From an uncultured Pelagibacteraceae bacterium (GTDB lineage: Bacteria > Pseudomonadota > Alphaproteobacteria > Pelagibacterales > Pelagibacteraceae): a stretch of DNA of 64,000 nt. Numbering within the stretch: position 1 is the first letter of the stretch; each line of letters opens with the position of its first letter. The translations under genes were made by a program, and so were the position numbers. The stretch spans positions 3,562 through 67,561 of the forward strand of contig CACBHZ010000004.1 of NCBI GenBank assembly GCA_902539195.1. The letters are read 5' to 3'. Below the pieces are notes generated by a model. It had not been told where the DNA came from, did no database searches, and saw only the letters and a program-made list of their open reading frames with translations. This document shows, piece after piece, positions 1-64,000 of the stretch.

Positions 1-690
1 CCTTTGTCTTAATTCATCTTTAGAAATATTTTCTTTCTCAGGTTTAATATCTAAACTTCTATTCATATTCAAAGCCTGTTGTAATGTATTTTTAGATTTA
101 CTCATGTCTTCTTCAAAAAAATTTACTCCATCTGTGTTAAACGGAGGTAACCATGCTCCTTCGGATCCTCTTGATGGATTAATAACCCATTTGTCAGCTT
201 GTCTTAAAAAATCCATCACATCAATTAAGATATGACTTTCAATAATTCTTTCATTTTTAATTTCATGAATTTCACAACATTTAAGATTAATCATTTTAAA
301 ATTTGGTTTTATACCTAACCAAGGCTTTAAAAAGAAACCTGATAAAGTAGAATAAGAGCCAACTTGAACTTTGTCTCTAAAAGAGCCTCCAAGGATGATA
401 TTTTCTCTTCTTTCGATGTCTGGAAATGCATCAAATAAAGGATTCCAAAATTTTTCTATAAAATTATCTATGCCATTAAATTCATTTAATGGTTCAAAAC
501 AATTAACTTTGATATCTTTGTCAAATATATTTAGTAAATTTTTTTTAAGATTAATCTTTTTTAATCCATAAATATTTCTAAAATTCTCAATAACAAATTT
601 TTTATTATTTAAGTTTTGGATAGGTGTAATTTCTACATCTTCAATGTTTTTCTTAATTTTAAGACCTGTATCAAATTGTTCTATTTGCAT
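1..690 (-). CDS. SnoaL-like/NTF2-fold (ester cyclase family) protein, 3' end truncated by the window edge
   Basis: Absent from the ORF track; translated by hand from the ATG at 690: MQIEQFDTG...FIEKFWNPLFDAFPDIERRENIILGG...PWLGIKPNFKMINLKCCEIHEIKNERIIESHILIDVMDFLRQA..., open to position 1. The AFPD, WLGI.P and final beta-strand pattern are typical of SnoaL ester cyclases. Confidence 0.75.
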   Translation of the reverse strand, partial: MQIEQFDTGLKIKKNIEDVEITPIQNLNNKKFVIENFRNIYGLKKINLKKNLLNIFDKDIKVNCFEPLNEFNGIDNFIEKFWNPLFDAFPDIERRENIILGGSFRDKVQVGSYSTLSGFFLKPWLGIKPNFKMINLKCCEIHEIKNERIIESHILIDVMDFLRQADKWVINPSRGSEGAWLPPFNTDGVNFFEEDMSKSKNTLQQALNMNRSLDIKPEKENISKDELRQR

Positions 691-731
691 AAATTGCAAT
701 TTATATTTAAATAGAGATAAATAACAAGAAT

Positions 732-1670
732 ATGATTGATAGATTGGCAAAATTTAATGAGCTCGTTCCGAGTAGCCTTCCTTTTGTAGAGGGTAGATTA
801 GAAGGTCATAAAGAAAGAAAAAATTATACAATTATTGGACGTGGTGTCGCTGAAGACACCAAACAACTAATAAAAATACAGTCTTTACATGGGTATAATT
901 TAGGAGCAGTGAGTGCTAAGCCAAAAAATGGATCTGGTCTTCACAGTCATACTACGGCTGAAGTATTTGTAATTTACTCAGGTAAATGGAGATTTTATTG
1001 GGGTGCTGATGGAAAACAAGAAACAATATTAGAAGCTGGCGATATAATTTCAATGCCTACAAATATGTTCAGAGCATTTGAAAATGTTGGAGATAAAGAA
1101 AGTTTGATGTTTGTTGTATTAGGCGGAGATGATCCTGGTATAATAACATGGGTTCCAGAAATTTTAAAAAAGGCAAAAGAGACCGGTATGGCATTGCTTG
1201 ATGATAATTCGTTAATAGATTTAAAAAAGGTTGAAGTGCCTAACGGTAGAAAGATGATAGAGCCTATCACTCAAGATGAATTAGAAAGATTTGATAATTA
1301 TTTGCCAGAAGAATTAGAAAAAAATATTTATAGAAATAAACAAAACAATATTAGCGATGAAGTTAATGGTATTAAATTATATCAAGTATTAGGAAACAAT
1401 TTTAATAAAAAAACTTATGAACCTTCAATCAAACAAGATACTGGATTTAATTTAACAACATTAAATTCAATATCTGGTGAAATTAAAGGTATTGAATGTA
1501 TAAAACCTACCGTTCTTTTTGCTCAAAAGGGTAATTGGAAAATAGTAATAGGAAACTCAAATATAAAATTAGAAAAAGGAGATACTTTTTCAGTTCCTTT
1601 GAGTAGCAAAATAGATATCTTTTGTAATAATTCAGAAAATAGTATTTTAAATTTTGTTAGTCAGATCTAA
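732..1670 (+). CDS. Cupin-domain protein (bicupin-like, second domain degenerate)
   Basis: Cupin motif 1 GLHSHTTAEVFVIYSG, motif 2 LEAGDIISMPTNMFR; C-terminal KLEKGDTFSVP repeats motif 2. Confidence 0.8.
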   Translation: MIDRLAKFNELVPSSLPFVEGRLEGHKERKNYTIIGRGVAEDTKQLIKIQSLHGYNLGAVSAKPKNGSGLHSHTTAEVFVIYSGKWRFYWGADGKQETILEAGDIISMPTNMFRAFENVGDKESLMFVVLGGDDPGIITWVPEILKKAKETGMALLDDNSLIDLKKVEVPNGRKMIEPITQDELERFDNYLPEELEKNIYRNKQNNISDEVNGIKLYQVLGNNFNKKTYEPSIKQDTGFNLTTLNSISGEIKGIECIKPTVLFAQKGNWKIVIGNSNIKLEKGDTFSVPLSSKIDIFCNNSENSILNFVSQI

Positions 1671-2629
1671 TGAAAGGATTTGATAGTAATTATAAAAATT
1701 TAACTGATTACATTTTAAAAATTACTAAACAAATTTGGGAAGGGAAAGATGTCGAGTCGATATCTAAATATTATTCAGAGAATATCCCTGTAAGATCACC
1801 CTTTGGAGTAACCTATGGTTTTAAACCTGTTATTGATGCAACTTATAAAACTTTAGACGAATTTCCAGACAGACAATTATTAGGTGAAGATGTAATTTGG
1901 AGTGGAAATGACGATGAAGGATATCATTCATCTCACAGAATTCTGAGCAAAGCTACACATTTAAATGACGGGTATTATGGAAAAAAAACAGGAAACAAAA
2001 TTGTTTATAGAGTTATTGCTGACTGTGCATGTAAAAATAATCAGGTTTATGATGAGTGGATTGTGAGAGATCAAGGTGCAATGGTTCGACAGCTAGGTTA
2101 TACACCTGAGCAATTCGCAAGGCATTTAATTGATAAAGAAGGTGGGGCATCTAAAGCTATCAAAGTTTTTAATAGATCTTCTGATAAAAAGTCAGATTAT
2201 ACTCCAGTAAAAGTTAATGAAGTTTCATCAGGTTATATATATTCCAATATTTTAAAGAAAATATTTAATAATGATTATCATTTTGAAGATTATGATAGAG
2301 CAGCCAGTCTATTTTGGCCAAGTAATAAAGTTGGAAATGGCAGTGAAGATATAATTAAATATTGGAGCTCTTTAAAAAATATATTTTCTGAAATAAAGTT
2401 TACAATCGAACATGTTGCATCATTAGATGAAAAAAATAATAATCAAAAAGCTACAATCAGATGGTTTTTAAGTGGTATGCATTCTAAAGACAGTGAAGAA
2501 TTTGGGAAAAAGACTGACAAAGATTTATTTATAATGGGTATAAATCATGCAGAATTAAGAGATAATAAAATAATAAGAGAATGGGTATTGTTTGATGAAG
2601 TGGCTATTTGGAAACAAATATTAATGTAA
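1670..2629 (+). CDS. Tandem SnoaL-like/NTF2 (ester cyclase family) protein
   Basis: Two SnoaL-like repeats: FPDRQL...ATH...YGKKTGNKI...EWIVRD and FSEIKFTIEH...GMH...FGKKTDKDL...REWVLFDE; start overlaps the cupin stop codon. Confidence 0.75.
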   Translation: MKGFDSNYKNLTDYILKITKQIWEGKDVESISKYYSENIPVRSPFGVTYGFKPVIDATYKTLDEFPDRQLLGEDVIWSGNDDEGYHSSHRILSKATHLNDGYYGKKTGNKIVYRVIADCACKNNQVYDEWIVRDQGAMVRQLGYTPEQFARHLIDKEGGASKAIKVFNRSSDKKSDYTPVKVNEVSSGYIYSNILKKIFNNDYHFEDYDRAASLFWPSNKVGNGSEDIIKYWSSLKNIFSEIKFTIEHVASLDEKNNNQKATIRWFLSGMHSKDSEEFGKKTDKDLFIMGINHAELRDNKIIREWVLFDEVAIWKQILM

Positions 2630-2634
2630 AAACT

Positions 2635-3762
2635 ATGGATAAAATTAAAACCACACATGTTGGAAGTCTGCCAAGATCAAAAAAGCTATCTGAGATACTA
2701 TTTAAAAAAGATAAAAATGAATTATTTGATCAAGGAGAACTTGATAAGATAATTGAAGAAGATGTAAACAAAATTGTAAAAAAACAAATTGATATCGGGA
2801 TTGACATTATAAGTGATGGTGAAATGTCAAAAATAAGTTACGCTACCTACGTCAAGGATCGATTACACGGCTTTAGCGGTGAAAGCGAAAGAAGAGCTCC
2901 TAAAGACTTGGATGATTTTCCATCATATAAAGAAAAAATTGCAAAATCAGGGGGTACGCCTACTTACACAAGACCATGTTGTACTGCTGATTTAAAAATC
3001 AAAGATACTAAGTCTCTTACTAAAGATATCAGTAATTTAAAATCAGCGTTAAAAAAAAATAACCATCCTCAAGGATTTATTAACTCTGCTTCACCAGGAG
3101 TAATTTCAAATTTCCTTCCAAACAAATTCTATAAAAATGATGATGATTATTTAGAGGCATTATCAAAAATGATGAAAACTGAATATGATGAAATAACAAA
3201 GAATGATTTATTATTGCAAATTGATTGCCCAGATCTTGCTCTAGCAAGACATATGACTTTTAAAAATGTATCAGATGAAGAATTTTTGGTTAGAGCTGAA
3301 AAACAAATCGAATGTCTCAATGAAGCAATCAAAGATATCGATGCCTCTAAGTTGAGAATGCATATCTGCTGGGGAAATTATGAAGGACCACATATTCACG
3401 ATATTGGATTAGAAAAAATATTACCTATTGCTTTAAAAGCAAATATCCAAACTTATTTAATTGAGGCCTCAAATCCAAGGCATGCTCATGAGTGGAAGGT
3501 TTTTGAGAACATCAAACTTCCTAATGATAAAGTAATAGTTCCTGGTGTAATAGACTCAACATCAAACTTTGTAGAGCATGAAGAATTAGTAAAAAATAGA
3601 ATAATTCAGTATTCAAAAGTAATTGATAAAAATCAATTAATGGCTGGAAGTGATTGTGGATTTAGTACTTTTGCTGGCTTTGGAAATGTGGATGAAAATA
3701 TTGTTTACAAAAAATTTGAATCTTTGGTCGCAGGTGCAGAGCTTGCGTCAAATGCGATTTAA
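2635..3762 (+). CDS. Single-domain cobalamin-independent methionine synthase II (MetE C-terminal-like / epoxyalkane:CoM transferase-like) Zn enzyme
   Basis: TTHVGSLPR, SDGE, LQIDCP, Zn ligands HICWGN, IEASNPRH and SDCGF; start taken at ATG 2635, just after the upstream stop. Confidence 0.85.
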   Translation: MDKIKTTHVGSLPRSKKLSEILFKKDKNELFDQGELDKIIEEDVNKIVKKQIDIGIDIISDGEMSKISYATYVKDRLHGFSGESERRAPKDLDDFPSYKEKIAKSGGTPTYTRPCCTADLKIKDTKSLTKDISNLKSALKKNNHPQGFINSASPGVISNFLPNKFYKNDDDYLEALSKMMKTEYDEITKNDLLLQIDCPDLALARHMTFKNVSDEEFLVRAEKQIECLNEAIKDIDASKLRMHICWGNYEGPHIHDIGLEKILPIALKANIQTYLIEASNPRHAHEWKVFENIKLPNDKVIVPGVIDSTSNFVEHEELVKNRIIQYSKVIDKNQLMAGSDCGFSTFAGFGNVDENIVYKKFESLVAGAELASNAI

Positions 3763-3835
3763 AAACTACTTTTAAATTCCCTAAGGAATATATATCCTTT
3801 TATACATAAATTTAAATTTAATGAGGGAAACAAAT

Positions 3836-5056
3836 ATGAAAAAAATATTAATATCTTTATTGTTTCTTCTTTTTGGAACTTCTGCTTACGCAGATTGTAA
3901 CATTAAGAGTGGATCAATAAATATTTTAGCTAATGATTTTCCAGCTTTAAGAACTTTTGTGGAAACTGCTAAAGGATGTAAAGGAAGTGCGGATTTTAAA
4001 GTCACACACTCATCTGAGCACAATAAAATTGCTGTGCCAGCTCTAACTGCAAATCCATCAGAGTTTTCTGCAAGAATTGCAGCAAATAGCTCTATAGTTC
4101 CTTTGATGAACCAAGACTTAATTAGACCACTTGATGATCTTGTTAAGAAATATGGAAAAGGAATACAAGACTCTCAATTGATAACAATTGATGGAAAAAT
4201 AATGGCAGTTGCTTTTATGGCAAACACTCAGCACTTATATTACAGAGAAGATGTTTTAAAAGAATTGGGTATAGCTGTTCCTAAAACATATGAGGAAGTA
4301 GTTGCGGCATCAGAAAAAATAAGAGCATCTGGTAAAATGCAATATCCTTACGCAGCAGCATACAAAGCTGGTTGGAATTTAGCAGAAGAATTCGTTAACA
4401 TGTACATTGGACATGGAGGAGAATTCTTTAAAGCAGGAACTGCTCAGCCAAGCATTAACAATGCAAAAGGTGTAGCAACATTAAATATGCTAAAAAAATT
4501 AGCAGGTTTAAGTAACCCAGATTATTTAACTCACGATAGTGAAGCTATTAAAGTTGAATGGGAATCTGGAAATGTTGCATTAATGACTCTTTGGGCATCA
4601 AGATCAGGAACATTGCTTGATGATGATGGTGATGCAAAAATTACAGCTGCAACTAAATTAACTGGACCAGCAACAGTTGCTGGAGGAAACATACCAGCGG
4701 CGACTTTATGGTGGGACGGTTTCACATTAGCAAAAAATAGATCTGACGCTGATGCTGAAGCAACATTTAGAGCTTTAGCACATGCAGCCGCTAACAAAAA
4801 GATGGTTGCGGATGCAGCAGATCAAGCTGTTTGGTTAATTGAAGGTTTTAAACCTGGACCAAAATCAATTGGAGTTATCGAAGCTGTTAAAATGAAAGCT
4901 AAACCATATCCAATGTTACCACAAATGGGTTTAATGCATGGTGCATTAGGAAGTGAGATTGTTGAATTTTTACAAGGTAAAGAGTCAGCAGAACAAGCTT
5001 TAAAAGATGTTGAAGCAGCTTACATGAGTAAAGCAAAAGAACAAGGCTTTCTATAA
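3836..5056 (+). CDS. ABC transporter solute-binding protein (CUT1 carbohydrate family)
   Basis: Signal peptide MKKILISLLF...AYA, HLYYREDVL..LGI.VPKTYEE motif, GAGGGA RBS before ATG 3836, followed by two permeases. Confidence 0.9.
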   Translation: MKKILISLLFLLFGTSAYADCNIKSGSINILANDFPALRTFVETAKGCKGSADFKVTHSSEHNKIAVPALTANPSEFSARIAANSSIVPLMNQDLIRPLDDLVKKYGKGIQDSQLITIDGKIMAVAFMANTQHLYYREDVLKELGIAVPKTYEEVVAASEKIRASGKMQYPYAAAYKAGWNLAEEFVNMYIGHGGEFFKAGTAQPSINNAKGVATLNMLKKLAGLSNPDYLTHDSEAIKVEWESGNVALMTLWASRSGTLLDDDGDAKITAATKLTGPATVAGGNIPAATLWWDGFTLAKNRSDADAEATFRALAHAAANKKMVADAADQAVWLIEGFKPGPKSIGVIEAVKMKAKPYPMLPQMGLMHGALGSEIVEFLQGKESAEQALKDVEAAYMSKAKEQGFL

Positions 5057-5068
5057 TCAATAAATTTT

Positions 5069-5092
5069 AGGTGGGGATGAAAATCCCCACTT
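5069..5092 (+). terminator. Stem-loop after the SBP gene (mRNA stabiliser or partial terminator)
   Basis: GTGGGGAT-GAAA-ATCCCCAC (5071-5090), perfect 8-bp stem with GNRA loop, short T tail. Confidence 0.7.
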
Positions 5093-5101
5093 ATTACATT
5101 A

Positions 5102-6130
5102 ATGCCTAACAAAACTTTTTTTTGGTTTTTCTTGCCAACTGGATTGGCAATGATTTTATTTATAGGTCTTCCTATTATTTCAACAGGGATACAATCATTT
5201 TATGCGCAGCACGACCAAGTTGTTAAGGAAGTAAAAAAATGTGATCCTTTTGGATGTACAGTTTCTATAGTTGTTGACCAAGAAAAAACCTCTAAAATTC
5301 GCGAAGAAAAGCCTTTAGGAAAATTCAATGGATTTGGAACTTATGTAGATAGAAATCATCTTGCAATAGAAGAGATTGGAAATTTTTGGAATGAAACAAA
5401 TAGTTTTGGGGAATTTGTAGATCAAGTTACCAACCTACCCTTTTACAAGGCTCTAATTTTTACTTTAACTTATTGCTTGTTTGTAACACCTAACGTCTTA
5501 CTTTTAGGTTTTATAATTGCTTTAAGTCTTAATGCAGTAACCAGAAGAATTAGAGGACCATTAATATTTGGAACCATATTGCCAATGATTGTCACTCCAT
5601 TGGTAGGTTCTTTAGTTTTATTTTGGATGATAGATGCAGAAGGAATTATTGGCGCGAATTTGCAGATGTTAATGGATGACCCTTATTTATCGTTAAAATC
5701 CTCAAAAACTCTTACTTGGATAACTATAATAATTTATGGAATTTGGCACCATTCACCATTTGCTTTTGTAGTATTTTATGCAGCTTTACAAACTGTTCCC
5801 CAAGAACCTGTTGAAGCAGCTATTATTGATGGAGCATCAAGATGGCAGAGAGTAAGACATATTGTTTTGCCTCATATTTATCCCGTAGTTACATTTGTTG
5901 CTCTTATTTCATTGATGGATAATTTTAGAGTGTTTGAGCCTATAATTGGTTTCAGTGCTGAAGGAAGCGCTCAATCTTTGTCATGGTTGATTTATGACAA
6001 CCTCGTAAATGAGGAAGTGATATTATTTGGTTCAGCCGCTGCAACTTCAATGATGACAATTGTTGGGATAGCGATACTTTTAGCACCAGTTTTAATAAGA
6101 ACTTGGAAAGAATTTAGGACAGCGAGATAA
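5102..6130 (+). CDS. CUT1 ABC permease (MalF-like) with a Cys-containing periplasmic insert
   Basis: EAA motif EAAIIDGASRWQ; multiple TM segments; CDPFGC in the first loop. Confidence 0.9.
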   Translation: MPNKTFFWFFLPTGLAMILFIGLPIISTGIQSFYAQHDQVVKEVKKCDPFGCTVSIVVDQEKTSKIREEKPLGKFNGFGTYVDRNHLAIEEIGNFWNETNSFGEFVDQVTNLPFYKALIFTLTYCLFVTPNVLLLGFIIALSLNAVTRRIRGPLIFGTILPMIVTPLVGSLVLFWMIDAEGIIGANLQMLMDDPYLSLKSSKTLTWITIIIYGIWHHSPFAFVVFYAALQTVPQEPVEAAIIDGASRWQRVRHIVLPHIYPVVTFVALISLMDNFRVFEPIIGFSAEGSAQSLSWLIYDNLVNEEVILFGSAAATSMMTIVGIAILLAPVLIRTWKEFRTAR

Positions 6131-7012
6131 ATGGAATACGGACTTGATAAAAGATCGAATGCTTTAAAAATTTTTAATACAACCTTTATAATAGTATGGT
6201 TGTTGGTTGCATGCTTTCCCTTTATTTGGACTTTCTGGGGGTCATTTAAAGTAAGAGCTGATTTTTTTTCAAGAGCTGACTGGTGGTATGCTATTACAGC
6301 ATTCAATACGTTGCTAGAAACTGGAGGAAAGTTTACAACAGATGCTTATAGTCAAGCATGGACTGAAGGAGAGTTTTGGAAAGCATCTAGGAATACAGTT
6401 ATAGTTACATTTTTTGTTGTAACCATTTCATTGTTCCTCGGGACCTTAGGAGCTTACGCTTTATCTAGGTCTACAAGAAATTATGCATTTTGGATTTTAA
6501 TTGCAGCATTAATTTTTAGAGCAATGCCTCATATTACATTAGTCTCTGGTTATTTATTTCCTTTTTTTCAATTACAAATTTGGGGAATACTACCGACGAC
6601 CATCGTTGTTCTTGTTGCAATAAATCAACCATTTACTTTGTGGTTATTGTATTCATTTTTTAAAACTGTTCCTAAAGAACTTGATGAAAGTGCTTTAATT
6701 GATGGCTGCTCTTATTTTCAAGCATTTAGACATATCATTATGCCAGTTATGTGGCCTGGAGTAATAACAGCTGGATTATTTAGTTTAATGCTTGCGTATA
6801 ATGATTTTACAGTGACAGCTCTTTTATTGAATCAGGAAAATCATACTATGGTACCCAAAATCCAAAGTTATCTTGGAACAAATCAACATGAAGGTAATTT
6901 GATGTGGGCTGTTTCAGCAGTTGTTTCAGCTACTGCTCCTTTATTTATGTTGGTTATGTTTTTCCAAAGACAAGTAATCAGTGGATTAACAGCTGGTGCT
7001 GTGAAGGGATAA
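6131..7012 (+). CDS. CUT1 ABC permease (MalG-like)
   Basis: ELDESALIDGCS EAA motif; C-terminal FQR..ISGLTAGAVKG. Confidence 0.9.
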   Translation: MEYGLDKRSNALKIFNTTFIIVWLLVACFPFIWTFWGSFKVRADFFSRADWWYAITAFNTLLETGGKFTTDAYSQAWTEGEFWKASRNTVIVTFFVVTISLFLGTLGAYALSRSTRNYAFWILIAALIFRAMPHITLVSGYLFPFFQLQIWGILPTTIVVLVAINQPFTLWLLYSFFKTVPKELDESALIDGCSYFQAFRHIIMPVMWPGVITAGLFSLMLAYNDFTVTALLLNQENHTMVPKIQSYLGTNQHEGNLMWAVSAVVSATAPLFMLVMFFQRQVISGLTAGAVKG

Positions 7013-7671
7013 TGAATTACAAAGCTGTTTTATTTGGTTCTATTGGAACTTTAGCTGAGACTTCAGATCTTCAAAGAGATGCATTTAATGAAGCTTTTAA
7101 AATAAGTGGATTAGACTGGTTTTGGGATGAAGATATATACAGAAAACTATTGTCAAAATCAGGTGGAACTACGAGAATTAATGATTACGCAAAAGATACT
7201 AGTGTTGAAATAGATGGAAAAAAAATAAGAAATTTAAAAACCAAAATTTTTAATGAATATTTAAACAAACACAAAGTTGAGCCTAGAGACGGTGTAAAAG
7301 AAATAATTCAATTTTGCAAAAAGAACAAAATAAAAATTGGGCTTGCTAGCTCAACAACAAGTAACAATATCAATTCTATATTTAACTCGTTAAGAGGAAG
7401 AATTGAAAAAAAAGATTTTGATTTTATCGGCAATAATGAATTCATATTAAGAGAAAAACCATATCCCGATATTTATAATTATGCTTTAAAATACTTAAAT
7501 ATTAACTCAGACGAATGTGTGGCAATTGAAGATACAGAAGAAAGTTTAAATTCTGCTTTAAGTGCAGACATAAAATGTGTTGCATTTCCTGGAAAATATC
7601 ACACTCAATACGGATTTGATGGGAACCATTTAAAGGTTAATAAATTATCAAAAAAAATCTTTAATAAATAA
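7012..7671 (+). CDS. HAD-IA (CbbY-like) family protein with non-canonical motif I
   Basis: Start at ATG 7012 overlapping the permease stop: MNYKAVLFGSIGTLAETS..QR.AFN.AF; KPYPDIY and AIEDT motifs. Confidence 0.8.
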   Translation: MNYKAVLFGSIGTLAETSDLQRDAFNEAFKISGLDWFWDEDIYRKLLSKSGGTTRINDYAKDTSVEIDGKKIRNLKTKIFNEYLNKHKVEPRDGVKEIIQFCKKNKIKIGLASSTTSNNINSIFNSLRGRIEKKDFDFIGNNEFILREKPYPDIYNYALKYLNINSDECVAIEDTEESLNSALSADIKCVAFPGKYHTQYGFDGNHLKVNKLSKKIFNK

Positions 7672-8275
7672 TATCTCTAATAATGTAAAAAACTATACCT
7701 GACATAAATATTATAATAAAAATATTTATATATTTCCAAAAGCTTTTATTATTTAATTTATTTGAAAAAATCTTAGATAAGTATCCTAAAGAAAAGAAAA
7801 ATAAAAAAGAGGCTATTGAAGCACCTATTCCAAAGTAAATTTTGTTTTCAATATTAAAGGATTTTGAGAAATTTCCTAAAAAAAATACTGTATCAGAATA
7901 TACGTGAGGATTTAAATATGTAAAACCTAAGGTCTTAATAATGATATTAAATGAGCTCTGTGCTATGACATTATTTTTGAATTCTAAAGATCTAAATTTA
8001 AATATTTCCTTAATTTTTCCATAAATAAAAAAAGATAAAAAAATAATTAAAAGGATATTTAAAATCAGCTCCACTACATTATTAAAATAATAAGAAAAAT
8101 AATTAAATAAAAAGATACCTAAGAAAATTAAAATCAAATCAGATAATGCACAGACTAAGCAAACTAAAAATATATATTGTTTCTTTAGTCCTTGTTCTAT
8201 TACAAAAACATTTTGTGGTCCTATTGCAAAAATTAATGTTAAACCCGTCAAAAAACCTAAAAAAAGAAAAGACAT
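7661..8275 (-). CDS. LysE/ArgO family amino acid exporter
   Basis: LIFAIGPQNVFVIEQGL and TYLNPHVY motifs; hydrophobic. Confidence 0.85.
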   Translation of the reverse strand: MSFLFLGFLTGLTLIFAIGPQNVFVIEQGLKKQYIFLVCLVCALSDLILIFLGIFLFNYFSYYFNNVVELILNILLIIFLSFFIYGKIKEIFKFRSLEFKNNVIAQSSFNIIIKTLGFTYLNPHVYSDTVFFLGNFSKSFNIENKIYFGIGASIASFLFFFSLGYLSKIFSNKLNNKSFWKYINIFIIIFMSGIVFYIIRDIIY

Positions 8276-8277
8276 GT

Positions 8278-9447
8278 TTAAGAAACTGATTTTTTATCGG
8301 CTATAAAACTTACAAAAATAATTAATACTAAAAAAGGTATACAAATAAGATTCATCATTTTCCATCCAATAGAATTTAGCAAAATTCCAGCAGATAAACT
8401 AGCCAAAGCCATAGTTGAAAAAACAATTAAATCATTTATCCCTTGTACTTTGAATTTTTCTTCTTTGTTATAAGTCAAAACTACTAAGCTGGTACCTGAT
8501 ATAAACAAAAAATTCCAACCAAGACCTAAAAAAATTAATGAAAGCATATAATTAAGATATGTCTGCTCAAACAAACTTAAAAGAACTGTAATAAAAAAAA
8601 ATAAAACTCCACCATAAATTATTGCACTGTGTCCATATTTTTTTATTAAATTACCTGTTATTAACGACGGTAAAAACATTGCAACTACATGAAATTGTAA
8701 TACTAACCCAGTTTCTTTTAAGCTCATATTTTCCATAACATGCATACTTAAAGGAGTTGCTGTCATTAAAAATGACATTACTGCATAAGCAAAAGCAGCT
8801 GCAGTAATTGCTTGTAAAAATTTTGGTTGTAATACTATAGATTTTAGATTTCTTATATTTCCTTCCTTTAGACTATCCTCCTGAACATTTTCTACATTTT
8901 TAAAAAAAAATAAAAAAACTCCAGGCATAAAAGAAAGGAAAGATAATAAAAGATAAGAACCAACATACAATTGATCCTGGATTAAATCTTTAGTGTAATT
9001 TGCGAGAGTTATGCCTAAAAATGCAGAAACAATTCCTGCTAACAAGAGAGTAGAAATTGCTTTTGGTATTTTGTCTTTTTCAACACTTTCAGCTGCTGCA
9101 AATCTATATTGATGATTAAATGCAGCACCCATTCCAAGAATTAAGCAAGATAGACAAAATAAATTAAAACTTTTCTGACTAATTGCAAAAGCAGCAAGTA
9201 GTGCTGAACAAGAACTTCCGATAGCCGCAAATACAAAACCATTTCTTCTTCCAATTTTGCTCATTATATTTGCCGCTAAGACAGTAAAACTTGCAGTTCC
9301 AACTACAAATAAAGCAGTTGGTAAGGTTGATAAAGATTGATTTGAGCTAATTTGGGAACCAACTATTCCACTGAGAAATACTGTTATTGTTGCTGTGGTA
9401 AAACCAAATATCTGACTTAACGTAAGTAAGGATAAATTTCTGTTCAT
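8278..9447 (-). CDS. MFS transporter
   Basis: MSKIGRRNGF motif A, QYRFAAAE, about 12 TM segments; start may be 9447 or 9456. Confidence 0.85.
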   Translation of the reverse strand: MNRNLSLLTLSQIFGFTTATITVFLSGIVGSQISSNQSLSTLPTALFVVGTASFTVLAANIMSKIGRRNGFVFAAIGSSCSALLAAFAISQKSFNLFCLSCLILGMGAAFNHQYRFAAAESVEKDKIPKAISTLLLAGIVSAFLGITLANYTKDLIQDQLYVGSYLLLSFLSFMPGVFLFFFKNVENVQEDSLKEGNIRNLKSIVLQPKFLQAITAAAFAYAVMSFLMTATPLSMHVMENMSLKETGLVLQFHVVAMFLPSLITGNLIKKYGHSAIIYGGVLFFFITVLLSLFEQTYLNYMLSLIFLGLGWNFLFISGTSLVVLTYNKEEKFKVQGINDLIVFSTMALASLSAGILLNSIGWKMMNLICIPFLVLIIFVSFIADKKSVS

Positions 9448-9530
9448 ATTTAGCAATAATATATTTCTGCTGTTATTTAATTATCTATATAGATGTTTAG
9501 TATTTTAATATAGAAGATATTATTTAAATT

Positions 9531-10232
9531 ATGATTGGAATATTAGGTGGAATGGGAACTCAAGCAGGCTTAGATTTTTGTGATAAGCTTGCAAAATTAA
9601 ACAGAGGAAAATTAGATCAAAAATATCCAATGTTTGTCCTTTATAATAAATCAAATACACCACGAAGAGCAGAAAATTTAAAGCAATACAAAAATGTTTT
9701 AAAAGAATTAATTGCTGGTTGTCAAATGCTGGAAAAAAATAAATGCAAGTTTATTGTAATGCCTTGTAACACAGCACATTACTGGCATGAAGATATTCAA
9801 AAAAAAATAAACGTGCCATTTCTTAGTATGCCAAAAGAAGTATATTTAAACACAAAAAAAAAATTTAAAAAAAATTCAACTATAGGAATATTATGTACTG
9901 AAGCTACTTTAGACACAAAAATCTACCATAAGTATTTTGAAAAAAATTATAATTTGATAAGTCCAAGTGAAGGATTACAAAAAAGTTCAGTAAATACTGC
10001 TATTAAATATGTAAAAAAAGGTAAAGTAAAAGATGCTGAAAAAGCATTAAGACCAGCAGTTAAATTTTTAATGAAAAAAAAATGTAAAAAAATAATTCTT
10101 GGTTGTACAGAACTACCAATAGCTATTTTTTCATACAAATCTTTTAAAAAAGCAAAAGACTCTAAAATATTTGTTGACCCAAATCTTTTGTTAGCTCAAG
10201 TGTGTATGAAAAAATATAAAAATTTAAAATAA
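9531..10232 (+). CDS. Aspartate/glutamate racemase family protein
   Basis: IGILGGMG and both catalytic Cys motifs, PCNTAH and LGCTELP. Confidence 0.9.
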   Translation: MIGILGGMGTQAGLDFCDKLAKLNRGKLDQKYPMFVLYNKSNTPRRAENLKQYKNVLKELIAGCQMLEKNKCKFIVMPCNTAHYWHEDIQKKINVPFLSMPKEVYLNTKKKFKKNSTIGILCTEATLDTKIYHKYFEKNYNLISPSEGLQKSSVNTAIKYVKKGKVKDAEKALRPAVKFLMKKKCKKIILGCTELPIAIFSYKSFKKAKDSKIFVDPNLLLAQVCMKKYKNLK

Positions 10233-10234
10233 AT

Positions 10235-10888
10235 TTAATTTTTTTTATTACAAATAAAGTATAATTTTCTTGGAAATGATCCTTCTTCAAAATACTCAAT
10301 ATTTAAGTTTTTAAATCCATTTGTTAAATTCAGTATTTTATCTTTAGAAAAAAAATGAATAATAAAACCATCTATTTCGTATAGATCTTCTCCTCTATGA
10401 ATTCCTTTTTTATAGTCTCCATCATCAGTATTTCTGACTGTGTAAATATTTAACCCTCCAGGTTTTAAAATTCTATGAATTTCGCTATTAAGTTTGTCCA
10501 AATCTTTCTGGGTTAAAGCCATGCAATAAAGCATATGTGAATAACAAGCATCAACTGAATTAGTTTCAAATGGTAAGTCTTCTCTTATGTCAAATTTTAA
10601 TGTTGAAATTGAAGATGTTAAATTTTCTTTTTTTATTTTTTCATTGATAATTTTAATTCCATTTTCACTATAGTCTAATGCTGTCACATTTATCGAATTC
10701 TTTCCAAAGTAAATGCTATCTCTTCCTAGACCTGCTCCTAGCTCAACAATTTTAGAATAATTGTTTTCTTTGAAAATATTTAAAGCTTTTTTTGCAGGTA
10801 AACTTGGTTCTAAACCAAACATCTCAGGCTTATTTGAGAAATTAGTTTCCCAATGCTGAGATTGTCGGTTTAAAATATTTTTATCCAA
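10235..10888 (-). CDS. Class I SAM-dependent methyltransferase
   Basis: VELGAGLGRD motif I, ALDYS, HRILKPGG; TTG start. Confidence 0.85.
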   Translation of the reverse strand: MDKNILNRQSQHWETNFSNKPEMFGLEPSLPAKKALNIFKENNYSKIVELGAGLGRDSIYFGKNSINVTALDYSENGIKIINEKIKKENLTSSISTLKFDIREDLPFETNSVDACYSHMLYCMALTQKDLDKLNSEIHRILKPGGLNIYTVRNTDDGDYKKGIHRGEDLYEIDGFIIHFFSKDKILNLTNGFKNLNIEYFEEGSFPRKLYFICNKKN

Positions 10889-10889
10889 T

Positions 10890-11549
10890 TTACTTAGAAG
10901 GATCTGGAACCTTTCTTAGATAAGGTTTTACAGTTTCCCATCCATCTGGATATATTTTTTTAGCTTCGTCATCTTTAATCGCTGGCAAAATAACAACATC
11001 CTCTCCCTTTTTCCAATTAGCAGGAGTAGCTACTTTATGTTTAGCTGTTAACTGCATAGAGTCTATTGCACGCAAAATCTCTAAAAAGTTTCTTCCAGTT
11101 GCCATAGGATATGTAAGATATAATCCAATTCTCTTATCAGGTCTGATTACAAAAATTGTTCTTACAGTTTCATTATCAACTGCAGTTCTACCCATTGAGG
11201 TTGTTCCAGCATCTGCTTCCAACATATTAAACAATTTTGCTACTTTTAAATCTTCATCAGCAATAATTGGATAATTTGGTTTTGTACCAGATACATCTTT
11301 AATATCATCTAGCCATTTTTTATGATCCTCTACCCCATCAACGCTTAAACCAATTACTTTGACATTTCTTTTATCGAATTCATCTTTCATTAATCCTAAA
11401 GCACCAAGTTCTGTAGTACAAACTGGTGTAAAATCTTTAGGGTGTGAAAAAATAACTCCCCAACTATCACCTAACCATTCGTGAAAAGAAATATCTCCTT
11501 CAGTTGTTTTAGCTTGAAAATCAGGACACATACTATTTATTTTTAACAT
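10890..11549 (-). CDS. 1-Cys peroxiredoxin (Prx6 subfamily)
   Basis: FSHPKDFTPVCTTE signature, TGRN, VATPANW. Confidence 0.95.
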   Translation of the reverse strand: MLKINSMCPDFQAKTTEGDISFHEWLGDSWGVIFSHPKDFTPVCTTELGALGLMKDEFDKRNVKVIGLSVDGVEDHKKWLDDIKDVSGTKPNYPIIADEDLKVAKLFNMLEADAGTTSMGRTAVDNETVRTIFVIRPDKRIGLYLTYPMATGRNFLEILRAIDSMQLTAKHKVATPANWKKGEDVVILPAIKDDEAKKIYPDGWETVKPYLRKVPDPSK

Positions 11550-11623
11550 TGTCTCCTCCTTATAAAAAAAATATTATATGAAAGATTGTTTTACTAAGCA
11601 AACTTTTATAAAGTTAAGTATTT

Positions 11624-12319
11624 ATGATATTTGAACAACTTTTCGATCAAAAATCTTCTACATACACTTATATAATTGCAAGTGGTGAAGGTAGAGAAGC
11701 ATTAATAATTGATCCAGTCATTGAACATTCTGATGAGTATTCAACTATATTAAATAATTTAGATCTTAAACTTGTAAAAGTAATTGATACTCACATTCAT
11801 GCTGATCACATCTCAGCATTAAATGAATTAAATAAAAGAACAAACTGTATAAGAGTTATGGGAGAAAAATCTAAATCAGAAGTGATAGATCTAAGAATTA
11901 AAGATGGTGAAAAAATTAAAGTTGAAGAAGTTGAACTTCAAGCAATTTATACTCCTGGTCATACTGACTGCTCTTATAGTTTTTTGATGAATGATAGAGT
12001 TTTTACTGGAGATACACTTTTAATAAATGGAAGTGGTAGAACAGATTTTCAAAATGGTAATGCTTACGATGCTTACGACTCTATATTTAATAAATTATTA
12101 AAATTACCCGAAAAAACTCTCGTATTTCCAGCTCATGATTATAATGGCAAGAAATTTTCCACTATTGAAAATGAAAAAAATAATAATCCAAGATTACAAG
12201 TAAGTTCAAAGGAAGAATACGCGGATATAATGAATAATCTAAATCTTGCAAATCCAAAAATGATGGATGTCGCAGTGCCAGCTAATGTAAAAGGGCTTAC
12301 TTTAGACAATATTAATTAA
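11624..12319 (+). CDS. Persulfide (sulfur) dioxygenase, ETHE1-like metallo-beta-lactamase
   Basis: SSTYTY, THIHADH, TPGHT, GRTDFQ, PAHDY, AVPAN. Confidence 0.88.
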   Translation: MIFEQLFDQKSSTYTYIIASGEGREALIIDPVIEHSDEYSTILNNLDLKLVKVIDTHIHADHISALNELNKRTNCIRVMGEKSKSEVIDLRIKDGEKIKVEEVELQAIYTPGHTDCSYSFLMNDRVFTGDTLLINGSGRTDFQNGNAYDAYDSIFNKLLKLPEKTLVFPAHDYNGKKFSTIENEKNNNPRLQVSSKEEYADIMNNLNLANPKMMDVAVPANVKGLTLDNIN

Positions 12320-12356
12320 CTTTAAATTCCAACATTAATAACTATATAGGCAGTCT

Positions 12357-12932
12357 ATGAATGACTATTTGCAATCAATTATTGATAGGGATCCAGCAGC
12401 AAGATCTAAGTTAAGTGTAATATTAACGTACCCTGGCGTTAAGGCTGTATTTTTTCACAGAATTGCAAATTTTTTTGCTACTGCAAAATTTGATCTTATC
12501 GCTAGAATAATTTCTCAATTTTCAAGATTTTTAACTGGTATTGAAATTCATCCAAGAGCTAAAATAGGTAAAAATTTATTTATTGATCACGGTATGGGCG
12601 TTGTTATAGGTGAAACATCTGACATTGCAGATAACGTAACAATTTATCATATGGTTACTTTAGGTGGAATATCTCCAAGCATAAATTCCAATGATCAAAG
12701 AGAAATTAAAAGACACCCTACTCTTCATGATAATGTAGTCGTTGGTTCAGGTGCACAGATTTTGGGGCCTGTAGTTGTAGGGAAAAATGCAAGAATTGGG
12801 GCTAATGCAGTTGTAACAAAAAATGTTCCTGAAAATGCTGTTATGGTAGGAATACCTGCTAAGAATGTTGGAACAGCAACTGAAGAATTTAAACCTTATG
12901 CTGTTACAAATGGCAATGAGGAAAAAGAATAA
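12357..12932 (+). CDS. cysE: Serine O-acetyltransferase
   Basis: [35 protein letters not shown]. Confidence 0.95.
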
Positions 12933-13933
12933 TGAAAAATTACAAGGATGATTTTATCCAATCAATTGGAAATACTCCTTTAATAAAACTAAAAGCTGCA
13001 TCTGAAATAACTGGTTGTAATATTTATGGTAAAGCCGAATATTTAAATCCAGGAGGATCTGTAAAAGACAGAGCAGCACTTGCTTTAATAAGGGATGCTG
13101 AACAAAAAAAATTAATATCTAAAGGTGGAATAATTGTAGAAGGAACTGCAGGAAACACTGGTATTGGTTTATGCCTTATTGGAAATTCACTTGGTTACAA
13201 AACGATTATTGTAATGAATGATAATCAAACTCAAGAAAAAAAAGATACTTTAAGAAATATTGGTGCAGATTTAAAATTAGTTCCACCAAAACCTTATAAA
13301 GATGAAAATAACTTTGTTAAGGTTGCTGCTAGAATGGCTGAAGAGCTAAAAAGTTCAAATAATCACGGAGTTGTTTGGGCAAATCAATTTGATAATACAG
13401 CAAACTCAAAAGGTCACTACAATACAACGGGTCCTGAGATATGGGAGCAAACAGAAGGTAAAGTTGATGGATTTGTATGTTCTTCTGGAACTGGAGGAAC
13501 AATTGGTGGAGTAAGTAGTTTTTTAAAAGAAAAAAATAAAGATATACAAATTTATCTATCAGATCCAAAGGGATCCTCTCTTTACAATCACATTGAACAC
13601 GGCGAGTTAAAATCTGAAGGTGGATCAATAACCGAAGGAATTGGATCCAGCAGAGTAACTGCTAATTTTGCAGAAGCAAAAATAGATGGAGCCTTTTCAA
13701 TTGAAGATAAAGAGTCTTTGCCAATACTATATGATTTAATCAAAAATGAGGGTTTAAGTCTTGGAACAAGTTGTGGAGTAAACATTGCAGGCGCAATAAG
13801 ATTGGGTAAAAAACTAGGTCCAGGAAAAACTATTGTCACTATTCTTTGTGACAAATCAGACAGATACAACTCAAAGATGTTTAATAAACCTTTTTTAATT
13901 GAAAAAGGTTTACCTTATCCCGATTGGATATAA
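12932..13933 (+). CDS. cysK: Cysteine synthase (O-acetylserine sulfhydrylase)
   Basis: NPGGSVKDR PLP lysine, EGTAGNTG, GTGGT, ITEGIG; coupled to cysE. Confidence 0.92.
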   Translation: MKNYKDDFIQSIGNTPLIKLKAASEITGCNIYGKAEYLNPGGSVKDRAALALIRDAEQKKLISKGGIIVEGTAGNTGIGLCLIGNSLGYKTIIVMNDNQTQEKKDTLRNIGADLKLVPPKPYKDENNFVKVAARMAEELKSSNNHGVVWANQFDNTANSKGHYNTTGPEIWEQTEGKVDGFVCSSGTGGTIGGVSSFLKEKNKDIQIYLSDPKGSSLYNHIEHGELKSEGGSITEGIGSSRVTANFAEAKIDGAFSIEDKESLPILYDLIKNEGLSLGTSCGVNIAGAIRLGKKLGPGKTIVTILCDKSDRYNSKMFNKPFLIEKGLPYPDWI

Positions 13934-14006
13934 TCACGCATATCAGGTTTGTTATAAAACCATTACATTCTTCCAAAAATTAATCTCATACTATTAGAAA
14001 GGTATT

Positions 14007-14405
14007 ATGAAAAAAATAATTTTAGTATTAATCTTAAGTTTATTTGCAGCTAATGTTTACGCAGATAGCCATGTAAAGAGAATTTTATCAACAAGTCAAA
14101 CAGGAATGGGAAATGATATTGTATACCCTACTGGAAAAGCAAAAATAACAGCTTTTGAATTTACTGTACCTGTAGGAGCTCCAGTAACTCCTCATACGCA
14201 CTCATTTCCAGTTTTAATTATGATCCAGCAAGGTGAAATTGAATTAATTCATGAAGGAAAAACCCAAGTATTCAAAGCTGGTGATGCATTTGTTGAAGAT
14301 GTTGGAATTATACACGAGTCGAAAAATATTGGAAATGTTCCAGTTAAAGCGATTGTAGTTGCAATTGGAGTTGAAGGTCAAAAAATTATGACTCCAGTTA
14401 AATAG
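14007..14405 (+). CDS. Secreted cupin-domain protein
   Basis: Signal peptide; PHTHSFP...QGE...KAGDAFVE...HESKN. Confidence 0.8.
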   Translation: MKKIILVLILSLFAANVYADSHVKRILSTSQTGMGNDIVYPTGKAKITAFEFTVPVGAPVTPHTHSFPVLIMIQQGEIELIHEGKTQVFKAGDAFVEDVGIIHESKNIGNVPVKAIVVAIGVEGQKIMTPVK

Positions 14406-14418
14406 AAAGGAAAAAGAA

Positions 14419-14709
14419 ATGATCATAAAAATAGAAGAAAATATAAAATCATTTTCATCTTGGGCTAATATGGTAAAGGCAAATGCTGAAAAAATTAAAG
14501 GATTTGGTGCTACTATTATCTTTGCTGGTGTATCTAAAGAAGACCCTACAAAATTTACTGTAATCGTTAAGTATGCAACCATGGAAGGTTTTGAAGCATT
14601 TAAAAATGACAAAGAACTTCATGCAGCAAGAGCTGAAGCGGGTGTGGATTTAGACTCAGCAAAGGTTACACCAATGCATGAAGATTTTATGGAAAATTTT
14701 AGTGGATAA
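14419..14709 (+). CDS. Small dimeric alpha/beta-barrel-like protein (DUF3764-like)
   Basis: 96 aa, strong RBS GAAAGGA; FAGVSKEDPTK...AGV pattern recalls DUF3764 (recognition only). Confidence 0.55.
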   Translation: MIIKIEENIKSFSSWANMVKANAEKIKGFGATIIFAGVSKEDPTKFTVIVKYATMEGFEAFKNDKELHAARAEAGVDLDSAKVTPMHEDFMENFSG

Positions 14710-14736
14710 ACAATCAATATAAAGAAAGGATAAAAG

Positions 14737-15027
14737 ATGGAAACAGAAACATTAGTCGTAGCTCACCTTAAAGAAGGGATGCTAGAAAAGTTTATGGGCT
14801 TTATGCAATCAGATGCTGGTATGGCAGAGAGATCGAAAGTTGCAAATGTATCAAAAACAATTGGAACAGTTGCACCTGACAAAAAAACAGTAATGTTTAA
14901 AATTTTTGTGACCGATAAAGCTGCCCTAAAAGCTTTTATAGATGGAAGCAATCCAGTATCAGCTCCAGTTATGAAAGAAGTTATGGAAAGTTACAGTGTC
15001 TACGAATTAAATAAAGTAGATATGTAA
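14737..15027 (+). CDS. Small hypothetical protein (possible alpha/beta barrel)
   Basis: 96 aa, RBS GAAAGGA at 14724-14730, tight packing with neighbours. Confidence 0.65.
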   Translation: METETLVVAHLKEGMLEKFMGFMQSDAGMAERSKVANVSKTIGTVAPDKKTVMFKIFVTDKAALKAFIDGSNPVSAPVMKEVMESYSVYELNKVDM

Positions 15028-15050
15028 TAATTTTTGTAATAAGGTTTGTA

Positions 15051-15341
15051 ATGCCTTCAGGATATATCATATTAAATATTAATGTGTTAAATCCTGAAAA
15101 TTACAAAGAGTATTTGGAAAAAGCTCCTCCAACTGCTCAAATGTTTGGTGGCGAATACATTATAAGAGGTGGCGAAAATGAAGTCATTGAAGGTGAGTGG
15201 AAATATCCAAGAACTGTTGTAATTAAATTCCCATCTTATGAAAAAGTTTTTGAGTGGTACAATTCAGAAATATATAAACCTATCAGACAAATTAGATTAG
15301 ATAATACAGTATCAAATACATTAATAATTAAAGGAGCATAA
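15051..15341 (+). CDS. DUF1330 domain protein
   Basis: FGGEYIIRGG..EVIEG, VIKFPSYE...WYNS..Y..IR..R. Confidence 0.9.
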   Translation: MPSGYIILNINVLNPENYKEYLEKAPPTAQMFGGEYIIRGGENEVIEGEWKYPRTVVIKFPSYEKVFEWYNSEIYKPIRQIRLDNTVSNTLIIKGA

Positions 15342-15352
15342 AGGAGAAAAAA

Positions 15353-15673
15353 ATGTCAATATTAGAAAAATATAGTGCTGCAATTAAAAATAAAGATGAA
15401 GCAGCAATGAACGAACTTTTGCATGATGATTTTAAATTCACAATGCATAAATCGGGGAGTGTTTTAACTAAAAGTGATGTTATCAAATGGGCAATGAGTG
15501 GTGATATCAAACAAGATAAAACTAGAATTGTTTATGAAAATGATGAAGTTGGTGTTCACCATGCGTTCGTAACATTTGATGACGGTAACGTAGAAGCAGT
15601 TATGGCAGTCTACAAATACCAAGATGGTAAAATGATTAGTTTAGAGACTGGCGCAACGCCAATGCGAAAATAA
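15353..15673 (+). CDS. Small NTF2/SnoaL-like protein
   Basis: AMNELLHDDFKF, YENDEVGVHH, KDGKMISLETGATP; AAGGAG RBS. Confidence 0.75.
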   Translation: MSILEKYSAAIKNKDEAAMNELLHDDFKFTMHKSGSVLTKSDVIKWAMSGDIKQDKTRIVYENDEVGVHHAFVTFDDGNVEAVMAVYKYQDGKMISLETGATPMRK

Positions 15674-16270
15674 GTGAACAACATAGATTTTTATTTTTCT
15701 ATTGGAAGTACTTATACCTATCTTTCCGTTACTCGAGCACTAGAAGCAGAAAAACAACATCAAATTAAGTTTAGCTGGACTCCTTTTAGTGTGAGAGCAA
15801 TAATGAAAGAAATGAACAATGTTCCCTTTCCTAAAGAAAAAAAAAATAAAGTAGATTACATGTGGAGGGACATAGAAAGACGAGCAAAAAATTATGGATT
15901 TTTTGCCAAAACACCAGTCCCTTACCCTTTAACAGAATTTGATTTAGCTAATAAAATTGCAATATTAGGTTTAAAAAATAACTGGGGTGTAGATTACGTT
16001 CAGCTTACATATAAACGATGGTTTCAAGAAGGAAAAGAGCCTGCTGTTGAACCCAACTTGAGTGAAATCTGCGAAAAACTAAGCTTAGATAAAGAAAAGA
16101 TTATTTCAGAGGCAAGCTCTGAGGAAATAAATAATATTTATTTATCAAATACAGAAAAAGCTAGAAAAAATAAAATATTTGGAAGTCCGTCATTTGTTGT
16201 AAAAAATGAAATATTCTGGGGAGATGATAGAATGGAAGATGCAATAAAATGGTCGAAGGCAAATGAATAA
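15674..16270 (+). CDS. 2-hydroxychromene-2-carboxylate isomerase / GST-kappa (DsbA-like) family protein
   Basis: IDFYFSIGSTYTY, FGSPSFVV..EIFWGDDR; GTG start. Confidence 0.88.
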   Translation: MNNIDFYFSIGSTYTYLSVTRALEAEKQHQIKFSWTPFSVRAIMKEMNNVPFPKEKKNKVDYMWRDIERRAKNYGFFAKTPVPYPLTEFDLANKIAILGLKNNWGVDYVQLTYKRWFQEGKEPAVEPNLSEICEKLSLDKEKIISEASSEEINNIYLSNTEKARKNKIFGSPSFVVKNEIFWGDDRMEDAIKWSKANE

Positions 16271-16598
16271 TACAACTGCTTATATAATTTTATTAATCGC
16301 AGTAATTCTTGGAACGGCATCAAATAGTTTTGCTAAAAGTGCTCAAGGTTTTACATTATTAATACCTAGTATAATCACAGCGGTAACAATTGTTGGATGC
16401 ATGTATACTTTGTCTTTAGTTATGAAAAGTATACCAGTTGGAATAACATATGCCTCTTTTGCAGGCTTATGTATAATTGCAACAGCTGCTGTTGGTGTTA
16501 TAAAATTTAACCAAGTACCAAATTTTTATACAATAATTGGATTGATTTTAATTATATCGGGCGTCTTAATAGTTAACTTATTAGGAACAAATAAATGA
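16263..16598 (+). CDS. SMR (small multidrug resistance) family transporter subunit
   Basis: 111 aa, 4 TM segments, KSAQGFT, IPVGITYA, IGLILIISGV. Confidence 0.85.
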   Translation: MNNTTAYIILLIAVILGTASNSFAKSAQGFTLLIPSIITAVTIVGCMYTLSLVMKSIPVGITYASFAGLCIIATAAVGVIKFNQVPNFYTIIGLILIISGVLIVNLLGTNK

Positions 16599-16930
16599 AA
16601 CCATTATCTGGTTATATTTATTTGGTATTAGCTATATCAACAGGAATTGCTGCAAATAGTTTTGCTAAAATTTCAGATGGATTTTCAAAATTAACTCCAA
16701 CGATATTATCAATAGCTTTTATGTGTATAACTATGTATGGACTTGCAAAAGCAATGTCTATGATACCAGTAGGTTTTACTTATGCTACTTATAGCGGGAC
16801 AACAGTGGCTGCTATTTTAGTCTTCGGGATGATTAGATATAACCAGATACCAAATATATACGGTTTAATTGGGATTTTTTTAATTATTATTGGCGTTGTA
16901 ATGGTTAATTATCTTGGGAGAATTAATTAG
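16595..16930 (+). CDS. SMR family transporter subunit (paralogue of the upstream gene)
   Basis: 111 aa, NSFAKISDGFSK, IPVGFTYA; clearly similar to 16263-16598. Confidence 0.85.
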   Translation: MKPLSGYIYLVLAISTGIAANSFAKISDGFSKLTPTILSIAFMCITMYGLAKAMSMIPVGFTYATYSGTTVAAILVFGMIRYNQIPNIYGLIGIFLIIIGVVMVNYLGRIN

Positions 16931-17826
16931 CTCTTATTTAATAATAAAATTAGTACACCTACTACAAATATAATTATCCCTAAAATTTCAGTAATTTTTA
17001 CTTTTTCTTTAAACATATACTTTGAAGACACATAACTAAATAATAATTCTATTTGGCCGATAGCTCTTACGAATGAAGACTGTATTAAGGTAAAAGCATA
17101 AAACCAAGATAATGTTGCGAGAAATCCAGCTAACCCAGCTGTCAAGCATTCATACTTGTTTTCATATAATTTTTTAAACTGTGACTTTTCAAATATAATT
17201 AAATAAATAGTAACTAATGTTGTTTGTATAACTAGACCAAAAAATAGTGTTGCTATAGCTTTTTCAAAGTTATTACTAAAATTTTCCAATGTTAATGCTG
17301 CTGCTCTAAAATATACAACGCTTAAACCTAGGAACAGTCCTGCGGATAAGCCAATTAAAGTTGTTTTTGAAAATAAGTTTTTTAGAAATAAACTTAAATC
17401 TTTAATCGATAGTATAATTACTCCAATTGTAGATACAATAATTCCTGTTATTCCAAATTTATTTAATTTGTCCCCTATTATCAAATATTCAAAAATCGCA
17501 ACCTGAATAACTTCAGTCTTACTTAATGAAGTTCCAACTACAAAATTAGCAAATCTAAATAAATAGAGTAAAACAAATGTAAAAATTATTTGGAAAATTG
17601 AACCTAATAATACGTTAAATATAAATTTTTTTTGGCTAAGAGTTTCAGGAATTACATTTAAATCTTGGAAATACAAAAAAAATAAAATTGTCCCAAATGG
17701 TAATGCAAAAGCAAATCTTACATAGGTAGATGCAATAGTTGATACTTTTTGATTAAGTTTTTTCTGTAAAGTTGATCTAAGATTTTGAAAAAAAGCTCCA
17801 GAAATAGCTACAATTATCCAATTCAT
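16927..17826 (-). CDS. DMT/EamA family transporter
   Basis: About 10 TM segments; AFFQNLRS.LQK, NFVVGT.LSKTE. Confidence 0.85.
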   Translation of the reverse strand: MNWIIVAISGAFFQNLRSTLQKKLNQKVSTIASTYVRFAFALPFGTILFFLYFQDLNVIPETLSQKKFIFNVLLGSIFQIIFTFVLLYLFRFANFVVGTSLSKTEVIQVAIFEYLIIGDKLNKFGITGIIVSTIGVIILSIKDLSLFLKNLFSKTTLIGLSAGLFLGLSVVYFRAAALTLENFSNNFEKAIATLFFGLVIQTTLVTIYLIIFEKSQFKKLYENKYECLTAGLAGFLATLSWFYAFTLIQSSFVRAIGQIELLFSYVSSKYMFKEKVKITEILGIIIFVVGVLILLLNKS

Positions 17827-17901
17827 TGATGATTATTAATATTGTATTTAATTTTAAAGTCGACTTAAATAGTCTCATTTAACAAAAAAGAGGGAAATAA
17901 C

Positions 17902-18891
17902 ATGAAAATCTTTAAAAGAATAATATTTTCTCTAATTTTCGTTTCTTTTGCCAGTGCAAGTTTGGCAGAAACAAAAATGAGAATTACACTTCAATTACCA
18001 TTAAAGGCTCACTTAGGTCAGAACCTTTTGGTATTTAAAAAAGAATTAGAATCAAGATCAGACATTAAAGTAGAGATTTACGACTCTGCACAACTTTACA
18101 AAGATAAAGAGGTTCCGCAGGCTGTAGGTTCAGGAGCGATCGAAGCTGGTGTTGCATCTATAACAAGATTTGCAGGAACTAATCCTGAGGTTGATGTTTT
18201 CTATCTTCCATTCTTATTTGATTCAGAACAAAAAGTAAGAAAAGCTACTCAAGCTGGATCTGAGATAAGAGCTATCCTTGATCCTGCAATAGCAAAGACT
18301 GGAGCAGTTCCACTTTATTATCAAGCTTATGGATCAGCAATAATGTTATCTAATGGTGGTCCGATGAAAACTCCGGCTGACTTTAAAGATAAAAAAATTA
18401 GAGTATTTGGAAAAACACTTGGAGCTTTTGTAAGTTCTTTAGGTGGTAAACCAGCATTAATATCTGGATCTGAGCAATATTTAGCTTACCAAAGAAATAC
18501 AGTTGATGCAGGTATGACTGGTGTATCTGGTGTAAAATCTAGAAAATTATATCAAGTAATGGATACTTTAACGGTTACAAATCATGGCGATATCGAATTC
18601 GTTGTTGTTGCTAATGATAAATGGCTAAGCTCATTAACTCAAAAACAAAGAGACGCTATAGCTGAAGCATCAAAAGTAGCTGAAAAAGCTGTTAGAGATG
18701 ACATGGCTAACATCGAGGCTGGCGCTTACAAAGAAGCAAAAGCAAATGGAATGAACATTGTAAACCTAAGTAGTTCTGAAGTTTCTGCTCTTAAAAAAGC
18801 ATCGTCATCTGTTATTGATGATTACATTTCTAGAACAGGTGGAGTTGGTGGAGTTGGTGATCAACTTGTAAAAGCTGCAAACAAACTTTAA
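17902..18891 (+). CDS. dctP: TRAP transporter solute-binding protein
   Basis: Signal peptide, YDSAQLY, LPFLF, KKIRV (conserved Arg); followed by small and large permeases. Confidence 0.92.
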   Translation: MKIFKRIIFSLIFVSFASASLAETKMRITLQLPLKAHLGQNLLVFKKELESRSDIKVEIYDSAQLYKDKEVPQAVGSGAIEAGVASITRFAGTNPEVDVFYLPFLFDSEQKVRKATQAGSEIRAILDPAIAKTGAVPLYYQAYGSAIMLSNGGPMKTPADFKDKKIRVFGKTLGAFVSSLGGKPALISGSEQYLAYQRNTVDAGMTGVSGVKSRKLYQVMDTLTVTNHGDIEFVVVANDKWLSSLTQKQRDAIAEASKVAEKAVRDDMANIEAGAYKEAKANGMNIVNLSSSEVSALKKASSSVIDDYISRTGGVGGVGDQLVKAANKL

Positions 18892-18902
18892 ATCATATAA
18901 AT

Positions 18903-18927
18903 ACCCCGCACTAAAGTGCGGGGTTTT
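18903..18927 (+). terminator. Stem-loop after dctP
   Basis: ACCCCGCAC-TAAA-GTGCGGGGT followed by TTT. Confidence 0.75.
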
Positions 18928-18930
18928 CAA

Positions 18931-19407
18931 ATGAATACCTACGACAAAATTGTAAAATATTCTGGCTATTTAGCATCAGCGTTATTTATCATGATAGGCT
19001 TTATAGTTTCTTATGAAGTTATCATGAGATACATATTTAATTCACCAACTATTTGGGTAAATGAAATTTCTCGATTTTTACAAATTTGGGCTACTTATTT
19101 AGCTTTAACTTATACTTTTCATAAAAATGATTTTATCAGAATAACAGTTATATATGACAAGGTAGGAGATAAAGGAAAAAAGATATTAGATTTAATAAGT
19201 GCAATATTCATTTTAATTTTTAGTGGATTTGTACTTTATTATGGATGGTTAATTGCTTACGACTCTCTTAAAGTTGGAAGAACAAGCTCTACAATTTTAG
19301 ATGTTCCATCCTTTCTTACAGAATTTGCGATACCATTATGTTTTGCATTTTTGGTATTAAGAGTGCTTTTCGAAGTACCTAAATATATCAAAGATATAAT
19401 TAAATGA
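18931..19407 (+). CDS. dctQ: TRAP small permease
   Basis: YEVIMRYIFNSPTIWVNE; start moved to ATG 18931 because GTG 18916 lies inside the hairpin. Confidence 0.9.
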   Translation: MNTYDKIVKYSGYLASALFIMIGFIVSYEVIMRYIFNSPTIWVNEISRFLQIWATYLALTYTFHKNDFIRITVIYDKVGDKGKKILDLISAIFILIFSGFVLYYGWLIAYDSLKVGRTSSTILDVPSFLTEFAIPLCFAFLVLRVLFEVPKYIKDIIK

Positions 19408-20675
19408 CTGTAGCAATAATCTTATTTTTGTTATTTTTTGTGCTTTTTTTGGGAGTGCCAATAGCATTTGGTTTAGGTTCTATAGGATTGGGTTTAATGT
19501 TATTTGGAGATATTTCTCCTTTAATGATCCCACAAACTTTTTACAGTGTGGCAGATAACTTTATTTTATTAGCTGTTCCGATGTTTTTGATGATGTCTAA
19601 TATATTATTAAAAGCAGGTGTTGGAGAAGATCTTTTTAATTTTGCTCAAAGCTGGGTTGGAAATTTTCCGGGCGGTTTAGCAATAGCAACTATAGTTTCT
19701 TGTAGTATTTTTGCTGCTATATCTGGATCATCAGTGGCTACTGCAGCAACAATCTCAACTGTAGCATTTCCTGCAATGATTAATAGAGGTTATCACAGAA
19801 ACTTTACTTTAGGTATTTTGGCAGCGGGTGGAACTTTAGGGATTTTAATTCCTCCATCAATTCCAATGATTGTTTATGCATTTGTTGTTGAAGAGTCTGT
19901 ACTAAGTATGTTTCTTGCAGGAATTGGGCCAGGAATAGTTTTAGCATTATTTTTTATTATCTTTTCAGTTTTTTACGTGAAATTTTTTAATAAAGAAGTT
20001 CAAAATGTATCCAGTACTTTAGAAGAAAAAATTAAATACACAAAAAGAGGTTTGCCAATATTATTAATGGCCTTCATCATGCTAGGTGGAATTTATGCTG
20101 GAATTTATACACCAACAGAAGCAGGTGGTATTGGTTTTTTAATATCATTTATTTATGTTGTGGCTAAAAAAAGATTAGATTTTAAAGGTTTTATCGAAGC
20201 TGGTTTGGAGACAATGAAAACTACAGTTACTATATTTATAATTATTGCAGGAGCTAAAGTTTTTGGTAAAGCAATTTCTCTTTATAGAATTCCTCAAGAT
20301 TTATCATCTTTCATAGTTACTAATATTAATGAGACTGGTTTATTTATACTTGTTGTTTGTATTACTTTATTAATCTTAGGATTTATAATGGAAACCCTTT
20401 CATTAATTTTAATCATGATGCCTATATTTTCGATTTCAATTGCTGCAATGAATATTGATTTAATTTGGTTTGGAATAATTTTTACGTTAATGATTGAGTG
20501 CGCATTAATTACACCACCCGTTGGACTAAATATTTATGTTCTCCAAGCAATTGGTAAAGCAAAAATGTCAGAAATAGCGAAAGGTGTGATACCTTTTGTC
20601 ATTATAATGTTATTTACAGTATTTGTTATTTACTTATTCCCTGACCTAGCATTATATATACCTTTTAAATTATAA
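19404..20675 (+). CDS. dctM: TRAP large permease
   Basis: AAISGSSVATAA, GGTLGILIPPS, TPTEA, ITPPVG. Confidence 0.95.
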   Translation: MTVAIILFLLFFVLFLGVPIAFGLGSIGLGLMLFGDISPLMIPQTFYSVADNFILLAVPMFLMMSNILLKAGVGEDLFNFAQSWVGNFPGGLAIATIVSCSIFAAISGSSVATAATISTVAFPAMINRGYHRNFTLGILAAGGTLGILIPPSIPMIVYAFVVEESVLSMFLAGIGPGIVLALFFIIFSVFYVKFFNKEVQNVSSTLEEKIKYTKRGLPILLMAFIMLGGIYAGIYTPTEAGGIGFLISFIYVVAKKRLDFKGFIEAGLETMKTTVTIFIIIAGAKVFGKAISLYRIPQDLSSFIVTNINETGLFILVVCITLLILGFIMETLSLILIMMPIFSISIAAMNIDLIWFGIIFTLMIECALITPPVGLNIYVLQAIGKAKMSEIAKGVIPFVIIMLFTVFVIYLFPDLALYIPFKL

Positions 20676-20677
20676 AT

Positions 20678-21553
20678 ATGTTTTCAAAAATAAAATCAAA
20701 AGACAAAGCAGAACAATTAAGACAACTATTAAATGGACCAGAAATAATTGTAATGCCTGGATGCTTTGATGCATTATCAGCAAAATTAATTGAAAGAGAA
20801 GGTTTGAAAGTTGGATTTATGTCTGGCTTCAGTGTTTCATCTACAAAACTTGGTATGCCGGACACAGGTTTAATCTCTTTTTCTGAAATGGCAGAACAAG
20901 TAAGAAATATATGCAATGCTACATCAATTCCAATAATATTTGATGGGGATACTGGATATGGAAATTCAGTGAACGTATTTAGAACTGTAAGAGGATATGC
21001 GGATGCAGGAGCAGCTGGTGTGATGATTGAAGACCAAAAGTGGCCAAAAAAATGTGGTCACACAAAGGGTAAAGATGTGGTCGATCTTGATGAGGCAAAC
21101 TCAAGAATTAAAGCTGCGGTGGATGCAAGAGAATATGGTAATAAAGATATCTTAATAATGGCAAGAACTGATGCCATAGCAACTAGAGGATTAGATGATG
21201 CAATTAAAAGAATGCAATCTTTTTCAAAACTTGGTGTTGATATTTTATTTATTGAAGCTGTTAAAAATAAAGAGGATATGAAAAGAATTATTAAAGAAGT
21301 TCCAGGTCACCATATGTTAAATTTGATCGAAGATGGTGAAACCCCATTATTAGAAATTAATGAAATAGAGAAAATTGGATATAAAATTGCTGTAATGCCT
21401 TTAACCTTAATGAGTGCGTCAGTGAAAACGATGCAAGAATGTTTGAATAATATGAAAAATAAAGTTTATAATAAAAATGTTTCTAAATTTTCAGACTTAA
21501 GAGATATAGTTGGCTTCAACGAATATTACGATATTGAAGACAAATATAAATAA
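20678..21553 (+). CDS. Isocitrate lyase/PEP mutase superfamily lyase (2,3-dimethylmalate lyase / methylisocitrate lyase / oxaloacetate hydrolase-like)
   Basis: DGDTGYG, IEDQKWPKKCGH catalytic loop, ARTDA. Confidence 0.88.
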   Translation: MFSKIKSKDKAEQLRQLLNGPEIIVMPGCFDALSAKLIEREGLKVGFMSGFSVSSTKLGMPDTGLISFSEMAEQVRNICNATSIPIIFDGDTGYGNSVNVFRTVRGYADAGAAGVMIEDQKWPKKCGHTKGKDVVDLDEANSRIKAAVDAREYGNKDILIMARTDAIATRGLDDAIKRMQSFSKLGVDILFIEAVKNKEDMKRIIKEVPGHHMLNLIEDGETPLLEINEIEKIGYKIAVMPLTLMSASVKTMQECLNNMKNKVYNKNVSKFSDLRDIVGFNEYYDIEDKYK

Positions 21554-21774
21554 TGTTTCCAAAAAAATTTTCTAAAATTCTTTTCGTTTTTTTTATGGGT
21601 TTAGGAATGAGTTTGTTAATGACCCTAATTATTACATTTATAAATACAGGTTATGATGAATTTTATTACAAGAGATTTTTCAAAGCTTGGTCTATTAGTT
21701 TGCCAGTTGCATTAGTTGCAACGACTTTTGTTGCACCATTGGTTAATAAATTAGTGGAAAAAATTACTAAATAG
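21553..21774 (+). CDS. DUF2798 family small membrane protein
   Basis: FFMGLGMSLLMT...FKAW.ISLPVA...VAPLV.KLV. Confidence 0.75.
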   Translation: MFPKKFSKILFVFFMGLGMSLLMTLIITFINTGYDEFYYKRFFKAWSISLPVALVATTFVAPLVNKLVEKITK

Positions 21775-21786
21775 AGAGGATGTCAT

Positions 21787-22701
21787 ATGAGTGAAAATAT
21801 AGCTTTTATAGGAGTTGGTAATATGGGAAACCCAATGGCCTGTAATTTAAAGAACGCAGGGAAAAAGGTTAAGGTTTTTGATGTTTCTAAAGAAATGATT
21901 GATAAAGCAGTTGAAAATAATCTTGATGTTGAGAAGGATTTTGGAAAACTAATCAATAGTGAAACGTCTGTAGTAATCACTATGTTACCCGAGGGAAAAC
22001 ATTCAAAAGAAGTTTATTTAAAAGAAAATGGTGTTCTAGATAAAGTTTCTAAAAATTGTCTACTAATAGATTGCTCAACAATCGATATAGATACCTCTAA
22101 AGAAATAGGAAAGAAAGCAAATGAAAAAGGTATTAAGATGATTGATGCACCAGTAAGTGGTGGAGTGATGGGTGCACAAAAAGCAACTTTAAATATTATG
22201 GTCGGTGGATCAAATGATGCATTTAATCAAGCTTTACCTATTTTAAAATTAATGGGAAAAAACATATATCATGCTGGAGAGATAGGAAGTGGAAACGGTG
22301 CAAAGATTTGTAACAATATGTCTCTTGGAATAACAATGATTGCTGCTTCAGAGTCATTAATGTTAGCAAGAAGATTGAATATAGATATCAAGAAAGTTCA
22401 TGAAATTATGAAAAATGCTTCCGGAAATAGTTGGCCTATTTCAGTTTATCCACCTTTACCTGGATTAATTGAAGGAACTCCATCTAACAATAAATATAAG
22501 CCAGGCTTTTCTGCAGGTATGATGAACAAAGATTTAAAACTTGCAAATGAATGTGCTAAAAATGCAAATGCATCTACTCCATTAGGAGAGATGGCATTAG
22601 AAATATATTCAAAGTTTTGTGAGGATGGAAACAGTTCGAAAGATTTTTCTGCTATATCAAAGGTAATTGGTGGAGATGCTTGGGATTATCCAATAGAATA
22701 A
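21787..22701 (+). CDS. mmsB: 3-hydroxyisobutyrate dehydrogenase
   Basis: FIGVGNMG.PMA, ITMLP, DAPVSGG, AKICNNM, Y.P.PG, PGFSA.MM.KDL. Confidence 0.88.
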   Translation: MSENIAFIGVGNMGNPMACNLKNAGKKVKVFDVSKEMIDKAVENNLDVEKDFGKLINSETSVVITMLPEGKHSKEVYLKENGVLDKVSKNCLLIDCSTIDIDTSKEIGKKANEKGIKMIDAPVSGGVMGAQKATLNIMVGGSNDAFNQALPILKLMGKNIYHAGEIGSGNGAKICNNMSLGITMIAASESLMLARRLNIDIKKVHEIMKNASGNSWPISVYPPLPGLIEGTPSNNKYKPGFSAGMMNKDLKLANECAKNANASTPLGEMALEIYSKFCEDGNSSKDFSAISKVIGGDAWDYPIE

Positions 22702-23262
22702 TTACCAAGAGGAATTTGGACTCTCCAAAAATTTTAACTCATCTGGTGTAGATTTTCTCCCCATAACTTTATTTCGATGAGGATATCTATGAAATCGTTT
22801 AATTGCAGCGGTATGATCTTTCCAAAATTTTTTTATCTCATTATAGTTTGGATGATTAGATAAATAGTTATCCAACAATTTATATGCTCTATCATGATCT
22901 ATAACTTCTTCACTGTGAATGTATGGCAATAGCATGAAAAAACGTTGATATTCATCCATTTGATCAAGATACCCGTTATAGACCGCATCATTTACAATCA
23001 GTCTTGCTTTATGATCAAACTCAAAAGCTTTTTTATCATCTCTATATAAGTTTCTTGAAAATTGATCCAATAAAATAACTAAAGCTAGAGTGCTTAATGG
23101 TTCATCTTGCCAATCATCATATTCATTTAAAGTAGCTTTTTCATGATCATCTTTGAATTTGTCTCTAATCAATTGATCAAAATTATCATCTCTTTTAAAT
23201 CGCTTTTCAAAGACCATATCATCAAACCAAAAATCTAATATTGCTTTGGCTCTATCATTCAT
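22702..23262 (-). CDS. DUF924 family protein
   Basis: ILDFWF, LLDQFSRN, LPYIHSE, RYPHRN..GR.ST. Confidence 0.9.
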   Translation of the reverse strand: MNDRAKAILDFWFDDMVFEKRFKRDDNFDQLIRDKFKDDHEKATLNEYDDWQDEPLSTLALVILLDQFSRNLYRDDKKAFEFDHKARLIVNDAVYNGYLDQMDEYQRFFMLLPYIHSEEVIDHDRAYKLLDNYLSNHPNYNEIKKFWKDHTAAIKRFHRYPHRNKVMGRKSTPDELKFLESPNSSW

Positions 23263-23647
23263 AAACTTTGTCAACTTTTACCTGATATGATTCAACAAGT
23301 CTGTTAGTTTCATTTGCCATTGCAACAACTGCAATAAGTTCGCTTAACATCTCTGTTGTAGCACCTTTAGATTTAGCAGCGATACTGTGAGATTTAATAC
23401 AATACTCACAACTATTTGTCATTGAAACTGCAACATAAATAAGCTCTTTTGTCATTTCATCCAAAGCACCTTTTTTCATCACTTGCTGTATAGAAGTCCA
23501 AGTTCTCTCTAAAGTTTCTGGGTTGTTGGCTAACATTTTCCAAAAATTGTTTATGTAGTCTGTATTTCTCTTCTTTTTTATATCTTCAAATACCTCTTTC
23601 ACTTTTCCTGTAGCATCAGCTTCTTCAATCATATTAAAAACTGCCAT
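23255..23647 (-). CDS. Carboxymuconolactone decarboxylase / AhpD family protein
   Basis: KELIYVAVSMTNSCEYCIKSH motif. Confidence 0.9.
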   Translation of the reverse strand: MAVFNMIEEADATGKVKEVFEDIKKKRNTDYINNFWKMLANNPETLERTWTSIQQVMKKGALDEMTKELIYVAVSMTNSCEYCIKSHSIAAKSKGATTEMLSELIAVVAMANETNRLVESYQVKVDKVYE

Positions 23648-23656
23648 TTCACCTCC

Positions 23657-25339
23657 TTAATTGTAAATTGTTTCTATTTTAGGCATTAATCTTAATAATT
23701 CCTTAGTATATTCATGATTTGGATTTTTAAACAACTCTTCCGTCTCAGACACCTCGCATAGTTTTCCATTCCTTAAAACTCCAATATCATCACACATTTG
23801 TCGAACAACTGGTAGATCATGACTTATAAAAAGGATAGTTAAATTAAGTTGTTCTTGTAAATCTTTAAGTAAATTTAGTATTTGAGCCTGAATACTCACA
23901 TCCAAAGCAGATGTTGGCTCATCACAAACTAATAATCTTGGTTTTGTTGCTAATGCTCTTGCAATAGAAATTCTTTGTCTCTGTCCTCCTGAAAACTCAT
24001 GAGGATATCTTTCGGCTGAAGACTTGGATAACTCCACAGAGTCTAAGAGATCATTTATATACTCATTTAATTCGTTAGAGCTAATATTTGCATCATGTAA
24101 CTTTATAGGTTCAGCAATGATATCTTTAACCTTAAGCCTACCATTCAACGAAGAGTACGGATCTTGGAATATCATTTGAATTTGTTTTCTAAATTTAAGT
24201 AATTCTTTGTTACTTTTTATATTATTAATACATACATCATCAAAATAAATTTCACCTGAGGTGGGTTTAAATAAATTAACAATCATTTTTGCAATTGTAG
24301 TTTTTCCACTGCCACTTTCACCAACAAGTCCAAAAGATTTTCCCTCTTGTATATTAAATGAAACAGTATCAACTGCTAATACATTATTTTGAGATTTTTC
24401 TGTAAAAAAACCTTCATTAAAAGTTTTACAGAGATTTTTTATTTGAACTAAATCTTTTTTTAAAATCTCTCTTTTATTCCATCTGTTTAAAATTTTTAAA
24501 TTAATGTTTTCCTGGTTATTGCTTTCTTTCTCTATAATTTTAAATCTGGATATTTTTTTATTTGTTGGAGGAACAGAACTAACTAAACTTTTCGTATAAG
24601 TTTCTTTTGGTTCTGTTAATATTTGCTTTGTTGTTCCCAATTCTACCAAATTACCATTTTTCATGACAGCAACTCTATTGGTAGTCTCTGCTATAACTCC
24701 CATATCATGTGTAATTAATATAACTGCTAAGTTTCTCTCTTTAGTTAGTTTTTTGATAAGTTCTAATATTTGTGATTGTATTGATACATCAAGTGCAGTT
24801 GTGGGCTCATCTGCAATTAACAACTCTGGTTCACAACATAAAGAAAGTGATATAACAACCCTTTGTCTCATACCTCCTGAAAATTGATGAGGATAATCAT
24901 TAAATCTTTTTTCAGCATCTTTTATGCCTACTTCTTTTAAAAGATTTATTGCTTTTTCTTTTGCTTTTGAGTTACTGAGATTTAAATGAGTTTGGATTGT
25001 TTCAATAAGTTGTTGTCCAATTGTTAAGATAGGATTTAAAGATGTCTGAGGATCTTGAAAAATAAATCCAATTTTTTTTCCTCTTAAACTTAGAATATTT
25101 TTTTTATTTTCATGAATATTTATGTCGCTTAAATAAATTGATCCATCAGATACTTTCCCTGGTTCGTCAATTAAATCAATTATTGCATTTGCTACAGTAC
25201 TTTTTCCAGACCCAGATTCCCCAACTAATCCTACAATTTCTCCTCTTTTTATCTCAATATTAATATCTTTTGCAGCATGAACTGTCTCTTTTCTCAATTT
25301 ATAATCTACACTTAAATTTTGTATTTTTAAAAAACTCAT
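23657..25339 (-). CDS. Peptide/nickel ABC transporter ATPase, fused double domain (DppD-F like)
   Basis: Two Walker A motifs (VGESGSGKS, VGESGSGKT), two signature motifs and two DEPT Walker B motifs. Confidence 0.95.
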   Translation of the reverse strand: MSFLKIQNLSVDYKLRKETVHAAKDINIEIKRGEIVGLVGESGSGKSTVANAIIDLIDEPGKVSDGSIYLSDINIHENKKNILSLRGKKIGFIFQDPQTSLNPILTIGQQLIETIQTHLNLSNSKAKEKAINLLKEVGIKDAEKRFNDYPHQFSGGMRQRVVISLSLCCEPELLIADEPTTALDVSIQSQILELIKKLTKERNLAVILITHDMGVIAETTNRVAVMKNGNLVELGTTKQILTEPKETYTKSLVSSVPPTNKKISRFKIIEKESNNQENINLKILNRWNKREILKKDLVQIKNLCKTFNEGFFTEKSQNNVLAVDTVSFNIQEGKSFGLVGESGSGKTTIAKMIVNLFKPTSGEIYFDDVCINNIKSNKELLKFRKQIQMIFQDPYSSLNGRLKVKDIIAEPIKLHDANISSNELNEYINDLLDSVELSKSSAERYPHEFSGGQRQRISIARALATKPRLLVCDEPTSALDVSIQAQILNLLKDLQEQLNLTILFISHDLPVVRQMCDDIGVLRNGKLCEVSETEELFKNPNHEYTKELLRLMPKIETIYN

Positions 25340-26265
25340 TTTTTCAATTTAGGATTAAGAGTGTCTCTCATCCAGTCTCCTAATAGATTAATGGAAAAAG
25401 CCAAAACAACTAAGAATATTGCTGGAAAAAAAGTTATCCACCATTCACCAGAAAATAAAAAGTCATTTCCAAGTCTTATTAATGTTCCTAAAGAAGGAGT
25501 AGTTGGAGGAACGCCAACACCTAGAAAACTCAATGTGGCTTCTGCAATTATTGCTAATGCAAGACCTATAGTTCCTATAACAAGTACTGGTCTCATAATA
25601 TTTGGAAGAATATGTTTAAACATTACTATAAAATTAGAAACTCCAATAATTGTTGATGCTGAGACATAATCTTTATTTTTTTCAACTAAAGTTGCTGCTC
25701 TTGATACTCTTGCAAACTGTGGCCACTCTGAAATACCAATTGCAAAAATTAAAACATATATTGCCATCTCGTCATGAAGTTCACGCGAAATTATACCTCT
25801 CGCAATACCATCAACAAGAAGTGCCATCAAAATACTTGGAACTGTTAACTGAACATCAGTTAATCTCATAACAATCATTTCATACTTACCACCAAAAAAA
25901 CCAGCAGTAAGACCTAATCCAACTCCTAAAATTAAACTAAATAAAATTGCTGAGAAACCAACAATCAAAGATATTCTAGATCCATAAAGAATAGTCGATA
26001 ACATATCTCTTCCTTGTCCATCAGTACCAAGTAAAAATTCTACTTTTCCTTCGCTAGTCCAAGATGGTGGGGTGAATGCATCCATTAAAGATAAAGAAGA
26101 TGGGTCGAATGGATTGTAAGGTGTAATAAATTCTACAAAAAATGAACAGAAAAATATTATTGCTAATAAAATTGATGAAACTATTGCTGTAGGAGATTTT
26201 ATAAAACTAAAATAAATTTCACTATCTTTTATTTTATCCCAAGTTGTTAGAGCTTTATTATCCAC
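25336..26265 (-). CDS. Peptide ABC permease (DppC-like)
   Basis: LGTDGQGRD, HILPN, EATLSFLGVG, NLLGDWMRD; GTG start. Confidence 0.93.
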   Translation of the reverse strand: MDNKALTTWDKIKDSEIYFSFIKSPTAIVSSILLAIIFFCSFFVEFITPYNPFDPSSLSLMDAFTPPSWTSEGKVEFLLGTDGQGRDMLSTILYGSRISLIVGFSAILFSLILGVGLGLTAGFFGGKYEMIVMRLTDVQLTVPSILMALLVDGIARGIISRELHDEMAIYVLIFAIGISEWPQFARVSRAATLVEKNKDYVSASTIIGVSNFIVMFKHILPNIMRPVLVIGTIGLALAIIAEATLSFLGVGVPPTTPSLGTLIRLGNDFLFSGEWWITFFPAIFLVVLAFSINLLGDWMRDTLNPKLKK

Positions 26266-27241
26266 TAGCTGAATCTCCTTTAACTCTAATTCTTGGATCT
26301 ATAAAGTAATACAAGATATCGACTATAAAATTTATCATTACAAAAACGAATGCTATAAATACTAAATATGCTGACATAATTGGAATATCTACAAACTGAA
26401 CAGCTTGAATAAAAAGAAATCCCATACCTGGCCATTGAAATACTGTTTCCGTAATTATTGAAAAAGCAATTAATGTTCCAATATTTATTCCAGCAATAGT
26501 TATTACTGGAATTAGTCCATTTTTAAGTGCGTGCTTATAATTAATGCTTTTTTCATTAATGCCTCTAGCTCTTGCAAACTTTATGTAATCAGTCTGAAGT
26601 ATTTCCATCATTTCAGCTCTGACGAGTCTTATTATATATGTCATTTGAAAAAGACTTAAAGTAACTGATGGTAATATAATTGCTTTTAAACCTGATATGG
26701 TTAAAAAGCCTGTCGACCAAAATCCTAGATCTACCACCTCACCTCTTCCAAACGATGGTAGAACACCTAGTATAACTGCAAAAAGATAAATAAATAAAAT
26801 ACCAATTACAAAAGTTGGAAGAGAAACACCTAATAAAGAAACTGCTAAGATAAAATCACTCAAAAAACCTTTTCTTTTTATGCCTGTATATACTCCCAAT
26901 AAAGTACCAGAAACCAATGCAATTAGAGCAGATATTAAAACTAATTCAATTGTTGCAGGTAATCTTTCAATGATTAATTCTGATACAGGTCTTCTTAATT
27001 GATATGATATTCCAAATTCTCCTTTAGAGGCATTAATTATAAACCTAGTAAATTGTACATGAATTGGGTCCATTAAACCCAAGGTTTCTCTTAACTCAGC
27101 TCTTTCTTCATCTGATGTTTCCTCACCCACCATGTTATTTATTGGGTCTCCTACAAAATTAAAAAGAGAAAAAGATACAAAAGCTACGACAAGCATAACC
27201 ATTGCAGATTGAAACAATCGTTTAAAAAAATACTTTATCAA
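26258..27241 (-). CDS. Peptide ABC permease (DppB-like)
   Basis: RLPATIEL, DYIKFARARG, ITETVFQWPGMG, IDPRIR; TTG start. Confidence 0.93.
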   Translation of the reverse strand: MIKYFFKRLFQSAMVMLVVAFVSFSLFNFVGDPINNMVGEETSDEERAELRETLGLMDPIHVQFTRFIINASKGEFGISYQLRRPVSELIIERLPATIELVLISALIALVSGTLLGVYTGIKRKGFLSDFILAVSLLGVSLPTFVIGILFIYLFAVILGVLPSFGRGEVVDLGFWSTGFLTISGLKAIILPSVTLSLFQMTYIIRLVRAEMMEILQTDYIKFARARGINEKSINYKHALKNGLIPVITIAGINIGTLIAFSIITETVFQWPGMGFLFIQAVQFVDIPIMSAYLVFIAFVFVMINFIVDILYYFIDPRIRVKGDSASG

Positions 27242-27261
27242 TTTATGAAATTTTATTTTTA

Positions 27262-27291
27262 TACAAGCCCTTTAATTAAAAAGGGCTTGTA
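27262..27291 (-). terminator. Stem-loop after the peptide SBP gene
   Basis: TACAAGCCCTTT-N6-AAAGGGCTTGTA, 12-bp inverted repeat. Confidence 0.75.
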
Positions 27292-27300
27292 ATAAATTAT

Positions 27301-28863
27301 TTAGTCAAAGCTCGCAAAACGGAATAACGGCTCGTTATTCGGTCTTATCGGAACATTAACATCTTTTTTTGCAGCCCAAGATATAACTTGGTGATGTAAA
27401 GGAAGATAAGAAATATCATCTTTTACTATTTTCCAAGCTTTAGCTATCGCAGCATTTCTCTTATCTAGGTTAACTTCACCTTCCATAACTCTTATCGCAG
27501 CATCTACATCAGAGTTACTAAAGTTAACTCTGTTCCAGCTTGCTCCACTTTCATATAAGTAATGGAAAACATAATGACTATCTAAAGTTGGAACTCCCCA
27601 ACCTAACATATAAAAGTCACCTTGATTATCTTTTAGTTCTTTAAAGTGCTTACTTTTTGTTTGGGCAAATAAATTTACTTTAACACCGATTTTACCTAAC
27701 ATACCAACAACAGCTGTGCATATAGCTTCATCATTTACATATCTGTCATTTGGACATCTAAGCTCAACTTCAAATCCATTCGGATATCCAGCATCAGCTA
27801 GAAGTTTTTTTGCAGCAGCTACATCATAAGGAAGTCTTTTATCAAGTTCTTCTGTGTATCCGTTAACACCTGGAAAAGTAATTATTCCAGCAGGTTCACT
27901 TAAACCTCTCATTACTTTTTTCTTAATAGCTTCAATATCTATAGCTTGATAAAGAGCTTGTCTAACTGCTTTCTTTTTGAATGGATTATCACCTGTATTA
28001 CCTGTTCTAAGTTTATCTGCTCCCTGATCCATACCAAGGAATATAGTTCTCATTTGAGCAGTACTTTCAACTTTGTGAGCAGGTGAATTTTTAATTCTAG
28101 CTAAATCTTGCACAGGTGCATCGGTAACAACATCAATTTCACCAGATAAAAGAGCTGCAACTCTAGTGGCTGCATTTTTTATAGGTAGTAGATGAATTTC
28201 TGTTACTTTGTCATCTTTCATGGTACCCCACCATTTTTTATTACGTTTGAAAACTGTTTTAGTATTTGGTTCTCTTAATGTAATTTTAAATGGTCCAGTT
28301 CCCATAGCATTTGTAGCTGAAAATGTTTCTTGTCCAGCATCCCAGTTCTGCGCCATGACTGCAAAATTCTTTTCACTCCATTTTTTTGACATTATAAAAA
28401 TGTTTGAAAGTTGGTTTAAAAGAATTGGATTTGGTTTACTTGTTGTAATTTCTACTGTGTAGTCATTAACTGCTTTTACACCTGATACTGTACTAATATA
28501 TTCTTTAAAATCAGATGTTCTTTGTTTTGCTCTTAAAATACTAAATACAACGTCTTCAGATGTAAATGGAGTTCCATCAGAAAATTTAACATCTTCTCTT
28601 AATTTAAAGATCCAAGTATTAGGACCTTGAGTTCTCCACTCTGTTGCTAGTTGAGGTCCAATTTTCATATCTAATCCTCTGGTAACTAGAGCTTCATATA
28701 CTTGTCTAGATACTTGAGTGGTAGGACCTTCGTTTTGAGCATGAGGATCAAGTGTTAAACTATCACCCTGCATTGACCATTTAATAGTTTTTGCAAACGC
28801 TTGTGTTGGAGCAAAAGCTAGAAAAAAAGCCAATAAAATTTTTATAAAATACCCATACTTCAT
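27301..28863 (-). CDS. Peptide/nickel ABC solute-binding protein (family 5, DppA-like)
   Basis: LTLDPH, LREDVKFSDG, GTGPFK, RVAALLSGE, VRQALYQAID. Confidence 0.93.
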   Translation of the reverse strand: MKYGYFIKILLAFFLAFAPTQAFAKTIKWSMQGDSLTLDPHAQNEGPTTQVSRQVYEALVTRGLDMKIGPQLATEWRTQGPNTWIFKLREDVKFSDGTPFTSEDVVFSILRAKQRTSDFKEYISTVSGVKAVNDYTVEITTSKPNPILLNQLSNIFIMSKKWSEKNFAVMAQNWDAGQETFSATNAMGTGPFKITLREPNTKTVFKRNKKWWGTMKDDKVTEIHLLPIKNAATRVAALLSGEIDVVTDAPVQDLARIKNSPAHKVESTAQMRTIFLGMDQGADKLRTGNTGDNPFKKKAVRQALYQAIDIEAIKKKVMRGLSEPAGIITFPGVNGYTEELDKRLPYDVAAAKKLLADAGYPNGFEVELRCPNDRYVNDEAICTAVVGMLGKIGVKVNLFAQTKSKHFKELKDNQGDFYMLGWGVPTLDSHYVFHYLYESGASWNRVNFSNSDVDAAIRVMEGEVNLDKRNAAIAKAWKIVKDDISYLPLHHQVISWAAKKDVNVPIRPNNEPLFRFASFD

Positions 28864-28924
28864 TTCTCTCTCCTATATTATTAAAATAAAAATCTAACTT
28901 ATTAATTATGTAAACTAAAGTGAT

Positions 28925-29650
28925 TTAATTCACTATTTTTTTGAAGTTTTCGTAAAGAATTTTAGAATATTTGTTCATAGATTGAATGTTGTCTTTCGCA
29001 TCACTATCAAATTTATCAAGAGCTCCTTGTCCTAACTGACTCTCTAAAGCAGACTTATATTCAGGCACACATCCCCATTCTCCTACAGTGGTATCTTTTA
29101 TCTCTATGTGAAATTGAATACCGTAAGCATGTTTTTTGTATTTAAAAATTTGGTATTTCGTTTCAGGAGATGACGCTAAAAGAGTTATATCATTATTATT
29201 TTCTAGATTTTGAACTTCATATGAATGCCATTGGAGTGATTTAATAATATCAGGATATTCTTTAAATAATAAATCGTCCTTTTTACTATTTAAAAAATTA
29301 ATGTCTAAAATACCTATCTCTGGATTTTTTGATTTAACTACTTTACCTCCAACTACCTCTCCTAATAATTGACAACCTAAACAAAAACCTAAATATGGTT
29401 TATTTAATTCTATTACAAATTCTTTGATTTTTTTTTTCTCTTCTCTTAACCAAGGGTAATCTTTTTCCATCCAAGTATCCATTGGTCCGCCCATACAAAA
29501 CATTGCATCAAATCCAGTTAAATCATCAGGTATTTTTTCTCCTTCGTCAAGTTCTACAGTTTTAATATGAACTTTATCCTTTAACATTAAATCTTTAATA
29601 TAACCAGGATCCTCAATTTTAATGTGTTGAAGAACAATTATATTTTTCAT
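28925..29650 (-). CDS. Type 1 glutamine amidotransferase family protein
   Basis: MGGPM, GFCLGCQLL (catalytic Cys), QFHIE. Confidence 0.9.
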   Translation of the reverse strand: MKNIIVLQHIKIEDPGYIKDLMLKDKVHIKTVELDEGEKIPDDLTGFDAMFCMGGPMDTWMEKDYPWLREEKKKIKEFVIELNKPYLGFCLGCQLLGEVVGGKVVKSKNPEIGILDINFLNSKKDDLLFKEYPDIIKSLQWHSYEVQNLENNNDITLLASSPETKYQIFKYKKHAYGIQFHIEIKDTTVGEWGCVPEYKSALESQLGQGALDKFDSDAKDNIQSMNKYSKILYENFKKIVN

Positions 29651-30450
29651 GTAGCTGGCTTGAGTAATTTTAAAATTTTTTTATGATTTGATAAATTATT
29701 TGAAACAATTATTTTTCCACCTAATGAAGCGTCTTTATTATCCCATGTAGTAATTATTCCACCTGATGCTTTAATAATTGGTATTATCGGATGTATATCC
29801 CAAATTTTGTTTGCACATTGAGCTACAATATCTAGTCTTCCCTCTGCTAATTGGCAATATGTTAGTGCATCGAAACATGGAAACTGCATTCTCTTGATAA
29901 ATTTCATTATTTTTTTTTGTTTTTGAAAAGATAAAGTTCCGTGAAAAGCAGCAGCTACTTTCAAATAATCAAATTTTATTTTTTTGTTTACTTTTAATTT
30001 TCTTTTTTTTCCATTTTCAAACACAAAAGCAGATTTATCATCTTGATTTAAATAGTATCTTTTCATTCTTGGAAAATTTGCTAAACCAACTATAGGGGCG
30101 TCGTTATAATTTAGAGAAATTAAATTGCTCCATGTAGGATTTCCAGCGACAAATGATCTTGTCCCATCAATTGGGTCAATTATCCATGAAAATAGACTTT
30201 TTGTTTTTTTTGCTCCAAACTCTTCACCGATAATTTGATGATCTGGGAACTTATCATTAATCTTTTTTCTTATAAATTTTTCAAAAGCTTTATCAGCACT
30301 TGTAACGGGATCATAACCTTTGCCTTTTAACTTGTTATTAATTGTAAAAGTTTTGTTAAGTTTAGTGTAATAAAAATTAGTTAAATCTTTAGCAAGCTTA
30401 TTCAAAAAGGTGTAATAAATCGTGAAATCTTTTGTTTTTTTGAAGGTCAT
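29647..30450 (-). CDS. Inositol monophosphatase family protein (HisN-like)
   Basis: DPVTSAD, GEE, WIIDPIDGT, WD...ASGG. Confidence 0.85.
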   Translation of the reverse strand: MTFKKTKDFTIYYTFLNKLAKDLTNFYYTKLNKTFTINNKLKGKGYDPVTSADKAFEKFIRKKINDKFPDHQIIGEEFGAKKTKSLFSWIIDPIDGTRSFVAGNPTWSNLISLNYNDAPIVGLANFPRMKRYYLNQDDKSAFVFENGKKRKLKVNKKIKFDYLKVAAAFHGTLSFQKQKKIMKFIKRMQFPCFDALTYCQLAEGRLDIVAQCANKIWDIHPIIPIIKASGGIITTWDNKDASLGGKIIVSNNLSNHKKILKLLKPAT

Positions 30451-30537
30451 TTATCTGATGAGTAATAGTTAAAATATACAACTAGTTCAAATAAAATATC
30501 TTGAAAATTTTAGAATTTGATAGAAGAATCCAGATAG

Positions 30538-31641
30538 ATGAAAATAGAAATTAATTCTAAAAAAGTATTTATAAATAGTGGTAATAATAAAGAAGAAATA
30601 CATCCATTTTGGCTTAGAGAAAGAATAAATAACGAAGATGCTCTGGATAAAGGAAATCAACAAAGATTATTTGATCCAAATTCTATAAATACTAACATTG
30701 ATATAGAAAAAATTGAGAATGAAGATGGATTACTTAATTTATTTTTCAATGATGGAACCAATTATAAAATAAAAGAAGATCAAATATTAAATGAGTATAA
30801 ATCGCAAAATCTTGATCCTATTTCAATTGATAAAATTAAATGGGATTCAAATTTTAATAATTTTCAAAAATTTAAATTTGAAAATGATATTTTTAAAAAA
30901 AAAATCATGTATGATTTATTAGTATCATTCTATAAATATGGTTTTGTAGTTTTAACTAATGTTACAACTGAAGATAATTTTATTATTAAATTTGCAAATT
31001 CAATTGGCAGTGTAAGAAGAACTAATTTTGGGGAATTTTTTAATGTAAGATCTGTGCCTAATCCAAATGATTTGGCTTATACATCATTAGCATTATCTCC
31101 ACATACAGATAATCCATATAGAAAACCAGTTCCTTGTGTTCAATTATTGCATTGTATTACAAATAATGTGAGTGGAGGAAATTCTACCTTGGTTGATGGT
31201 TACACAGTAAGTGAAAAAATCAAAGAGGATTATCCAGAATATTATGAAATTTTATCTTCAGTTAAAGTAAAATTTAAATTTATAGACAATACAGTTGTTC
31301 TAGAAGATATGTCTGAGTTAATTAAATTGGATGAAAATAATAATTTTAAACAAGTTAGATTTAGTCCAAGATTAGATTATGCTCCGATATTAGAAAAATC
31401 AAAATTGGATTTATTCTATAAAGCTAGAAATAAAATTTCTGAATTATATAACTCTGATAAATATAAAGTTGAATTTAAATTAGAAACTGGAGATTTATTA
31501 ATGATGGACAATCATAGATTACTTCATGGAAGAACAAAATATGATGTTAACGAAGGTGATAGATATTTACAAGGATGCTACATTGATTTCGACAGTACAG
31601 AAGGTAAACTTAGACATTTAAAAAGAAAATTTAATCTTTAA
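30538..31641 (+). CDS. Fe(II)/2-oxoglutarate dioxygenase, gamma-butyrobetaine hydroxylase/TauD family
   Basis: N-terminal FWLRER, LAYT...PHTDNPY, DNHRLLHGR, YLQGCY. Confidence 0.88.
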   Translation: MKIEINSKKVFINSGNNKEEIHPFWLRERINNEDALDKGNQQRLFDPNSINTNIDIEKIENEDGLLNLFFNDGTNYKIKEDQILNEYKSQNLDPISIDKIKWDSNFNNFQKFKFENDIFKKKIMYDLLVSFYKYGFVVLTNVTTEDNFIIKFANSIGSVRRTNFGEFFNVRSVPNPNDLAYTSLALSPHTDNPYRKPVPCVQLLHCITNNVSGGNSTLVDGYTVSEKIKEDYPEYYEILSSVKVKFKFIDNTVVLEDMSELIKLDENNNFKQVRFSPRLDYAPILEKSKLDLFYKARNKISELYNSDKYKVEFKLETGDLLMMDNHRLLHGRTKYDVNEGDRYLQGCYIDFDSTEGKLRHLKRKFNL

Positions 31642-32218
31642 ATAATTCTTTTATTTTTTCTTCAGCGTTTTTTATCGACTTTTCATAATCTAAAGCCATT
31701 TGATCTGCTGCAACTATATCGATTTTTTTAATACCAAAAAAATTTAACATATGTATCAACCACGGGGTTAAAAAGTCTTCTTCACCTTGTATTTTTGTTC
31801 CGCCAGAAGTAATTACTAAATATACCTGCTTATCTTCTAATAAACCTTTTCTTCTTCCGTCATCCCCATATTTAAATGTCAATTTTACTCTGGCTGCAAG
31901 ATCAGCCCAAGCTTTAAGGGTTGCTGGTGGGCCAAAATTATAAATTGGCACTGATATAATAATTACATCACATTCTTTTAACTCCGATACTAACTTATCA
32001 GATAATTCAAACATTTTCTTATGTTCATCTGTTTGCTCATTCTCTGGAATTTTCATTCCAGACTCAGTTAAGCCAGATATAAAAAGCATTTCGTCATCTA
32101 GGTCTCTATAAATGACCTCATCATTATCTTTTTTAACTTTATCAAGTATTTTTTTTGCAAGCATCCTTGAGGTAGAACCTTCTTTTCTAGCACTGCAATC
32201 GATTTGGTATATTTTCAT
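31631..32218 (-). CDS. azoR: FMN-dependent NADH azoreductase/quinone reductase
   Basis: CSAR..GSTSR, PIYNFG.PATLKAW, TFKY, TSGG. Confidence 0.85.
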   Translation of the reverse strand: MKIYQIDCSARKEGSTSRMLAKKILDKVKKDNDEVIYRDLDDEMLFISGLTESGMKIPENEQTDEHKKMFELSDKLVSELKECDVIIISVPIYNFGPPATLKAWADLAARVKLTFKYGDDGRRKGLLEDKQVYLVITSGGTKIQGEEDFLTPWLIHMLNFFGIKKIDIVAADQMALDYEKSIKNAEEKIKELFKD

Positions 32219-32220
32219 TT

Positions 32221-32928
32221 TTATCCAAGTTTTTGAAGTATAGGAAAATACTTTAATATGTAAAATCCTAAAGCTTGCAACTGGTTTGTAATCATTAATA
32301 TTCCTGTTATCAATAACAATCCTCCACCAACTCTTGAAATAGTTATCATTTTTGATTTTAGATTTTTTGTAACAACCATAAAACGTTGAATCAAATAACC
32401 TGATGCAATAAAAGGCAGTGCTAAACCAAGTGAATAGAACACAAGTAACAATATACCTCGGTTCAAACTTTGCTCAATTGAAGCTAAAGCTAATATTGAT
32501 CCTAAAATAGGTCCAATACATGGAGTCCATCCAAATCCAAATGCCATACCAACTAATATTGAGCTAAAATTTCCTGATTTAATCTCAGTATTAATTCTTT
32601 TTTCATAATTTAAAAACTTAATATTAATTAATCCCATAATATGAAGGGAGAAAATAATTATAATACTTCCTGCAATAATTCTTAGTTCAAAAGAGTTACT
32701 TAAAATTAAAGAACCTAAAAAAGTTGCGGTAGCTCCAAAGCTTATAAAAACAATTGAAAAACCAAAAGTAAATAAAACTATAGGGAATATATTAATCGTT
32801 TTTTTTTCTAATAATTCATTTAAAGAGCTTCCAGAAATATAAGATATATATCCAGGTATTAATGGAAGTACACATGGAGACAAAAAGCTTATTAATCCAG
32901 CTCCAAATGCAACAAATAATTCTATCAT
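32221..32928 (-). CDS. ccdA: Cytochrome c biogenesis protein CcdA
   Basis: SFLSPCVLPLIP and GWTPCIGPIL. Confidence 0.93.
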   Translation of the reverse strand: MIELFVAFGAGLISFLSPCVLPLIPGYISYISGSSLNELLEKKTINIFPIVLFTFGFSIVFISFGATATFLGSLILSNSFELRIIAGSIIIIFSLHIMGLINIKFLNYEKRINTEIKSGNFSSILVGMAFGFGWTPCIGPILGSILALASIEQSLNRGILLLVFYSLGLALPFIASGYLIQRFMVVTKNLKSKMITISRVGGGLLLITGILMITNQLQALGFYILKYFPILQKLG

Positions 32929-35610
32929 TTAACCAGTATTTTTCATTGCAGCTGAAATACCTGCAATAGATGTTAATAATGCATCATTAAGATCATTTTT
33001 TTTATCTGAATTTAATTTTTTGTTTTTAATTTTATTCATAACTACTGCTTGAATTATATTTAATACCTCTGTGTAAATATTTCTTACAATAACTCCTGAT
33101 CTAAATTTTTTTCTTTCATTTATAATTTCTTTTGGCGTAATCTTTTTATTTAATTTTTTAATAACTTCGAATTGGAACCTAAGTTTTTTTCCAACTCTTT
33201 TTAAATCTTTGTCAGCTAAATACTCCTCATATATTTTTGAAATATCTGGGTCCACTTTTGAAATTACCATATCCAAGATATCCATCATTGAATTGAAGAA
33301 AGGCCAGTTTTTTTCCATATCTATTAGTGTTTTTTCAAATTTTTTAATTGATGAATATCTTAAAGCTTCTGCACTTCCAAGCCATGCTGGGAGCATTAGT
33401 CTTATTTGTGTCCAAGCAAATACCCAGGGTATTGCTCTTAAACCTTTGATATTATCAATATTCTTTCTTTTAGACGGTCTTGATCCAATTGAAAGTTTTC
33501 CTAAAGACACATGTGGCGTAACGGTTTTAAAATATTTAATAAAATCTGAACTTTGATTAATATTTTTTCTATATGAGCTTTTTGAAATATCAGACATTTT
33601 TTCAATTAGATTTCTCCAATCTTTTTTAGGGACTGGCGGTGGGGTTAATGTTGCCTCCATTACCGCTCCTATATAGCTACATAAATTATAAATTGCTAAA
33701 GGCTGATATCCATATTTCTGTTGAATTACTTCTCCTTGATCTGTTATCCTGATTTTTCCATTTACAGTATTTGGTGGTTGAGATTTTAAAGTAGCTTGAA
33801 TTGGACCTCCTCCTCTACCCGCAGAACCTCCTCTTCCATGAAAGAACGTAACATCTATGTTATATTTTTTAGCAATTTTAATAATTTCTTCTTGAGCCTT
33901 ATATTGATGCCAACTTGCACAAATTTTTCCAGCATCTTTGCTTGAGTCTGAATATCCAATCATGACTTCTTGTTTATTTTTTATTAAATCTCTGTACCAC
34001 TTTAATGAAAACAAACTGGCCATTATTGATTTTGCGTTAATTAAGTCATCTAATGTTTCAAATAAAGGGACAACTCTTAATTTGTTTTTAATATTTGCTT
34101 CTTTTTGCAAATATAAAACAGAGAGAATGTCAGATGCAGATGATGTCATTGAAATAACATAAGCTCCTAAACATTCAGGCGGCTCTTCAGATAAAATTTT
34201 AAATGTTGACCAAACTTCTTTATTTTCTTTATTTTTAAAATTAAAGTTTTTTATGAAATTTGATTTTTTTTTCATCTTAGAAGATAAAAATTTAATTTTT
34301 TCCTCCTCACTCCATTTTAAATAATTAAGTTTATTTTTTTTCTTAATAAGTTCATTAATTAACTGTGAGTGTCTAGTTGACTCTTGTCTAATATCTAGTT
34401 TTGCAAGATTGACTCCAAAACATTTTGCTCTTCTCATTAAATCTAATAATTCGCCACTTGCTATATTTTCACTTTGATTTTCCTCTAAAGACTCACGGAC
34501 AATTCTAAGAGGTTTTAAAATTTCCTCTTTTGAGTTTAGCAATTTTTTATAGTCCAAAGGTTTTTTATTCACTATGAACTGTTCAATTGCTCTGTGAGTA
34601 AATCTCATTTTATCCCTTAGAGGTCTTAAGAAAACTCTGTAAGGCTCAAATGATTTTCCTGTTAGTTTTTGAATTTTTTTAGAACATTTTCTCATTGAAT
34701 ACGATCTAATTAATTTAGTAAGTTCTTTTTCATACAATTTTGCTGCTTCCCATCTTGATAATAACAAAACTTCTTTGGTTACTTTTGAAGTTACATTTGG
34801 ATTTCCATCTCTATCACCTCCCATCCATGATCCAAACTCAATAGGATTAAAATTTTTTGGCAAACCTTTACCCATATTTTTCAAAAATATATCATTGAGT
34901 CTTCTGTAGACTTTTGGAATAGTTTCCCAAAGACTATCCTCTATTATTGCAAGACCCCATCGCGCTTCATCGGCTGGAGACGGTTTTGATCTTTTTAAGT
35001 CATCTGTATTCCAGATAATGGTAAATTCATCATGAATTTTTTTATTTAAAGATTTTATTTTTAAAGCGTGATCTTTAAATAACTCTCTTTCTTCAAGTAT
35101 TTCTGTAATTTTATGATATTTTTGAATTAAAGTTCTTCTTTTGACCTCTGTTGGATGAGCTGTCAAAACTATTCCAATATTTAAATTTTTCGCAAAATTA
35201 TATATTTTATTATTATTAATTTTTTTATTTTTAAATAATTTCTCAAAAATTTCTTCTATAAAAATATTTTTTTGATTTTTACCGTCTCTTTTATTTTCAT
35301 ATTGGTTGAGTTGTCTAGATGCATCAATAGACTCGGCTAGATTTATAAAATTCATAAAATGATTAAATGCTCTTGCAAGCTTGTAAGTATTTTTAGGATT
35401 AATACTTTTTATTTCACTAGAAATTTTTTTATATGATCTTTTTTGGATTTTATTTGCTTTTGATAACTTTCTAATTTTCTCAACAAGATTATAAAAGCTT
35501 TTACCTTCTTGTTCTTTAATTACATTTCCTAATGAATTTCCTAAAAACCTAACATCCTCTCTTAAAGATTTTGTTGGAATTCTCTCATAATATAAGTCTC
35601 TTTTGATCAC
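32929..35610 (-). CDS. ppc: Phosphoenolpyruvate carboxylase
   Basis: VLTAHPTE, WMGGDRDGNP, MIGYSDS.KD, FHGRGG..GRGG, LRAIPW, C-terminal MKNTG. Confidence 0.97.
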   Translation of the reverse strand: MIKRDLYYERIPTKSLREDVRFLGNSLGNVIKEQEGKSFYNLVEKIRKLSKANKIQKRSYKKISSEIKSINPKNTYKLARAFNHFMNFINLAESIDASRQLNQYENKRDGKNQKNIFIEEIFEKLFKNKKINNNKIYNFAKNLNIGIVLTAHPTEVKRRTLIQKYHKITEILEERELFKDHALKIKSLNKKIHDEFTIIWNTDDLKRSKPSPADEARWGLAIIEDSLWETIPKVYRRLNDIFLKNMGKGLPKNFNPIEFGSWMGGDRDGNPNVTSKVTKEVLLLSRWEAAKLYEKELTKLIRSYSMRKCSKKIQKLTGKSFEPYRVFLRPLRDKMRFTHRAIEQFIVNKKPLDYKKLLNSKEEILKPLRIVRESLEENQSENIASGELLDLMRRAKCFGVNLAKLDIRQESTRHSQLINELIKKKNKLNYLKWSEEEKIKFLSSKMKKKSNFIKNFNFKNKENKEVWSTFKILSEEPPECLGAYVISMTSSASDILSVLYLQKEANIKNKLRVVPLFETLDDLINAKSIMASLFSLKWYRDLIKNKQEVMIGYSDSSKDAGKICASWHQYKAQEEIIKIAKKYNIDVTFFHGRGGSAGRGGGPIQATLKSQPPNTVNGKIRITDQGEVIQQKYGYQPLAIYNLCSYIGAVMEATLTPPPVPKKDWRNLIEKMSDISKSSYRKNINQSSDFIKYFKTVTPHVSLGKLSIGSRPSKRKNIDNIKGLRAIPWVFAWTQIRLMLPAWLGSAEALRYSSIKKFEKTLIDMEKNWPFFNSMMDILDMVISKVDPDISKIYEEYLADKDLKRVGKKLRFQFEVIKKLNKKITPKEIINERKKFRSGVIVRNIYTEVLNIIQAVVMNKIKNKKLNSDKKNDLNDALLTSIAGISAAMKNTG

Positions 35611-35644
35611 AATTTATTATACCAAAAAAGAGATTATATTTGGA

Positions 35645-36487
35645 TTAAATTGCTACTACTTTTGATTTTTGTTCACCAAGAAGTTCAATTGAAAGCCTCA
35701 TTTCATCACCTGCTTTTAAAAATTTTTGTGGCTTCATTCCCATTCCAACTCCTGGGGGTGTTCCTGTGGTAATGATATCTCCTGGTTGAAGGGACATATA
35801 TCGACTAACATATGAAACAATATGATCTACATTAAAAATCATTGTTTTTGTATTACCCGTTTGCATTCGTTCACCATTTAAATCTAATTCCATGTTTAGG
35901 TTGTTTACATCATTAATCTCATCTTTGGTCACAAGGTATGGACCAATAGGACCAAATGTATCGTGCGACTTACCTTTTACCCACTGTCCCATTTTTTCTA
36001 TTTGCCACTCTCTTTCACTTACATCATTCACTAAACAATAACCTAAGATATAATCTTGTGAATTTTTCTCTGGGATATTTTTAGCATTTTTTCCTATAAC
36101 TAAACCTAGCTCAACTTCCCAATCTAGTTTTTTTGAATAGCTTGTAATTTCAATATCATCATTTGGTCCATTGATTGAACTACTGGCTTTCATAAACACA
36201 ATTGGTTCTGTTGGTGGTTTTGCTCCAGTTTCCGCTGCATGGTCAGAAAAATTTAATCCAATTGCAATAAATTTTCCTGGTTTAGTTATGCATGAACCAA
36301 TCCTTGTATTATTTGAAATCTCAGGCAATGATGATGCATCAATTTGTTTAATTTTTTCAATTGTTTCAAAATTTAAATGAGTTGGATCTAAATCATTTAT
36401 ATGTTTGGATATATCTCTCAACTTTCCATCTTTATCTAATATAGCTGGCTTTTCTTGACTTTTTTCTCCCACTCTTAGTAATTTCAT
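35645..36487 (-). CDS. Fumarylacetoacetate hydrolase family protein
   Basis: IGLN..DHAAE, DWEVEL, NDVSER, KGKS.DTFGP.GP, TGTPPGVG. Confidence 0.92.
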   Translation of the reverse strand: MKLLRVGEKSQEKPAILDKDGKLRDISKHINDLDPTHLNFETIEKIKQIDASSLPEISNNTRIGSCITKPGKFIAIGLNFSDHAAETGAKPPTEPIVFMKASSSINGPNDDIEITSYSKKLDWEVELGLVIGKNAKNIPEKNSQDYILGYCLVNDVSEREWQIEKMGQWVKGKSHDTFGPIGPYLVTKDEINDVNNLNMELDLNGERMQTGNTKTMIFNVDHIVSYVSRYMSLQPGDIITTGTPPGVGMGMKPQKFLKAGDEMRLSIELLGEQKSKVVAI

Positions 36488-36501
36488 TTTATCTCCAATA
36501 A

Positions 36502-37356
36502 TTATTTATAGCTTTTGTATAACGAACTATGATCATAATTACCCAATCCTTTTTTAACGAGATTATTATACATTTTTTTAACTATTTTAGATAAAGGTAA
36601 TTCTAGCTTTTTATTTTTTGCACAATCAAGGATGTTGTTCATATCTTTTAATTGAGAAAAATTTTTTCCTCTTGGTTTAAAATCTTTTTTGATCATTCTT
36701 AATCCATGAGTTTGTAAAACTTTACTGTCAGCCCACCCCCCTTTTAATGCTTTGAGAATATTTATTGGATTTACATTATTTTTTTGTGCTAATTTAATAG
36801 CTTCTGCAACAGATCCAATTGTAATTCCTACTATTATTTGATTAGCTAATTTTGCTATTTGACCTGCAGAATTTTTTCCAACTAAAACAGGATTGCCTAA
36901 TTTCTTTAGTATATTTAAATTTTTAGAAAAAACTTTCTTATCTCCGCCAACCATTATGGCCAGCTGAGCATTCTCTGCACCATTTGTGCCTCCAGAAACT
37001 GGCGCGTCCAAAAAATTAACTTTATATTTTTTTAATAATTTTGATAAATTTATTGCTGTTTTAGGATTTGCAGAACTCATATCTATAACTGTAGATCCTG
37101 CTTTTAAATTTTTTAAAAATTCTAAGTTAGAATATATTTTTTTTATAGCCTTATCATCAGACAACATAGTAATTATTAAATCCTGGTCAGAAACAACTTC
37201 CTTTAATGAATTACATACTTTTGCGCCATAATTTTTTAATTTATCAGCTTTTTTTTTTGTTCTATTAAAAACTTTGACTTGATATTTAGATTTTAGAAGA
37301 TTTTTTGCCATAGGAGCACCCATTAATCCAATTCCTATAAAACCGATTTTTGTCAT
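36502..37356 (-). CDS. Beta-hydroxyacid dehydrogenase (2-hydroxy-3-oxopropionate reductase GarR/GlxR-like)
   Basis: FIGIGLMG.PMA, DAPVSGG, KLANQIIV, GGWADS.VL..HG.RM. Confidence 0.85.
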   Translation of the reverse strand: MTKIGFIGIGLMGAPMAKNLLKSKYQVKVFNRTKKKADKLKNYGAKVCNSLKEVVSDQDLIITMLSDDKAIKKIYSNLEFLKNLKAGSTVIDMSSANPKTAINLSKLLKKYKVNFLDAPVSGGTNGAENAQLAIMVGGDKKVFSKNLNILKKLGNPVLVGKNSAGQIAKLANQIIVGITIGSVAEAIKLAQKNNVNPINILKALKGGWADSKVLQTHGLRMIKKDFKPRGKNFSQLKDMNNILDCAKNKKLELPLSKIVKKMYNNLVKKGLGNYDHSSLYKSYK

Positions 37357-37357
37357 A

Positions 37358-38233
37358 TTAATAATTCAACCGCGCCGCTCCTCTTACTCCACTTGCATCT
37401 CCATACTTAGCCTTTAAAAATTTCGTATTTATATGTTTAATTTCCATATTTTTTGTAACCATTTTCTTTAATTCATTTAATGAAGAGATTTCGTTAGATA
37501 ATCCACCTCCAAATACAAATACATCAGGATCAATTGTATAAATTAAGTTAACAAGTGCTCTAGCCAACCGTATTTTAAAATGTTTAATAAAAATTGATTT
37601 TGTAAACTTATCAGATTTATTAAATATTTCTCTCGCAGTAATTTTTTTATGATAAAGTTTTTCCAAACCTTTTCCTGAGGTAAACTTTTGTATTTGCATA
37701 AGTGATATCTTTTTTTTAATATATTTTTTATCGTTTAGATTTCCAAATATTGGTAGAGGAAGATGTCCCCACTCTCCAGAAATATAATTTGCACCTTTTA
37801 AGATTTTCTTATTAATAACTATTCCACCTCCAGTGCCTGATCCAATAATTATTCCGAAAACAACATTATAATTTTTTGCAGCTCCATCCATTGCTTCAGA
37901 TAATGCAAAACAATTTGCATCATTTTCACATTTTATATTTCTTTTTAAAGCTTTTGATAAATCTATGTTTAATTTTTTATTATTTAATTGTTTGGCATTT
38001 ACTGAATTTTTAAGTAGTCCAGTTTTATAATCTATAGATCCGGGATGACACACGCCTACTTGAAATTTTTTTTTATACTTCCGATCTAGTGAAAAAACTA
38101 TTTTACTAACATCTTTTATTATTTTTTTATAACTCTTTGGGCAAGGGATCCTTGATCTCTCAATTTCATCACCATTTTTTTTTAAGATGACGCTTTCAAT
38201 TTTTGTTGCCCCAATATCTATTCCAATTTTCAT
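37358..38233 (-). CDS. ROK family sugar kinase (Mak/fructokinase-like)
   Basis: IGIDIGATK, ENDANC.ALSE, GEWGH, GDASGVRGAA. Confidence 0.88.
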   Translation of the reverse strand: MKIGIDIGATKIESVILKKNGDEIERSRIPCPKSYKKIIKDVSKIVFSLDRKYKKKFQVGVCHPGSIDYKTGLLKNSVNAKQLNNKKLNIDLSKALKRNIKCENDANCFALSEAMDGAAKNYNVVFGIIIGSGTGGGIVINKKILKGANYISGEWGHLPLPIFGNLNDKKYIKKKISLMQIQKFTSGKGLEKLYHKKITAREIFNKSDKFTKSIFIKHFKIRLARALVNLIYTIDPDVFVFGGGLSNEISSLNELKKMVTKNMEIKHINTKFLKAKYGDASGVRGAARLNY

Positions 38234-38234
38234 T

Positions 38235-39263
38235 TTAGTAAGAGCTTGATTCTTTCCAAATATTTATATCCCCTTCTTTAGCGGTTTTATTAATTATTTT
38301 CATTTCAGAAGGTGTAAAATTAAGTTTGTTTAGACTTTCTATATTTTCTTTTAACTGGTTAATATTTCTAACTCCGATTAGAGCAGATGTTACATAATTA
38401 TTTGACAAGACCCAAGAAATTGCCATTTGAGATAAAGATTGACCTCTTTTATTTGCAATCTTATTTAAATCTGAAACTATCTTTAAGTTTTTTTTTGTTA
38501 TTAAAGATTTATCTAAATAAGATGTAACATCACTCGCTCTTGAAACTCCAGGTATCTTTTTTAAATATTTGTCTGATAGCATTCCTTGAGCAAGAGGAGA
38601 AAAGGCAATACATCCAATTTTAAGTTTTTTTATAGTTTTAGTTAAATCTTTTTCAATCCATCTATTAATTAAAGAATATGAAGGCTGGTGAATAAATAAT
38701 TTAATATTTCTTGATTTTAGAATTTTGTAAATTTGGTTCGTCTTTTTGGAAGAATAAGATGATATACCAACATATAAGGCTTTTCCCGATTTATAAATAC
38801 TCTCTAATGCATCTGCTGTTTCTTCTAAAGGTGTATTTGGATCAAATCTATGTGAGTAAAATATATCAAAGTAATCAATTTTCATTCTTTTTAAACTTTG
38901 ATCACAACTTGCGATAATATGTTTTTTTGACCCCCATTCTCCATAAGGTCCTTCCCACATATCATAACCAGCTTTTGATGATATAATCAGTTCATCTCTA
39001 TATTTTTTTAAATCTTTGCTTATTATTTTTCCAAAATTACTTTCTGTACTACCGTAAGGTGGGCCATAATTATTTGCCAAATCAAAATGAGTAATGCCTT
39101 TATCAAAAGCATAGAATAATATTTTTTTAATATTAGAAAGTGGAACTTTACCTCCAAAGTTATGCCAAAGCCCAAGGCTTATTAGTGGTAATTTAACTCC
39201 ACTATCGCCACAAGATCTATATAACATCTCTGAATATCTTTTATTATCAGCGTTATATTTCAT
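38235..39263 (-). CDS. Aldo/keto reductase, L-glyceraldehyde 3-phosphate reductase (YghZ/Gpr-like)
   Basis: SLGLWHNFG, HFDLANNYGPP, SSKAGYDMW.GPYG.WGS, FYSHRFDP. Confidence 0.9.
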   Translation of the reverse strand: MKYNADNKRYSEMLYRSCGDSGVKLPLISLGLWHNFGGKVPLSNIKKILFYAFDKGITHFDLANNYGPPYGSTESNFGKIISKDLKKYRDELIISSKAGYDMWEGPYGEWGSKKHIIASCDQSLKRMKIDYFDIFYSHRFDPNTPLEETADALESIYKSGKALYVGISSYSSKKTNQIYKILKSRNIKLFIHQPSYSLINRWIEKDLTKTIKKLKIGCIAFSPLAQGMLSDKYLKKIPGVSRASDVTSYLDKSLITKKNLKIVSDLNKIANKRGQSLSQMAISWVLSNNYVTSALIGVRNINQLKENIESLNKLNFTPSEMKIINKTAKEGDINIWKESSSY

Positions 39264-39265
39264 AT

Positions 39266-40180
39266 TTAGTAAACCTCGACCTCTTCATATGTTGGCATGG
39301 AATTCGCGGCTCCTTCTTTAGTTGTAGAAATACCAGCAACTTTATTGGAAAATTCTAATGCATCAACAATTTTTAATGATTTGGCTAATGCTACACTAAA
39401 AGCTCCATTAAAAGCATCACCTGCTCCAGTAGTATCTTTTACATCCTCTTTTAATTCATGGGCGTCTACAAAATGGCTTTTAGTTCCATTTGAAAAATAA
39501 ACTCCTTTAGAACCTAGAGTTATTAAAATATTTTTTACTCCTTTTTTTAAAAAATCTTTAGCTGCATTTTCTATTTCAGATTTTGTTTCTATTTTTTTTT
39601 CTAAATAAAAACTAGCTTCAGTTTCATTTGGTGTAAAATAGTCTATATTTTTAAAGTCATTCTCAGATATTTTCGAAGCTGGAGCTGGATTTAATATTGT
39701 AATTGAACCAGTATCTTTAGCTTTTTGTAAAGCATAGCTTGTAACATCATATGGTGTTTCTAATTGTGTTAAGAATATATCTGACTTCTCGATTGCTTTT
39801 AAATTATTATCTATATCAGAACTATTTAAAGTGCCAGCAGCGCCTGGTATGATGTTTATTGCATTATCACCTGTATTTGCATTAATCATAATACCAGCAA
39901 CGCCAGTTGATTGATTTTTATCTTTGATAATATAATCGGTATTTACTCCAGAGGATTTATATAAATTTAGTGCCATTTCAGCATTATTATCATCACCTAT
40001 TTTTGTAATAAAACTTATATTTCCGCCAAGTCTTGCTGCAGCAATGGCTTGGTTAGATCCTTTTCCACCAGGTCCTATTAAGTGTTTTGTTCCTAAAATA
40101 GTTTGCCCAACTTCAGGAATTTTTTCACCAATAAAACATAAGTCTGCAACAAATACTCCAAATACACATATAGATTTCAT
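39266..40180 (-). CDS. rbsK: Ribokinase (PfkB family)
   Basis: PGGKGSNQAIAAARLG, LNPAPA, PNETEA, DTTGAGDAFNG. Confidence 0.85.
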   Translation of the reverse strand: MKSICVFGVFVADLCFIGEKIPEVGQTILGTKHLIGPGGKGSNQAIAAARLGGNISFITKIGDDNNAEMALNLYKSSGVNTDYIIKDKNQSTGVAGIMINANTGDNAINIIPGAAGTLNSSDIDNNLKAIEKSDIFLTQLETPYDVTSYALQKAKDTGSITILNPAPASKISENDFKNIDYFTPNETEASFYLEKKIETKSEIENAAKDFLKKGVKNILITLGSKGVYFSNGTKSHFVDAHELKEDVKDTTGAGDAFNGAFSVALAKSLKIVDALEFSNKVAGISTTKEGAANSMPTYEEVEVY

Positions 40181-40184
40181 TTAA

Positions 40185-40646
40185 TTAAGACCAGACTTTA
40201 CCGTCAGGAAGAATAACTCCTTTAGTAATAATAAAACATCCAAAAGGTCGAGCATCTGTAGTGGTTACAATACAGTATGCTTTTTTTGCTTCCTCATAAA
40301 AATTTTGTCTTGAAATTGATCCAACTTTCCATTGGGGACCAGAATTATATTTTACTGCATCAATAAATTCTTTATGAGTTTCAGTTAGTTCCTCTGGTTT
40401 ATCATCTACTTCCATTCTAAGTACAGGTGAGCCCCCTTGTGATACAATAAAACTATCTAATGGAAAAACAGATAAAATTGCATTTGCTGCACTTTTAATA
40501 TCTACCCCATCTAAGCGAATTACATTTTTGTTGATAGAGTTTGCGGGAAAATTAGCATCAGCAAGAATAATTTTCTCACCATGACCCATAGATCTTAAAT
40601 TAAAAAGTAAATCAGGGCTTAAAACAGGGTTAATATTTATTAACAT
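40185..40646 (-). CDS. RbsD/FucU family sugar mutarotase/pyranase
   Basis: LSPDLL..L.SMGHG...LADANFP, RQNFYE.AK.AY. Confidence 0.9.
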   Translation of the reverse strand: MLININPVLSPDLLFNLRSMGHGEKIILADANFPANSINKNVIRLDGVDIKSAANAILSVFPLDSFIVSQGGSPVLRMEVDDKPEELTETHKEFIDAVKYNSGPQWKVGSISRQNFYEEAKKAYCIVTTTDARPFGCFIITKGVILPDGKVWS

Positions 40647-40664
40647 TACAAGATTATATTACAT

Positions 40665-40701
40665 AAAAAAAAAGGGTGGAATAAAAATTCCACCCTTTTT
40701 T
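40665..40701 (-). terminator. Rho-independent terminator-like hairpin after the sugar SBP gene
   Basis: AAAAAAGGGTGGAAT-aaaa-ATTCCACCCTTTTTT; a 9-nt U tract follows on the minus strand. Confidence 0.8.
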
Positions 40702-40720
40702 AAATGTTATATACTAATGA

Positions 40721-41653
40721 TTATTTAAAATCGTTAGCGTTTTCTTTTGTTACTAGTTGTGTTCCAGTATCAATGTTTGGATCAATACTTCCACCATTAG
40801 CTAGCTCAAGTGCATATTTAACACCGTAAGCACCCATGTTATATGAGAACTGAGCAATAGTTGCAGTCATTTCACCTTTTAAGATACTTGTAGCAGCATC
40901 TGGAGTTGCATCAAAACCAACAACAACAACATCATTCATATCTGCATCTTTAAGAGCTTGCATAGCACCTAGGCCCATATTGTCATTTGAAGCAAATATT
41001 GCTTTGATGTTAGGATTTTTCAAAATAATAGACTCAGTAACTGATCTACCTTTTGCAGTATCCCACTCAGCTGTTTGAGTAGCAACTATATTTAGACCGC
41101 AATTTTTAAATCCTTTAATTGCACCGTCTCTTCTTAGTAAAGCTGTTGATTGAGACTCTATTCCAGTCAAAATTGCAACATCTGAACCTTTTGGAGTTTT
41201 GTCACAAATGAATTTAGCAGCTAATTCTGCTCCATTCATATTGTTAGTTCCAATAAAAGTAACACCTTCATTGATCCCTTTTGTATCTACGAATACAACT
41301 GGAACACCACTTTTGATAGCGTCATCTACAATTGGAGCAAATGCATTTGGATCTCCCGGTGCAAGAGCTAAAGCATCAACACCTTTAGCAAGTTGGTCTT
41401 CAACTTGGTTAATTTGCGCTTGTACGTCACCTTCTTGAGGTGGCGCAACCAAGATTAACTTAACACCTAATTTTTTAGCTTCTTCTTCAGCACCTTTTGT
41501 AACAGAAGCCCAGAAAGGATTTCCAGACCCAGGACCTTTAATACTGAACAAGATTTTTTTACCATGACCGTCAGCAAAAGAAGCTGAAATCATGCTTATC
41601 GATAAAAAAATTGCTGATAATAAAACAACAATTTTTCTTGATAGTTCTCTCAT
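40721..41653 (-). CDS. Monosaccharide ABC solute-binding protein (RbsB-like, CUT2)
   Basis: NPFW..V..GA, FIGTNN, FASNDNM.LGA, VGFDA. Confidence 0.92.
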   Translation of the reverse strand: MRELSRKIVVLLSAIFLSISMISASFADGHGKKILFSIKGPGSGNPFWASVTKGAEEEAKKLGVKLILVAPPQEGDVQAQINQVEDQLAKGVDALALAPGDPNAFAPIVDDAIKSGVPVVFVDTKGINEGVTFIGTNNMNGAELAAKFICDKTPKGSDVAILTGIESQSTALLRRDGAIKGFKNCGLNIVATQTAEWDTAKGRSVTESIILKNPNIKAIFASNDNMGLGAMQALKDADMNDVVVVGFDATPDAATSILKGEMTATIAQFSYNMGAYGVKYALELANGGSIDPNIDTGTQLVTKENANDFK

Positions 41654-41760
41654 AAATTTCCCCTTTAATAATTATTAAAGCTCAATTTAATAAAATTTTT
41701 AAAAAAAATTCAACTGTTTACAAGGTCTCTTATGATAGCATCTATTCAACTTTGACGTGT

Positions 41761-42774
41761 TTATTTCCTCGTGCCGAAATCTCTTCTTAAAACATCCACG
41801 TAAACTGCTAATACAATGATCGAGCCAATCAATACTTGTTGCCAGAAAGAACTTACATCCATCAAATTAAGTCCATTTCTTAAAATTCCCATAATCATTA
41901 CTCCGGCAAAAACTCCAAGAACAGTTCCCCTACCACCAAAGAAACTAGCTCCACCAATTATACATGCTGCGATAGCATCCAATTCAGATTGTAATCCTGC
42001 ATTAGGATAACCAGAGTCTGTTCTTCCTGCTAAAATTAATGCTCCAATACCTGATAAAAATCCACAAAGTGAATAAACAATTATTAAAATTTTATTAACA
42101 TTAATTCCTGAAGCTCTTGCTGCGCTTGGGTTGCCACCAATTGCATAAATCCACTTTCCTGTTCGACTATGATTCAAGAAAACCCAAAAAACAAAATATA
42201 CAACAGCGATTAAAACTAAGCTTACGGGGAGATATTGAGATTTCTCTAATCCTAACCAAGTAAGATCAATTCTACCATGACCTAAGTACCTAACTTCATC
42301 GGTAAATCCACTTATGGGTGTTCCGCCTGATATTAAGTTTCCTGTTCCTCTAAAAATATAAAGAGTTCCTAAAGTCATTATAAAAGGATGAGGCATTCTT
42401 AAAAGTGTTATCCCCAAACCATTTATCAACCCGCATAAAAATCCAGCAAATAAAGGTACTAGAACAACTATAAACCAAGGTGCTCCAGCTTTAGCTACTA
42501 TTGCTAAAATCATCAATGAAAGCATCATTATTGAGCCAACTGATAGATCTATACCCGCAGTCACAATCACCATAAAAACACCTAAAGCTAACATTGATTG
42601 CCAAGATATTTGTTTGAATACGTTTGTTACATTTCTCCAAGACAAGAAGACATCTGGTTGCAAAATATGCATTACCAAGATCATGATAACTAATAATAGT
42701 AAAATCCCGTATTTTTCAAAATATGGAATAAGTTTTACATATAAGCTATCTTGTTTTTTTTCCTTGTCGTCCAT
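41761..42774 (-). CDS. Monosaccharide ABC permease (RbsC-like)
   Basis: AGIDLSVGS, PFIMTLG, YAIGGN..AARASGI, ELDAIAA..IGG.S; start ATG 42774. Confidence 0.92.
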   Translation of the reverse strand: MDDKEKKQDSLYVKLIPYFEKYGILLLLVIMILVMHILQPDVFLSWRNVTNVFKQISWQSMLALGVFMVIVTAGIDLSVGSIMMLSLMILAIVAKAGAPWFIVVLVPLFAGFLCGLINGLGITLLRMPHPFIMTLGTLYIFRGTGNLISGGTPISGFTDEVRYLGHGRIDLTWLGLEKSQYLPVSLVLIAVVYFVFWVFLNHSRTGKWIYAIGGNPSAARASGINVNKILIIVYSLCGFLSGIGALILAGRTDSGYPNAGLQSELDAIAACIIGGASFFGGRGTVLGVFAGVMIMGILRNGLNLMDVSSFWQQVLIGSIIVLAVYVDVLRRDFGTRK

Positions 42775-42775
42775 T

Positions 42776-43525
42776 TTATTTTTTTCCCATAATCCAACCA
42801 ATGACTTCATCTCTTGAAGTTTTATCTAATTGAGACTCAGCAAAGTTTGTTCCTTGAAAAAGTGCCATTACTCTGTCGCAAACAGTAAAAATATCATCCA
42901 TTCTATGACTTATTACTATAACACCTACGCCAGTACTTTTTAATTTGTTAATTAAGTCTAATACTTTTCCAACTTCTTTTATTGCTAAAGCAGCAGTTGG
43001 TTCATCCATTATAACAACTTTGGCATTAAATGCTGTTGACCTAGCTATTGCAACTGCTTGTCTTTGTCCTCCAGATAATTCCTCTACTTTTTGCTCAGCA
43101 CTTTTAACATTTATTTTTAGTTTCTCTAAGTGTGCACTCGTCATTTCTTGAATTTTTTTAAAATCTAAAAATTTTAAGAAGCCAATATTTTTTGTAGGCT
43201 CTCTTCCTAAAAAAATATTTTCTCCAATTGGTAAATTACCTGCTAGTGCAAGATCTTGATAAACCATTTCTAAACCTAAATTTTGAGAGTCTTTTGGACT
43301 ATCTAATACATGTTCTTTACCCTCAAAAAATAAAGCGCCTGCACTTGGTTTGTACAAACCAGATAAAACTTTCATTAGTGTAGATTTGCCTGCACCATTA
43401 TCTCCCACAACACCTAAACATTCACCCTCGTGTACTTTTAAATTTACATTTTCTAGAGCAGTTATTGTTCCAAAATACTTTGTGATACCTTTGGCCTCTA
43501 AGAGCAATTTATTTGTTGAAGTCAT
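42776..43525 (-). CDS. Monosaccharide ABC ATPase (single domain)
   Basis: [31 protein letters not shown]. Confidence 0.95.
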   Translation of the reverse strand: MTSTNKLLLEAKGITKYFGTITALENVNLKVHEGECLGVVGDNGAGKSTLMKVLSGLYKPSAGALFFEGKEHVLDSPKDSQNLGLEMVYQDLALAGNLPIGENIFLGREPTKNIGFLKFLDFKKIQEMTSAHLEKLKINVKSAEQKVEELSGGQRQAVAIARSTAFNAKVVIMDEPTAALAIKEVGKVLDLINKLKSTGVGVIVISHRMDDIFTVCDRVMALFQGTNFAESQLDKTSRDEVIGWIMGKK

Positions 43526-43547
43526 TTAATTTAAATTAAAAAAAAAA

Positions 43548-44567
43548 TTAATTAATTGCAACAGGTTTTGACCTTAAAAGATGAACAGTTTTTCTTAGAG
43601 CTTTTTTACAAAATCTTGGATTAAGATTTTTTGAAATCAATTTCATATCTTCAAAAACAATATTTCCCATTTCCTTGAATGCCTCATCTAAAGCACCCGC
43701 TCTATGTGCAGAAAATAAAACATTTTTTAATTTTCTTATTGGGTCATTTTTTTTAACTGGTTCTTCTGGAAAAACATCAAGCGCTGCATAAATATCACCT
43801 TTTTTAAGTCTATTTTTTAAATCTTTAAAATTAACGACTGCAGCTCTACTCATTAGTATAAAAAGTGAGTTTGATTTCATAAGATTGAGTAATTTTTTAT
43901 TAATCAATCCTTTGTTTTTCGTAGTAATTGCAGCAAGTATATAAATAACTTCACATTCTTTAAACATTTTTTTTAAAGTAATTGGTTTATATCCTTGATT
44001 AATTATTTTTTTGTTTGGTATCCAAGGATCATAGATATTTATTTTACTCGAAAATGGTTTCAATAATGGAACCAAAGCTTTCCCTAGGTCTCCAAATCCA
44101 AATAATCCAATTTTTTTGTCTGATAACAATGAAGCCTTAAGATTTCCATCTAATCCATACTTTTCCTTTTTATTAATGAAATCCTGATTTGCTCCATGAA
44201 TATTTCTAAGAAGAGAGAGTGTAAATCCAAGCGCAATTTCTGCGACTGGTTTTGAGAAAACAGGCGAAGTTGCAATAACGTGAATACCTTTATCAAAGCA
44301 ATAATTATAATCCATATTATCTAAAAAGTTGCTTTCTACATTTATTACTGCTTTTAACTTTTTTGCTTTTGTTAATAAAAATTTAGGAAGATCAGGCTGT
44401 CCAATTATAAATTTCGCTTTATGAATATTATTAATATAAAATTTCTGTTTATTTGTTTTTGGTGCGAAAATAAGCTTAAATTTATTTTTTAACTCATTTA
44501 ATTTAGGTTTTGAAAAAATAAGCTCCATGGTTCTTGGATAAGGGTCAACAATTGCAATATCTTTCAT
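43548..44567 (-). CDS. D-isomer-specific 2-hydroxyacid dehydrogenase family protein
   Basis: GLFGFGDLG, SRAAVV, DVFPEEP, SAHRAG. Confidence 0.85.
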   Translation of the reverse strand: MKDIAIVDPYPRTMELIFSKPKLNELKNKFKLIFAPKTNKQKFYINNIHKAKFIIGQPDLPKFLLTKAKKLKAVINVESNFLDNMDYNYCFDKGIHVIATSPVFSKPVAEIALGFTLSLLRNIHGANQDFINKKEKYGLDGNLKASLLSDKKIGLFGFGDLGKALVPLLKPFSSKINIYDPWIPNKKIINQGYKPITLKKMFKECEVIYILAAITTKNKGLINKKLLNLMKSNSLFILMSRAAVVNFKDLKNRLKKGDIYAALDVFPEEPVKKNDPIRKLKNVLFSAHRAGALDEAFKEMGNIVFEDMKLISKNLNPRFCKKALRKTVHLLRSKPVAIN

Positions 44568-44570
44568 GAT

Positions 44571-45725
44571 CTATAAGAGAATTTTTTTTACTTCTTCTTC
44601 TGTAAATCTTTTTGGCTTTTCACACTTAGTTTTTATTTTTTGAGGCACTCCAGTTGTTGCAGCCTTCATAGTAGATTCAATTATATCTAAAACATGAAGA
44701 GATAGCTCTCCAGAACATCGGTGTTTTTTCTTTTTTTCGATTGAATATAACATCTCAGACATTCCAACACTTCTGTAGTTTGCATTTGTTGGTGACTCAT
44801 TAGATCTACCACTTGCAGATGTAATATTTATTTTTCCTAAATGCATTTTATCAGTTTTATGTTCACCCCAACGACCACCTTCTGTAACAGAAATATAAAC
44901 AGATCCACCAAACATATTTGGATCAGGAACGATAATTGATCCTTTAGTTCCATAAAGTTCCATATGATTTCTTTGATGATTAATAACATCAAAGGATAGA
45001 GTGACCTGAATAATTGCTTCATTATGAAATTGAATTGTTGCCAAATAAGTAGTTGGCGTTTCAACCTTAAATGTTTTTCCTTTATTTGGACCTGCTCTAT
45101 AATTTCTTCTTTTAAATGCCGTTAATGTTCTTCCTTGCACCTGTTTAGCTGGCCCTAAAAGATTAACAAGCGTTGTAAAAAAATAAGGACCCATATCTAT
45201 TACTGGTCCTCCCTCTTTTTTATACCAAGATTCTGGTTTTGGATGAAAGTTTTCAACGCCAGGAAATGCAAATATTGCATTTCCAAGTTTGATTTGTCCA
45301 ATTAAATCAGAGTCAATTAATTCCTTTGCTTTTTGTCCACCTCCTCCAAGAAAAGTATCCGGCGCGTTACCAATGTATAATTTTTTTTGTTTTGCTAAAG
45401 CAACTAGCTCTTTTCCTTTTTGAAAGTATGTAGCTAATGGTTTTTCTGAATAAACATGCTTTCCTGCGTTTAATACTTTTTTTGATACAGAATAATGTGA
45501 TTGGGGAATTGTTAAATTTAAAATTACCTCGATATCTTTATCTTTTAGTATTTCATTAACAGTCATTGATTTGATATTGTATAATTTTGCACATTTTTCA
45601 GCTGCTTTTTGATTAATATCTGCACAAGCAACGATTTTGAAATTATTAAAATATTGGTGTCCTCTAAAATATGTTTCTGCGATATGGCCACATCCTATGA
45701 GACCAACCTTAAAAACTTTATTCAT
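44571..45725 (-). CDS. Gfo/Idh/MocA family oxidoreductase
   Basis: GLIGCGHI, NLTIP, HVYSEKP, APDTFLG, DMGPY. Confidence 0.9.
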   Translation of the reverse strand: MNKVFKVGLIGCGHIAETYFRGHQYFNNFKIVACADINQKAAEKCAKLYNIKSMTVNEILKDKDIEVILNLTIPQSHYSVSKKVLNAGKHVYSEKPLATYFQKGKELVALAKQKKLYIGNAPDTFLGGGGQKAKELIDSDLIGQIKLGNAIFAFPGVENFHPKPESWYKKEGGPVIDMGPYFFTTLVNLLGPAKQVQGRTLTAFKRRNYRAGPNKGKTFKVETPTTYLATIQFHNEAIIQVTLSFDVINHQRNHMELYGTKGSIIVPDPNMFGGSVYISVTEGGRWGEHKTDKMHLGKINITSASGRSNESPTNANYRSVGMSEMLYSIEKKKKHRCSGELSLHVLDIIESTMKAATTGVPQKIKTKCEKPKRFTEEEVKKILL

Positions 45726-45730
45726 GAATT

Positions 45731-47575
45731 TTAGACACCTTGTCTTTGCTTTGATTTTCCTTCTTTATGAAGTTTTAATGCATCTTCATTTTCTTTTGTT
45801 GATGGCATTTCTAAAGTGGGACTTTCCCAGTAAGCTGAACCCTCTAGCCACTCATAAGAATGAGTTTTTATTGAAATTAAGTAAGTTACATCAGATTTTT
45901 TAGCTCTTTTAAATGCTTCTTCTAATTCAGAAATAGATGATACCTCCTCAGATTTTGCTCCCATACTCTCTGCATGTTTAGCAAAATTAACAGGTACAAG
46001 ATTTGGAGCTTTTGAACTATTAAATAGACAATTAAATTCTTTCCCGCCTTTAAATAATTGTAGCCTGTTAATAACTGCATGGCCTCCATTGTCACATAAA
46101 ACTATTATTAATTTATTATTTGTTATAACTGATGAATAAATATCTGAATTAAAAAGTAAATAAGATCCATCTCCTACAAAAGCTATTACTTCTTTATCTG
46201 GGTTCGCCATTTTAACTCCTAATGCACCAGAAATTTCATAACTCATGCAGCTAAAACCCCATTCGGTTTCATGAGTATTTAATTCTTTTGGCCTCCAAAT
46301 TTGTACAACTTCACCAACCAATCCTCCTGCCGCAGTAACAGCAATGTCCGTTGGATCTGAATTACGATATATTGCTCCTACAGCATGTGCATAACTAGGT
46401 AGTTCTTGATTAGTTGGTCCACTTTCTTTATCAACATAATCATTCCAATTTTTTAATTCATCTCTTGATTTTTTATGCCATTCATCAGGTGCTTTCCAAT
46501 CTCCCAAAGCATTTGATAGCTCTTGTAAGCTTACTTTTGCATCACCTATTACTGATTGCGCCAAATGTTTGCTAGCATCAAATCTAGAGACATTAACACT
46601 GACAAGTGAAAAGTCTGGGTTCTCAAAATTTGCCCATGACCCAGTTGTAAAATCAGCTAACTTTGTTCCAACAGCAATAGCTAGGTCAGTTTGTTTTGCT
46701 AAATTATTTGCTGCTTTGCCACCAAGACCACCTATGGGACCCAAAAAATGAGAGTGGTCTCTCTTCATTGTAGAGTAGCCCATAACTGTTTGTGTAACTG
46801 GTATATTGTGTTTAATTGCAAAATTACTTAGATCTTCCATTGCATCAGAGTAGAAAACTCCTCCACCTGAAATCAATAAAGGATTTTTAGATTTTTTAAT
46901 TAGCTCAGCTGCTTGTTTTATTTGAAAATCATCAGGTCTTGGTCGTCTAATATTATGAACTCTCTCTTTAAAAAATTCTTCAGGATATTCGTATGTTTCA
47001 CCTTGAACATCTTGTGATAATGATAAGCAAGCTGGTCCACAATCTGCTGGATCTAACATTGTTTGGATTGCTTGAGGTAATGTTTGTAAGATTTGTTCTG
47101 GTCTTGTAATTCTATCAAAATATTTTGTTACTGGTTTGAAAGCATCATTCTGAGTAATGCCAGGATTATTAAAATGCTCAACTTGTTGTAGAACCGGGTC
47201 AGGCAATCTGTTTGCATATGTATCTCCAGGTAAAAATAAAATTGGAAGTCTATTGCTCATAGCAACAGCCGAGGCTGTAACCATATTTGTAGATCCTGGT
47301 CCAACTGAACTAGTTGCAACAAAAAATTGTTTTCTTCTTTTAGCTCTAGCATATGCTATTCCAGTCAGAGCCATATTTTGCTCATGATGCCCTCTATAAG
47401 TTGGTAATTTATCTTGATTTTCTTGTAGAGCTTGTCCTAAACAAGCAACATTGCCATGTCCAAAAATACCAAAAGCTCCAGCAAATAACTGCTCTTTTTT
47501 ACCATCTATTAAAATTTTTTGAGCAATAAGATGTTTTATTATTGCATGTGCACAAGTGAGCTTTATTTTTTTCAT
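45731..47575 (-). CDS. iolD: 3D-(3,5/4)-trihydroxycyclohexane-1,2-dione acylhydrolase (ThDP-dependent)
   Basis: IFGHGNV, NRLP...LPGD, PDPVLQQ, DPADCGP, FSCM.YEI, GDGSY, INRLQ. Confidence 0.93.
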   Translation of the reverse strand: MKKIKLTCAHAIIKHLIAQKILIDGKKEQLFAGAFGIFGHGNVACLGQALQENQDKLPTYRGHHEQNMALTGIAYARAKRRKQFFVATSSVGPGSTNMVTASAVAMSNRLPILFLPGDTYANRLPDPVLQQVEHFNNPGITQNDAFKPVTKYFDRITRPEQILQTLPQAIQTMLDPADCGPACLSLSQDVQGETYEYPEEFFKERVHNIRRPRPDDFQIKQAAELIKKSKNPLLISGGGVFYSDAMEDLSNFAIKHNIPVTQTVMGYSTMKRDHSHFLGPIGGLGGKAANNLAKQTDLAIAVGTKLADFTTGSWANFENPDFSLVSVNVSRFDASKHLAQSVIGDAKVSLQELSNALGDWKAPDEWHKKSRDELKNWNDYVDKESGPTNQELPSYAHAVGAIYRNSDPTDIAVTAAGGLVGEVVQIWRPKELNTHETEWGFSCMSYEISGALGVKMANPDKEVIAFVGDGSYLLFNSDIYSSVITNNKLIIVLCDNGGHAVINRLQLFKGGKEFNCLFNSSKAPNLVPVNFAKHAESMGAKSEEVSSISELEEAFKRAKKSDVTYLISIKTHSYEWLEGSAYWESPTLEMPSTKENEDALKLHKEGKSKQRQGV

Positions 47576-47627
47576 TATTCTATATATAAATATTTAACTT
47601 TTAACAATTAAACACAATTTAAAAAAT

Positions 47628-49070
47628 ATGTATAGCAATTTTGGTCAATTCATTGATGGTCAGTGGCAACAAGCAGAAAAAAAAGAAACTTATAAAGTTA
47701 TCAATCCAGCAACAGAAGAAGTTTTAGGTGAAGCATCAAAAGCGTCCTCTGTTGACGTTCAAAAAGCATTAAAATCAGCAGAGAAAGGACTCGAAACTTG
47801 GAAAAATACCACTCCATGGCAGAGGTCTTATGTAATAAGAAAAATTGCAGATTTGATGCGTGAAAGAAAAGATGTATTAGCTAAATGGCTTACACTTGAA
47901 GTTGGAAAACCTCTTAAAGAAGCAATTGGAGAAGTTGGTGGTGGAGCAGATATATTTGAATGGAATGCAGAAGAAACTAAGAGAATTTATGGTGAAACAT
48001 TACAAAGTAGATTTCCAGAAACAAGAGTTCATGTTTACTATCAGCCAGTAGGTGTTGTAGCAGCACTTGTGCCATGGAATTTTCCTATAGTTTTAGCATC
48101 TAGAAAAATTTCAACTGCACTGGCTGCTGGTTGTTCAGTTATTTGTAAGCCAGATGTAATTACGCCTGGAGCAGTTATGGAACTTGTAAATATTTGTAAA
48201 GATGCTGGAGTTCCTGATGGAGTAGTCAATTTATTATCTGGAGACCCAGCTGAAATATCAAATGAATTACTTGAATCAGATATAATAAAAAAAGTTTCTA
48301 TAACTGGCTCAACACGTGTTGGAAAATTAATACTTAAAAAAGCTGCAGATAAAGTTCAAAGAGTTACAATGGAATTAAGTGGTCATTCTCCATTTATAGT
48401 ATTTGACGATGTTGACATGAATAAAGTTGCAGATATGGCAATAACAGCAAAATTTCGTAATAATGGTCAAGTTTGTATATCCCCAAATAGGTTTTACATT
48501 CAAGAAACTAGAAAAGAAGAATTTGTAAATGCTTTTGTAGATAGAGCAAAAAAATTAAAAATTGGAAATGGAATGGATGAAGGCACTGACTTAGGACCTT
48601 TAACAACAGCAAAACGTTTGGAAGAAATTGAAAAATTAGTCGAAACTACAAAGAGTGAAGGCGCAAAAGTTGTTTTAGGAGGGGGTAGACCTTCAGGATT
48701 TAATAAAGGTTATTATTTTGAACCAACTGTATTTGATGAAGTGCAGGACAATTTTACAATTATGAAAGAAGAACCTTTTGGTCCCTTAGTGCCCGTTTTA
48801 ACTTTCAAGGATTTTGACGAAGTAGTAGAGAGAGCAAATAATAATGACCTGGGACTTTGTAGCTATTTATATACAAACTCAATGGACAAAGCTAATAGAG
48901 CATCAGAGATGATGGAAACCGGTTGTGTAGCAGTTAATACAGCTGCAGTTGCAGTTGCTGAAGCTCCATTCGGTGGAATAAAACAAACCGGTTATGGTCG
49001 TGAAGGTGGATCTATGGCTATAAAAGATTACCTTAATATAAAGTATACCCATATGGGTCTAAAAACCTGA
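47628..49070 (+). CDS. NAD-dependent aldehyde dehydrogenase (SSADH / alpha-ketoglutarate semialdehyde dehydrogenase-like)
   Basis: PWNFP, TGSTRVGK, MELSGH.P, GQVC, EEPFGP, PFGG.K.TG.GREGG. Confidence 0.92.
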   Translation: MYSNFGQFIDGQWQQAEKKETYKVINPATEEVLGEASKASSVDVQKALKSAEKGLETWKNTTPWQRSYVIRKIADLMRERKDVLAKWLTLEVGKPLKEAIGEVGGGADIFEWNAEETKRIYGETLQSRFPETRVHVYYQPVGVVAALVPWNFPIVLASRKISTALAAGCSVICKPDVITPGAVMELVNICKDAGVPDGVVNLLSGDPAEISNELLESDIIKKVSITGSTRVGKLILKKAADKVQRVTMELSGHSPFIVFDDVDMNKVADMAITAKFRNNGQVCISPNRFYIQETRKEEFVNAFVDRAKKLKIGNGMDEGTDLGPLTTAKRLEEIEKLVETTKSEGAKVVLGGGRPSGFNKGYYFEPTVFDEVQDNFTIMKEEPFGPLVPVLTFKDFDEVVERANNNDLGLCSYLYTNSMDKANRASEMMETGCVAVNTAAVAVAEAPFGGIKQTGYGREGGSMAIKDYLNIKYTHMGLKT

Positions 49071-49074
49071 TTAA

Positions 49075-49866
49075 ATGAGAAAAAATAAAGCCAAAGAAAT
49101 AATTAAAAATGGCAAAGCTGTAATCAATGGTTGGTTACAAATTCCAAGTACTGTTTCTGCAGAAACAATGGCTCAACAAGGATGGGACTCATTAACAATT
49201 GATATGCAACACGGGCTTGTTGATTACACGAATGCAATGCCAATGATGCAAGTGATTTCAGCGACTGAAGTCGTGCCTTTGGCAAGAGTTAATTGGAATG
49301 AACCTGGTCAAATTATGAAAATTTTAGATGCTGGATGTTATGGAATAATTTGCCCAATGGTAAGTAATCGAAAAGAAGCAGAAAGATTTGTTCAAGCATG
49401 TAAATATCCACCAGATGGATATAGAAGTTTCGGTCCAATGAGAGGTTTAATCTATGGAGGGCCTGATTATGGAGATCGTGCAAACGATGAAATATTAAAA
49501 ATGGCTATGATTGAAACTAAAGAAGCTTTAGAAAATCTTGATGAGATTATGAGTGTCCCAGGCCTTGATGGTATCTACATAGGGCCTGCTGATTTAAGTT
49601 TGGCTATAGGAGAAAAGCCTGGTTTTGACAAAGGTGAAGATACTAAAGCTTATTCAGAAATACTTAGAATATTAGAGCATGCAAAAAAAAACAATATATT
49701 TGCTGGAATTCATAACGGAAGCACTGACTATGCAAAAAAAATGATTGAAAAAGGTTTTCAATTTGTAACAGTTGGAGCAGACTCCAGATTTATAAGTGCG
49801 GGTGCGAAAAATACAGTTGAAAATTTAAAAGGCACAGTGAAATCAGAATTATCTAAAGCCTATTAA
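49075..49866 (+). CDS. HpcH/HpaI family class II (pyruvate-type) aldolase
   Basis: IDMQHG, LDAG..GIICPMV, YPP.G.RSFGP, MIET, IGPADLS. Confidence 0.92.
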   Translation: MRKNKAKEIIKNGKAVINGWLQIPSTVSAETMAQQGWDSLTIDMQHGLVDYTNAMPMMQVISATEVVPLARVNWNEPGQIMKILDAGCYGIICPMVSNRKEAERFVQACKYPPDGYRSFGPMRGLIYGGPDYGDRANDEILKMAMIETKEALENLDEIMSVPGLDGIYIGPADLSLAIGEKPGFDKGEDTKAYSEILRILEHAKKNNIFAGIHNGSTDYAKKMIEKGFQFVTVGADSRFISAGAKNTVENLKGTVKSELSKAY

Positions 49867-49890
49867 TAAATAAAGTATAAACTTTTACGT

Positions 49891-50850
49891 ATGAAAAAAA
49901 TCTTAATAATAGGATCAATACATAATCATGGTATTGATTTACTAAAAGGAAATAGAAATTTTGAATTTGAAGTTGTAGACAATACAGATACAGAATTTTT
50001 GAAAGATAAAATAAAAGACTGTGATGGAATAAGTATTAGAACATCTAAATTGTCAAAAGAAATTATAGACTCAGCTAAGAATTTAAAAGTGATATCTAGA
50101 CATGGTGTAGGCTATGACAACATAGATCTTAAAGCAACTAAGCAAAACAATATCACATTAGCAATAACAGCTACAGCAAATGCTCAAGCTGTAGCAGAAC
50201 ATGTTTTATTCATGCTATTCAGCATTGCAAAAAGAAATAATATGTACAACGAGACTGTAAAAACTGGAAAGTTCAATGATAGAACTAAGCTTCCTAAAAC
50301 AATTGAGTTATGGAGTAAAAGTATCTTGATTGCAGGTTTTGGTCGTATTGGAAAATGCTTACTTAAAAAATGTAAGGGTTTAGAAATGAACATTTTTGTT
50401 TATGATCCTTTTGTCAGCGAAGAGGAAATTAAAAAAGTTGGTGGTACTAAAATTAATGATTTAAATGAGAGTTTAAATAAAATGGATGCAATTTCAATTC
50501 ATATGCCTCTAAACGAAAATACAAAACATTTAATCAATTATGAAATGATAAAAAAAATGAAAAAAAATTGTATTTTAATTAATGCTGCAAGAGGTGGTAT
50601 TATTAATGAGGAAGATCTTAATAAGGCTTTAAATGAAGATTTAATTTTTGGTGCAGGGCTTGATGTTTTTGAAAAGGAGCCTCCATCTTTAGATAATCCA
50701 TTGCTAAAAAATGAGAAAGCATTTTTAAGTCCACATTCAGCGGTATTTACCGAAGAATGTTTGTCTAGAATGGGTATTGAAACAGTCCAAAATATTATTG
50801 ATTTTTTTGATAATAAATTGGAAAAGTCAAAAATAGTAAAAATCTCATGA
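49891..50850 (+). CDS. D-isomer-specific 2-hydroxyacid dehydrogenase (SerA-like, no ACT domain)
   Basis: SRHGVGYDNID, GFGRIG, INAARGG, DVFE.EP, SPHSA. Confidence 0.9.
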   Translation: MKKILIIGSIHNHGIDLLKGNRNFEFEVVDNTDTEFLKDKIKDCDGISIRTSKLSKEIIDSAKNLKVISRHGVGYDNIDLKATKQNNITLAITATANAQAVAEHVLFMLFSIAKRNNMYNETVKTGKFNDRTKLPKTIELWSKSILIAGFGRIGKCLLKKCKGLEMNIFVYDPFVSEEEIKKVGGTKINDLNESLNKMDAISIHMPLNENTKHLINYEMIKKMKKNCILINAARGGIINEEDLNKALNEDLIFGAGLDVFEKEPPSLDNPLLKNEKAFLSPHSAVFTEECLSRMGIETVQNIIDFFDNKLEKSKIVKIS

Positions 50851-51347
50851 GCTTAAAATTAAAAAATTTTGGATTGTTAGAGTTTCTTATCATTATATCA
50901 GCTGTTTATGTTGTAGGAATGTTAATATGGACAGCGAGTACAAGGCCTGAAGTTGAAGCTCGTGCAAATTTAGTAAAAGAAAATCATAAAAAAGTTGTCG
51001 ATTTTATTAATGGCGAAATTAATAATTGTGGAAATAATAATGAAGGGAAGATAACAGTTTGGGGTGATCCATGTAATGCTGAATGGATAGCTGAAAAGGT
51101 TGTTAATCATATAAATGATAATCTTAAAATTGAAAATCCATTTTCAGATGACAATAAAGTAAAAACAGACCCTGACCCGAGAATAAAAGCAGAGGGAAAA
51201 GCTGGTCAGTCAGTAGAAATGGGTGTTATTTTTATAATGTCGTCAAATTTTCTAGCAGAACCAGGATCAGAATGGATTGTTGGTACTTGTTTTAAATCTC
51301 CATGTGTGGCTGCTGGTAATAATGAATTAACTTCTTTATATAGATAG
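50847..51347 (+). CDS. Pilin-like membrane-anchored protein with degenerate prepilin motif
   Basis: Basic leader KLKN then FGLLEFLIIISAVYVVGMLIW (F1, E5, hydrophobic helix); four Cys including C-terminal TCFKSPC. Confidence 0.55.
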   Translation: MSLKLKNFGLLEFLIIISAVYVVGMLIWTASTRPEVEARANLVKENHKKVVDFINGEINNCGNNNEGKITVWGDPCNAEWIAEKVVNHINDNLKIENPFSDDNKVKTDPDPRIKAEGKAGQSVEMGVIFIMSSNFLAEPGSEWIVGTCFKSPCVAAGNNELTSLYR

Positions 51348-52250
51348 CTAATTATTTTCAATTTCTAAATTAGCGCTTTTTAAAGTCTCAATTAGATATT
51401 TGTATCCGATTTTAGCATATTCAAAAGGATTTGCTTTTGCGGGATCTTGCTCCGCTTCTACAACTAACCATCCAGAATAATTTTGTTCTTTTAGCAAGTC
51501 AAAAAAAGGTTTGTAATCAATACAACCATCTCCTGGAACAGTGAAGGCTCCTTCTAAAAAAGCCTGTCTAAAACTATAATCGTGATTTAACGAATTATCT
51601 AAAACATCTTTTCTCATATCTTTGCAATGTATGTGAATTATTCTTTCTTTAAATTCTTTATAAATTTTCAAACTATCCCCTTTTGCAAATAACATGTGTC
51701 CAGTATCTAAAGTTAGTTTGACACTACCATCTGTGTTTTCTAATAATCTTCTTGTATCCTCTTCACTTTCAATGCAAGTTCCCATGTGATGATGGTAAGC
51801 AAGAGGCATGTCTTGATCCTCTAGATATTTTCCCATTTCTGAAATTTTTTTGTAATATTTTTTAGATTCATCTAAATCCATTCTAGGTCTTTTAGATAAA
51901 TTTATATTTGGATCGCCTTGAATGGAACCATAAACTTCGGCAAAAACCATGCAGGGAGCTTTACAATCTTGAAATAGTTTCAATTGGTTTTGAATTTTTG
52001 ATTTTTCCTCTTCAAAAGTATTTTTTCTTAAATTTGCTCCATACCAACCTGAGCATAATTTTAAATTATATTTATTTAATATAGGAATTAATTCTTTTGA
52101 TGTTTTTGGAAATTTCCCCCCAGACTCTATTCCTTTAAATCCTGCTTCACTAGCTTCGGAAAGACATTGTTCAAGCGGAGTATCACCACCAAGCTCAGGC
52201 ATGTCATCATTGCTCCAAGCTATTGGGGCTATACCTAATTTTACTGACAT
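51348..52250 (-). CDS. iolE: Myo-inosose-2 dehydratase
   Basis: PIAWSNDDMPELGG, YHHHMGT, DTGH, HCKD, FTVPGDG, VEAEQDP. Confidence 0.95.
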   Translation of the reverse strand: MSVKLGIAPIAWSNDDMPELGGDTPLEQCLSEASEAGFKGIESGGKFPKTSKELIPILNKYNLKLCSGWYGANLRKNTFEEEKSKIQNQLKLFQDCKAPCMVFAEVYGSIQGDPNINLSKRPRMDLDESKKYYKKISEMGKYLEDQDMPLAYHHHMGTCIESEEDTRRLLENTDGSVKLTLDTGHMLFAKGDSLKIYKEFKERIIHIHCKDMRKDVLDNSLNHDYSFRQAFLEGAFTVPGDGCIDYKPFFDLLKEQNYSGWLVVEAEQDPAKANPFEYAKIGYKYLIETLKSANLEIENN

Positions 52251-52276
52251 AAATAATAGTTTTGTTATGATATTAG

Positions 52277-53422
52277 ATGCTTCAAAAAATTAAACCTAAA
52301 AAATTTAAACTTGGAATTGTTGGAGGCGGACCTGGATCTTGGATTGGGCATGTTCATAGAATTTCATCTAGATATGATGACAAATATGAAATCGTTGCAG
52401 GGGTATTTTCTAGAAGTGTTGATAAATCTAGGAAATTTGGACAAAGTATAGGTTTAGATAAATCTAGATGTTATTCAAATTACAAGGAGATGTCTGAAAA
52501 AGAAGCGAAAAGAAAAGATGGTATTACTGTTGTAGCAATAATGACTCCACCATCAAGTCATCAAATTATTGCGGAGAATTTTATAAAAAAAAACATACAT
52601 GTAATTTCAGACAAACCATTTGCTGGAAATCTTGAGCAGGGAAAAAAACTATATAAAGCGATAAAAAATAACAAAAAAATTAAATATGCACTGACTCACA
52701 ACTATTCATCTTATCCAATGGTTAGAGAGGCAAAAAATTTAGTTGAAAAAGGAAAAATTGGAAAAGTTGAATATATCAATGTCGAATATATTCAGGATTG
52801 GACAGATGGAAATAAAATTTCAAAAACAAATTCAAAAAAGGTTTTTAAATGGAAAGTTGAAAAAAAAATTGTTGGTGTATCAGCAGTTCTCAATGAAATA
52901 GGATCACACGCATATCATCTAGCAATTTATATTACAGGCCTTAAAGGAGAAAAACTGATAGCCGATGTAAGTAAATATTCGAAGGACGTTAAAATGGATA
53001 ATAACGCACAAGTTTTTGTTAATTTTAAAAATGGTGCTAAAGGAATTGTATGGACATGTGTAACAGCTAAAGGTGGTGTTTATGGTTTAAGAATTAGAGT
53101 ATATGGTTCTAAAGGAAGTTTAGAATGGGTTCAAAATGATCCAAATTATTTAAAATTTAATCCAAGCAAAGGAGCAGTAAAGTTTTTAGAAAGAGGATAT
53201 ACAAAAGCAAATTTTTCAAAAAAATTTTCCAGAGTAAAATTTGGTCACCCTGAAGGATATTTAGATGCTTTTGCAAATATATATAAGGAATTTGCTGAAT
53301 ATTTAAAAACAAATACAAAAAAAAGATTTTATTTTCCTAACGAAGAAGAGGGTTTGGAGACTGCTAAATTCATTGATGCATGCAAGAAATCATCATTAAA
53401 AAAAAAATGGGTAAAAATTTAA
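52277..53422 (+). CDS. Gfo/Idh/MocA family oxidoreductase (inositol-region type)
   Basis: VGGGPGSWIG.VHR, ISDKP, HNYS.YPMVREA, IGSHA, GHPEGYL.AFANIY. Confidence 0.9.
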   Translation: MLQKIKPKKFKLGIVGGGPGSWIGHVHRISSRYDDKYEIVAGVFSRSVDKSRKFGQSIGLDKSRCYSNYKEMSEKEAKRKDGITVVAIMTPPSSHQIIAENFIKKNIHVISDKPFAGNLEQGKKLYKAIKNNKKIKYALTHNYSSYPMVREAKNLVEKGKIGKVEYINVEYIQDWTDGNKISKTNSKKVFKWKVEKKIVGVSAVLNEIGSHAYHLAIYITGLKGEKLIADVSKYSKDVKMDNNAQVFVNFKNGAKGIVWTCVTAKGGVYGLRIRVYGSKGSLEWVQNDPNYLKFNPSKGAVKFLERGYTKANFSKKFSRVKFGHPEGYLDAFANIYKEFAEYLKTNTKKRFYFPNEEEGLETAKFIDACKKSSLKKKWVKI

Positions 53423-54420
53423 TTAACATTGCATTATTCGGTTTGGGAAGAATAGGGCTAATGCATGCAAATAATTTAATAAATAATAAAAATTTTAATC
53501 TTAAATATATTTTTGATGTTAATAGAAAACTTGCAAAAAAAGTTTCAAAAAATCTAAATTGTCAAAATATTGAAAGTCCTCATATAGCATATAAAGATAA
53601 AAAAATTGATTGTATTTTTATATCTTCTACTACATCAACTCATCTTAAATTTATATATGAAAGCATAAAAAATAATAAAACAGTATTTTGTGAAAAACCT
53701 TTAGATTTAAATTTAAGAAAAATTCAAAATTACGAAAAAAAAATAAATAAATTTAATCATAAAATTCAAATTGGATTTAATAGAAGATACGATCCAGGTC
53801 ATAGTTCTCTAAAAAATAATTTAATAAAAGGCAAGATAGGAAAGCTAGAGAAAATTATTATTACTAGCAGAGATCCAGCTGCTCCATCTATAAATTATTT
53901 AAAAGCCTCAGGTGGTATTTTTAAAGATATGATGATCCATGATTTCGATCTAGCAAGATATTATGCGGGTAAAGATGAATTTGTTTCTATATTTGCCACA
54001 GGGAGCAATATTTCCAATAAATACTTCAATAAACTTAAAGATTTCGAGCTTGCTACGGCAATTTTGAAAACAAAAAATGGTGTTCAATGTATTATTAGTA
54101 ATTCTAGACATTGTAGTTTTGGATATGATCAAAGAGTAGAGCTTTTTGGAAGCAAAGGAATGATTATTTCTGATAATATCAAAGAAAATGAGATTAGTTT
54201 GTACTCTAATAAAAGTACGAATGCACGATCAAGCTTTAAACATTTTTTTATAGAAAGATACGATCAGGCATATAAAGAACAGTTAAATGATCTTGCTAAA
54301 TTATTCAGATCAAATTTAAGACCTAAAAGTGGTTTTATTGATGGAAAGATTTCAATACAAATTGCAGAGAGTGCTATCCGGTCATTAAAATCAAAAAAAT
54401 TTGAAAAAATAAAATATTAA
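53407..54420 (+). CDS. iolG: Myo-inositol 2-dehydrogenase
   Basis: GLGRIG, FCEKP, GFNRRYDP, ITSRDP, SGGIFKDMMIHDFD, GYDQRVE; start ATG 53407. Confidence 0.9.
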   Translation: MGKNLINIALFGLGRIGLMHANNLINNKNFNLKYIFDVNRKLAKKVSKNLNCQNIESPHIAYKDKKIDCIFISSTTSTHLKFIYESIKNNKTVFCEKPLDLNLRKIQNYEKKINKFNHKIQIGFNRRYDPGHSSLKNNLIKGKIGKLEKIIITSRDPAAPSINYLKASGGIFKDMMIHDFDLARYYAGKDEFVSIFATGSNISNKYFNKLKDFELATAILKTKNGVQCIISNSRHCSFGYDQRVELFGSKGMIISDNIKENEISLYSNKSTNARSSFKHFFIERYDQAYKEQLNDLAKLFRSNLRPKSGFIDGKISIQIAESAIRSLKSKKFEKIKY

Positions 54421-54525
54421 AAATCAACTTTAGGTTGAATACAACCTGCTTCTTTACAATCTGAATAAATTTATGTTAGCTTTAATGTTTAAAAGTTAAC
54501 TTTTATTTAAGAGAGGAAATTAAAA

Positions 54526-55449
54526 ATGAAAACAATAAAGAACTTTATATTAGCTGTTGCTGCATGGGCAATGATGTCTGTATCAGCATTAGCAACTGAT
54601 ATAATTGTTGTTTCACATGGACAAGCTAATGACCCTTTTTGGTCGGTAGCTAAAAATGGAGTTGATGCTGCTTGTAAAGATATGGGAGTATCTTGCAAAT
54701 ACACTGCGCCTGGAACTTTTGACATGGTTGAAATGGCAAAACTAATTGATAACGCTGTATCACAAAAACCAAAAGGTATTGTAATTACTTTACCTGATGC
54801 AGCTGCATTAGGAAAATCTGTCAAAGCAGCAATAGCTGCAGGTATACCAGTAGTTTCAATGAACTCTGGTTCGGATGACTATGCATCATTAGGAATTAGT
54901 GCACACGTAGGTCAAACTGAATTTGAAGCTGGCGTTGGTGGCGGACAAAAAATGAAAGCTGCTGGAGGAAAAAAAGCTTTATGCGTTAACCACGAAGTTG
55001 GAAACGTAGCGCTTGATAGAAGATGTGCAGGTTTCAAAAAAGGTTTTGGTGGATCTGTTGATATTCTTGGAACATCAAATGACCCAACTGAAATTCAAAA
55101 AGCTGTTGCTGCAAAATTAGGTGGTGGATACGACACTATTCTAACTTTAGGAGCTGGTTTATCTGGTGAAGCAGCACTAAAAGCTTTAGAAGCTGCTGGT
55201 AAAGTTGGAAATGTTAAATTAGGAACATTTGATATGTCACCTAATATGTTAAAAGCTGCTGCTGCAGGTAAAGTAGAGTTTTTAATTGACCAGCAACAAT
55301 ATCTACAAGGTTATTTGCCAATAGCTATTTTTGCACAATACATGAGATGGGGAACAATGCCTGCTGGTGTAGTTATGACTGGACCTGGATTTGTTACTCC
55401 TGATAATGCTGCTAAAGTAATTAAATGGGCAGCACAAGGTTATAGATAA
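54526..55449 (+). CDS. Sugar (probably inositol) ABC solute-binding protein
   Basis: Signal peptide, HGQANDPFWSV.KNG, IDQQQYLQGY; lies directly after iolG; GAGG RBS. Confidence 0.9.
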   Translation: MKTIKNFILAVAAWAMMSVSALATDIIVVSHGQANDPFWSVAKNGVDAACKDMGVSCKYTAPGTFDMVEMAKLIDNAVSQKPKGIVITLPDAAALGKSVKAAIAAGIPVVSMNSGSDDYASLGISAHVGQTEFEAGVGGGQKMKAAGGKKALCVNHEVGNVALDRRCAGFKKGFGGSVDILGTSNDPTEIQKAVAAKLGGGYDTILTLGAGLSGEAALKALEAAGKVGNVKLGTFDMSPNMLKAAAAGKVEFLIDQQQYLQGYLPIAIFAQYMRWGTMPAGVVMTGPGFVTPDNAAKVIKWAAQGYR

Positions 55450-55460
55450 AATCTATATTT

Positions 55461-55495
55461 AAGGCCTGACTAAATTTTATAGTCAGGCCTTTTTT
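55461..55495 (+). terminator. Stem-loop with T tract after the SBP gene
   Basis: AAGGCCTGACTA-N7-TAGTCAGGCCTT followed by TTTT. Confidence 0.8.
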
Positions 55496-55505
55496 CAAAA
55501 TTTAA

Positions 55506-56633
55506 ATGTCATTAAAATCAAAAAGTATTTCATCAAAAAGTAGTCTTAATGTAGACGAGCGTCTAAAAAAAATATCACCGCTAAGAGTTTTATTGAATAG
55601 GCCTGAGTTAGGTGCATTAGGTGGCTCAATACTTGTATTTATATTTTTTGGAATTGTAGCTGGCGATACTGGTATGTTTAGTGCCTATGGAATGCTTAAT
55701 TTCCTCGATGTTTCAGCTAATTTAGGAATTATAGCAATAGCAGCAGCGATGTTAATGATTGGCGGTGAATTTGATTTGTCAATTGGATCCATGATTGGAT
55801 TTGCTGGAATTTGTATAGCAATTCCTGCAATTTATTGGGGTTGGCCTTTATGGATGAGTATAGTTTTTGCTTTCGCTATGGCAGTATTGGTTGGATACTT
55901 TAATGGCATAATGGTTGTCAAAACTGGTTTGCCATCTTTTATTGTAACACTTGCAATGCTTTTTATTTTAAGAGGTTTGACATTAGCAATAACAAGATTG
56001 ATTACTGGTAGAACTCAAGTTCCAGGACTAAGAGTATTAATTGAAGATGATCCATTAGCTTGGTTATTTGCTACAGATACTTTTAAATGGCTTTTTACTT
56101 GGTTGGGATCATTAAAATTAATTGAACTAAGAACTGATGGAACTCCTCTTGCAACTGGAATACCTCCATCAGTTATTTGGTTTATTGCATTAACATTGTT
56201 TGCAACATGGATATTGATGAAAACAAGATACGGTAATTGGATCTTCGCATCCGGAGGCGATAAGGTTGGAGCAACAAATGTGGGTGTGCCTGTTGGAAGG
56301 GTAAAAATAAGTCTCTTTATTGGTACAGCAGTCGCTTCTACTATTTTTGCTTGTATTCAAGTATTGGATGCGGGTTCTGCAGATACTATGAGAGGTACTT
56401 TAAAAGAATTAGAAGCTATTGCAGCTGCTGTTGTTGGTGGTTGTCTCTTAACTGGTGGATATGGATCTGCAATAGGTGCAGCTTTTGGTGCGATTATATT
56501 TGGGACTGTATCTATGGGAATATTTTACACAGATGTTGACACTGATTGGTTTAAAGTTTTCTTAGGAGCAATGATGTTGATAGCTGTAGTGTTTAATAAC
56601 TATATCAGAAAGAAAGTAACTGAGAGTAAATAA
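55506..56633 (+). CDS. Sugar (inositol) ABC permease
   Basis: [45 protein letters not shown]. Confidence 0.92.
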
Positions 56634-57430
56634 TGTCTGACTATCTCGTTCAATTTAATAATATTAGTAAGTTTTTTGGGAAGGTAATAGCGCTTAAAGA
56701 TGTCACTATGAGATTAAAAAAAGGTGAGATCATGTGCTTACTTGGAGATAATGGAGCAGGAAAATCGACTTTAATTAAAACTTTAGCAGGTGTTCATAAG
56801 CCTGATGAAGGAGAAATTATATTTGAAGATAACAAAATTGTTTTTGACTCACCTAAAGATGCTTTAGATATTGGTATAGGAACAGTTTATCAAGATCTAG
56901 CATTAGTTCCTTTAATGAGTGTTACTAGAAATTTTTTTATGGGAAGAGAGCCTCAAAAAGGTATTCCTTTCCTTAAAACTTTTGATGTGGAGAAAGCAAA
57001 TAAGATAGCGGCAGATAGAATGGGACAGATAGGTATCGATGTTAGAGATCCATCTCAGGCAGTTGGAACTATGTCTGGCGGTGAAAGACAATGCCTAGCA
57101 ATATCACGAGCTATATATTTTGGAGCAAAAGTTTTAGTTTTAGATGAACCAACTTCTGCTTTAGGAGTTCATCAAGCATCAATGGTATTAAAATATATTG
57201 TAAAGGCTGCGTCTGAGGGATTGGCTGTAATTTTAATTACTCATAATGTACATCATGCTTACCCTGTTGGTAATAGTTTCACTGTACTTAACCGAGGAAA
57301 AAGCATGGGAACATTCCAAAAAAAAGAGATTTCTAGAGAAAAGCTTCTTAGTATGATGGCTGGTGGTGAAGAATTAGACAAACTTGAAGTCGAACTTCAA
57401 GAAATGGATAGAATTCACAACAAAAATTAG
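56633..57430 (+). CDS. Sugar (inositol) ABC ATPase
   Basis: [25 protein letters not shown]. Confidence 0.95.
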
Positions 57431-57453
57431 ATATTACGCCATATATTTTTAAT

Positions 57454-58314
57454 ATGACAAAATCATTTCCTTTGCTCTTTATATTATTATGGTCGTCGGC
57501 ATTCATATCTGGGAAAGAAATTGTTCAAAACGCTTCTCCATTTGCAGCTTTAGCATTTAGATTTGGGATTGTAACAATTGGTTTTCTTATATTTGCTTAT
57601 CTCAGTAATGATAAAATTTTCGGAAAATTAAAAAATATTATTGAAAGTCTTTCAACAGGTATTTTATTTCATGGGATTTATTTAGGTGGATGTTGGTATG
57701 CATTTTCAATTGGAATGCCAGCTGCAATTGTAGCTTTAATAGTTACACTTCAGCCGATTTTAACAAATATTTTATCTGGTCCTATTTTTGGAGAAAAAAT
57801 ATCTTGGAAACAGTGGGTGGGTATCAGTTTAGGGTTCATTGGTTCTGTCACTGTCTTAGGTATTGATTTTGGAAAAGAAATTCCTCCTTTAGGATTGTTA
57901 GCTACAGTCTTAGCTTTATTTGCAATAACGGCTGGAACATTGTGGCAAAAAAAATTGAGTGGAAATTTAGCTTTGTCAGTTAACAATGCATATCAAGCAG
58001 TTGGTGGTTGCCTTTTTAATCTATTATTAATGTTTATATTTGAAAATGCTTACATAAATTTTACAACTAGTTTTATATTGGGTATGTCTCACCAAATTAT
58101 ATTAGTTTCATTTGGGGCTTTTACTATTCTTATGTTTTTAATCAAAAGGGGTACAGTGGGCAAAACTACTACTTTATTTTTTTTAGTACCTCCTACTTCA
58201 GCAGTGATGGCATGGATATTTTTAAATGAACAATTAACATTTACTGACATAATTGGTTTTTTAATAACAACCGTTGGGGTATTTATAGCTACACGGGATA
58301 AAAAGAATGGATAA
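57454..58314 (+). CDS. DMT/EamA family transporter
   Basis: LFILLWSSAFI, ALIVTLQPILT, LVPP. Confidence 0.88.
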   Translation: MTKSFPLLFILLWSSAFISGKEIVQNASPFAALAFRFGIVTIGFLIFAYLSNDKIFGKLKNIIESLSTGILFHGIYLGGCWYAFSIGMPAAIVALIVTLQPILTNILSGPIFGEKISWKQWVGISLGFIGSVTVLGIDFGKEIPPLGLLATVLALFAITAGTLWQKKLSGNLALSVNNAYQAVGGCLFNLLLMFIFENAYINFTTSFILGMSHQIILVSFGAFTILMFLIKRGTVGKTTTLFFLVPPTSAVMAWIFLNEQLTFTDIIGFLITTVGVFIATRDKKNG

Positions 58315-59224
58315 CAATTTTTTTAAAAAAATAAGAATTTTAGATGGTGGTATGGGTCAATTATTACTTGAAAAAGGAATGGTATCTATGGGGACTTTAT
58401 GGTCTGCTAGCGCTTTATTAAATGAAAAATATCATCAAATGTTAGTTGATACTCATCTATCATATATCAACGCAGGCTCAGATGTTATTGTTACTAACAC
58501 CTTTAGTTGTAGAAAATTTAGATTAATAGAAAATAAAGTTGGTGATGAATTTAAAAAATTAAATGAAATTGCATGTAAACTTGCAATCAAAGCTAAAGAT
58601 TTATCTAAGAAAAATATATTAGTAGCTGGATCAATTCCAAGCCAAAGAGACACTTATATAACTGATGATCGTGATATCAAATTAATAGAGGAAGATATGT
58701 TTGAACAAGCTGATATTTTAAGTAAATTTACTGATTTTTTATACTTAGATGTTATTAGCAGCACTAATGAAGTTAAAGCCGCTCTTAATATATCTAAAAA
58801 ATTAAACAAAAAAGTTTTAATTGGAATACATTTAAAAAAAAATGGTGACCTACCCTCAGAAGAGAAAATTGAGCAATTACTTGAAATTATTCAAGATGAA
58901 AATACACTTGGTGTAGTTTGTGCGTGTATTTCTCCAGAAATATCTCTATCCATATTAGATAAATTTTTAAATTGTGAAATACCATTTGGATTTAAAATAA
59001 ATTTGTGGGGAGTTGATGAACCAGGCCCAATACATACATTTAATACAGCAAAACCTTATGAAATTGGAGTAAATCCTAATCAATCTTTAGGAAAAAGAGA
59101 AAATTTTGATGCAAATGAATTTTATAATCTATCAAAAAAATTCATAGAAGGTGGGGCAACAATTTTAGGTGGATGTTGTGAGACAAAACCAGAGCATATT
59201 AGCTCTATATCTTCATTTAAATAA
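58307..59224 (+). CDS. Homocysteine S-methyltransferase family protein (MmuM/BHMT-like)
   Basis: ILDGGMG, LWSA.AL, AGSDVI.TNTF, Zn Cys in VCACIS and GGCC. Confidence 0.88.
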   Translation: MDNNFFKKIRILDGGMGQLLLEKGMVSMGTLWSASALLNEKYHQMLVDTHLSYINAGSDVIVTNTFSCRKFRLIENKVGDEFKKLNEIACKLAIKAKDLSKKNILVAGSIPSQRDTYITDDRDIKLIEEDMFEQADILSKFTDFLYLDVISSTNEVKAALNISKKLNKKVLIGIHLKKNGDLPSEEKIEQLLEIIQDENTLGVVCACISPEISLSILDKFLNCEIPFGFKINLWGVDEPGPIHTFNTAKPYEIGVNPNQSLGKRENFDANEFYNLSKKFIEGGATILGGCCETKPEHISSISSFK

Positions 59225-60104
59225 TAATTTTTGTATCTGCTTTTCTAACAAAATAAATTCCTACAACTACAGCCAATAAAGATATTAATACCTTGTAAGT
59301 TATTAATTCACTTAAAAATATATAGCCTAAAATAATTCCAAAGATTGGAATTAAGTATGAGACTTGAGATTGGAAAATTAAACCATTCTTTTTCAAAATT
59401 TTAAACCTTAAAAGCCACGCAACTCCTGTTGGCACTATACCAAGATAAATTACTGACATGGTTGAATTTAATGATGGAGTATTTTCCCAAGGAGTTTCTA
59501 ATAAACACATCAAAGGAAATAAAATCAAAGCTGCCCAAATTAATATTGATCCAGTAACGTTTTCATTTTTTTTCTTACTAATTTTAAGTGTTAAAACTCC
59601 ACCTATTACATAACATGTTGATCCTACTAAAATTAATATTGCTGAAAGAAAATTATTTTCATCAATTAAAATATTATCAGAAAATAAATAAACAATTCCT
59701 GCAAATCCAATTAGTATTCCAACAGTTTTTGCAAAATTAAATTTTTCATTTTTTGTATAAAAGTGACCTAATATGGTAGAACTCAAAGGAGTTGTTGACA
59801 TCAAAATTGCAGCTAAATTACTTTGCACAGATTTTACTCCATGAGCAATTAAAAAGAATGGTATAACTAAATTGATTAGTCCTATTAACATGAACCAATG
59901 CCAATCTTTTGAAAATGCTTCAATTACTATTTTTTTATAAAAACATAAAATTAATACTGGTATAGATCCAAAAAAAACTCTCAAAAAAGCAATTGTCATT
60001 GGACCGAAAGATTCTGTTGCAATTTTTATATTAAAAAAAGCAGATGCCCAAATTATTGATAATAATGTTAATAAAATATAATCTGTTAAATTAGCTTGCT
60101 TCAT
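59217..60104 (-). CDS. DMT/EamA family transporter
   Basis: LSIIWASAF, IPFFLI, AAILMSTTP, VSYLIP. Confidence 0.88.
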   Translation of the reverse strand: MKQANLTDYILLTLLSIIWASAFFNIKIATESFGPMTIAFLRVFFGSIPVLILCFYKKIVIEAFSKDWHWFMLIGLINLVIPFFLIAHGVKSVQSNLAAILMSTTPLSSTILGHFYTKNEKFNFAKTVGILIGFAGIVYLFSDNILIDENNFLSAILILVGSTCYVIGGVLTLKISKKKNENVTGSILIWAALILFPLMCLLETPWENTPSLNSTMSVIYLGIVPTGVAWLLRFKILKKNGLIFQSQVSYLIPIFGIILGYIFLSELITYKVLISLLAVVVGIYFVRKADTKIII

Positions 60105-60580
60105 TCTGTAATATCTTTCACATCACCTTTTGTAATTTGAATTAATTTTTCATAATTGATCTTAAAAATCGCATTAGGATGACCAGCTGCAGCAAAAATA
60201 TCTGTAAACCTACTTAAAGAATTATCTATAAATATTTGAATTTTATTTATATGACCTACAGGAGATACACCCCCAATTGTATATCCTGTTTGAGATTTAA
60301 CCTCGTCAGCTGAAGCCATTCTCACATTTTTTTTTTCAGAAATTTTTTTTAATTTATTTAACGAACATCTTTTGTCACCAGAAACTAAACAAAGTAAAAA
60401 ATCATTTTCTGTCTTAATAATAAGACTTTTAACAATTGCTCCTACTTCACAATTTAATGAATTTGCTGCATCCAATGCTGTTTTTGCTGAGTTTTCTAAT
60501 TCAACAACTGATAGATTTTCATCAAACTCTTTAAGACACTTCTCAGCTCTTTTAACTGGTTCTTTATTTAACAAAGTCAT
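60101..60580 (-). CDS. YbaK/EbsC family aminoacyl-tRNA deacylase-like protein
   Basis: TALDAA, IVKSL, TGYTIGGVSP.GH, AAAG. Confidence 0.9.
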   Translation of the reverse strand: MTLLNKEPVKRAEKCLKEFDENLSVVELENSAKTALDAANSLNCEVGAIVKSLIIKTENDFLLCLVSGDKRCSLNKLKKISEKKNVRMASADEVKSQTGYTIGGVSPVGHINKIQIFIDNSLSRFTDIFAAAGHPNAIFKINYEKLIQITKGDVKDITE

Positions 60581-60725
60581 ATTCAACTTATGATTGATAA
60601 AAAAGCACTGAAATTATTGGCATAATTATATGTTTAAATTGCATAGGTGATATCCTCATTATATGTATTCTTTATTATAACAATATTGGTAATTAACCCA
60701 GATATTTAATTCTACAGGAGATAAT

Positions 60726-62132
60726 ATGAGCGCAAGCAAAGTTCTAAAAATGATGAAAGACAAGCAAATTGAGTTTGTCGATTTAAGATTTACAGACCCA
60801 AGAGGTAAATTACAGCACTTAACTATGGATGCATCGGTAGTCGATGGGGACATGTTAACCGATGGTGTATTTTTTGATGGATCATCTATTGCTGGATGGA
60901 AAGCAATAAATGAATCTGACATGATATTAAAACCAGATTTAAACAGACAAATTGTTGATCCATTCACATCTCATAATACTCTTGTTTTATTTTGCGATAT
61001 TTTAGATGCAATTAAAAGAAATCCTTATGAAAGAGATCCAAGAGGGATAGCGAAGAAAGCTGAAGCTTATTTAAAGAAGACTGGTATAGGTGATAAAGCT
61101 TACTTTGGTCCTGAACCAGAATTTTTTGTTTTTGATGATGTAAAAATCAAAAACGATATGAACGAGACAAGTTTTTCGATAGATAGTACAGAAGGACCAT
61201 ATAATTCTGGTAAAAATTATGAAAATGGTAATATGGGTCATAGACCTGGAGTTAAAGGTGGATATTTTCCAGTTCCACCAGTAGATAGTGCTCAGGATAT
61301 AAGAGGTGAATATCTAAAAGGTTTAAGAGATGTAGGGATCACAGTTGAAAAACATCACCATGAAGTTGCCCCAAGTCAGCACGAACTTGGAATGTTATTT
61401 GGTACGTTAGTTGATCAAGCTGATAATGTTCAGCTATACAAATATGTAGTTCAGATGGTTTCGCATTCATTTGGTAAAACTGCTACTTTTATGCCTAAAC
61501 CTGTAAAAGGTGATAATGGATCAGGAATGCACGTTCACCAATCAGTTTGGAAGGGAAAAACTCCAGTTTTTTCCGGAAATAAATATTCAGGTTTGTCGCA
61601 AACTGCACTTTATTATATTGGTGGTATACTTAAACATGCTAAGGCGATTAACGCGTTTTCAAATGCTACAACAAATAGTTACAAGAGATTAATTCCAGGT
61701 TTTGAAGCTCCGGTATTACTTGCTTATTCTGCAAGAAACAGATCTGCATCTTGTAGAATTCCAATAACTCTTAGCAAAAAAGGAGCGAGATGTGAAATTA
61801 GATTCCCAGACGCTTCTGGTAATCCTTATTTAACGTTTGCATCTATGTTAATGGCGGGAATTGACGGTATCAAAAATAAAATTGATCCAGGAAAATCTTT
61901 TGATAAAGATCTTTACGCTTTATCAGAAAAGGAAGTTAAAAAAGTTCCAACTGTTTGCGGATCATTAAGAGAAGCAATGGAAAGTTTAGATAAAGATAGA
62001 AAGTTTTTAACTCAAGGTGGAGTATTTACTGACGATCAAATTGATGCTTATATTGCTCTTAAATTTGAGGAGATACATAACTTTGAACATACACCTCATC
62101 CTATTGAGTTTGATATGTACTATAGTTGTTAA
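60726..62132 (+). CDS. glnA: Type I glutamine synthetase
   Basis: FDGSSI.GW, GPEPEFF, HHHEVA, FMPKP..GDNGSGMH, RNRSA..RIP, E.RFPD; AGGAG RBS. Confidence 0.98.
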   Translation: MSASKVLKMMKDKQIEFVDLRFTDPRGKLQHLTMDASVVDGDMLTDGVFFDGSSIAGWKAINESDMILKPDLNRQIVDPFTSHNTLVLFCDILDAIKRNPYERDPRGIAKKAEAYLKKTGIGDKAYFGPEPEFFVFDDVKIKNDMNETSFSIDSTEGPYNSGKNYENGNMGHRPGVKGGYFPVPPVDSAQDIRGEYLKGLRDVGITVEKHHHEVAPSQHELGMLFGTLVDQADNVQLYKYVVQMVSHSFGKTATFMPKPVKGDNGSGMHVHQSVWKGKTPVFSGNKYSGLSQTALYYIGGILKHAKAINAFSNATTNSYKRLIPGFEAPVLLAYSARNRSASCRIPITLSKKGARCEIRFPDASGNPYLTFASMLMAGIDGIKNKIDPGKSFDKDLYALSEKEVKKVPTVCGSLREAMESLDKDRKFLTQGGVFTDDQIDAYIALKFEEIHNFEHTPHPIEFDMYYSC

Positions 62133-62140
62133 ATAGCCTT

Positions 62141-62305
62141 TTATTTTTTAGCTATTTTATTTTTTCCTAAACCTTTTTTAACCACGTAGTTGAGGGTGCC
62201 ATGCGCGCCCGCCTCTACTGGTTTAATTAGACTTCTGAATAAAGATTTTCTTTTTTGAGTTTTAACTTCAGAGTTAATTAGGTTTTTATGCTCAAAAGTA
62301 TTCAT
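62141..62305 (-). CDS. Small basic hypothetical protein (54 aa)
   Basis: ATG 62305: MNTFEHKNLINSEVKTQKRKSLFRSLIKPVEAGAHGTLNYVVKKGLGKNKIAKK; fills the glnA-sufA gap; locally GC-richer core. Confidence 0.55.
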   Translation of the reverse strand: MNTFEHKNLINSEVKTQKRKSLFRSLIKPVEAGAHGTLNYVVKKGLGKNKIAKK

Positions 62306-62323
62306 ATGAATGATTCTACCATA

Positions 62324-62352
62324 GATATGCAATAAACGCAATGCTGATATGC
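62324..62352. promoter_or_regulatory. Putative LysR-type operator upstream of the 54-aa ORF
   Basis: ATGC-N7-GCAA (T-N11-A, 62327-62341); GATATGC repeated at 62324 and 62346, 22 bp apart. Confidence 0.35.
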
Positions 62353-62364
62353 GTATATTAAATA

Positions 62365-62700
62365 CTATATTTTAAAGGATTCTCCACATCCACATCTTTC
62401 CGTTTCATTCGGATTATTGAATACAAATTGTGAAGAAAATTTTTCTTTTTTAAAATCCATTTCTGTTCCAAGTAAATACATTACCGCTGCAGAGTCTATG
62501 AAGACTTTCACACCCTTATCTTCTACTACTTCGTCATTTGGGTTTGCCTCTTTTGTATACTCCATAATATAAGACATCCCTGCGCACCCGCCTGACTTAA
62601 CTCCAACTCTAACACCTAAAGAGTCTTTTTCAGCATTAGACATAATTTCTTTTATTCTTTGAGCTGCGTTATCGCTTAATGTTATAATTTGTTTTGTCAT
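62365..62700 (-). CDS. sufA: A-type Fe-S carrier protein (HesB/IscA/SufA family)
   Basis: GGCAGMSY, LLGTEMDF, CGCGESF. Confidence 0.88.
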   Translation of the reverse strand: MTKQIITLSDNAAQRIKEIMSNAEKDSLGVRVGVKSGGCAGMSYIMEYTKEANPNDEVVEDKGVKVFIDSAAVMYLLGTEMDFKKEKFSSQFVFNNPNETERCGCGESFKI

Positions 62701-62993
62701 AAATTTAGTTCAAGTTTTGCAGCTTCAGACATCATTGATTTGTCCCATGGTGGCTCCCATACTAAATCAAGATCTACTTTTGAAACTTCTTTGATTTCTA
62801 ATATACTGTCTTTAACTTCTTTAGGCAAACTTTCAGCTACTGGACAATTTGGTGTGGTTAAAGTCATTTTAACCTTAACTTCAGAATTATTAACGATAAT
62901 ATCGTATATCAATCCTAATTCATAAATATTAACAGGTATCTCAGGATCATAAATTTTTTTTATTTCAGCAATTACTTTTTCTTTAAGATCCAT
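62697..62993 (-). CDS. sufT: SUF-associated DUF59 protein (SufT-like)
   Basis: YDPEIPVNIYELGLIY, MTLTTPNCPVA, WEPPW. Confidence 0.88.
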   Translation of the reverse strand: MDLKEKVIAEIKKIYDPEIPVNIYELGLIYDIIVNNSEVKVKMTLTTPNCPVAESLPKEVKDSILEIKEVSKVDLDLVWEPPWDKSMMSEAAKLELNL

Positions 62994-62995
62994 TA

Positions 62996-63460
62996 TTAAT
63001 CCTCTGTTTTTACAATTTGATCTGAATTATCTAATGCTGATGTAAGAGTGTGCCAAGATAAAGTTGCGCACTTTACTCTCATAGGATATTGTTTAACACC
63101 AGATAAACTCATTAATTTAGTTTTTTCGTCGTCTTTTAAAATATTAGTTTCTAAAGAGTCTTTTTCTTTTATCATTCCTAAAAAATCTGTTACAATTTCT
63201 TTTACTTCTTTCTCTTCTTTGCCTCTAACCATATCAGTCATAATAGATGCCGATGCCATTGAAATAGCGCAGCCATGACCTTCAAATGCAATATCTTCAA
63301 CTTTTTTATTTTCATTTAATCTGAGATAAACATGAACATTATCGCCACATAAAGGATTATTTCCCTTTGCATCTTTATTATAATTATCAAACTTTCCTAA
63401 ATTCCTTGGATTTTTTCCATGGTCTAATATTATTTCTTGATATAAATCTTTTAAGTCCAT
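62996..63460 (-). CDS. sufU: SUF system NifU-family protein SufU
   Basis: LYQEIILDH, NPLCGD, GCAISMASAS, RVKCATL.W. Confidence 0.92.
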   Translation of the reverse strand: MDLKDLYQEIILDHGKNPRNLGKFDNYNKDAKGNNPLCGDNVHVYLRLNENKKVEDIAFEGHGCAISMASASIMTDMVRGKEEKEVKEIVTDFLGMIKEKDSLETNILKDDEKTKLMSLSGVKQYPMRVKCATLSWHTLTSALDNSDQIVKTED

Positions 63461-64000
63461 TATAAGTTGAAAATTTTTTTACATTTATTTATTGCTTCAT
63501 CAAGCTTATCAATATCATCTTTTGTATTATAAACTCCAAATGAAGCTCTTGCAGTTGCAGGTAAATTTAATTTATCATGTAATATTTGACAGCAGTGATG
63601 CCCTGCTCTAATAGCTACTCCATCTTCATCAAGAATTGTTGCGATATCATGTGGATGAACACCTTCAATAGTAAATGATATAACCCCACCCTTTTCTTTT
63701 GGATTTCCTATAATATTAACTGAATTATTTTTTCTTAACTTTTCTAGTCCGTAATCTAATAACTCTTTTTCATGTTTTTCGATATTTTGAATACCAATTT
63801 TTTCCATAAATTTTATGGATTCATTAAAAGCTATAACTTGTGCTGTAGCCATTGTTCCAGCCTCATATTTATTAGGTAATTCACCATAAGTGATACCTTC
63901 TTTTTTAACCTCATTTATCATTCCTCCTCCACCTTGATATGGGGGTAAATCTTCAAGCCATTTTTTTTTAGCATATAGAATACCTATTCCAGTTGGTCCG
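63460..64000 (-). CDS. sufS: Cysteine desulfurase SufS, 5' part outside the window
   Basis: Frame is open to the window edge (GPTGIGILY...PPYQGGG); EAGT, HPHD, group II RAGHHC motif, RASF..YN. Confidence 0.93.
   Translation of the reverse strand, partial: GPTGIGILYAKKKWLEDLPPYQGGGGMINEVKKEGITYGELPNKYEAGTMATAQVIAFNESIKFMEKIGIQNIEKHEKELLDYGLEKLRKNNSVNIIGNPKEKGGVISFTIEGVHPHDIATILDEDGVAIRAGHHCCQILHDKLNLPATARASFGVYNTKDDIDKLDEAINKCKKIFNL

What the first reader, a model, noticed from the sequence alone, without database searches (positions are those of the whole stretch)
1..7671. Orphan uptake-and-processing locus: 2x SnoaL + cupin + single-domain MetE-like Zn transferase + CUT1 ABC importer + Asp-less HAD
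Seen: seven tightly packed co-directional genes (732-7671), with a second SnoaL-family gene transcribed divergently across a 41-bp spacer. Established: SnoaL/NTF2 folds act as cyclases, epoxide hydrolases or isomerases; MetE-like Zn enzymes activate a thiol for alkyl transfer (methionine synthase, epoxyalkane:CoM transferase). Inference: a dedicated pathway that imports an unknown dissolved organic compound and processes it by ring chemistry plus thiol-dependent alkyl or methyl transfer. I cannot map this combination onto any described pathway; it is the best candidate for an undescribed system in this window.
Basis: partly seen in the sequence, partly recalled or inferred. Interest (0 to 1): 0.78.

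Follow-up and report, generated by a model that had tools for sequence, protein, structure and literature searches.

The report
Likely sunscreen-eating gene set in SAR11
This real, widely conserved import-and-breakdown gene set in a SAR11-type ocean bacterium likely digests algal sunscreen molecules (mycosporine-like amino acids), which would supply glycine or serine, pyruvate and possibly methionine by a route for which I found no described genes.

Summary
Seven tightly packed genes and a divergent second SnoaL gene (41-bp spacer) sit at the stated coordinates. The same core recurs in 87 of 300 same-genus genomes and in roseobacters, vibrios, rhizobia, enterobacteria, Deinococcus and Priestia. 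The Asp-less HAD is accessory, the locus has no ABC ATPase, and the flanking HpsN-like gene is near-core in the genus, not part of the module.

In relatives the pathway splits into an upper module (ABC importer plus 1-5 tandem-SnoaL proteins) and a lower one (this cupin family, an esterase and/or the MetE-like protein, and a pyruvate aldolase). The lower module ends either in HisD-like plus an RraA/HpcH aldolase or in 3-oxo-tetronate kinase/decarboxylase. Both endings match, atom for atom, oxidative opening of the gadusol/4-deoxygadusol ring. Best reading (about 55%): catabolism of mycosporine-like amino acids, with SnoaL proteins releasing the amino acids and the cupin cleaving the ring. The MetE-like enzyme may pass the methyl group to homocysteine. 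No step is shown experimentally.

The scan flagged this cluster before on other DNA (at least 9 notes; three suggested sunscreens).

The parts
1..690 (-). Tandem SnoaL/NTF2-fold protein A (362 aa; continues 398 bases left of the window); predicted imine/vinylogous-amide hydrolase
   Evidence: present in 20 of 20 same-genus loci; its own paralog clade
691..731 (.). 41-bp AT-rich divergent spacer (promoters must overlap the genes or lie here)
732..1670 (+). Bicupin with H71-H73-E77 and an invariant Arg114 in place of the usual third His; predicted ring-cleaving dioxygenase
   Evidence: HxH...E plus F-R motif in 163 of 167 homologues
1670..2629 (+). Tandem SnoaL/NTF2-fold protein B (319 aa); conserved polar pocket residues R68, H89, R90, D118, E129, R133, D134 in domain 1; predicted hydrolase
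2635..3762 (+). Single-barrel (core) MetE-like Zn protein (375 aa); Zn ligands H244/C246/E278/C342 and putative homocysteine-binding S12/E64/D198 (numbered from base 2632)
3836..5056 (+). CUT1-type solute-binding protein; no close solved relative (best E 1e-9)
   Evidence: 51% identical to the Ruegeria conchae cluster SBP
5071..5090 (+). Perfect 8-bp inverted repeat after the SBP gene (likely an mRNA-stabilising or attenuating hairpin)
   Evidence: seen directly in the sequence; not tested further
5102..6130 (+). CUT1 ABC permease 1
6131..7012 (+). CUT1 ABC permease 2
7012..7671 (+). Accessory CbbY-like HAD lacking both motif-I aspartates; probably not a catalytic phosphatase
   Evidence: 8 of 20 same-genus loci; the same Asp-less type lies between cupin and MetE in L090, L217 and L218
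49075..49866 (+). Unlinked HpcH/HpaI pyruvate aldolase; candidate for the aldolase step missing from the locus (tentative; lies among inositol-type genes)
   Evidence: 43-50% identical to the lower-module HpcH of six proteobacterial loci (31-40% or less to the Deinococcus, Priestia and Novosphingobium ones); in 76 of 87 cupin carriers vs 78 of 213 non-carriers

Best explanation
The locus is a conserved import-and-breakdown module that likely catabolises mycosporine-like amino acids (MAAs) and their ring core, 4-deoxygadusol or gadusol. Predicted steps: (1) the CUT1 ABC system imports the MAA with a borrowed ATPase; (2) the two tandem-SnoaL proteins hydrolyse the imine and vinylogous-amide bonds, releasing glycine, serine or threonine and 4-deoxygadusol; (3) the His-His-Glu/Arg bicupin uses O2 to cut the ring next to the methoxy carbon, giving a 2-oxo-acid methyl ester; (4) the methyl group is removed, by an alpha/beta esterase in many relatives and here by the core MetE-like Zn enzyme, likely onto homocysteine to give methionine (it might instead act before ring cleavage); (5) a pyruvate aldolase splits the branched C7 acid. 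Where a HisD-like enzyme first oxidises the CH2OH branch, the substrate is 4-carboxy-4-hydroxy-2-oxoadipate (CHA), giving pyruvate plus oxaloacetate. Where it does not, gadusol gives pyruvate plus 3-oxo-tetronate, which OtnK/OtnC feed to DHAP. This compact SAR11-type version keeps steps 1-4 and would rely on an unlinked HpcH aldolase and perhaps the neighbouring HpsN-clade enzyme. Shown: genes, folds, motifs, conservation and modular co-occurrence. Inferred: the substrate and every reaction.
For: (a) Conservation: of 61 full-length GTDB loci seeded on SnoaL-B, permease 2 occurs in 60, LacI 58, HisD-like 56, SDR 56, cupin 55, MetE-like 51, RraA 48, alpha/beta hydrolase 38. The cupin is found in 87 of 300 same-genus genomes. 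(b) Modularity: ABC plus SnoaL only in Vibrio pelagius L012 and in L061, L079, L080, L081; cupin plus hydrolase plus aldolase without SnoaL in Thioclava, Salinivibrio, Klebsiella and the second V. pelagius locus. In Roseibium and both vibrios the lower module has its own TRAP importer, as expected for an anionic core. (c) Two endings: of 126 cupin loci with >=3.5 kb on both sides, 77 have RraA, 10 have HpcH, none has both. The 4 OtnK loci all lack a HisD-like gene and have no LtnD-like dehydrogenase by BLAST. Ensifer OtnK passes the NCBIfam cut-off (456 vs 350); its OtnC falls just under (241 vs 250). OtnK/OtnC convert 3-oxo-tetronate to DHAP (bioRxiv 2025.05.18.654769, passages). LigK/GalC is the CHA aldolase (PMC12314914, passages). 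(d) Formula bookkeeping with recalled formulas closes exactly: gadusol + O2 + H2O - CH3OH - pyruvate = C4H6O5; the oxidised 4-deoxygadusol product is C7H8O8 = CHA; shinorine + 2 H2O - Gly - Ser = C8H12O5. (e) Methyl handling: 104 of the 126 loci have the MetE-like gene. Of the 22 others, 13 have the hydrolase above my 33% filter, 5 more have an annotated hydrolase below it, 2 have split MetE frames, and 2 have neither. [quoted passage not shown] (g) Several soil, plant or sediment variants add an amidase or nitrilase-family gene and, in some, a second HisD paralog, fitting amide and amino-alcohol mycosporines (inference).
Against: No experiment links any gene to MAAs. The cupin's best solved match by sequence is acireductone dioxygenase, at only E 5e-4; fold hits are generic bicupins. 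The cluster RraA scores far below the LigK cut-off (28 vs 304 bits). The OtnK ending is rare: 4 plasmid loci, 0 of 80 metagenome loci and none labelled among the 80 GTDB loci. Three of the 4 also carry OtnI, which a branched substrate does not need. MAAs would give the deoxy analogue of 3-oxo-tetronate, not the exact substrate. MetE-like genes occur without the cupin in L053, L068, L098 and L171, and close homologues sit in unrelated loci. This genome's locus has no aldolase, esterase or GKFPM-type dehydrogenase. RraA was not found in any of the 301 same-genus genomes searched, G000 included, with one query and no positive control in that set. The HpcH co-occurrence rests on related genomes, and the gene lies among inositol-type genes. 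A core-MetE homologue did not rescue methionine auxotrophy in Phaeobacter inhibens (PMC12478193, passages; I did not check whether it is this family).
Confidence: 0.55

Rival explanations
1. A sugar or sugar-acid pathway for a different algal compound, for example a linear C7/C8 2-keto-3-deoxy acid such as Dha or O-methyl-Kdo (names recalled), or a methylated cyclitol. The SnoaL proteins act as dehydratases, the cupin as an isomerase and the hydrolase as a lactonase; the aldolase gives pyruvate plus an aldehyde that OtnI isomerises to 3-oxo-tetronate.
For: CUT1 transporter, LacI regulator and a gluconate/KduD-like SDR; best hydrolase family is an enol-lactonase; HpcH aldolases usually act on linear 2-keto-3-deoxy acids; OtnI is in 3 of 4 Otn loci; the window's HpcH lies among inositol-type genes.
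Against: Does not explain 1-5 SnoaL paralogs separable from the lower module, the RraA-family aldolase in 77 loci, the near-complementarity of esterase and MetE-like genes, or the intact Zn-thiol site. A plain methyl ether is a poor donor for thiolate methylation (established chemistry).
Confidence: 0.2
2. Organosulfonate catabolism (a DHPS-, sulfoquinovose- or cysteinolate-related route) feeding the neighbouring hpsN/pta/comC-like genes.
For: Left neighbours are an HpsN-clade dehydrogenase (E 4e-152 to 8v35) and a Pta-like gene. A CuyB-like racemase, cysE and cysK lie to the right. Relatives have tauB/C-like and ComC-like genes nearby (names are my reading of the sequences).
Against: The HpsN-like gene is in 264 of 300 same-genus genomes against 87 for the cupin, so it marks an insertion site. 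The HisD-like gene inside other clusters has GKFPM, not the HpsN motif G-R-Y-A/S-H, and forms a separate clade. No sulfolyase stood out among recurring neighbours of the GTDB loci (by clustering, not by family scan). The window's own HpsN has GRYNN, lacking the sulfonate-binding His126.
Confidence: 0.07
3. Catabolism of another methoxylated or N-substituted cyclic natural product, unknown or not considered here (including methoxy-aromatics via a CHMOD-like ester), with the same logic: hydrolysis, ring-cleaving cupin, methyl removal, pyruvate aldolase.
For: The syringate route also makes a methyl ester by ring cleavage and ends in CHA. A MetE-like homologue (41-44% identity) sits beside ligM/metF/ligAB in Novosphingobium. 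A lower module lies on the dioxin plasmid of Rhizorhabdus wittichii RW1, between IS elements.
Against: No LigJ/LigU-type step in most loci (amidohydrolase in 2 of 61). An aromatic ring cannot give 3-oxo-tetronate. The importer is sugar-type.
Confidence: 0.18

Closest known systems
Syringate/3-O-methylgallate route via CHMOD (LigAB, DesC/MgaC esterase, LigU, LigJ, LigK/GalC CHA aldolase; bioRxiv 160747, PMC12314914)
   Same: Same predicted logic: dioxygenase cleavage next to a methoxy carbon, methyl ester removal, CHA-type aldol cleavage to pyruvate plus oxaloacetate.
   Different: Non-aromatic predicted substrate; cupin instead of LigAB; no hydratase or tautomerase; tandem SnoaL upper module; MetE-like enzyme can replace the esterase; cluster RraA is far below the LigK cut-off.
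Core (folate-independent) methionine synthases MesA-D (PMC7857596)
   Same: Single catalytic barrel of about 375 aa; His-Cys-Glu-Cys Zn site and Ser/Glu/Asp homocysteine site retained. MesD also needs O2 and a partner that supplies the methyl group.
   Different: Below every NCBIfam methionine-synthase cut-off (best 105 vs 406 bits); only weak similarity to MesD 3rpd (E 4e-5); no MesX or corrinoid partner in the locus; embedded in a catabolic operon.
HpsN / DHPS catabolism (PMC11382572, PMC11131964)
   Same: A HisD-fold four-electron alcohol dehydrogenase is part of most related clusters, and an HpsN-clade gene flanks this one.
   Different: Cluster paralog has GKFPM/GKYPL, not G-R-Y-A/S-H; no hpsO/hpsP/sulfolyase module; the flanking gene is near-core in the genus.
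L-threonate/D-erythronate pathway (LtnD, OtnI, OtnK, OtnC)
   Same: OtnK/OtnC(/OtnI) end four related lower modules.
   Different: No LtnD-like dehydrogenase there; the oxo-tetronate appears to come from an aldolase; absent from this window's locus.
Tandem NTF2 epoxide hydrolases Lsd19/MonBI and single-domain SnoaL/IdmH/ChaU
   Same: Same fold; tandem architecture like Lsd19.
   Different: At most 20% identity; different domain packing (rmsd about 16 A over the full length); catabolic rather than polyketide context.

Membership tests
Core methionine synthase (MesA-D type) | Single Meth_synt_2 barrel without the folate-binding domain | tested here: met
   PF01717 only, 375 aa
Core methionine synthase (MesA-D type) | Zn ligands His-x-Cys, Glu, Cys and homocysteine-binding Ser/Glu/Asp | tested here: met
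   motifs in 129-130 of 130 full-length homologues; positions match those listed for MesA-C in PMC7857596 by spacing and by alignment to 1u1h
Core methionine synthase (MesA-D type) | Orthology to a described family (curated cut-off) or a MesX/corrinoid partner | tested here: not met
   all scores below cut-offs; no such partner among the locus genes
Core methionine synthase (MesA-D type) | Methylates homocysteine | not testable with these tools
   needs an assay
HpsN DHPS dehydrogenase (flanking gene, G000:C4:1823-3109) | G-R-Y-A/S-H motif with sulfonate-binding His126 | tested here: not met
   GRYNN in G000 and 9 relatives; GRYAH in 10 other same-genus loci; motif from PMC11382572
HpsN DHPS dehydrogenase (cluster paralog of relatives) | G-R-Y-A/S-H motif; hpsO/hpsP neighbours | tested here: not met
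   GKFPM in 64 of 91 HisD-like ORFs scored (the 20 GRYAH/GRYNN ones are all same-genus flanking genes), separate clade
Acireductone/beta-diketone-cleaving cupin dioxygenases | Cupin metal site with 3 His (+Glu) | tested here: not met
   His-His-Glu plus invariant Arg; works-like claim untested
Acireductone/beta-diketone-cleaving cupin dioxygenases | O2-dependent C-C cleavage of an enolised dicarbonyl | not testable with these tools
   best PDB match ARD E 5e-4 only
SnoaL/NTF2-like superfamily | NTF2 cone fold | tested here: met
   (two domains; TM about 0.8 over the target for IdmH, AclR, KstA15)
SnoaL polyketide cyclases / polyether epoxide hydrolases (functional membership) | Biosynthetic polyketide context and conserved catalytic residues | tested here: not met
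   catabolic ABC/LacI context in all loci read; at most 20% identity
CbbY-type HAD phosphatase | Motif I D-x-D nucleophile and acid | tested here: not met
   FGSIG; otherwise E 8e-35 to CbbY
Complete CUT1 ABC importer | SBP, two permeases and an ATPase | tested here: inconclusive
   no ATPase in this locus; in-locus ATPase in 7 of 20 same-genus loci; 54-56%-identical CUT1 ATPases elsewhere in 4 of 4 nearly complete relatives, none in the 63%-complete G000
LigK/GalC CHA aldolase (RraA of relatives) | Scores above the ligK/PRK09262 cut-off | tested here: not met
   28-29 bits vs 304/179

The most novel reading that the evidence does not exclude
This is the streamlined SAR11 form of the first genetic pathway for catabolising mycosporine sunscreens. 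Tandem SnoaL proteins act as a new class of amidine/vinylogous-amide hydrolases and a His-His-Glu/Arg cupin as a gadusol ring dioxygenase. The core MetE uses the oxygen-generated methyl ester as donor to make methionine, so one algal sunscreen would meet SAR11's needs for glycine/serine, pyruvate and a methyl group, in a clade said to lack MetE and MetH.
Probability: 0.3. Interest if true: 0.9.

Novelty: new variant of a known kind. Interest (0 to 1): 0.72.

Why it matters
MAAs are abundant UV-screening compounds of algae, cyanobacteria and marine animals. Bacterial breakdown to 4-deoxygadusol has been reported (review passage), but my searches found no genes for it. A named operon in about 29% of the same-genus genomes searched, and in many roseobacters and vibrios, makes that gap directly testable: commercial or extractable substrates, a UV-visible assay and culturable carriers exist. 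SAR11 is described as lacking MetE and MetH (PMC12478193), so a substrate-coupled core MetE would revise its methionine economy. The GKFPM-type HisD paralogs of these clusters score high against HpsN and would pass the 167-bit cut-off used for ocean hpsN counts (PMC11131964, if bit scores are comparable), which could inflate DHPS estimates. I rate it a variant, not a new category, because the design (importer, ring cleavage, demethylation, aldolase) parallels known catabolic routes, though the enzyme families involved have no characterised members that I found.

Tried and rejected
I recalled that the MetE-like homologue beside ligM might be DesC. The paper passages show DesC is an alpha/beta esterase and DesD a GST, so I dropped this. 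The flanking HpsN-like gene as a cluster member was rejected because it is in 264 of 300 genomes. The HAD as a core member was rejected.

Searches that gave nothing specific: ESM Atlas gave only unnamed cupin clusters; fold search of the cupin gave generic bicupins; fusion partners of SnoaL homologues were only further SnoaL domains, an alpha/beta hydrolase or a LacI-type read-through; a metagenome scan seeded on the Ensifer SnoaL found no further OtnK variant among 80 loci. No Sinorhizobium meliloti or other RB-TnSeq model strain appeared among the 54 plasmid records with the cupin. A Vibrio harveyi member was not among the named cluster members listed (up to 15 of each cluster listed), so I could not tie the reported MAA-converting strain to these genes.

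Literature searches: hpsN + SnoaL, 0 papers; ester cyclase + histidinol dehydrogenase, 0; SnoaL + cupin + methionine synthase + ABC transporter + marine bacteria, 0; shinorine/catabolism terms, 282 papers with at least 4 of 5 terms, none of the 25 listed mentions shinorine; mycosporine + Roseobacter + degradation + uptake, 13 listings, none about genes by title or abstract start; gadusol + degradation + bacteria + dioxygenase, 2 unrelated. Most subscription papers, bioRxiv supplements and the original Dunlap and Shick and Zhang 2016 papers were not available, and I read no supplements.

Contigs of four metatranscriptome runs cover most of the locus, but contigs cannot show transcription or rank genes, so I do not use them as evidence. 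No complex prediction was run.

Full report
OBSERVATION. The window is G000:C4:3562-67561 of a 63%-complete genome with 29% G+C. Close homologues of SnoaL-B are named from Candidatus Pelagibacter, so I treat it as SAR11-type; that label is an inference. Left of the window lie the rest of SnoaL-A (362 aa), an HpsN-clade dehydrogenase, a Pta-like gene and a bile-acid:sodium-symporter-like gene. Both SnoaL proteins have two domains. The SnoaL-B model (pLDDT 96.5) matches IdmH, AclR, ChaU and Lsd19 folds at 20% identity or less. The cupin is a bicupin whose first domain has His71, His73, Glu77 and Arg114 where cupins usually have a third His; 163 of 167 homologues keep this. The MetE-like protein is a lone catalytic barrel with Zn ligands and the Ser/Glu/Asp homocysteine site, kept in 129-130 of 130 full-length homologues in my loci, a set that may include two non-cluster loci. 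The HAD is a CbbY homologue lacking both aspartates.

CONSERVATION. In the genus, the cupin orthologue is in 87 of 300 genomes that are at least 80% complete (weak hits at E > 1e-10 dropped). I read 20 of these loci, chosen from the better assemblies. All 20 keep HpsN-like, SnoaL-A, cupin, SnoaL-B, MetE-like, SBP and both permeases; 8 have the HAD and 7 an in-locus ATPase. Eighty metagenome loci show the same order. On plasmids, 55 records hold SnoaL-B and 54 the cupin, with nearly the same genera.

WHAT IS NOT PART OF IT. The flanking HpsN-like gene is in 264 of 300 genomes. It carries GRYNN here and GRYAH in others; the HisD-like gene inside roseobacter clusters has GKFPM and forms a separate clade. 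His126 of the G-R-Y-A/S-H motif binds the sulfonate (PMC11382572, passages). Five nearly complete carriers have no second HisD paralog of the cluster type. Four of these plus G139's set show only these two tandem SnoaL genes, and no RraA. So the SAR11 locus is a reduced version inserted beside hpsN-pta. The His-less allele goes with the cluster in 30 of 33 top-scoring genomes, mostly one lineage, so this is a hint only. The counts include one genome flagged unpublished (G284); it changes them by at most one.

MODULES IN RELATIVES. Upper module: CUT1 ABC plus 1-5 tandem SnoaL genes, alone in Vibrio pelagius, a Desulfosarcinaceae MAG, a Geminicoccaceae MAG, Tropicimonas and Mangrovicoccus. Lower module: cupin, alpha/beta hydrolase and a pyruvate aldolase, without SnoaL in Thioclava, Salinivibrio and Klebsiella, and on the same V. 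pelagius plasmid as the upper module. In Roseibium the two modules are adjacent, the upper with ABC, amidase and one HisD paralog, the lower with TRAP, GKFPM HisD-like, SDR, cupin, hydrolase and RraA. Among 126 cupin loci with enough flank, RraA (77) and HpcH (10) never co-occur. The 4 loci with OtnK all lack a HisD-like gene, and only 2 lack both MetE-like and hydrolase once sub-threshold and split genes are counted (with 55, 92, 106-108, 110).

MECHANISM (inferred). A substrate must lose several different substituents by hydrolysis, carry a methyl that becomes an ester or thiol-transferable group, have a CH2OH that is either oxidised to carboxylate or phosphorylated, and end as pyruvate plus a C4 keto acid. 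MAAs fit. They are aminocyclohexenimines with glycine at C3, another amino acid or amino alcohol at C1 and a methoxy group, and bacteria are reported to convert shinorine and porphyra-334 to mycosporine-glycine and 4-deoxygadusol (PMC3083659, passages). Cutting the ring beside the methoxy carbon gives a 2-oxo-acid methyl ester. With recalled formulas, gadusol then yields pyruvate plus C4H6O5, which is 3-oxo-tetronate, the OtnK/OtnC substrate. 4-Deoxygadusol with its branch oxidised yields C7H8O8, which is CHA, the LigK substrate, and so pyruvate plus oxaloacetate. Two independently recruited endings thus point to the same branched C7 skeleton. In this genome the methyl would go to the MetE-like enzyme, since no cluster-type esterase was found. 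The aldol step might use the HpcH at 49075-49866, found in 76 of 87 carriers against 78 of 213 non-carriers. SAR11 needs glycine or serine and lacks MetE/MetH (PMC12478193, passages), which makes the reading attractive but does not prove it.

AGAINST. No assay or expression data tie the genes to MAAs. The cupin and RraA assignments rest on weak similarity. The OtnK ending is seen in only 4 plasmid loci, three with OtnI, which also fits a linear C7 acid. MetE-like genes occur without the cupin in 4 loci, so demethylation may come first or serve another donor. A core-MetE homologue did not support methionine synthesis in P. inhibens mutants. I put MAA/gadusol catabolism at 0.55, sugar-acid 0.2, another cyclic methoxy compound 0.18, sulfonate 0.07.

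KNOWN SYSTEMS AND NOVELTY. It works like the CHMOD-to-CHA route of syringate catabolism grafted onto a non-aromatic ring, with a MesD-like O2-dependent methyl supply. It is not a member of the HpsN, MesA-D, LigK, CbbY or polyketide-cyclase functional families by the tests listed. Searches found no description of the cluster; coverage excludes most subscription journals, and I saw no supplements. Papers were read as search-term passages only. The scan had noted this cluster on other genomes, and three notes already suggested sunscreen compounds. My recorded reading before those notes named no substrate, so I count them as a lead, not as support.

VERDICT. A real, widespread, undescribed catabolic system, here in its minimal SAR11-type form, with a specific and cheaply testable substrate hypothesis. 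Interest 0.72.

Noticed in passing
G000:C4:1823-3109 (L001), just left of the window: HpsN-clade dehydrogenase that has lost the sulfonate-binding His126 (GRYNN). This allele goes with the cluster in 30 of 33 top-scoring genomes, mostly one lineage; it may be drifting from DHPS to another substrate.
   Followed up: partly
window 39266-56633: Large sugar/inositol-type region: ribokinase-like, RbsD-like, two CUT2 ABC systems, IolD-, IolE- and IolG-like genes, an aldehyde dehydrogenase, the HpcH aldolase and D-2-hydroxyacid dehydrogenases (names from reading the translations; only HpcH and ALDH checked by BLAST).
   Followed up: partly
window 9531-13933: Sulfur-related run: CuyB/aspartate-racemase-like (163 bits, below the 190 cut-off), peroxiredoxin-like, ETHE1-like metallo-hydrolase, cysE- and cysK-like genes.
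   Followed up: no
window 7012-7671; L090, L217, L218: The Asp-less CbbY-like HAD family (GSIG motif) has been recruited into this cluster at least twice, in different positions; function unexplained.
   Followed up: partly
L097 (Novosphingobium pentaromativorans pLA3) 6995-8520: A 41%-identical MetE-like gene with a small NTF2 gene sits in the ligM/desC/metF/ligAB locus, possibly a methyl-salvage enzyme of syringate catabolism.
   Followed up: partly
L098 (Halobellus limi plasmid) 1367-11143: A haloarchaeon has five SnoaL genes and the MetE-like gene with aldehyde dehydrogenase and an MBL-fold protein but no cupin.
   Followed up: no
L242 (Rhizorhabdus wittichii RW1 pSWIT02) Swit_5033-5036: A lower module (SDR, hydrolase, HpcH, cupin) between IS4 elements on the dioxin-degradation plasmid; existing RW1 expression data might inform on its inducer.
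   Followed up: no
L130, L131, L136: Otherwise 97-100%-identical loci carry a SnoaL-A only 64% identical to the window's, suggesting allele swapping of this one gene (different substrate range).
   Followed up: no
cluster of P0286: The Vibrio-type lower-module cupin is shared at 90% identity by several Vibrio and Salinivibrio species, consistent with a mobile module.
   Followed up: no

Follow-up and report, generated by a model that had tools for sequence, protein, structure and literature searches.

Inositol breakdown in bacteria is generally taught as a single route via IolB, IolC and an aldolase. In the canonical pathway, as known from Bacillus subtilis (IolG-IolE-IolD-IolB-IolC-IolJ-IolA), IolG, IolE and IolD together yield 5-deoxy-D-glucuronate, which is established for these families. 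Thermotoga maritima uses a different inositol pathway II (IolG-IolM-IolN-IolO), which has neither IolE nor IolD and ends via KDG kinase and Eda. Non-phosphorylative routes for sugar acids are of the Dahms type, and in the galactarate/glucarate branch (GarD-GarL-GarR) an aldarate is converted by a dehydratase to a 2-oxo acid which is then split by an HpcH aldolase to give pyruvate. The canonical inositol pathway of proteobacteria contains an IolC-DUF2090 fusion, as described in excerpts of PMC9007349. A large published survey, as excerpted from PMC9430895, required three of iolB, iolC, iolD and iolE per cluster and clusters of the type described below therefore fall outside its definition.

Gene content of the inositol locus

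The window analyzed here is a 64,000-nucleotide stretch of a contig from an uncultured Pelagibacteraceae bacterium. A first-pass annotation had described iolG, iolE, iolD and an ABC importer, with genes for an aldehyde dehydrogenase (ALDH), an HpcH aldolase (HpcH) and a D-2-hydroxyacid dehydrogenase (HADH) lying between iolD and iolE and diverging from iolD across 52 bp. All of these genes were found at the positions claimed, with IolD and IolE scoring above their family cut-offs and the IolG-like protein at 352.5 vs 355 bits. The ALDH-HpcH-HADH trio is convergent with iolE, which is encoded on the minus strand. The cluster comprises the following features:

44571..45725, minus strand: Gfo/Idh/MocA oxidoreductase, here called gfo0 (PF01408/PF22725)
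45731..47575, minus strand: IolD, ThDP-dependent trihydroxycyclohexanedione hydrolase of a non-canonical subfamily with C45, D478 and V501 (TIGR04377, 799 bits, cut-off 715)
47576..47627, no strand: 52-bp intergenic gap separating the head-to-head iolD and ALDH genes, read from the sequence
47628..49070, plus strand: SSADH/KGSADH-like aldehyde dehydrogenase, ALDH (PF00171)
49075..49866, plus strand: HpcH/HpaI class II aldolase of an SwHKA-like subfamily, HpcH (PF03328)
49891..50850, plus strand: D-2-hydroxyacid dehydrogenase, HADH, SerA-like without regulatory domains (PF02826/PF00389)
50847..51347, plus strand: 166-residue open reading frame that overlaps the stop codon of HADH and resembles type IV pilins at its N-terminus
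51348..52250, minus strand: IolE, myo-inosose-2 dehydratase (TIGR04379, 398 bits, cut-off 290)
52277..53422, plus strand: Gfo/Idh/MocA oxidoreductase, here called gfo1 (PF01408)
53380..54420, plus strand: IolG-like inositol 2-dehydrogenase (TIGR04380, 352.5 bits, cut-off 355)
54526..55449, plus strand: sugar ABC solute-binding protein, similar to inositol/rhizopine binders (NF052284, 320 bits, cut-off 420)
55506..56633, plus strand: ABC permease (PF02653), 50% identical to its counterpart in the iol cluster of Ruegeria sp. TM1040
56633..57430, plus strand: ABC ATPase (PF00005), 57% identical to the ATPase of the TM1040 iol cluster

Judged by its genes, the encoded route is predicted to be a variant of the known inositol pathway. 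It resembles the canonical form in IolE, IolD, an IolG-like protein close to its cut-off and the ABC importer, in the MmsA/IolA found elsewhere in the genome and in malonate semialdehyde as a predicted shared product. In contrast, the window contains no IolB, IolC, DUF2090 or IolJ, has HpcH, HADH and ALDH in their place, encodes an IolD of a separate subfamily and would release hydroxypyruvate (or pyruvate) as its C3 product instead of the canonical DHAP. The Roseobacter-type cluster of Ruegeria sp. TM1040 (iolD-iolC-iolB-class II aldolase) shares the three IolD motifs and has an ABC transporter related to that of the window (38/50/57% identity) but retains the isomerase, kinase and phosphate aldolase. 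Like T. maritima pathway II, the locus would represent an alternative to IolB and IolJ, yet it relies on IolE and IolD, and no kinase is linked to it. Compared with the galactarate branch, a D-2-hydroxyacid dehydrogenase is linked to the aldolase and a dehydratase is not.

The gfo0 gene, located 5 bp behind iolD and just outside the region covered by the first-pass annotation, followed iolD in all 15 family loci that were fetched and was not found in 10 of 10 iolD-negative genomes, a search run without its own positive control. It is a candidate for an extra inositol dehydrogenase or for a C1 (aldose) dehydrogenase. By comparison, gfo1 was present in 2 of the 15 iolD loci and is accessory, probably a dehydrogenase for another inositol isomer. 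The iolG of one relative exceeds the TIGR04380 cut-off (396.5 bits). The solute-binding protein is 89-96% identical over seven family loci and best matches PDB entry 4RU1 (Z 33.8, 36% identity), whose ligand we take to be myo-inositol. Between HADH and iolE, the 166-residue frame had no Pfam match, falls with look-alikes in an Atlas cluster that carries PF07963 (N_methyl) at 0.94 and is missing in some relatives; it is probably a passenger. A promoter scan yielded 46 sites vs 60.4 expected from shuffled sequences, and a terminator scan likewise did no better than shuffles. In four seawater metatranscriptome studies, contigs covered 29-30 of the 30 bins into which the cluster was divided; since contigs can neither demonstrate transcription nor rank genes, we do not count this as evidence.

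Co-occurrence within and outside the family

The initial claim that IolB, IolC and IolJ are missing from the window extends to the available part of the genome (63% complete), where no member of the KduI/IolB, DUF2090, IolC or class II aldolase/IolJ families was found. The PfkB protein of the window scores above cut-off as a ribokinase. IolA is also absent from the window as stated; however, an MmsA/IolA is encoded on another contig of the same genome (708 bits, cut-off 448.5). MmsA (TIGR01722) exceeded its cut-off in 5 of 5 genomes, unlinked to the iol cluster, and would provide the expected outlet for malonate semialdehyde. True iolB was found in 0 of 301 family genomes while positive controls matched. 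A single weak PF04962 match (1/301) belongs to a 188-residue frame beside apparent nucleotide-sugar genes, outside any iol cluster. IolC above cut-off was found in none of 53 genomes, and small samples gave no DUF2090 (PF09863, 0/6) and no class II aldolase of the IolJ family (PF01116, 0/5).

Across the same 301 Pelagibacteraceae genomes (likely SAR11), iolD was present in 146. An HpcH orthologue accompanied it in 143 of these and occurred in only 8 of the 155 genomes without iolD (iolD only, 3; neither gene, 147). In a near-complete subset, iolE and the HADH orthologue were detected in 52/52 iolD genomes, whereas none of the 20 iolD-negative genomes contained iolE, HpcH or HADH orthologues. 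The distance from HADH to iolE does not exceed about 550 bp, even in one genome where HpcH lies more than 20 kb away from HADH. The linkage between these genes and iol thus goes far beyond co-location in one genome; we give no p-value for it because related genomes are not independent. The proposal that the trio tracks iolD and iolE holds almost perfectly for HpcH and HADH but fails for ALDH, a single-copy core gene in 72/72 genomes, including all 20 without iolD. In this family, the HpcH/HADH module is the only candidate ending of the inositol route. Since no canonical route was found in family genomes, they are free of the redundancy that obscures the module in other bacteria, which makes it directly testable.

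Similar layouts recur in alpha-, beta- and gammaproteobacteria. Using fetched loci of up to 10 kb per side, iolD or iolE was located near 54 of 80 HpcH relatives; HADH was present in 50/54 of these clusters and iolB in only 2/54. The divergent arrangement of the window is also seen in Rhizobium leguminosarum Vaf-108, and Shinella has a third gene order. ALDH is missing from 8/54 clusters, and 4 of 5 ALDH-less genomes tested had no close ALDH orthologue. The expectation that the trio marks genomes lacking iolB and iolC was borne out within the family but not beyond it, where 47/50 genomes retain canonical iolB and 45/50 have two or more iolD genes; Acetobacter malorum DsW_057 is an example of an isolate with the trio only.

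Predicted enzyme functions and proposed route

We defined the main reading as ring opening, oxidation at C1 and C2 and aldol cleavage to hydroxypyruvate and malonate semialdehyde without a kinase, the substrate probably being myo-inositol, and we assign it a probability of roughly 55%. Its narrower core, that HpcH and HADH process the IolD product without IolB and IolC, is very probably correct. As a first step, C1 of 5-deoxy-D-glucuronate would be oxidized to 5-deoxy-D-glucarate by ALDH or, less certainly, by gfo0 acting on the furanose. HADH would then oxidize the D-configured C2 hydroxyl to give (3S,4R)-3,4-dihydroxy-2-oxoadipate, and HpcH would split the C3-C4 bond to release hydroxypyruvate and malonate semialdehyde, thereby pulling the uphill oxidation. 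Finally, MmsA, encoded elsewhere in the genome, would convert malonate semialdehyde to acetyl-CoA and CO2. In total, these steps would consume no ATP and yield acetyl-CoA, a C3 oxo-acid and four NAD(P)H.

HADH scored highest against SerA (TIGR01327, 273 bits), with lower values for glyoxylate reductase (205) and for GhrB (163); none of the three reached its cut-off. It is not a full-length SerA phosphoglycerate dehydrogenase, as its score lies well under the required 454 bits and the match covers residues 1-307 of 525. SerA-type enzymes work in the oxidative direction, which agrees with the originally suggested oxidase role, and HADH is predicted to be the C2 oxidase.

The aldolase is predicted to cleave a 2-oxo-4-hydroxy diacid. 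Its nearest solved relative is SwHKA of Sphingomonas wittichii RW1 (PDB 6R62, 40% identity), at 201 bits vs 143 for HpaI. The structural model (pLDDT 89) gave SwHKA as the top Foldseek match (TM 0.87), and the HpaI fold also matched. The aldolase has W20, H46, R123, E147, D173 and H213, and the metal and catalytic set H46, E147, D173, S118 and R123 is kept. His213 stands where SwHKA has Phe210, an aromatic residue that provides a CH-pi contact. It is common to all aldolase groups including galactarate-linked homologues, and we therefore rejected it as a marker of hydroxypyruvate use. By our CIP assignment, the main reading needs the (3S,4R) product. SwHKA, as reported in excerpts of PMC10099721, was crystallized with hydroxypyruvate and is (3S,4S)-selective, and those excerpts mention no natural pathway for it. 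Acceptance of hydroxypyruvate by this relative supports the earlier assignment of that product, but the same subfamily also occurs in galactarate clusters, in homologues of 52-56% identity. The expected product of the aldolase in galactarate clusters is pyruvate.

In case of ALDH, the suggestion of an inositol-specific enzyme could not be upheld, given its core-gene status and its absence from some clusters elsewhere. It lies below every NCBIfam cut-off shown. GabD was rejected as its identity based on the TIGR01780 score (497 vs 646 bits), on its position outside the GabD-like clade and on Ala442 at the S445 position, while R164 and R282 are kept; all three GabD residues bind the carboxylate. 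A first tree placed the window ALDH and the trio ALDH of other clusters as sisters, but adding two non-inositol homologues gave an open fork, and in this quick tree the two are not resolved as orthologues. The closest relative of the window ALDH on a plasmid is part of a non-inositol cluster. ALDH is thus a candidate C1 oxidase or a general semialdehyde dehydrogenase.

Several observations stand against the main reading. ALDH behaves as a core gene, and the characterized aldolase relative makes the other C4 stereoisomer. Hydroxypyruvate has no clear fate: glycerate kinase was found in none of 5 genomes, and an SgaA/BhcA-like aminotransferase, unlinked to iol, occurs in 8/52 iol-positive vs 5/20 iol-negative genomes, which leaves the proposed supply of serine and glycine precursors weak.

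That about half of SAR11 species degrade inositol without a kinase, with hydroxypyruvate as the natural product of the HpcH aldolase, is a tentative proposition and less likely than not. If true, a dominant ocean bacterium would hold a hidden cyclitol pathway in roughly half of the surveyed species (146/301 genomes), which would change the view of what SAR11 takes from algae. A hydroxypyruvate aldolase subfamily known mainly from biocatalysis would gain a natural role and substrate, and cells needing external glycine or serine would obtain a C3 oxo-acid that a single transamination converts to serine. Neither this route nor inositol catabolism in SAR11 was described in the openly accessible literature searched. 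In excerpts, PMC12789548 names inositol only in a medium, PMC12262181 has no bearing on the subject, the D-pinitol paper PMC9788770 covers canonical iol genes of another Erwinia strain and PMC2597717 gives no Roseobacter or SAR11 data.

Possible alternative substrates and possible unrelated linkage

The same oxidative, kinase-free logic could serve another cyclitol whose ring-opened product IolB, IolC and IolJ cannot handle, an explanation we regard as rather unlikely. A deoxy-inositol of the quercitol type would lead via 4-hydroxy-2-oxoadipate to pyruvate and malonate semialdehyde by ordinary HpcH chemistry, whereas the (3S,4S) diacid preferred by SwHKA would arise from a stereoisomer such as neo-inositol or from myo-inositol oxidized at C5. 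A different substrate is hinted at by the near-universal presence, outside the family, of the module as a second iolDE set beside canonical iolB, but some genomes carry two canonical clusters and duplication alone thus needs no new substrate. The window IolD falls into a separate group (99% SH-aLRT, in a tree without the Phaeobacter inhibens IolD), yet its C45, D478 and V501 recur in the full iolD-iolC-iolB-fba-iolG cluster of TM1040, and this IolD type therefore fits ordinary 5-deoxy-glucuronate chemistry. No solved IolD structure was found for active-site comparison. The TM1040-type cluster matches the myo-inositol genes of Phaeobacter inhibens described in excerpts of PMC9007349, and we infer that both are of the same type. 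Two canonical operons employ an IolE of the trio clade, which disfavors mirror-image selectivity of IolE as well as a different cyclitol, and trio-linked IolG proteins exceed the TIGR04380 cut-off. Further points for another cyclitol are the sister relationship of the aldolase to galactarate-cluster aldolases, the missing glycerate kinase, several extra Gfo, SDR and TIM-barrel genes accompanying the clusters and Cedecea colo, which carries just the trio with no detected iolB and scored negative for inositol fermentation in the API 20E test. On the other hand, the commonest cyclitol would be the likelier target for a streamlined marine cell that has a single iol cluster, in line with myo-inositol as the substrate of the main reading. 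A PRK06198 SDR, present in 21/52 iolD genomes and absent from the genome of the window, was ruled out as an essential pathway part.

It is improbable that the linkage reflects an inherited sugar-island block in which IolG, IolE and IolD run only part of the pathway or serve a secondary purpose, and the trio came along as unrelated cargo. Related genomes do share gene blocks, and in iolD-negative genomes ALDH is found by itself at this site, with the same neighbors on either side, so that the site is a variable island. However, iolD, HpcH and HADH stay together despite different orders in three proteobacterial classes and in Shinella, HADH remains adjacent to iolE after separation from HpcH, and the matches in 52 iolD genomes are all open frames without internal stops.

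A phosphorylating route by non-homologous enzymes (e.g. a nearby ROK kinase with an unrecognized isomerase and aldolase), with HpcH and HADH serving another sugar acid, is highly improbable. In its favor, all 52 iolD genomes examined encode a ROK kinase homologue, in most cases no further than about 25 kb from iolD, ALDH belongs to the core genome and HpcH is found without iolD in 8 genomes. However, the kinase was ruled out as iol-specific by its presence in 8/20 iolD-negative genomes, and it is absent from non-SAR11 trio loci. In the genomes searched, neither an isomerase of the IolB type nor DUF2090 nor a class II aldolase was found. Moreover, HADH stays by iolE and HpcH by iolD through rearrangements, and the same gene set recurs in three proteobacterial classes.

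Gene arrangement and linkage to iolD in the Pelagibacterales

The inositol cluster comes from an 880 kb assembly (63% complete, about 30% GC) in a family, probably SAR11 (Pelagibacterales), with genomes of 0.9-1.5 Mb, and its DNA is present in seawater libraries. The gene set proposed in the first-pass annotation was borne out, with iolD and iolE exceeding the NCBIfam cut-offs and the iolG-like gene falling 2.5 bits below its own. The sequence also confirms that iolD and an aldehyde dehydrogenase (ALDH) gene stand head to head across 52 bp. The HpcH aldolase gene starts 4 bp after ALDH and the D-2-hydroxyacid dehydrogenase (HADH) gene 24 bp after HpcH. On the other side, 5 bp behind iolD, there is an extra Gfo/Idh/MocA gene (gfo0).

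37358-44567, minus strand: second sugar module behind iolD and gfo0 (D-2-hydroxyacid dehydrogenase, ABC transporter, RbsD/FucU, ribokinase, aldo-keto reductase, ROK kinase)
44571-45725, minus strand: gfo0
45731-47575, minus strand: iolD
47628-49070, plus strand: ALDH
49075-49866, plus strand: HpcH aldolase
49891-50850, plus strand: HADH
50847-51347, plus strand: pilin-like 166-aa ORF between HADH and iolE, overlapping the HADH stop codon
51348-52250, minus strand: iolE
53380-54420, plus strand: iolG-like gene

We surveyed 301 family genomes, namely the window's own and 300 at least 85% complete, including the unpublished G124. iolD was found in 146, exceeding the cut-off in 142, and the HpcH query matched 164. 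Leaving out 13 genomes with best E values of 1e-44 to 1e-49, taken as another subfamily (iolD in none of them), and retaining G223, whose match is split in two pieces, both genes occur in 143 genomes, iolD only in 3, HpcH only in 8 and neither in 147. Among iolD genomes that are at least 92% complete, all 52 encode iolE and an HADH of at least 54% identity, compared with none of 20 near-complete iolD-negative genomes, two of which hold HADH-like proteins at 47-48% identity. HADH and iolE stay within about 550 bp of each other in all 52, even with HpcH 5-22 kb away or parted from HADH by a rearrangement. gfo0 sits behind iolD in all 15 fetched family loci, and a search of 10 iolD-negative family genomes did not find it. 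ALDH is a single-copy gene in 72 of 72 family genomes, the iolD-negative copies being 74-80% identical and at the same variable island site (loci L234-L245). The inositol-specific core is HpcH and HADH rather than ALDH, a finding new from this window.

Several minor arrangements were seen. The pilin-like ORF moves together with HADH and iolE in many relatives, also after rearrangement. In one subgroup (loci L197:881-1696, L199 and L211) HpcH and HADH are kept apart by a PanB-like gene together with 5-22 kb of inserted DNA that carries oxygenase-like, TRAP and ABC genes. In family genome G097 (L238), ALDH stands alone between the flanking genes that the cluster has in the window and groups with iol-positive copies, suggesting that iol genes were lost to either side of it. 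The D-2-hydroxyacid dehydrogenase of the second sugar module occurs in only 4 of 15 loci of relatives.

Missing canonical ending and a candidate oxidative route

The cluster had been annotated as lacking iolB, iolC and iolJ and as a candidate ATP-free oxidative lower pathway. This absence extends to the 63% complete genome, in which IolB, IolC, DUF2090 and class II aldolase were all unfound; MmsA is present on another contig. A PF04962 match occurs in one of 301 family genomes, as a short ORF amid apparent nucleotide-sugar genes. IolC above cut-off was found in none of 53 family genomes searched and, in small samples, DUF2090 in none of 6 and class II aldolase in none of 5, while control genomes gave matches in every absence search, including that for IolB. 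Absence of the canonical ending holds at the family level, and a large marine clade without a detected canonical ending is likewise new from the window.

As established for their enzyme families, IolG, IolE and IolD yield 5-deoxy-D-glucuronate, and HpcH aldolases require a 2-oxo acid. The only linked route to such an acid would turn C1 into a carboxylate and next oxidise C2, the latter step presumably by HADH, whose family fits the D configuration. HpcH would then release hydroxypyruvate and malonate semialdehyde, the latter to be consumed by MmsA. C1 oxidation is the least certain step, since ALDH is core in the family and dispensable elsewhere. gfo0 (in the family) or an SDR (elsewhere) could instead oxidise C1 of the furanose, and reverse ring opening by window-type IolD followed by aldehyde oxidation would give the same diacid. 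No glycerate kinase for hydroxypyruvate was found in 5 family genomes, and an SgaA/BhcA-like aminotransferase, present in the own genome, is patchy (8 of 52 iol-positive versus 5 of 20 iol-negative relatives). The ATP-free claim therefore concerns the proposed steps up to cleavage and does not extend to hydroxypyruvate use; serine/glycine supply by this route is speculation.

Judged by its genes, the cluster appears to be a variant of the known inositol pathway, assembled from known enzyme families. No description of an oxidative kinase-free inositol route was found in open-licence papers, and the definition used in the main iol-cluster survey excludes clusters with iolD and iolE alone (PMC9430895).

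The same module outside the family

In Rhizobium leguminosarum, a plasmid carries iolE-iolD head to head with ALDH-HpcH-HADH. With its HpcH as query, 80 of 189 related loci were fetched, a sample biased toward that protein. iolD or iolE is present in 54 of the 80, accompanied by HADH in 50, a PRK06198 SDR in 48, ALDH in 46, iolB in 2 and iolC in 1; hosts include Mesorhizobium, Caballeronia, Pantoea and Acetobacter. Such clusters are called trio clusters below, after ALDH, HpcH and HADH. Where clusters lack ALDH, the nearest homologue is no closer than 40-45% in 4 of 5 genomes. A genome-wide search of 50 of 59 chosen genomes found iolB above cut-off in 47 and at least two iolD in 45, so that outside the family the trio cluster is a second cluster, and the suggested tie to genomes without iolBC fails there.

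In a quick tree with a composition warning on AT-rich rows, a 99% branch parts IolD of the family, the trio clusters and a third, roseobacter type from iolBC-linked IolD. C45, D478 and V501 are common to the non-canonical groups; canonical IolD (including a Priestia one) has G, E and C at these positions. The third type, seen in roseobacters and paracocci (L192, L193, L194, L233), combines non-canonical IolD motifs with a divergent IolB whose 140 bits fall short of the cut-off, an unfused IolC and a class II aldolase. It appears to fit the myo-inositol genes of Phaeobacter inhibens as described in PMC9007349, so the IolD subfamily need not imply a new substrate. IolE of the trio clade is used in two canonical operons.

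Substrate and enzyme relatives

The main rival to myo-inositol is another cyclitol, either a deoxy-inositol leading to pyruvate or a stereoisomer leading to a (3S,4S) diacid, which matches the enzyme families equally well. The usual redundancy of the trio cluster with a canonical one outside the family favours it, as does stereochemistry: the best solved match of the window's HpcH is SwHKA, the hydroxyketoacid aldolase of Sphingomonas wittichii RW1, which is reported to accept hydroxypyruvate and to yield the (3S,4S) isomer (PMC10099721), differing from the (3S,4R) configuration required from myo-inositol. Cedecea colo has a trio cluster, and a search of its draft genome found no iolB; in the API 20E strip it does not ferment inositol (PMC7074957, Table 2), although a fermentation assay probes oxidative breakdown only weakly.

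The window's aldolase groups with those encoded in galactarate clusters; His213 occurs in every aldolase group compared. ALDH retains both GabD arginines and has Ala at the GabD S445 position; its subfamily holds trio and non-inositol enzymes, and the tree resolves no sister for the window's copy. HADH is nearest to SerA-like enzymes. The solute-binding protein has 4RU1 as its best PDB match, which we take to be a myo-inositol complex. As a lead only, since contigs cannot rank genes, contig depth over its gene (54526-55449) greatly exceeds that over the neighbouring genes in 3 of 4 RNA runs.

Some further loci deserve mention. Among plasmid-borne IolD proteins, the closest (55%) is found in Shinella zoogloeoides (L226), where the gene order differs: iolD, another gene, HADH, HpcH and then an ABC transporter that resembles the window's at 47-64%. 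In a Tabrizicola/Rhodobacter clade nested inside trio-linked copies, trio-type HpcH is orphaned among unrelated genes (L043, L062, L065, L071, L072, L077, L081, L083, L085, L087, L088). In Rhizobium sp. ACO-34A (L247:10001-12797) a glycerate kinase gene comes after a close ALDH homologue, and 7.5 kb away lies another HpcH homologue. Desaturase-family genes, presumably MocD-like, adjoin some trio clusters (L034:1240-3399; L053), which suggests upstream O-demethylation of methyl-inositols.
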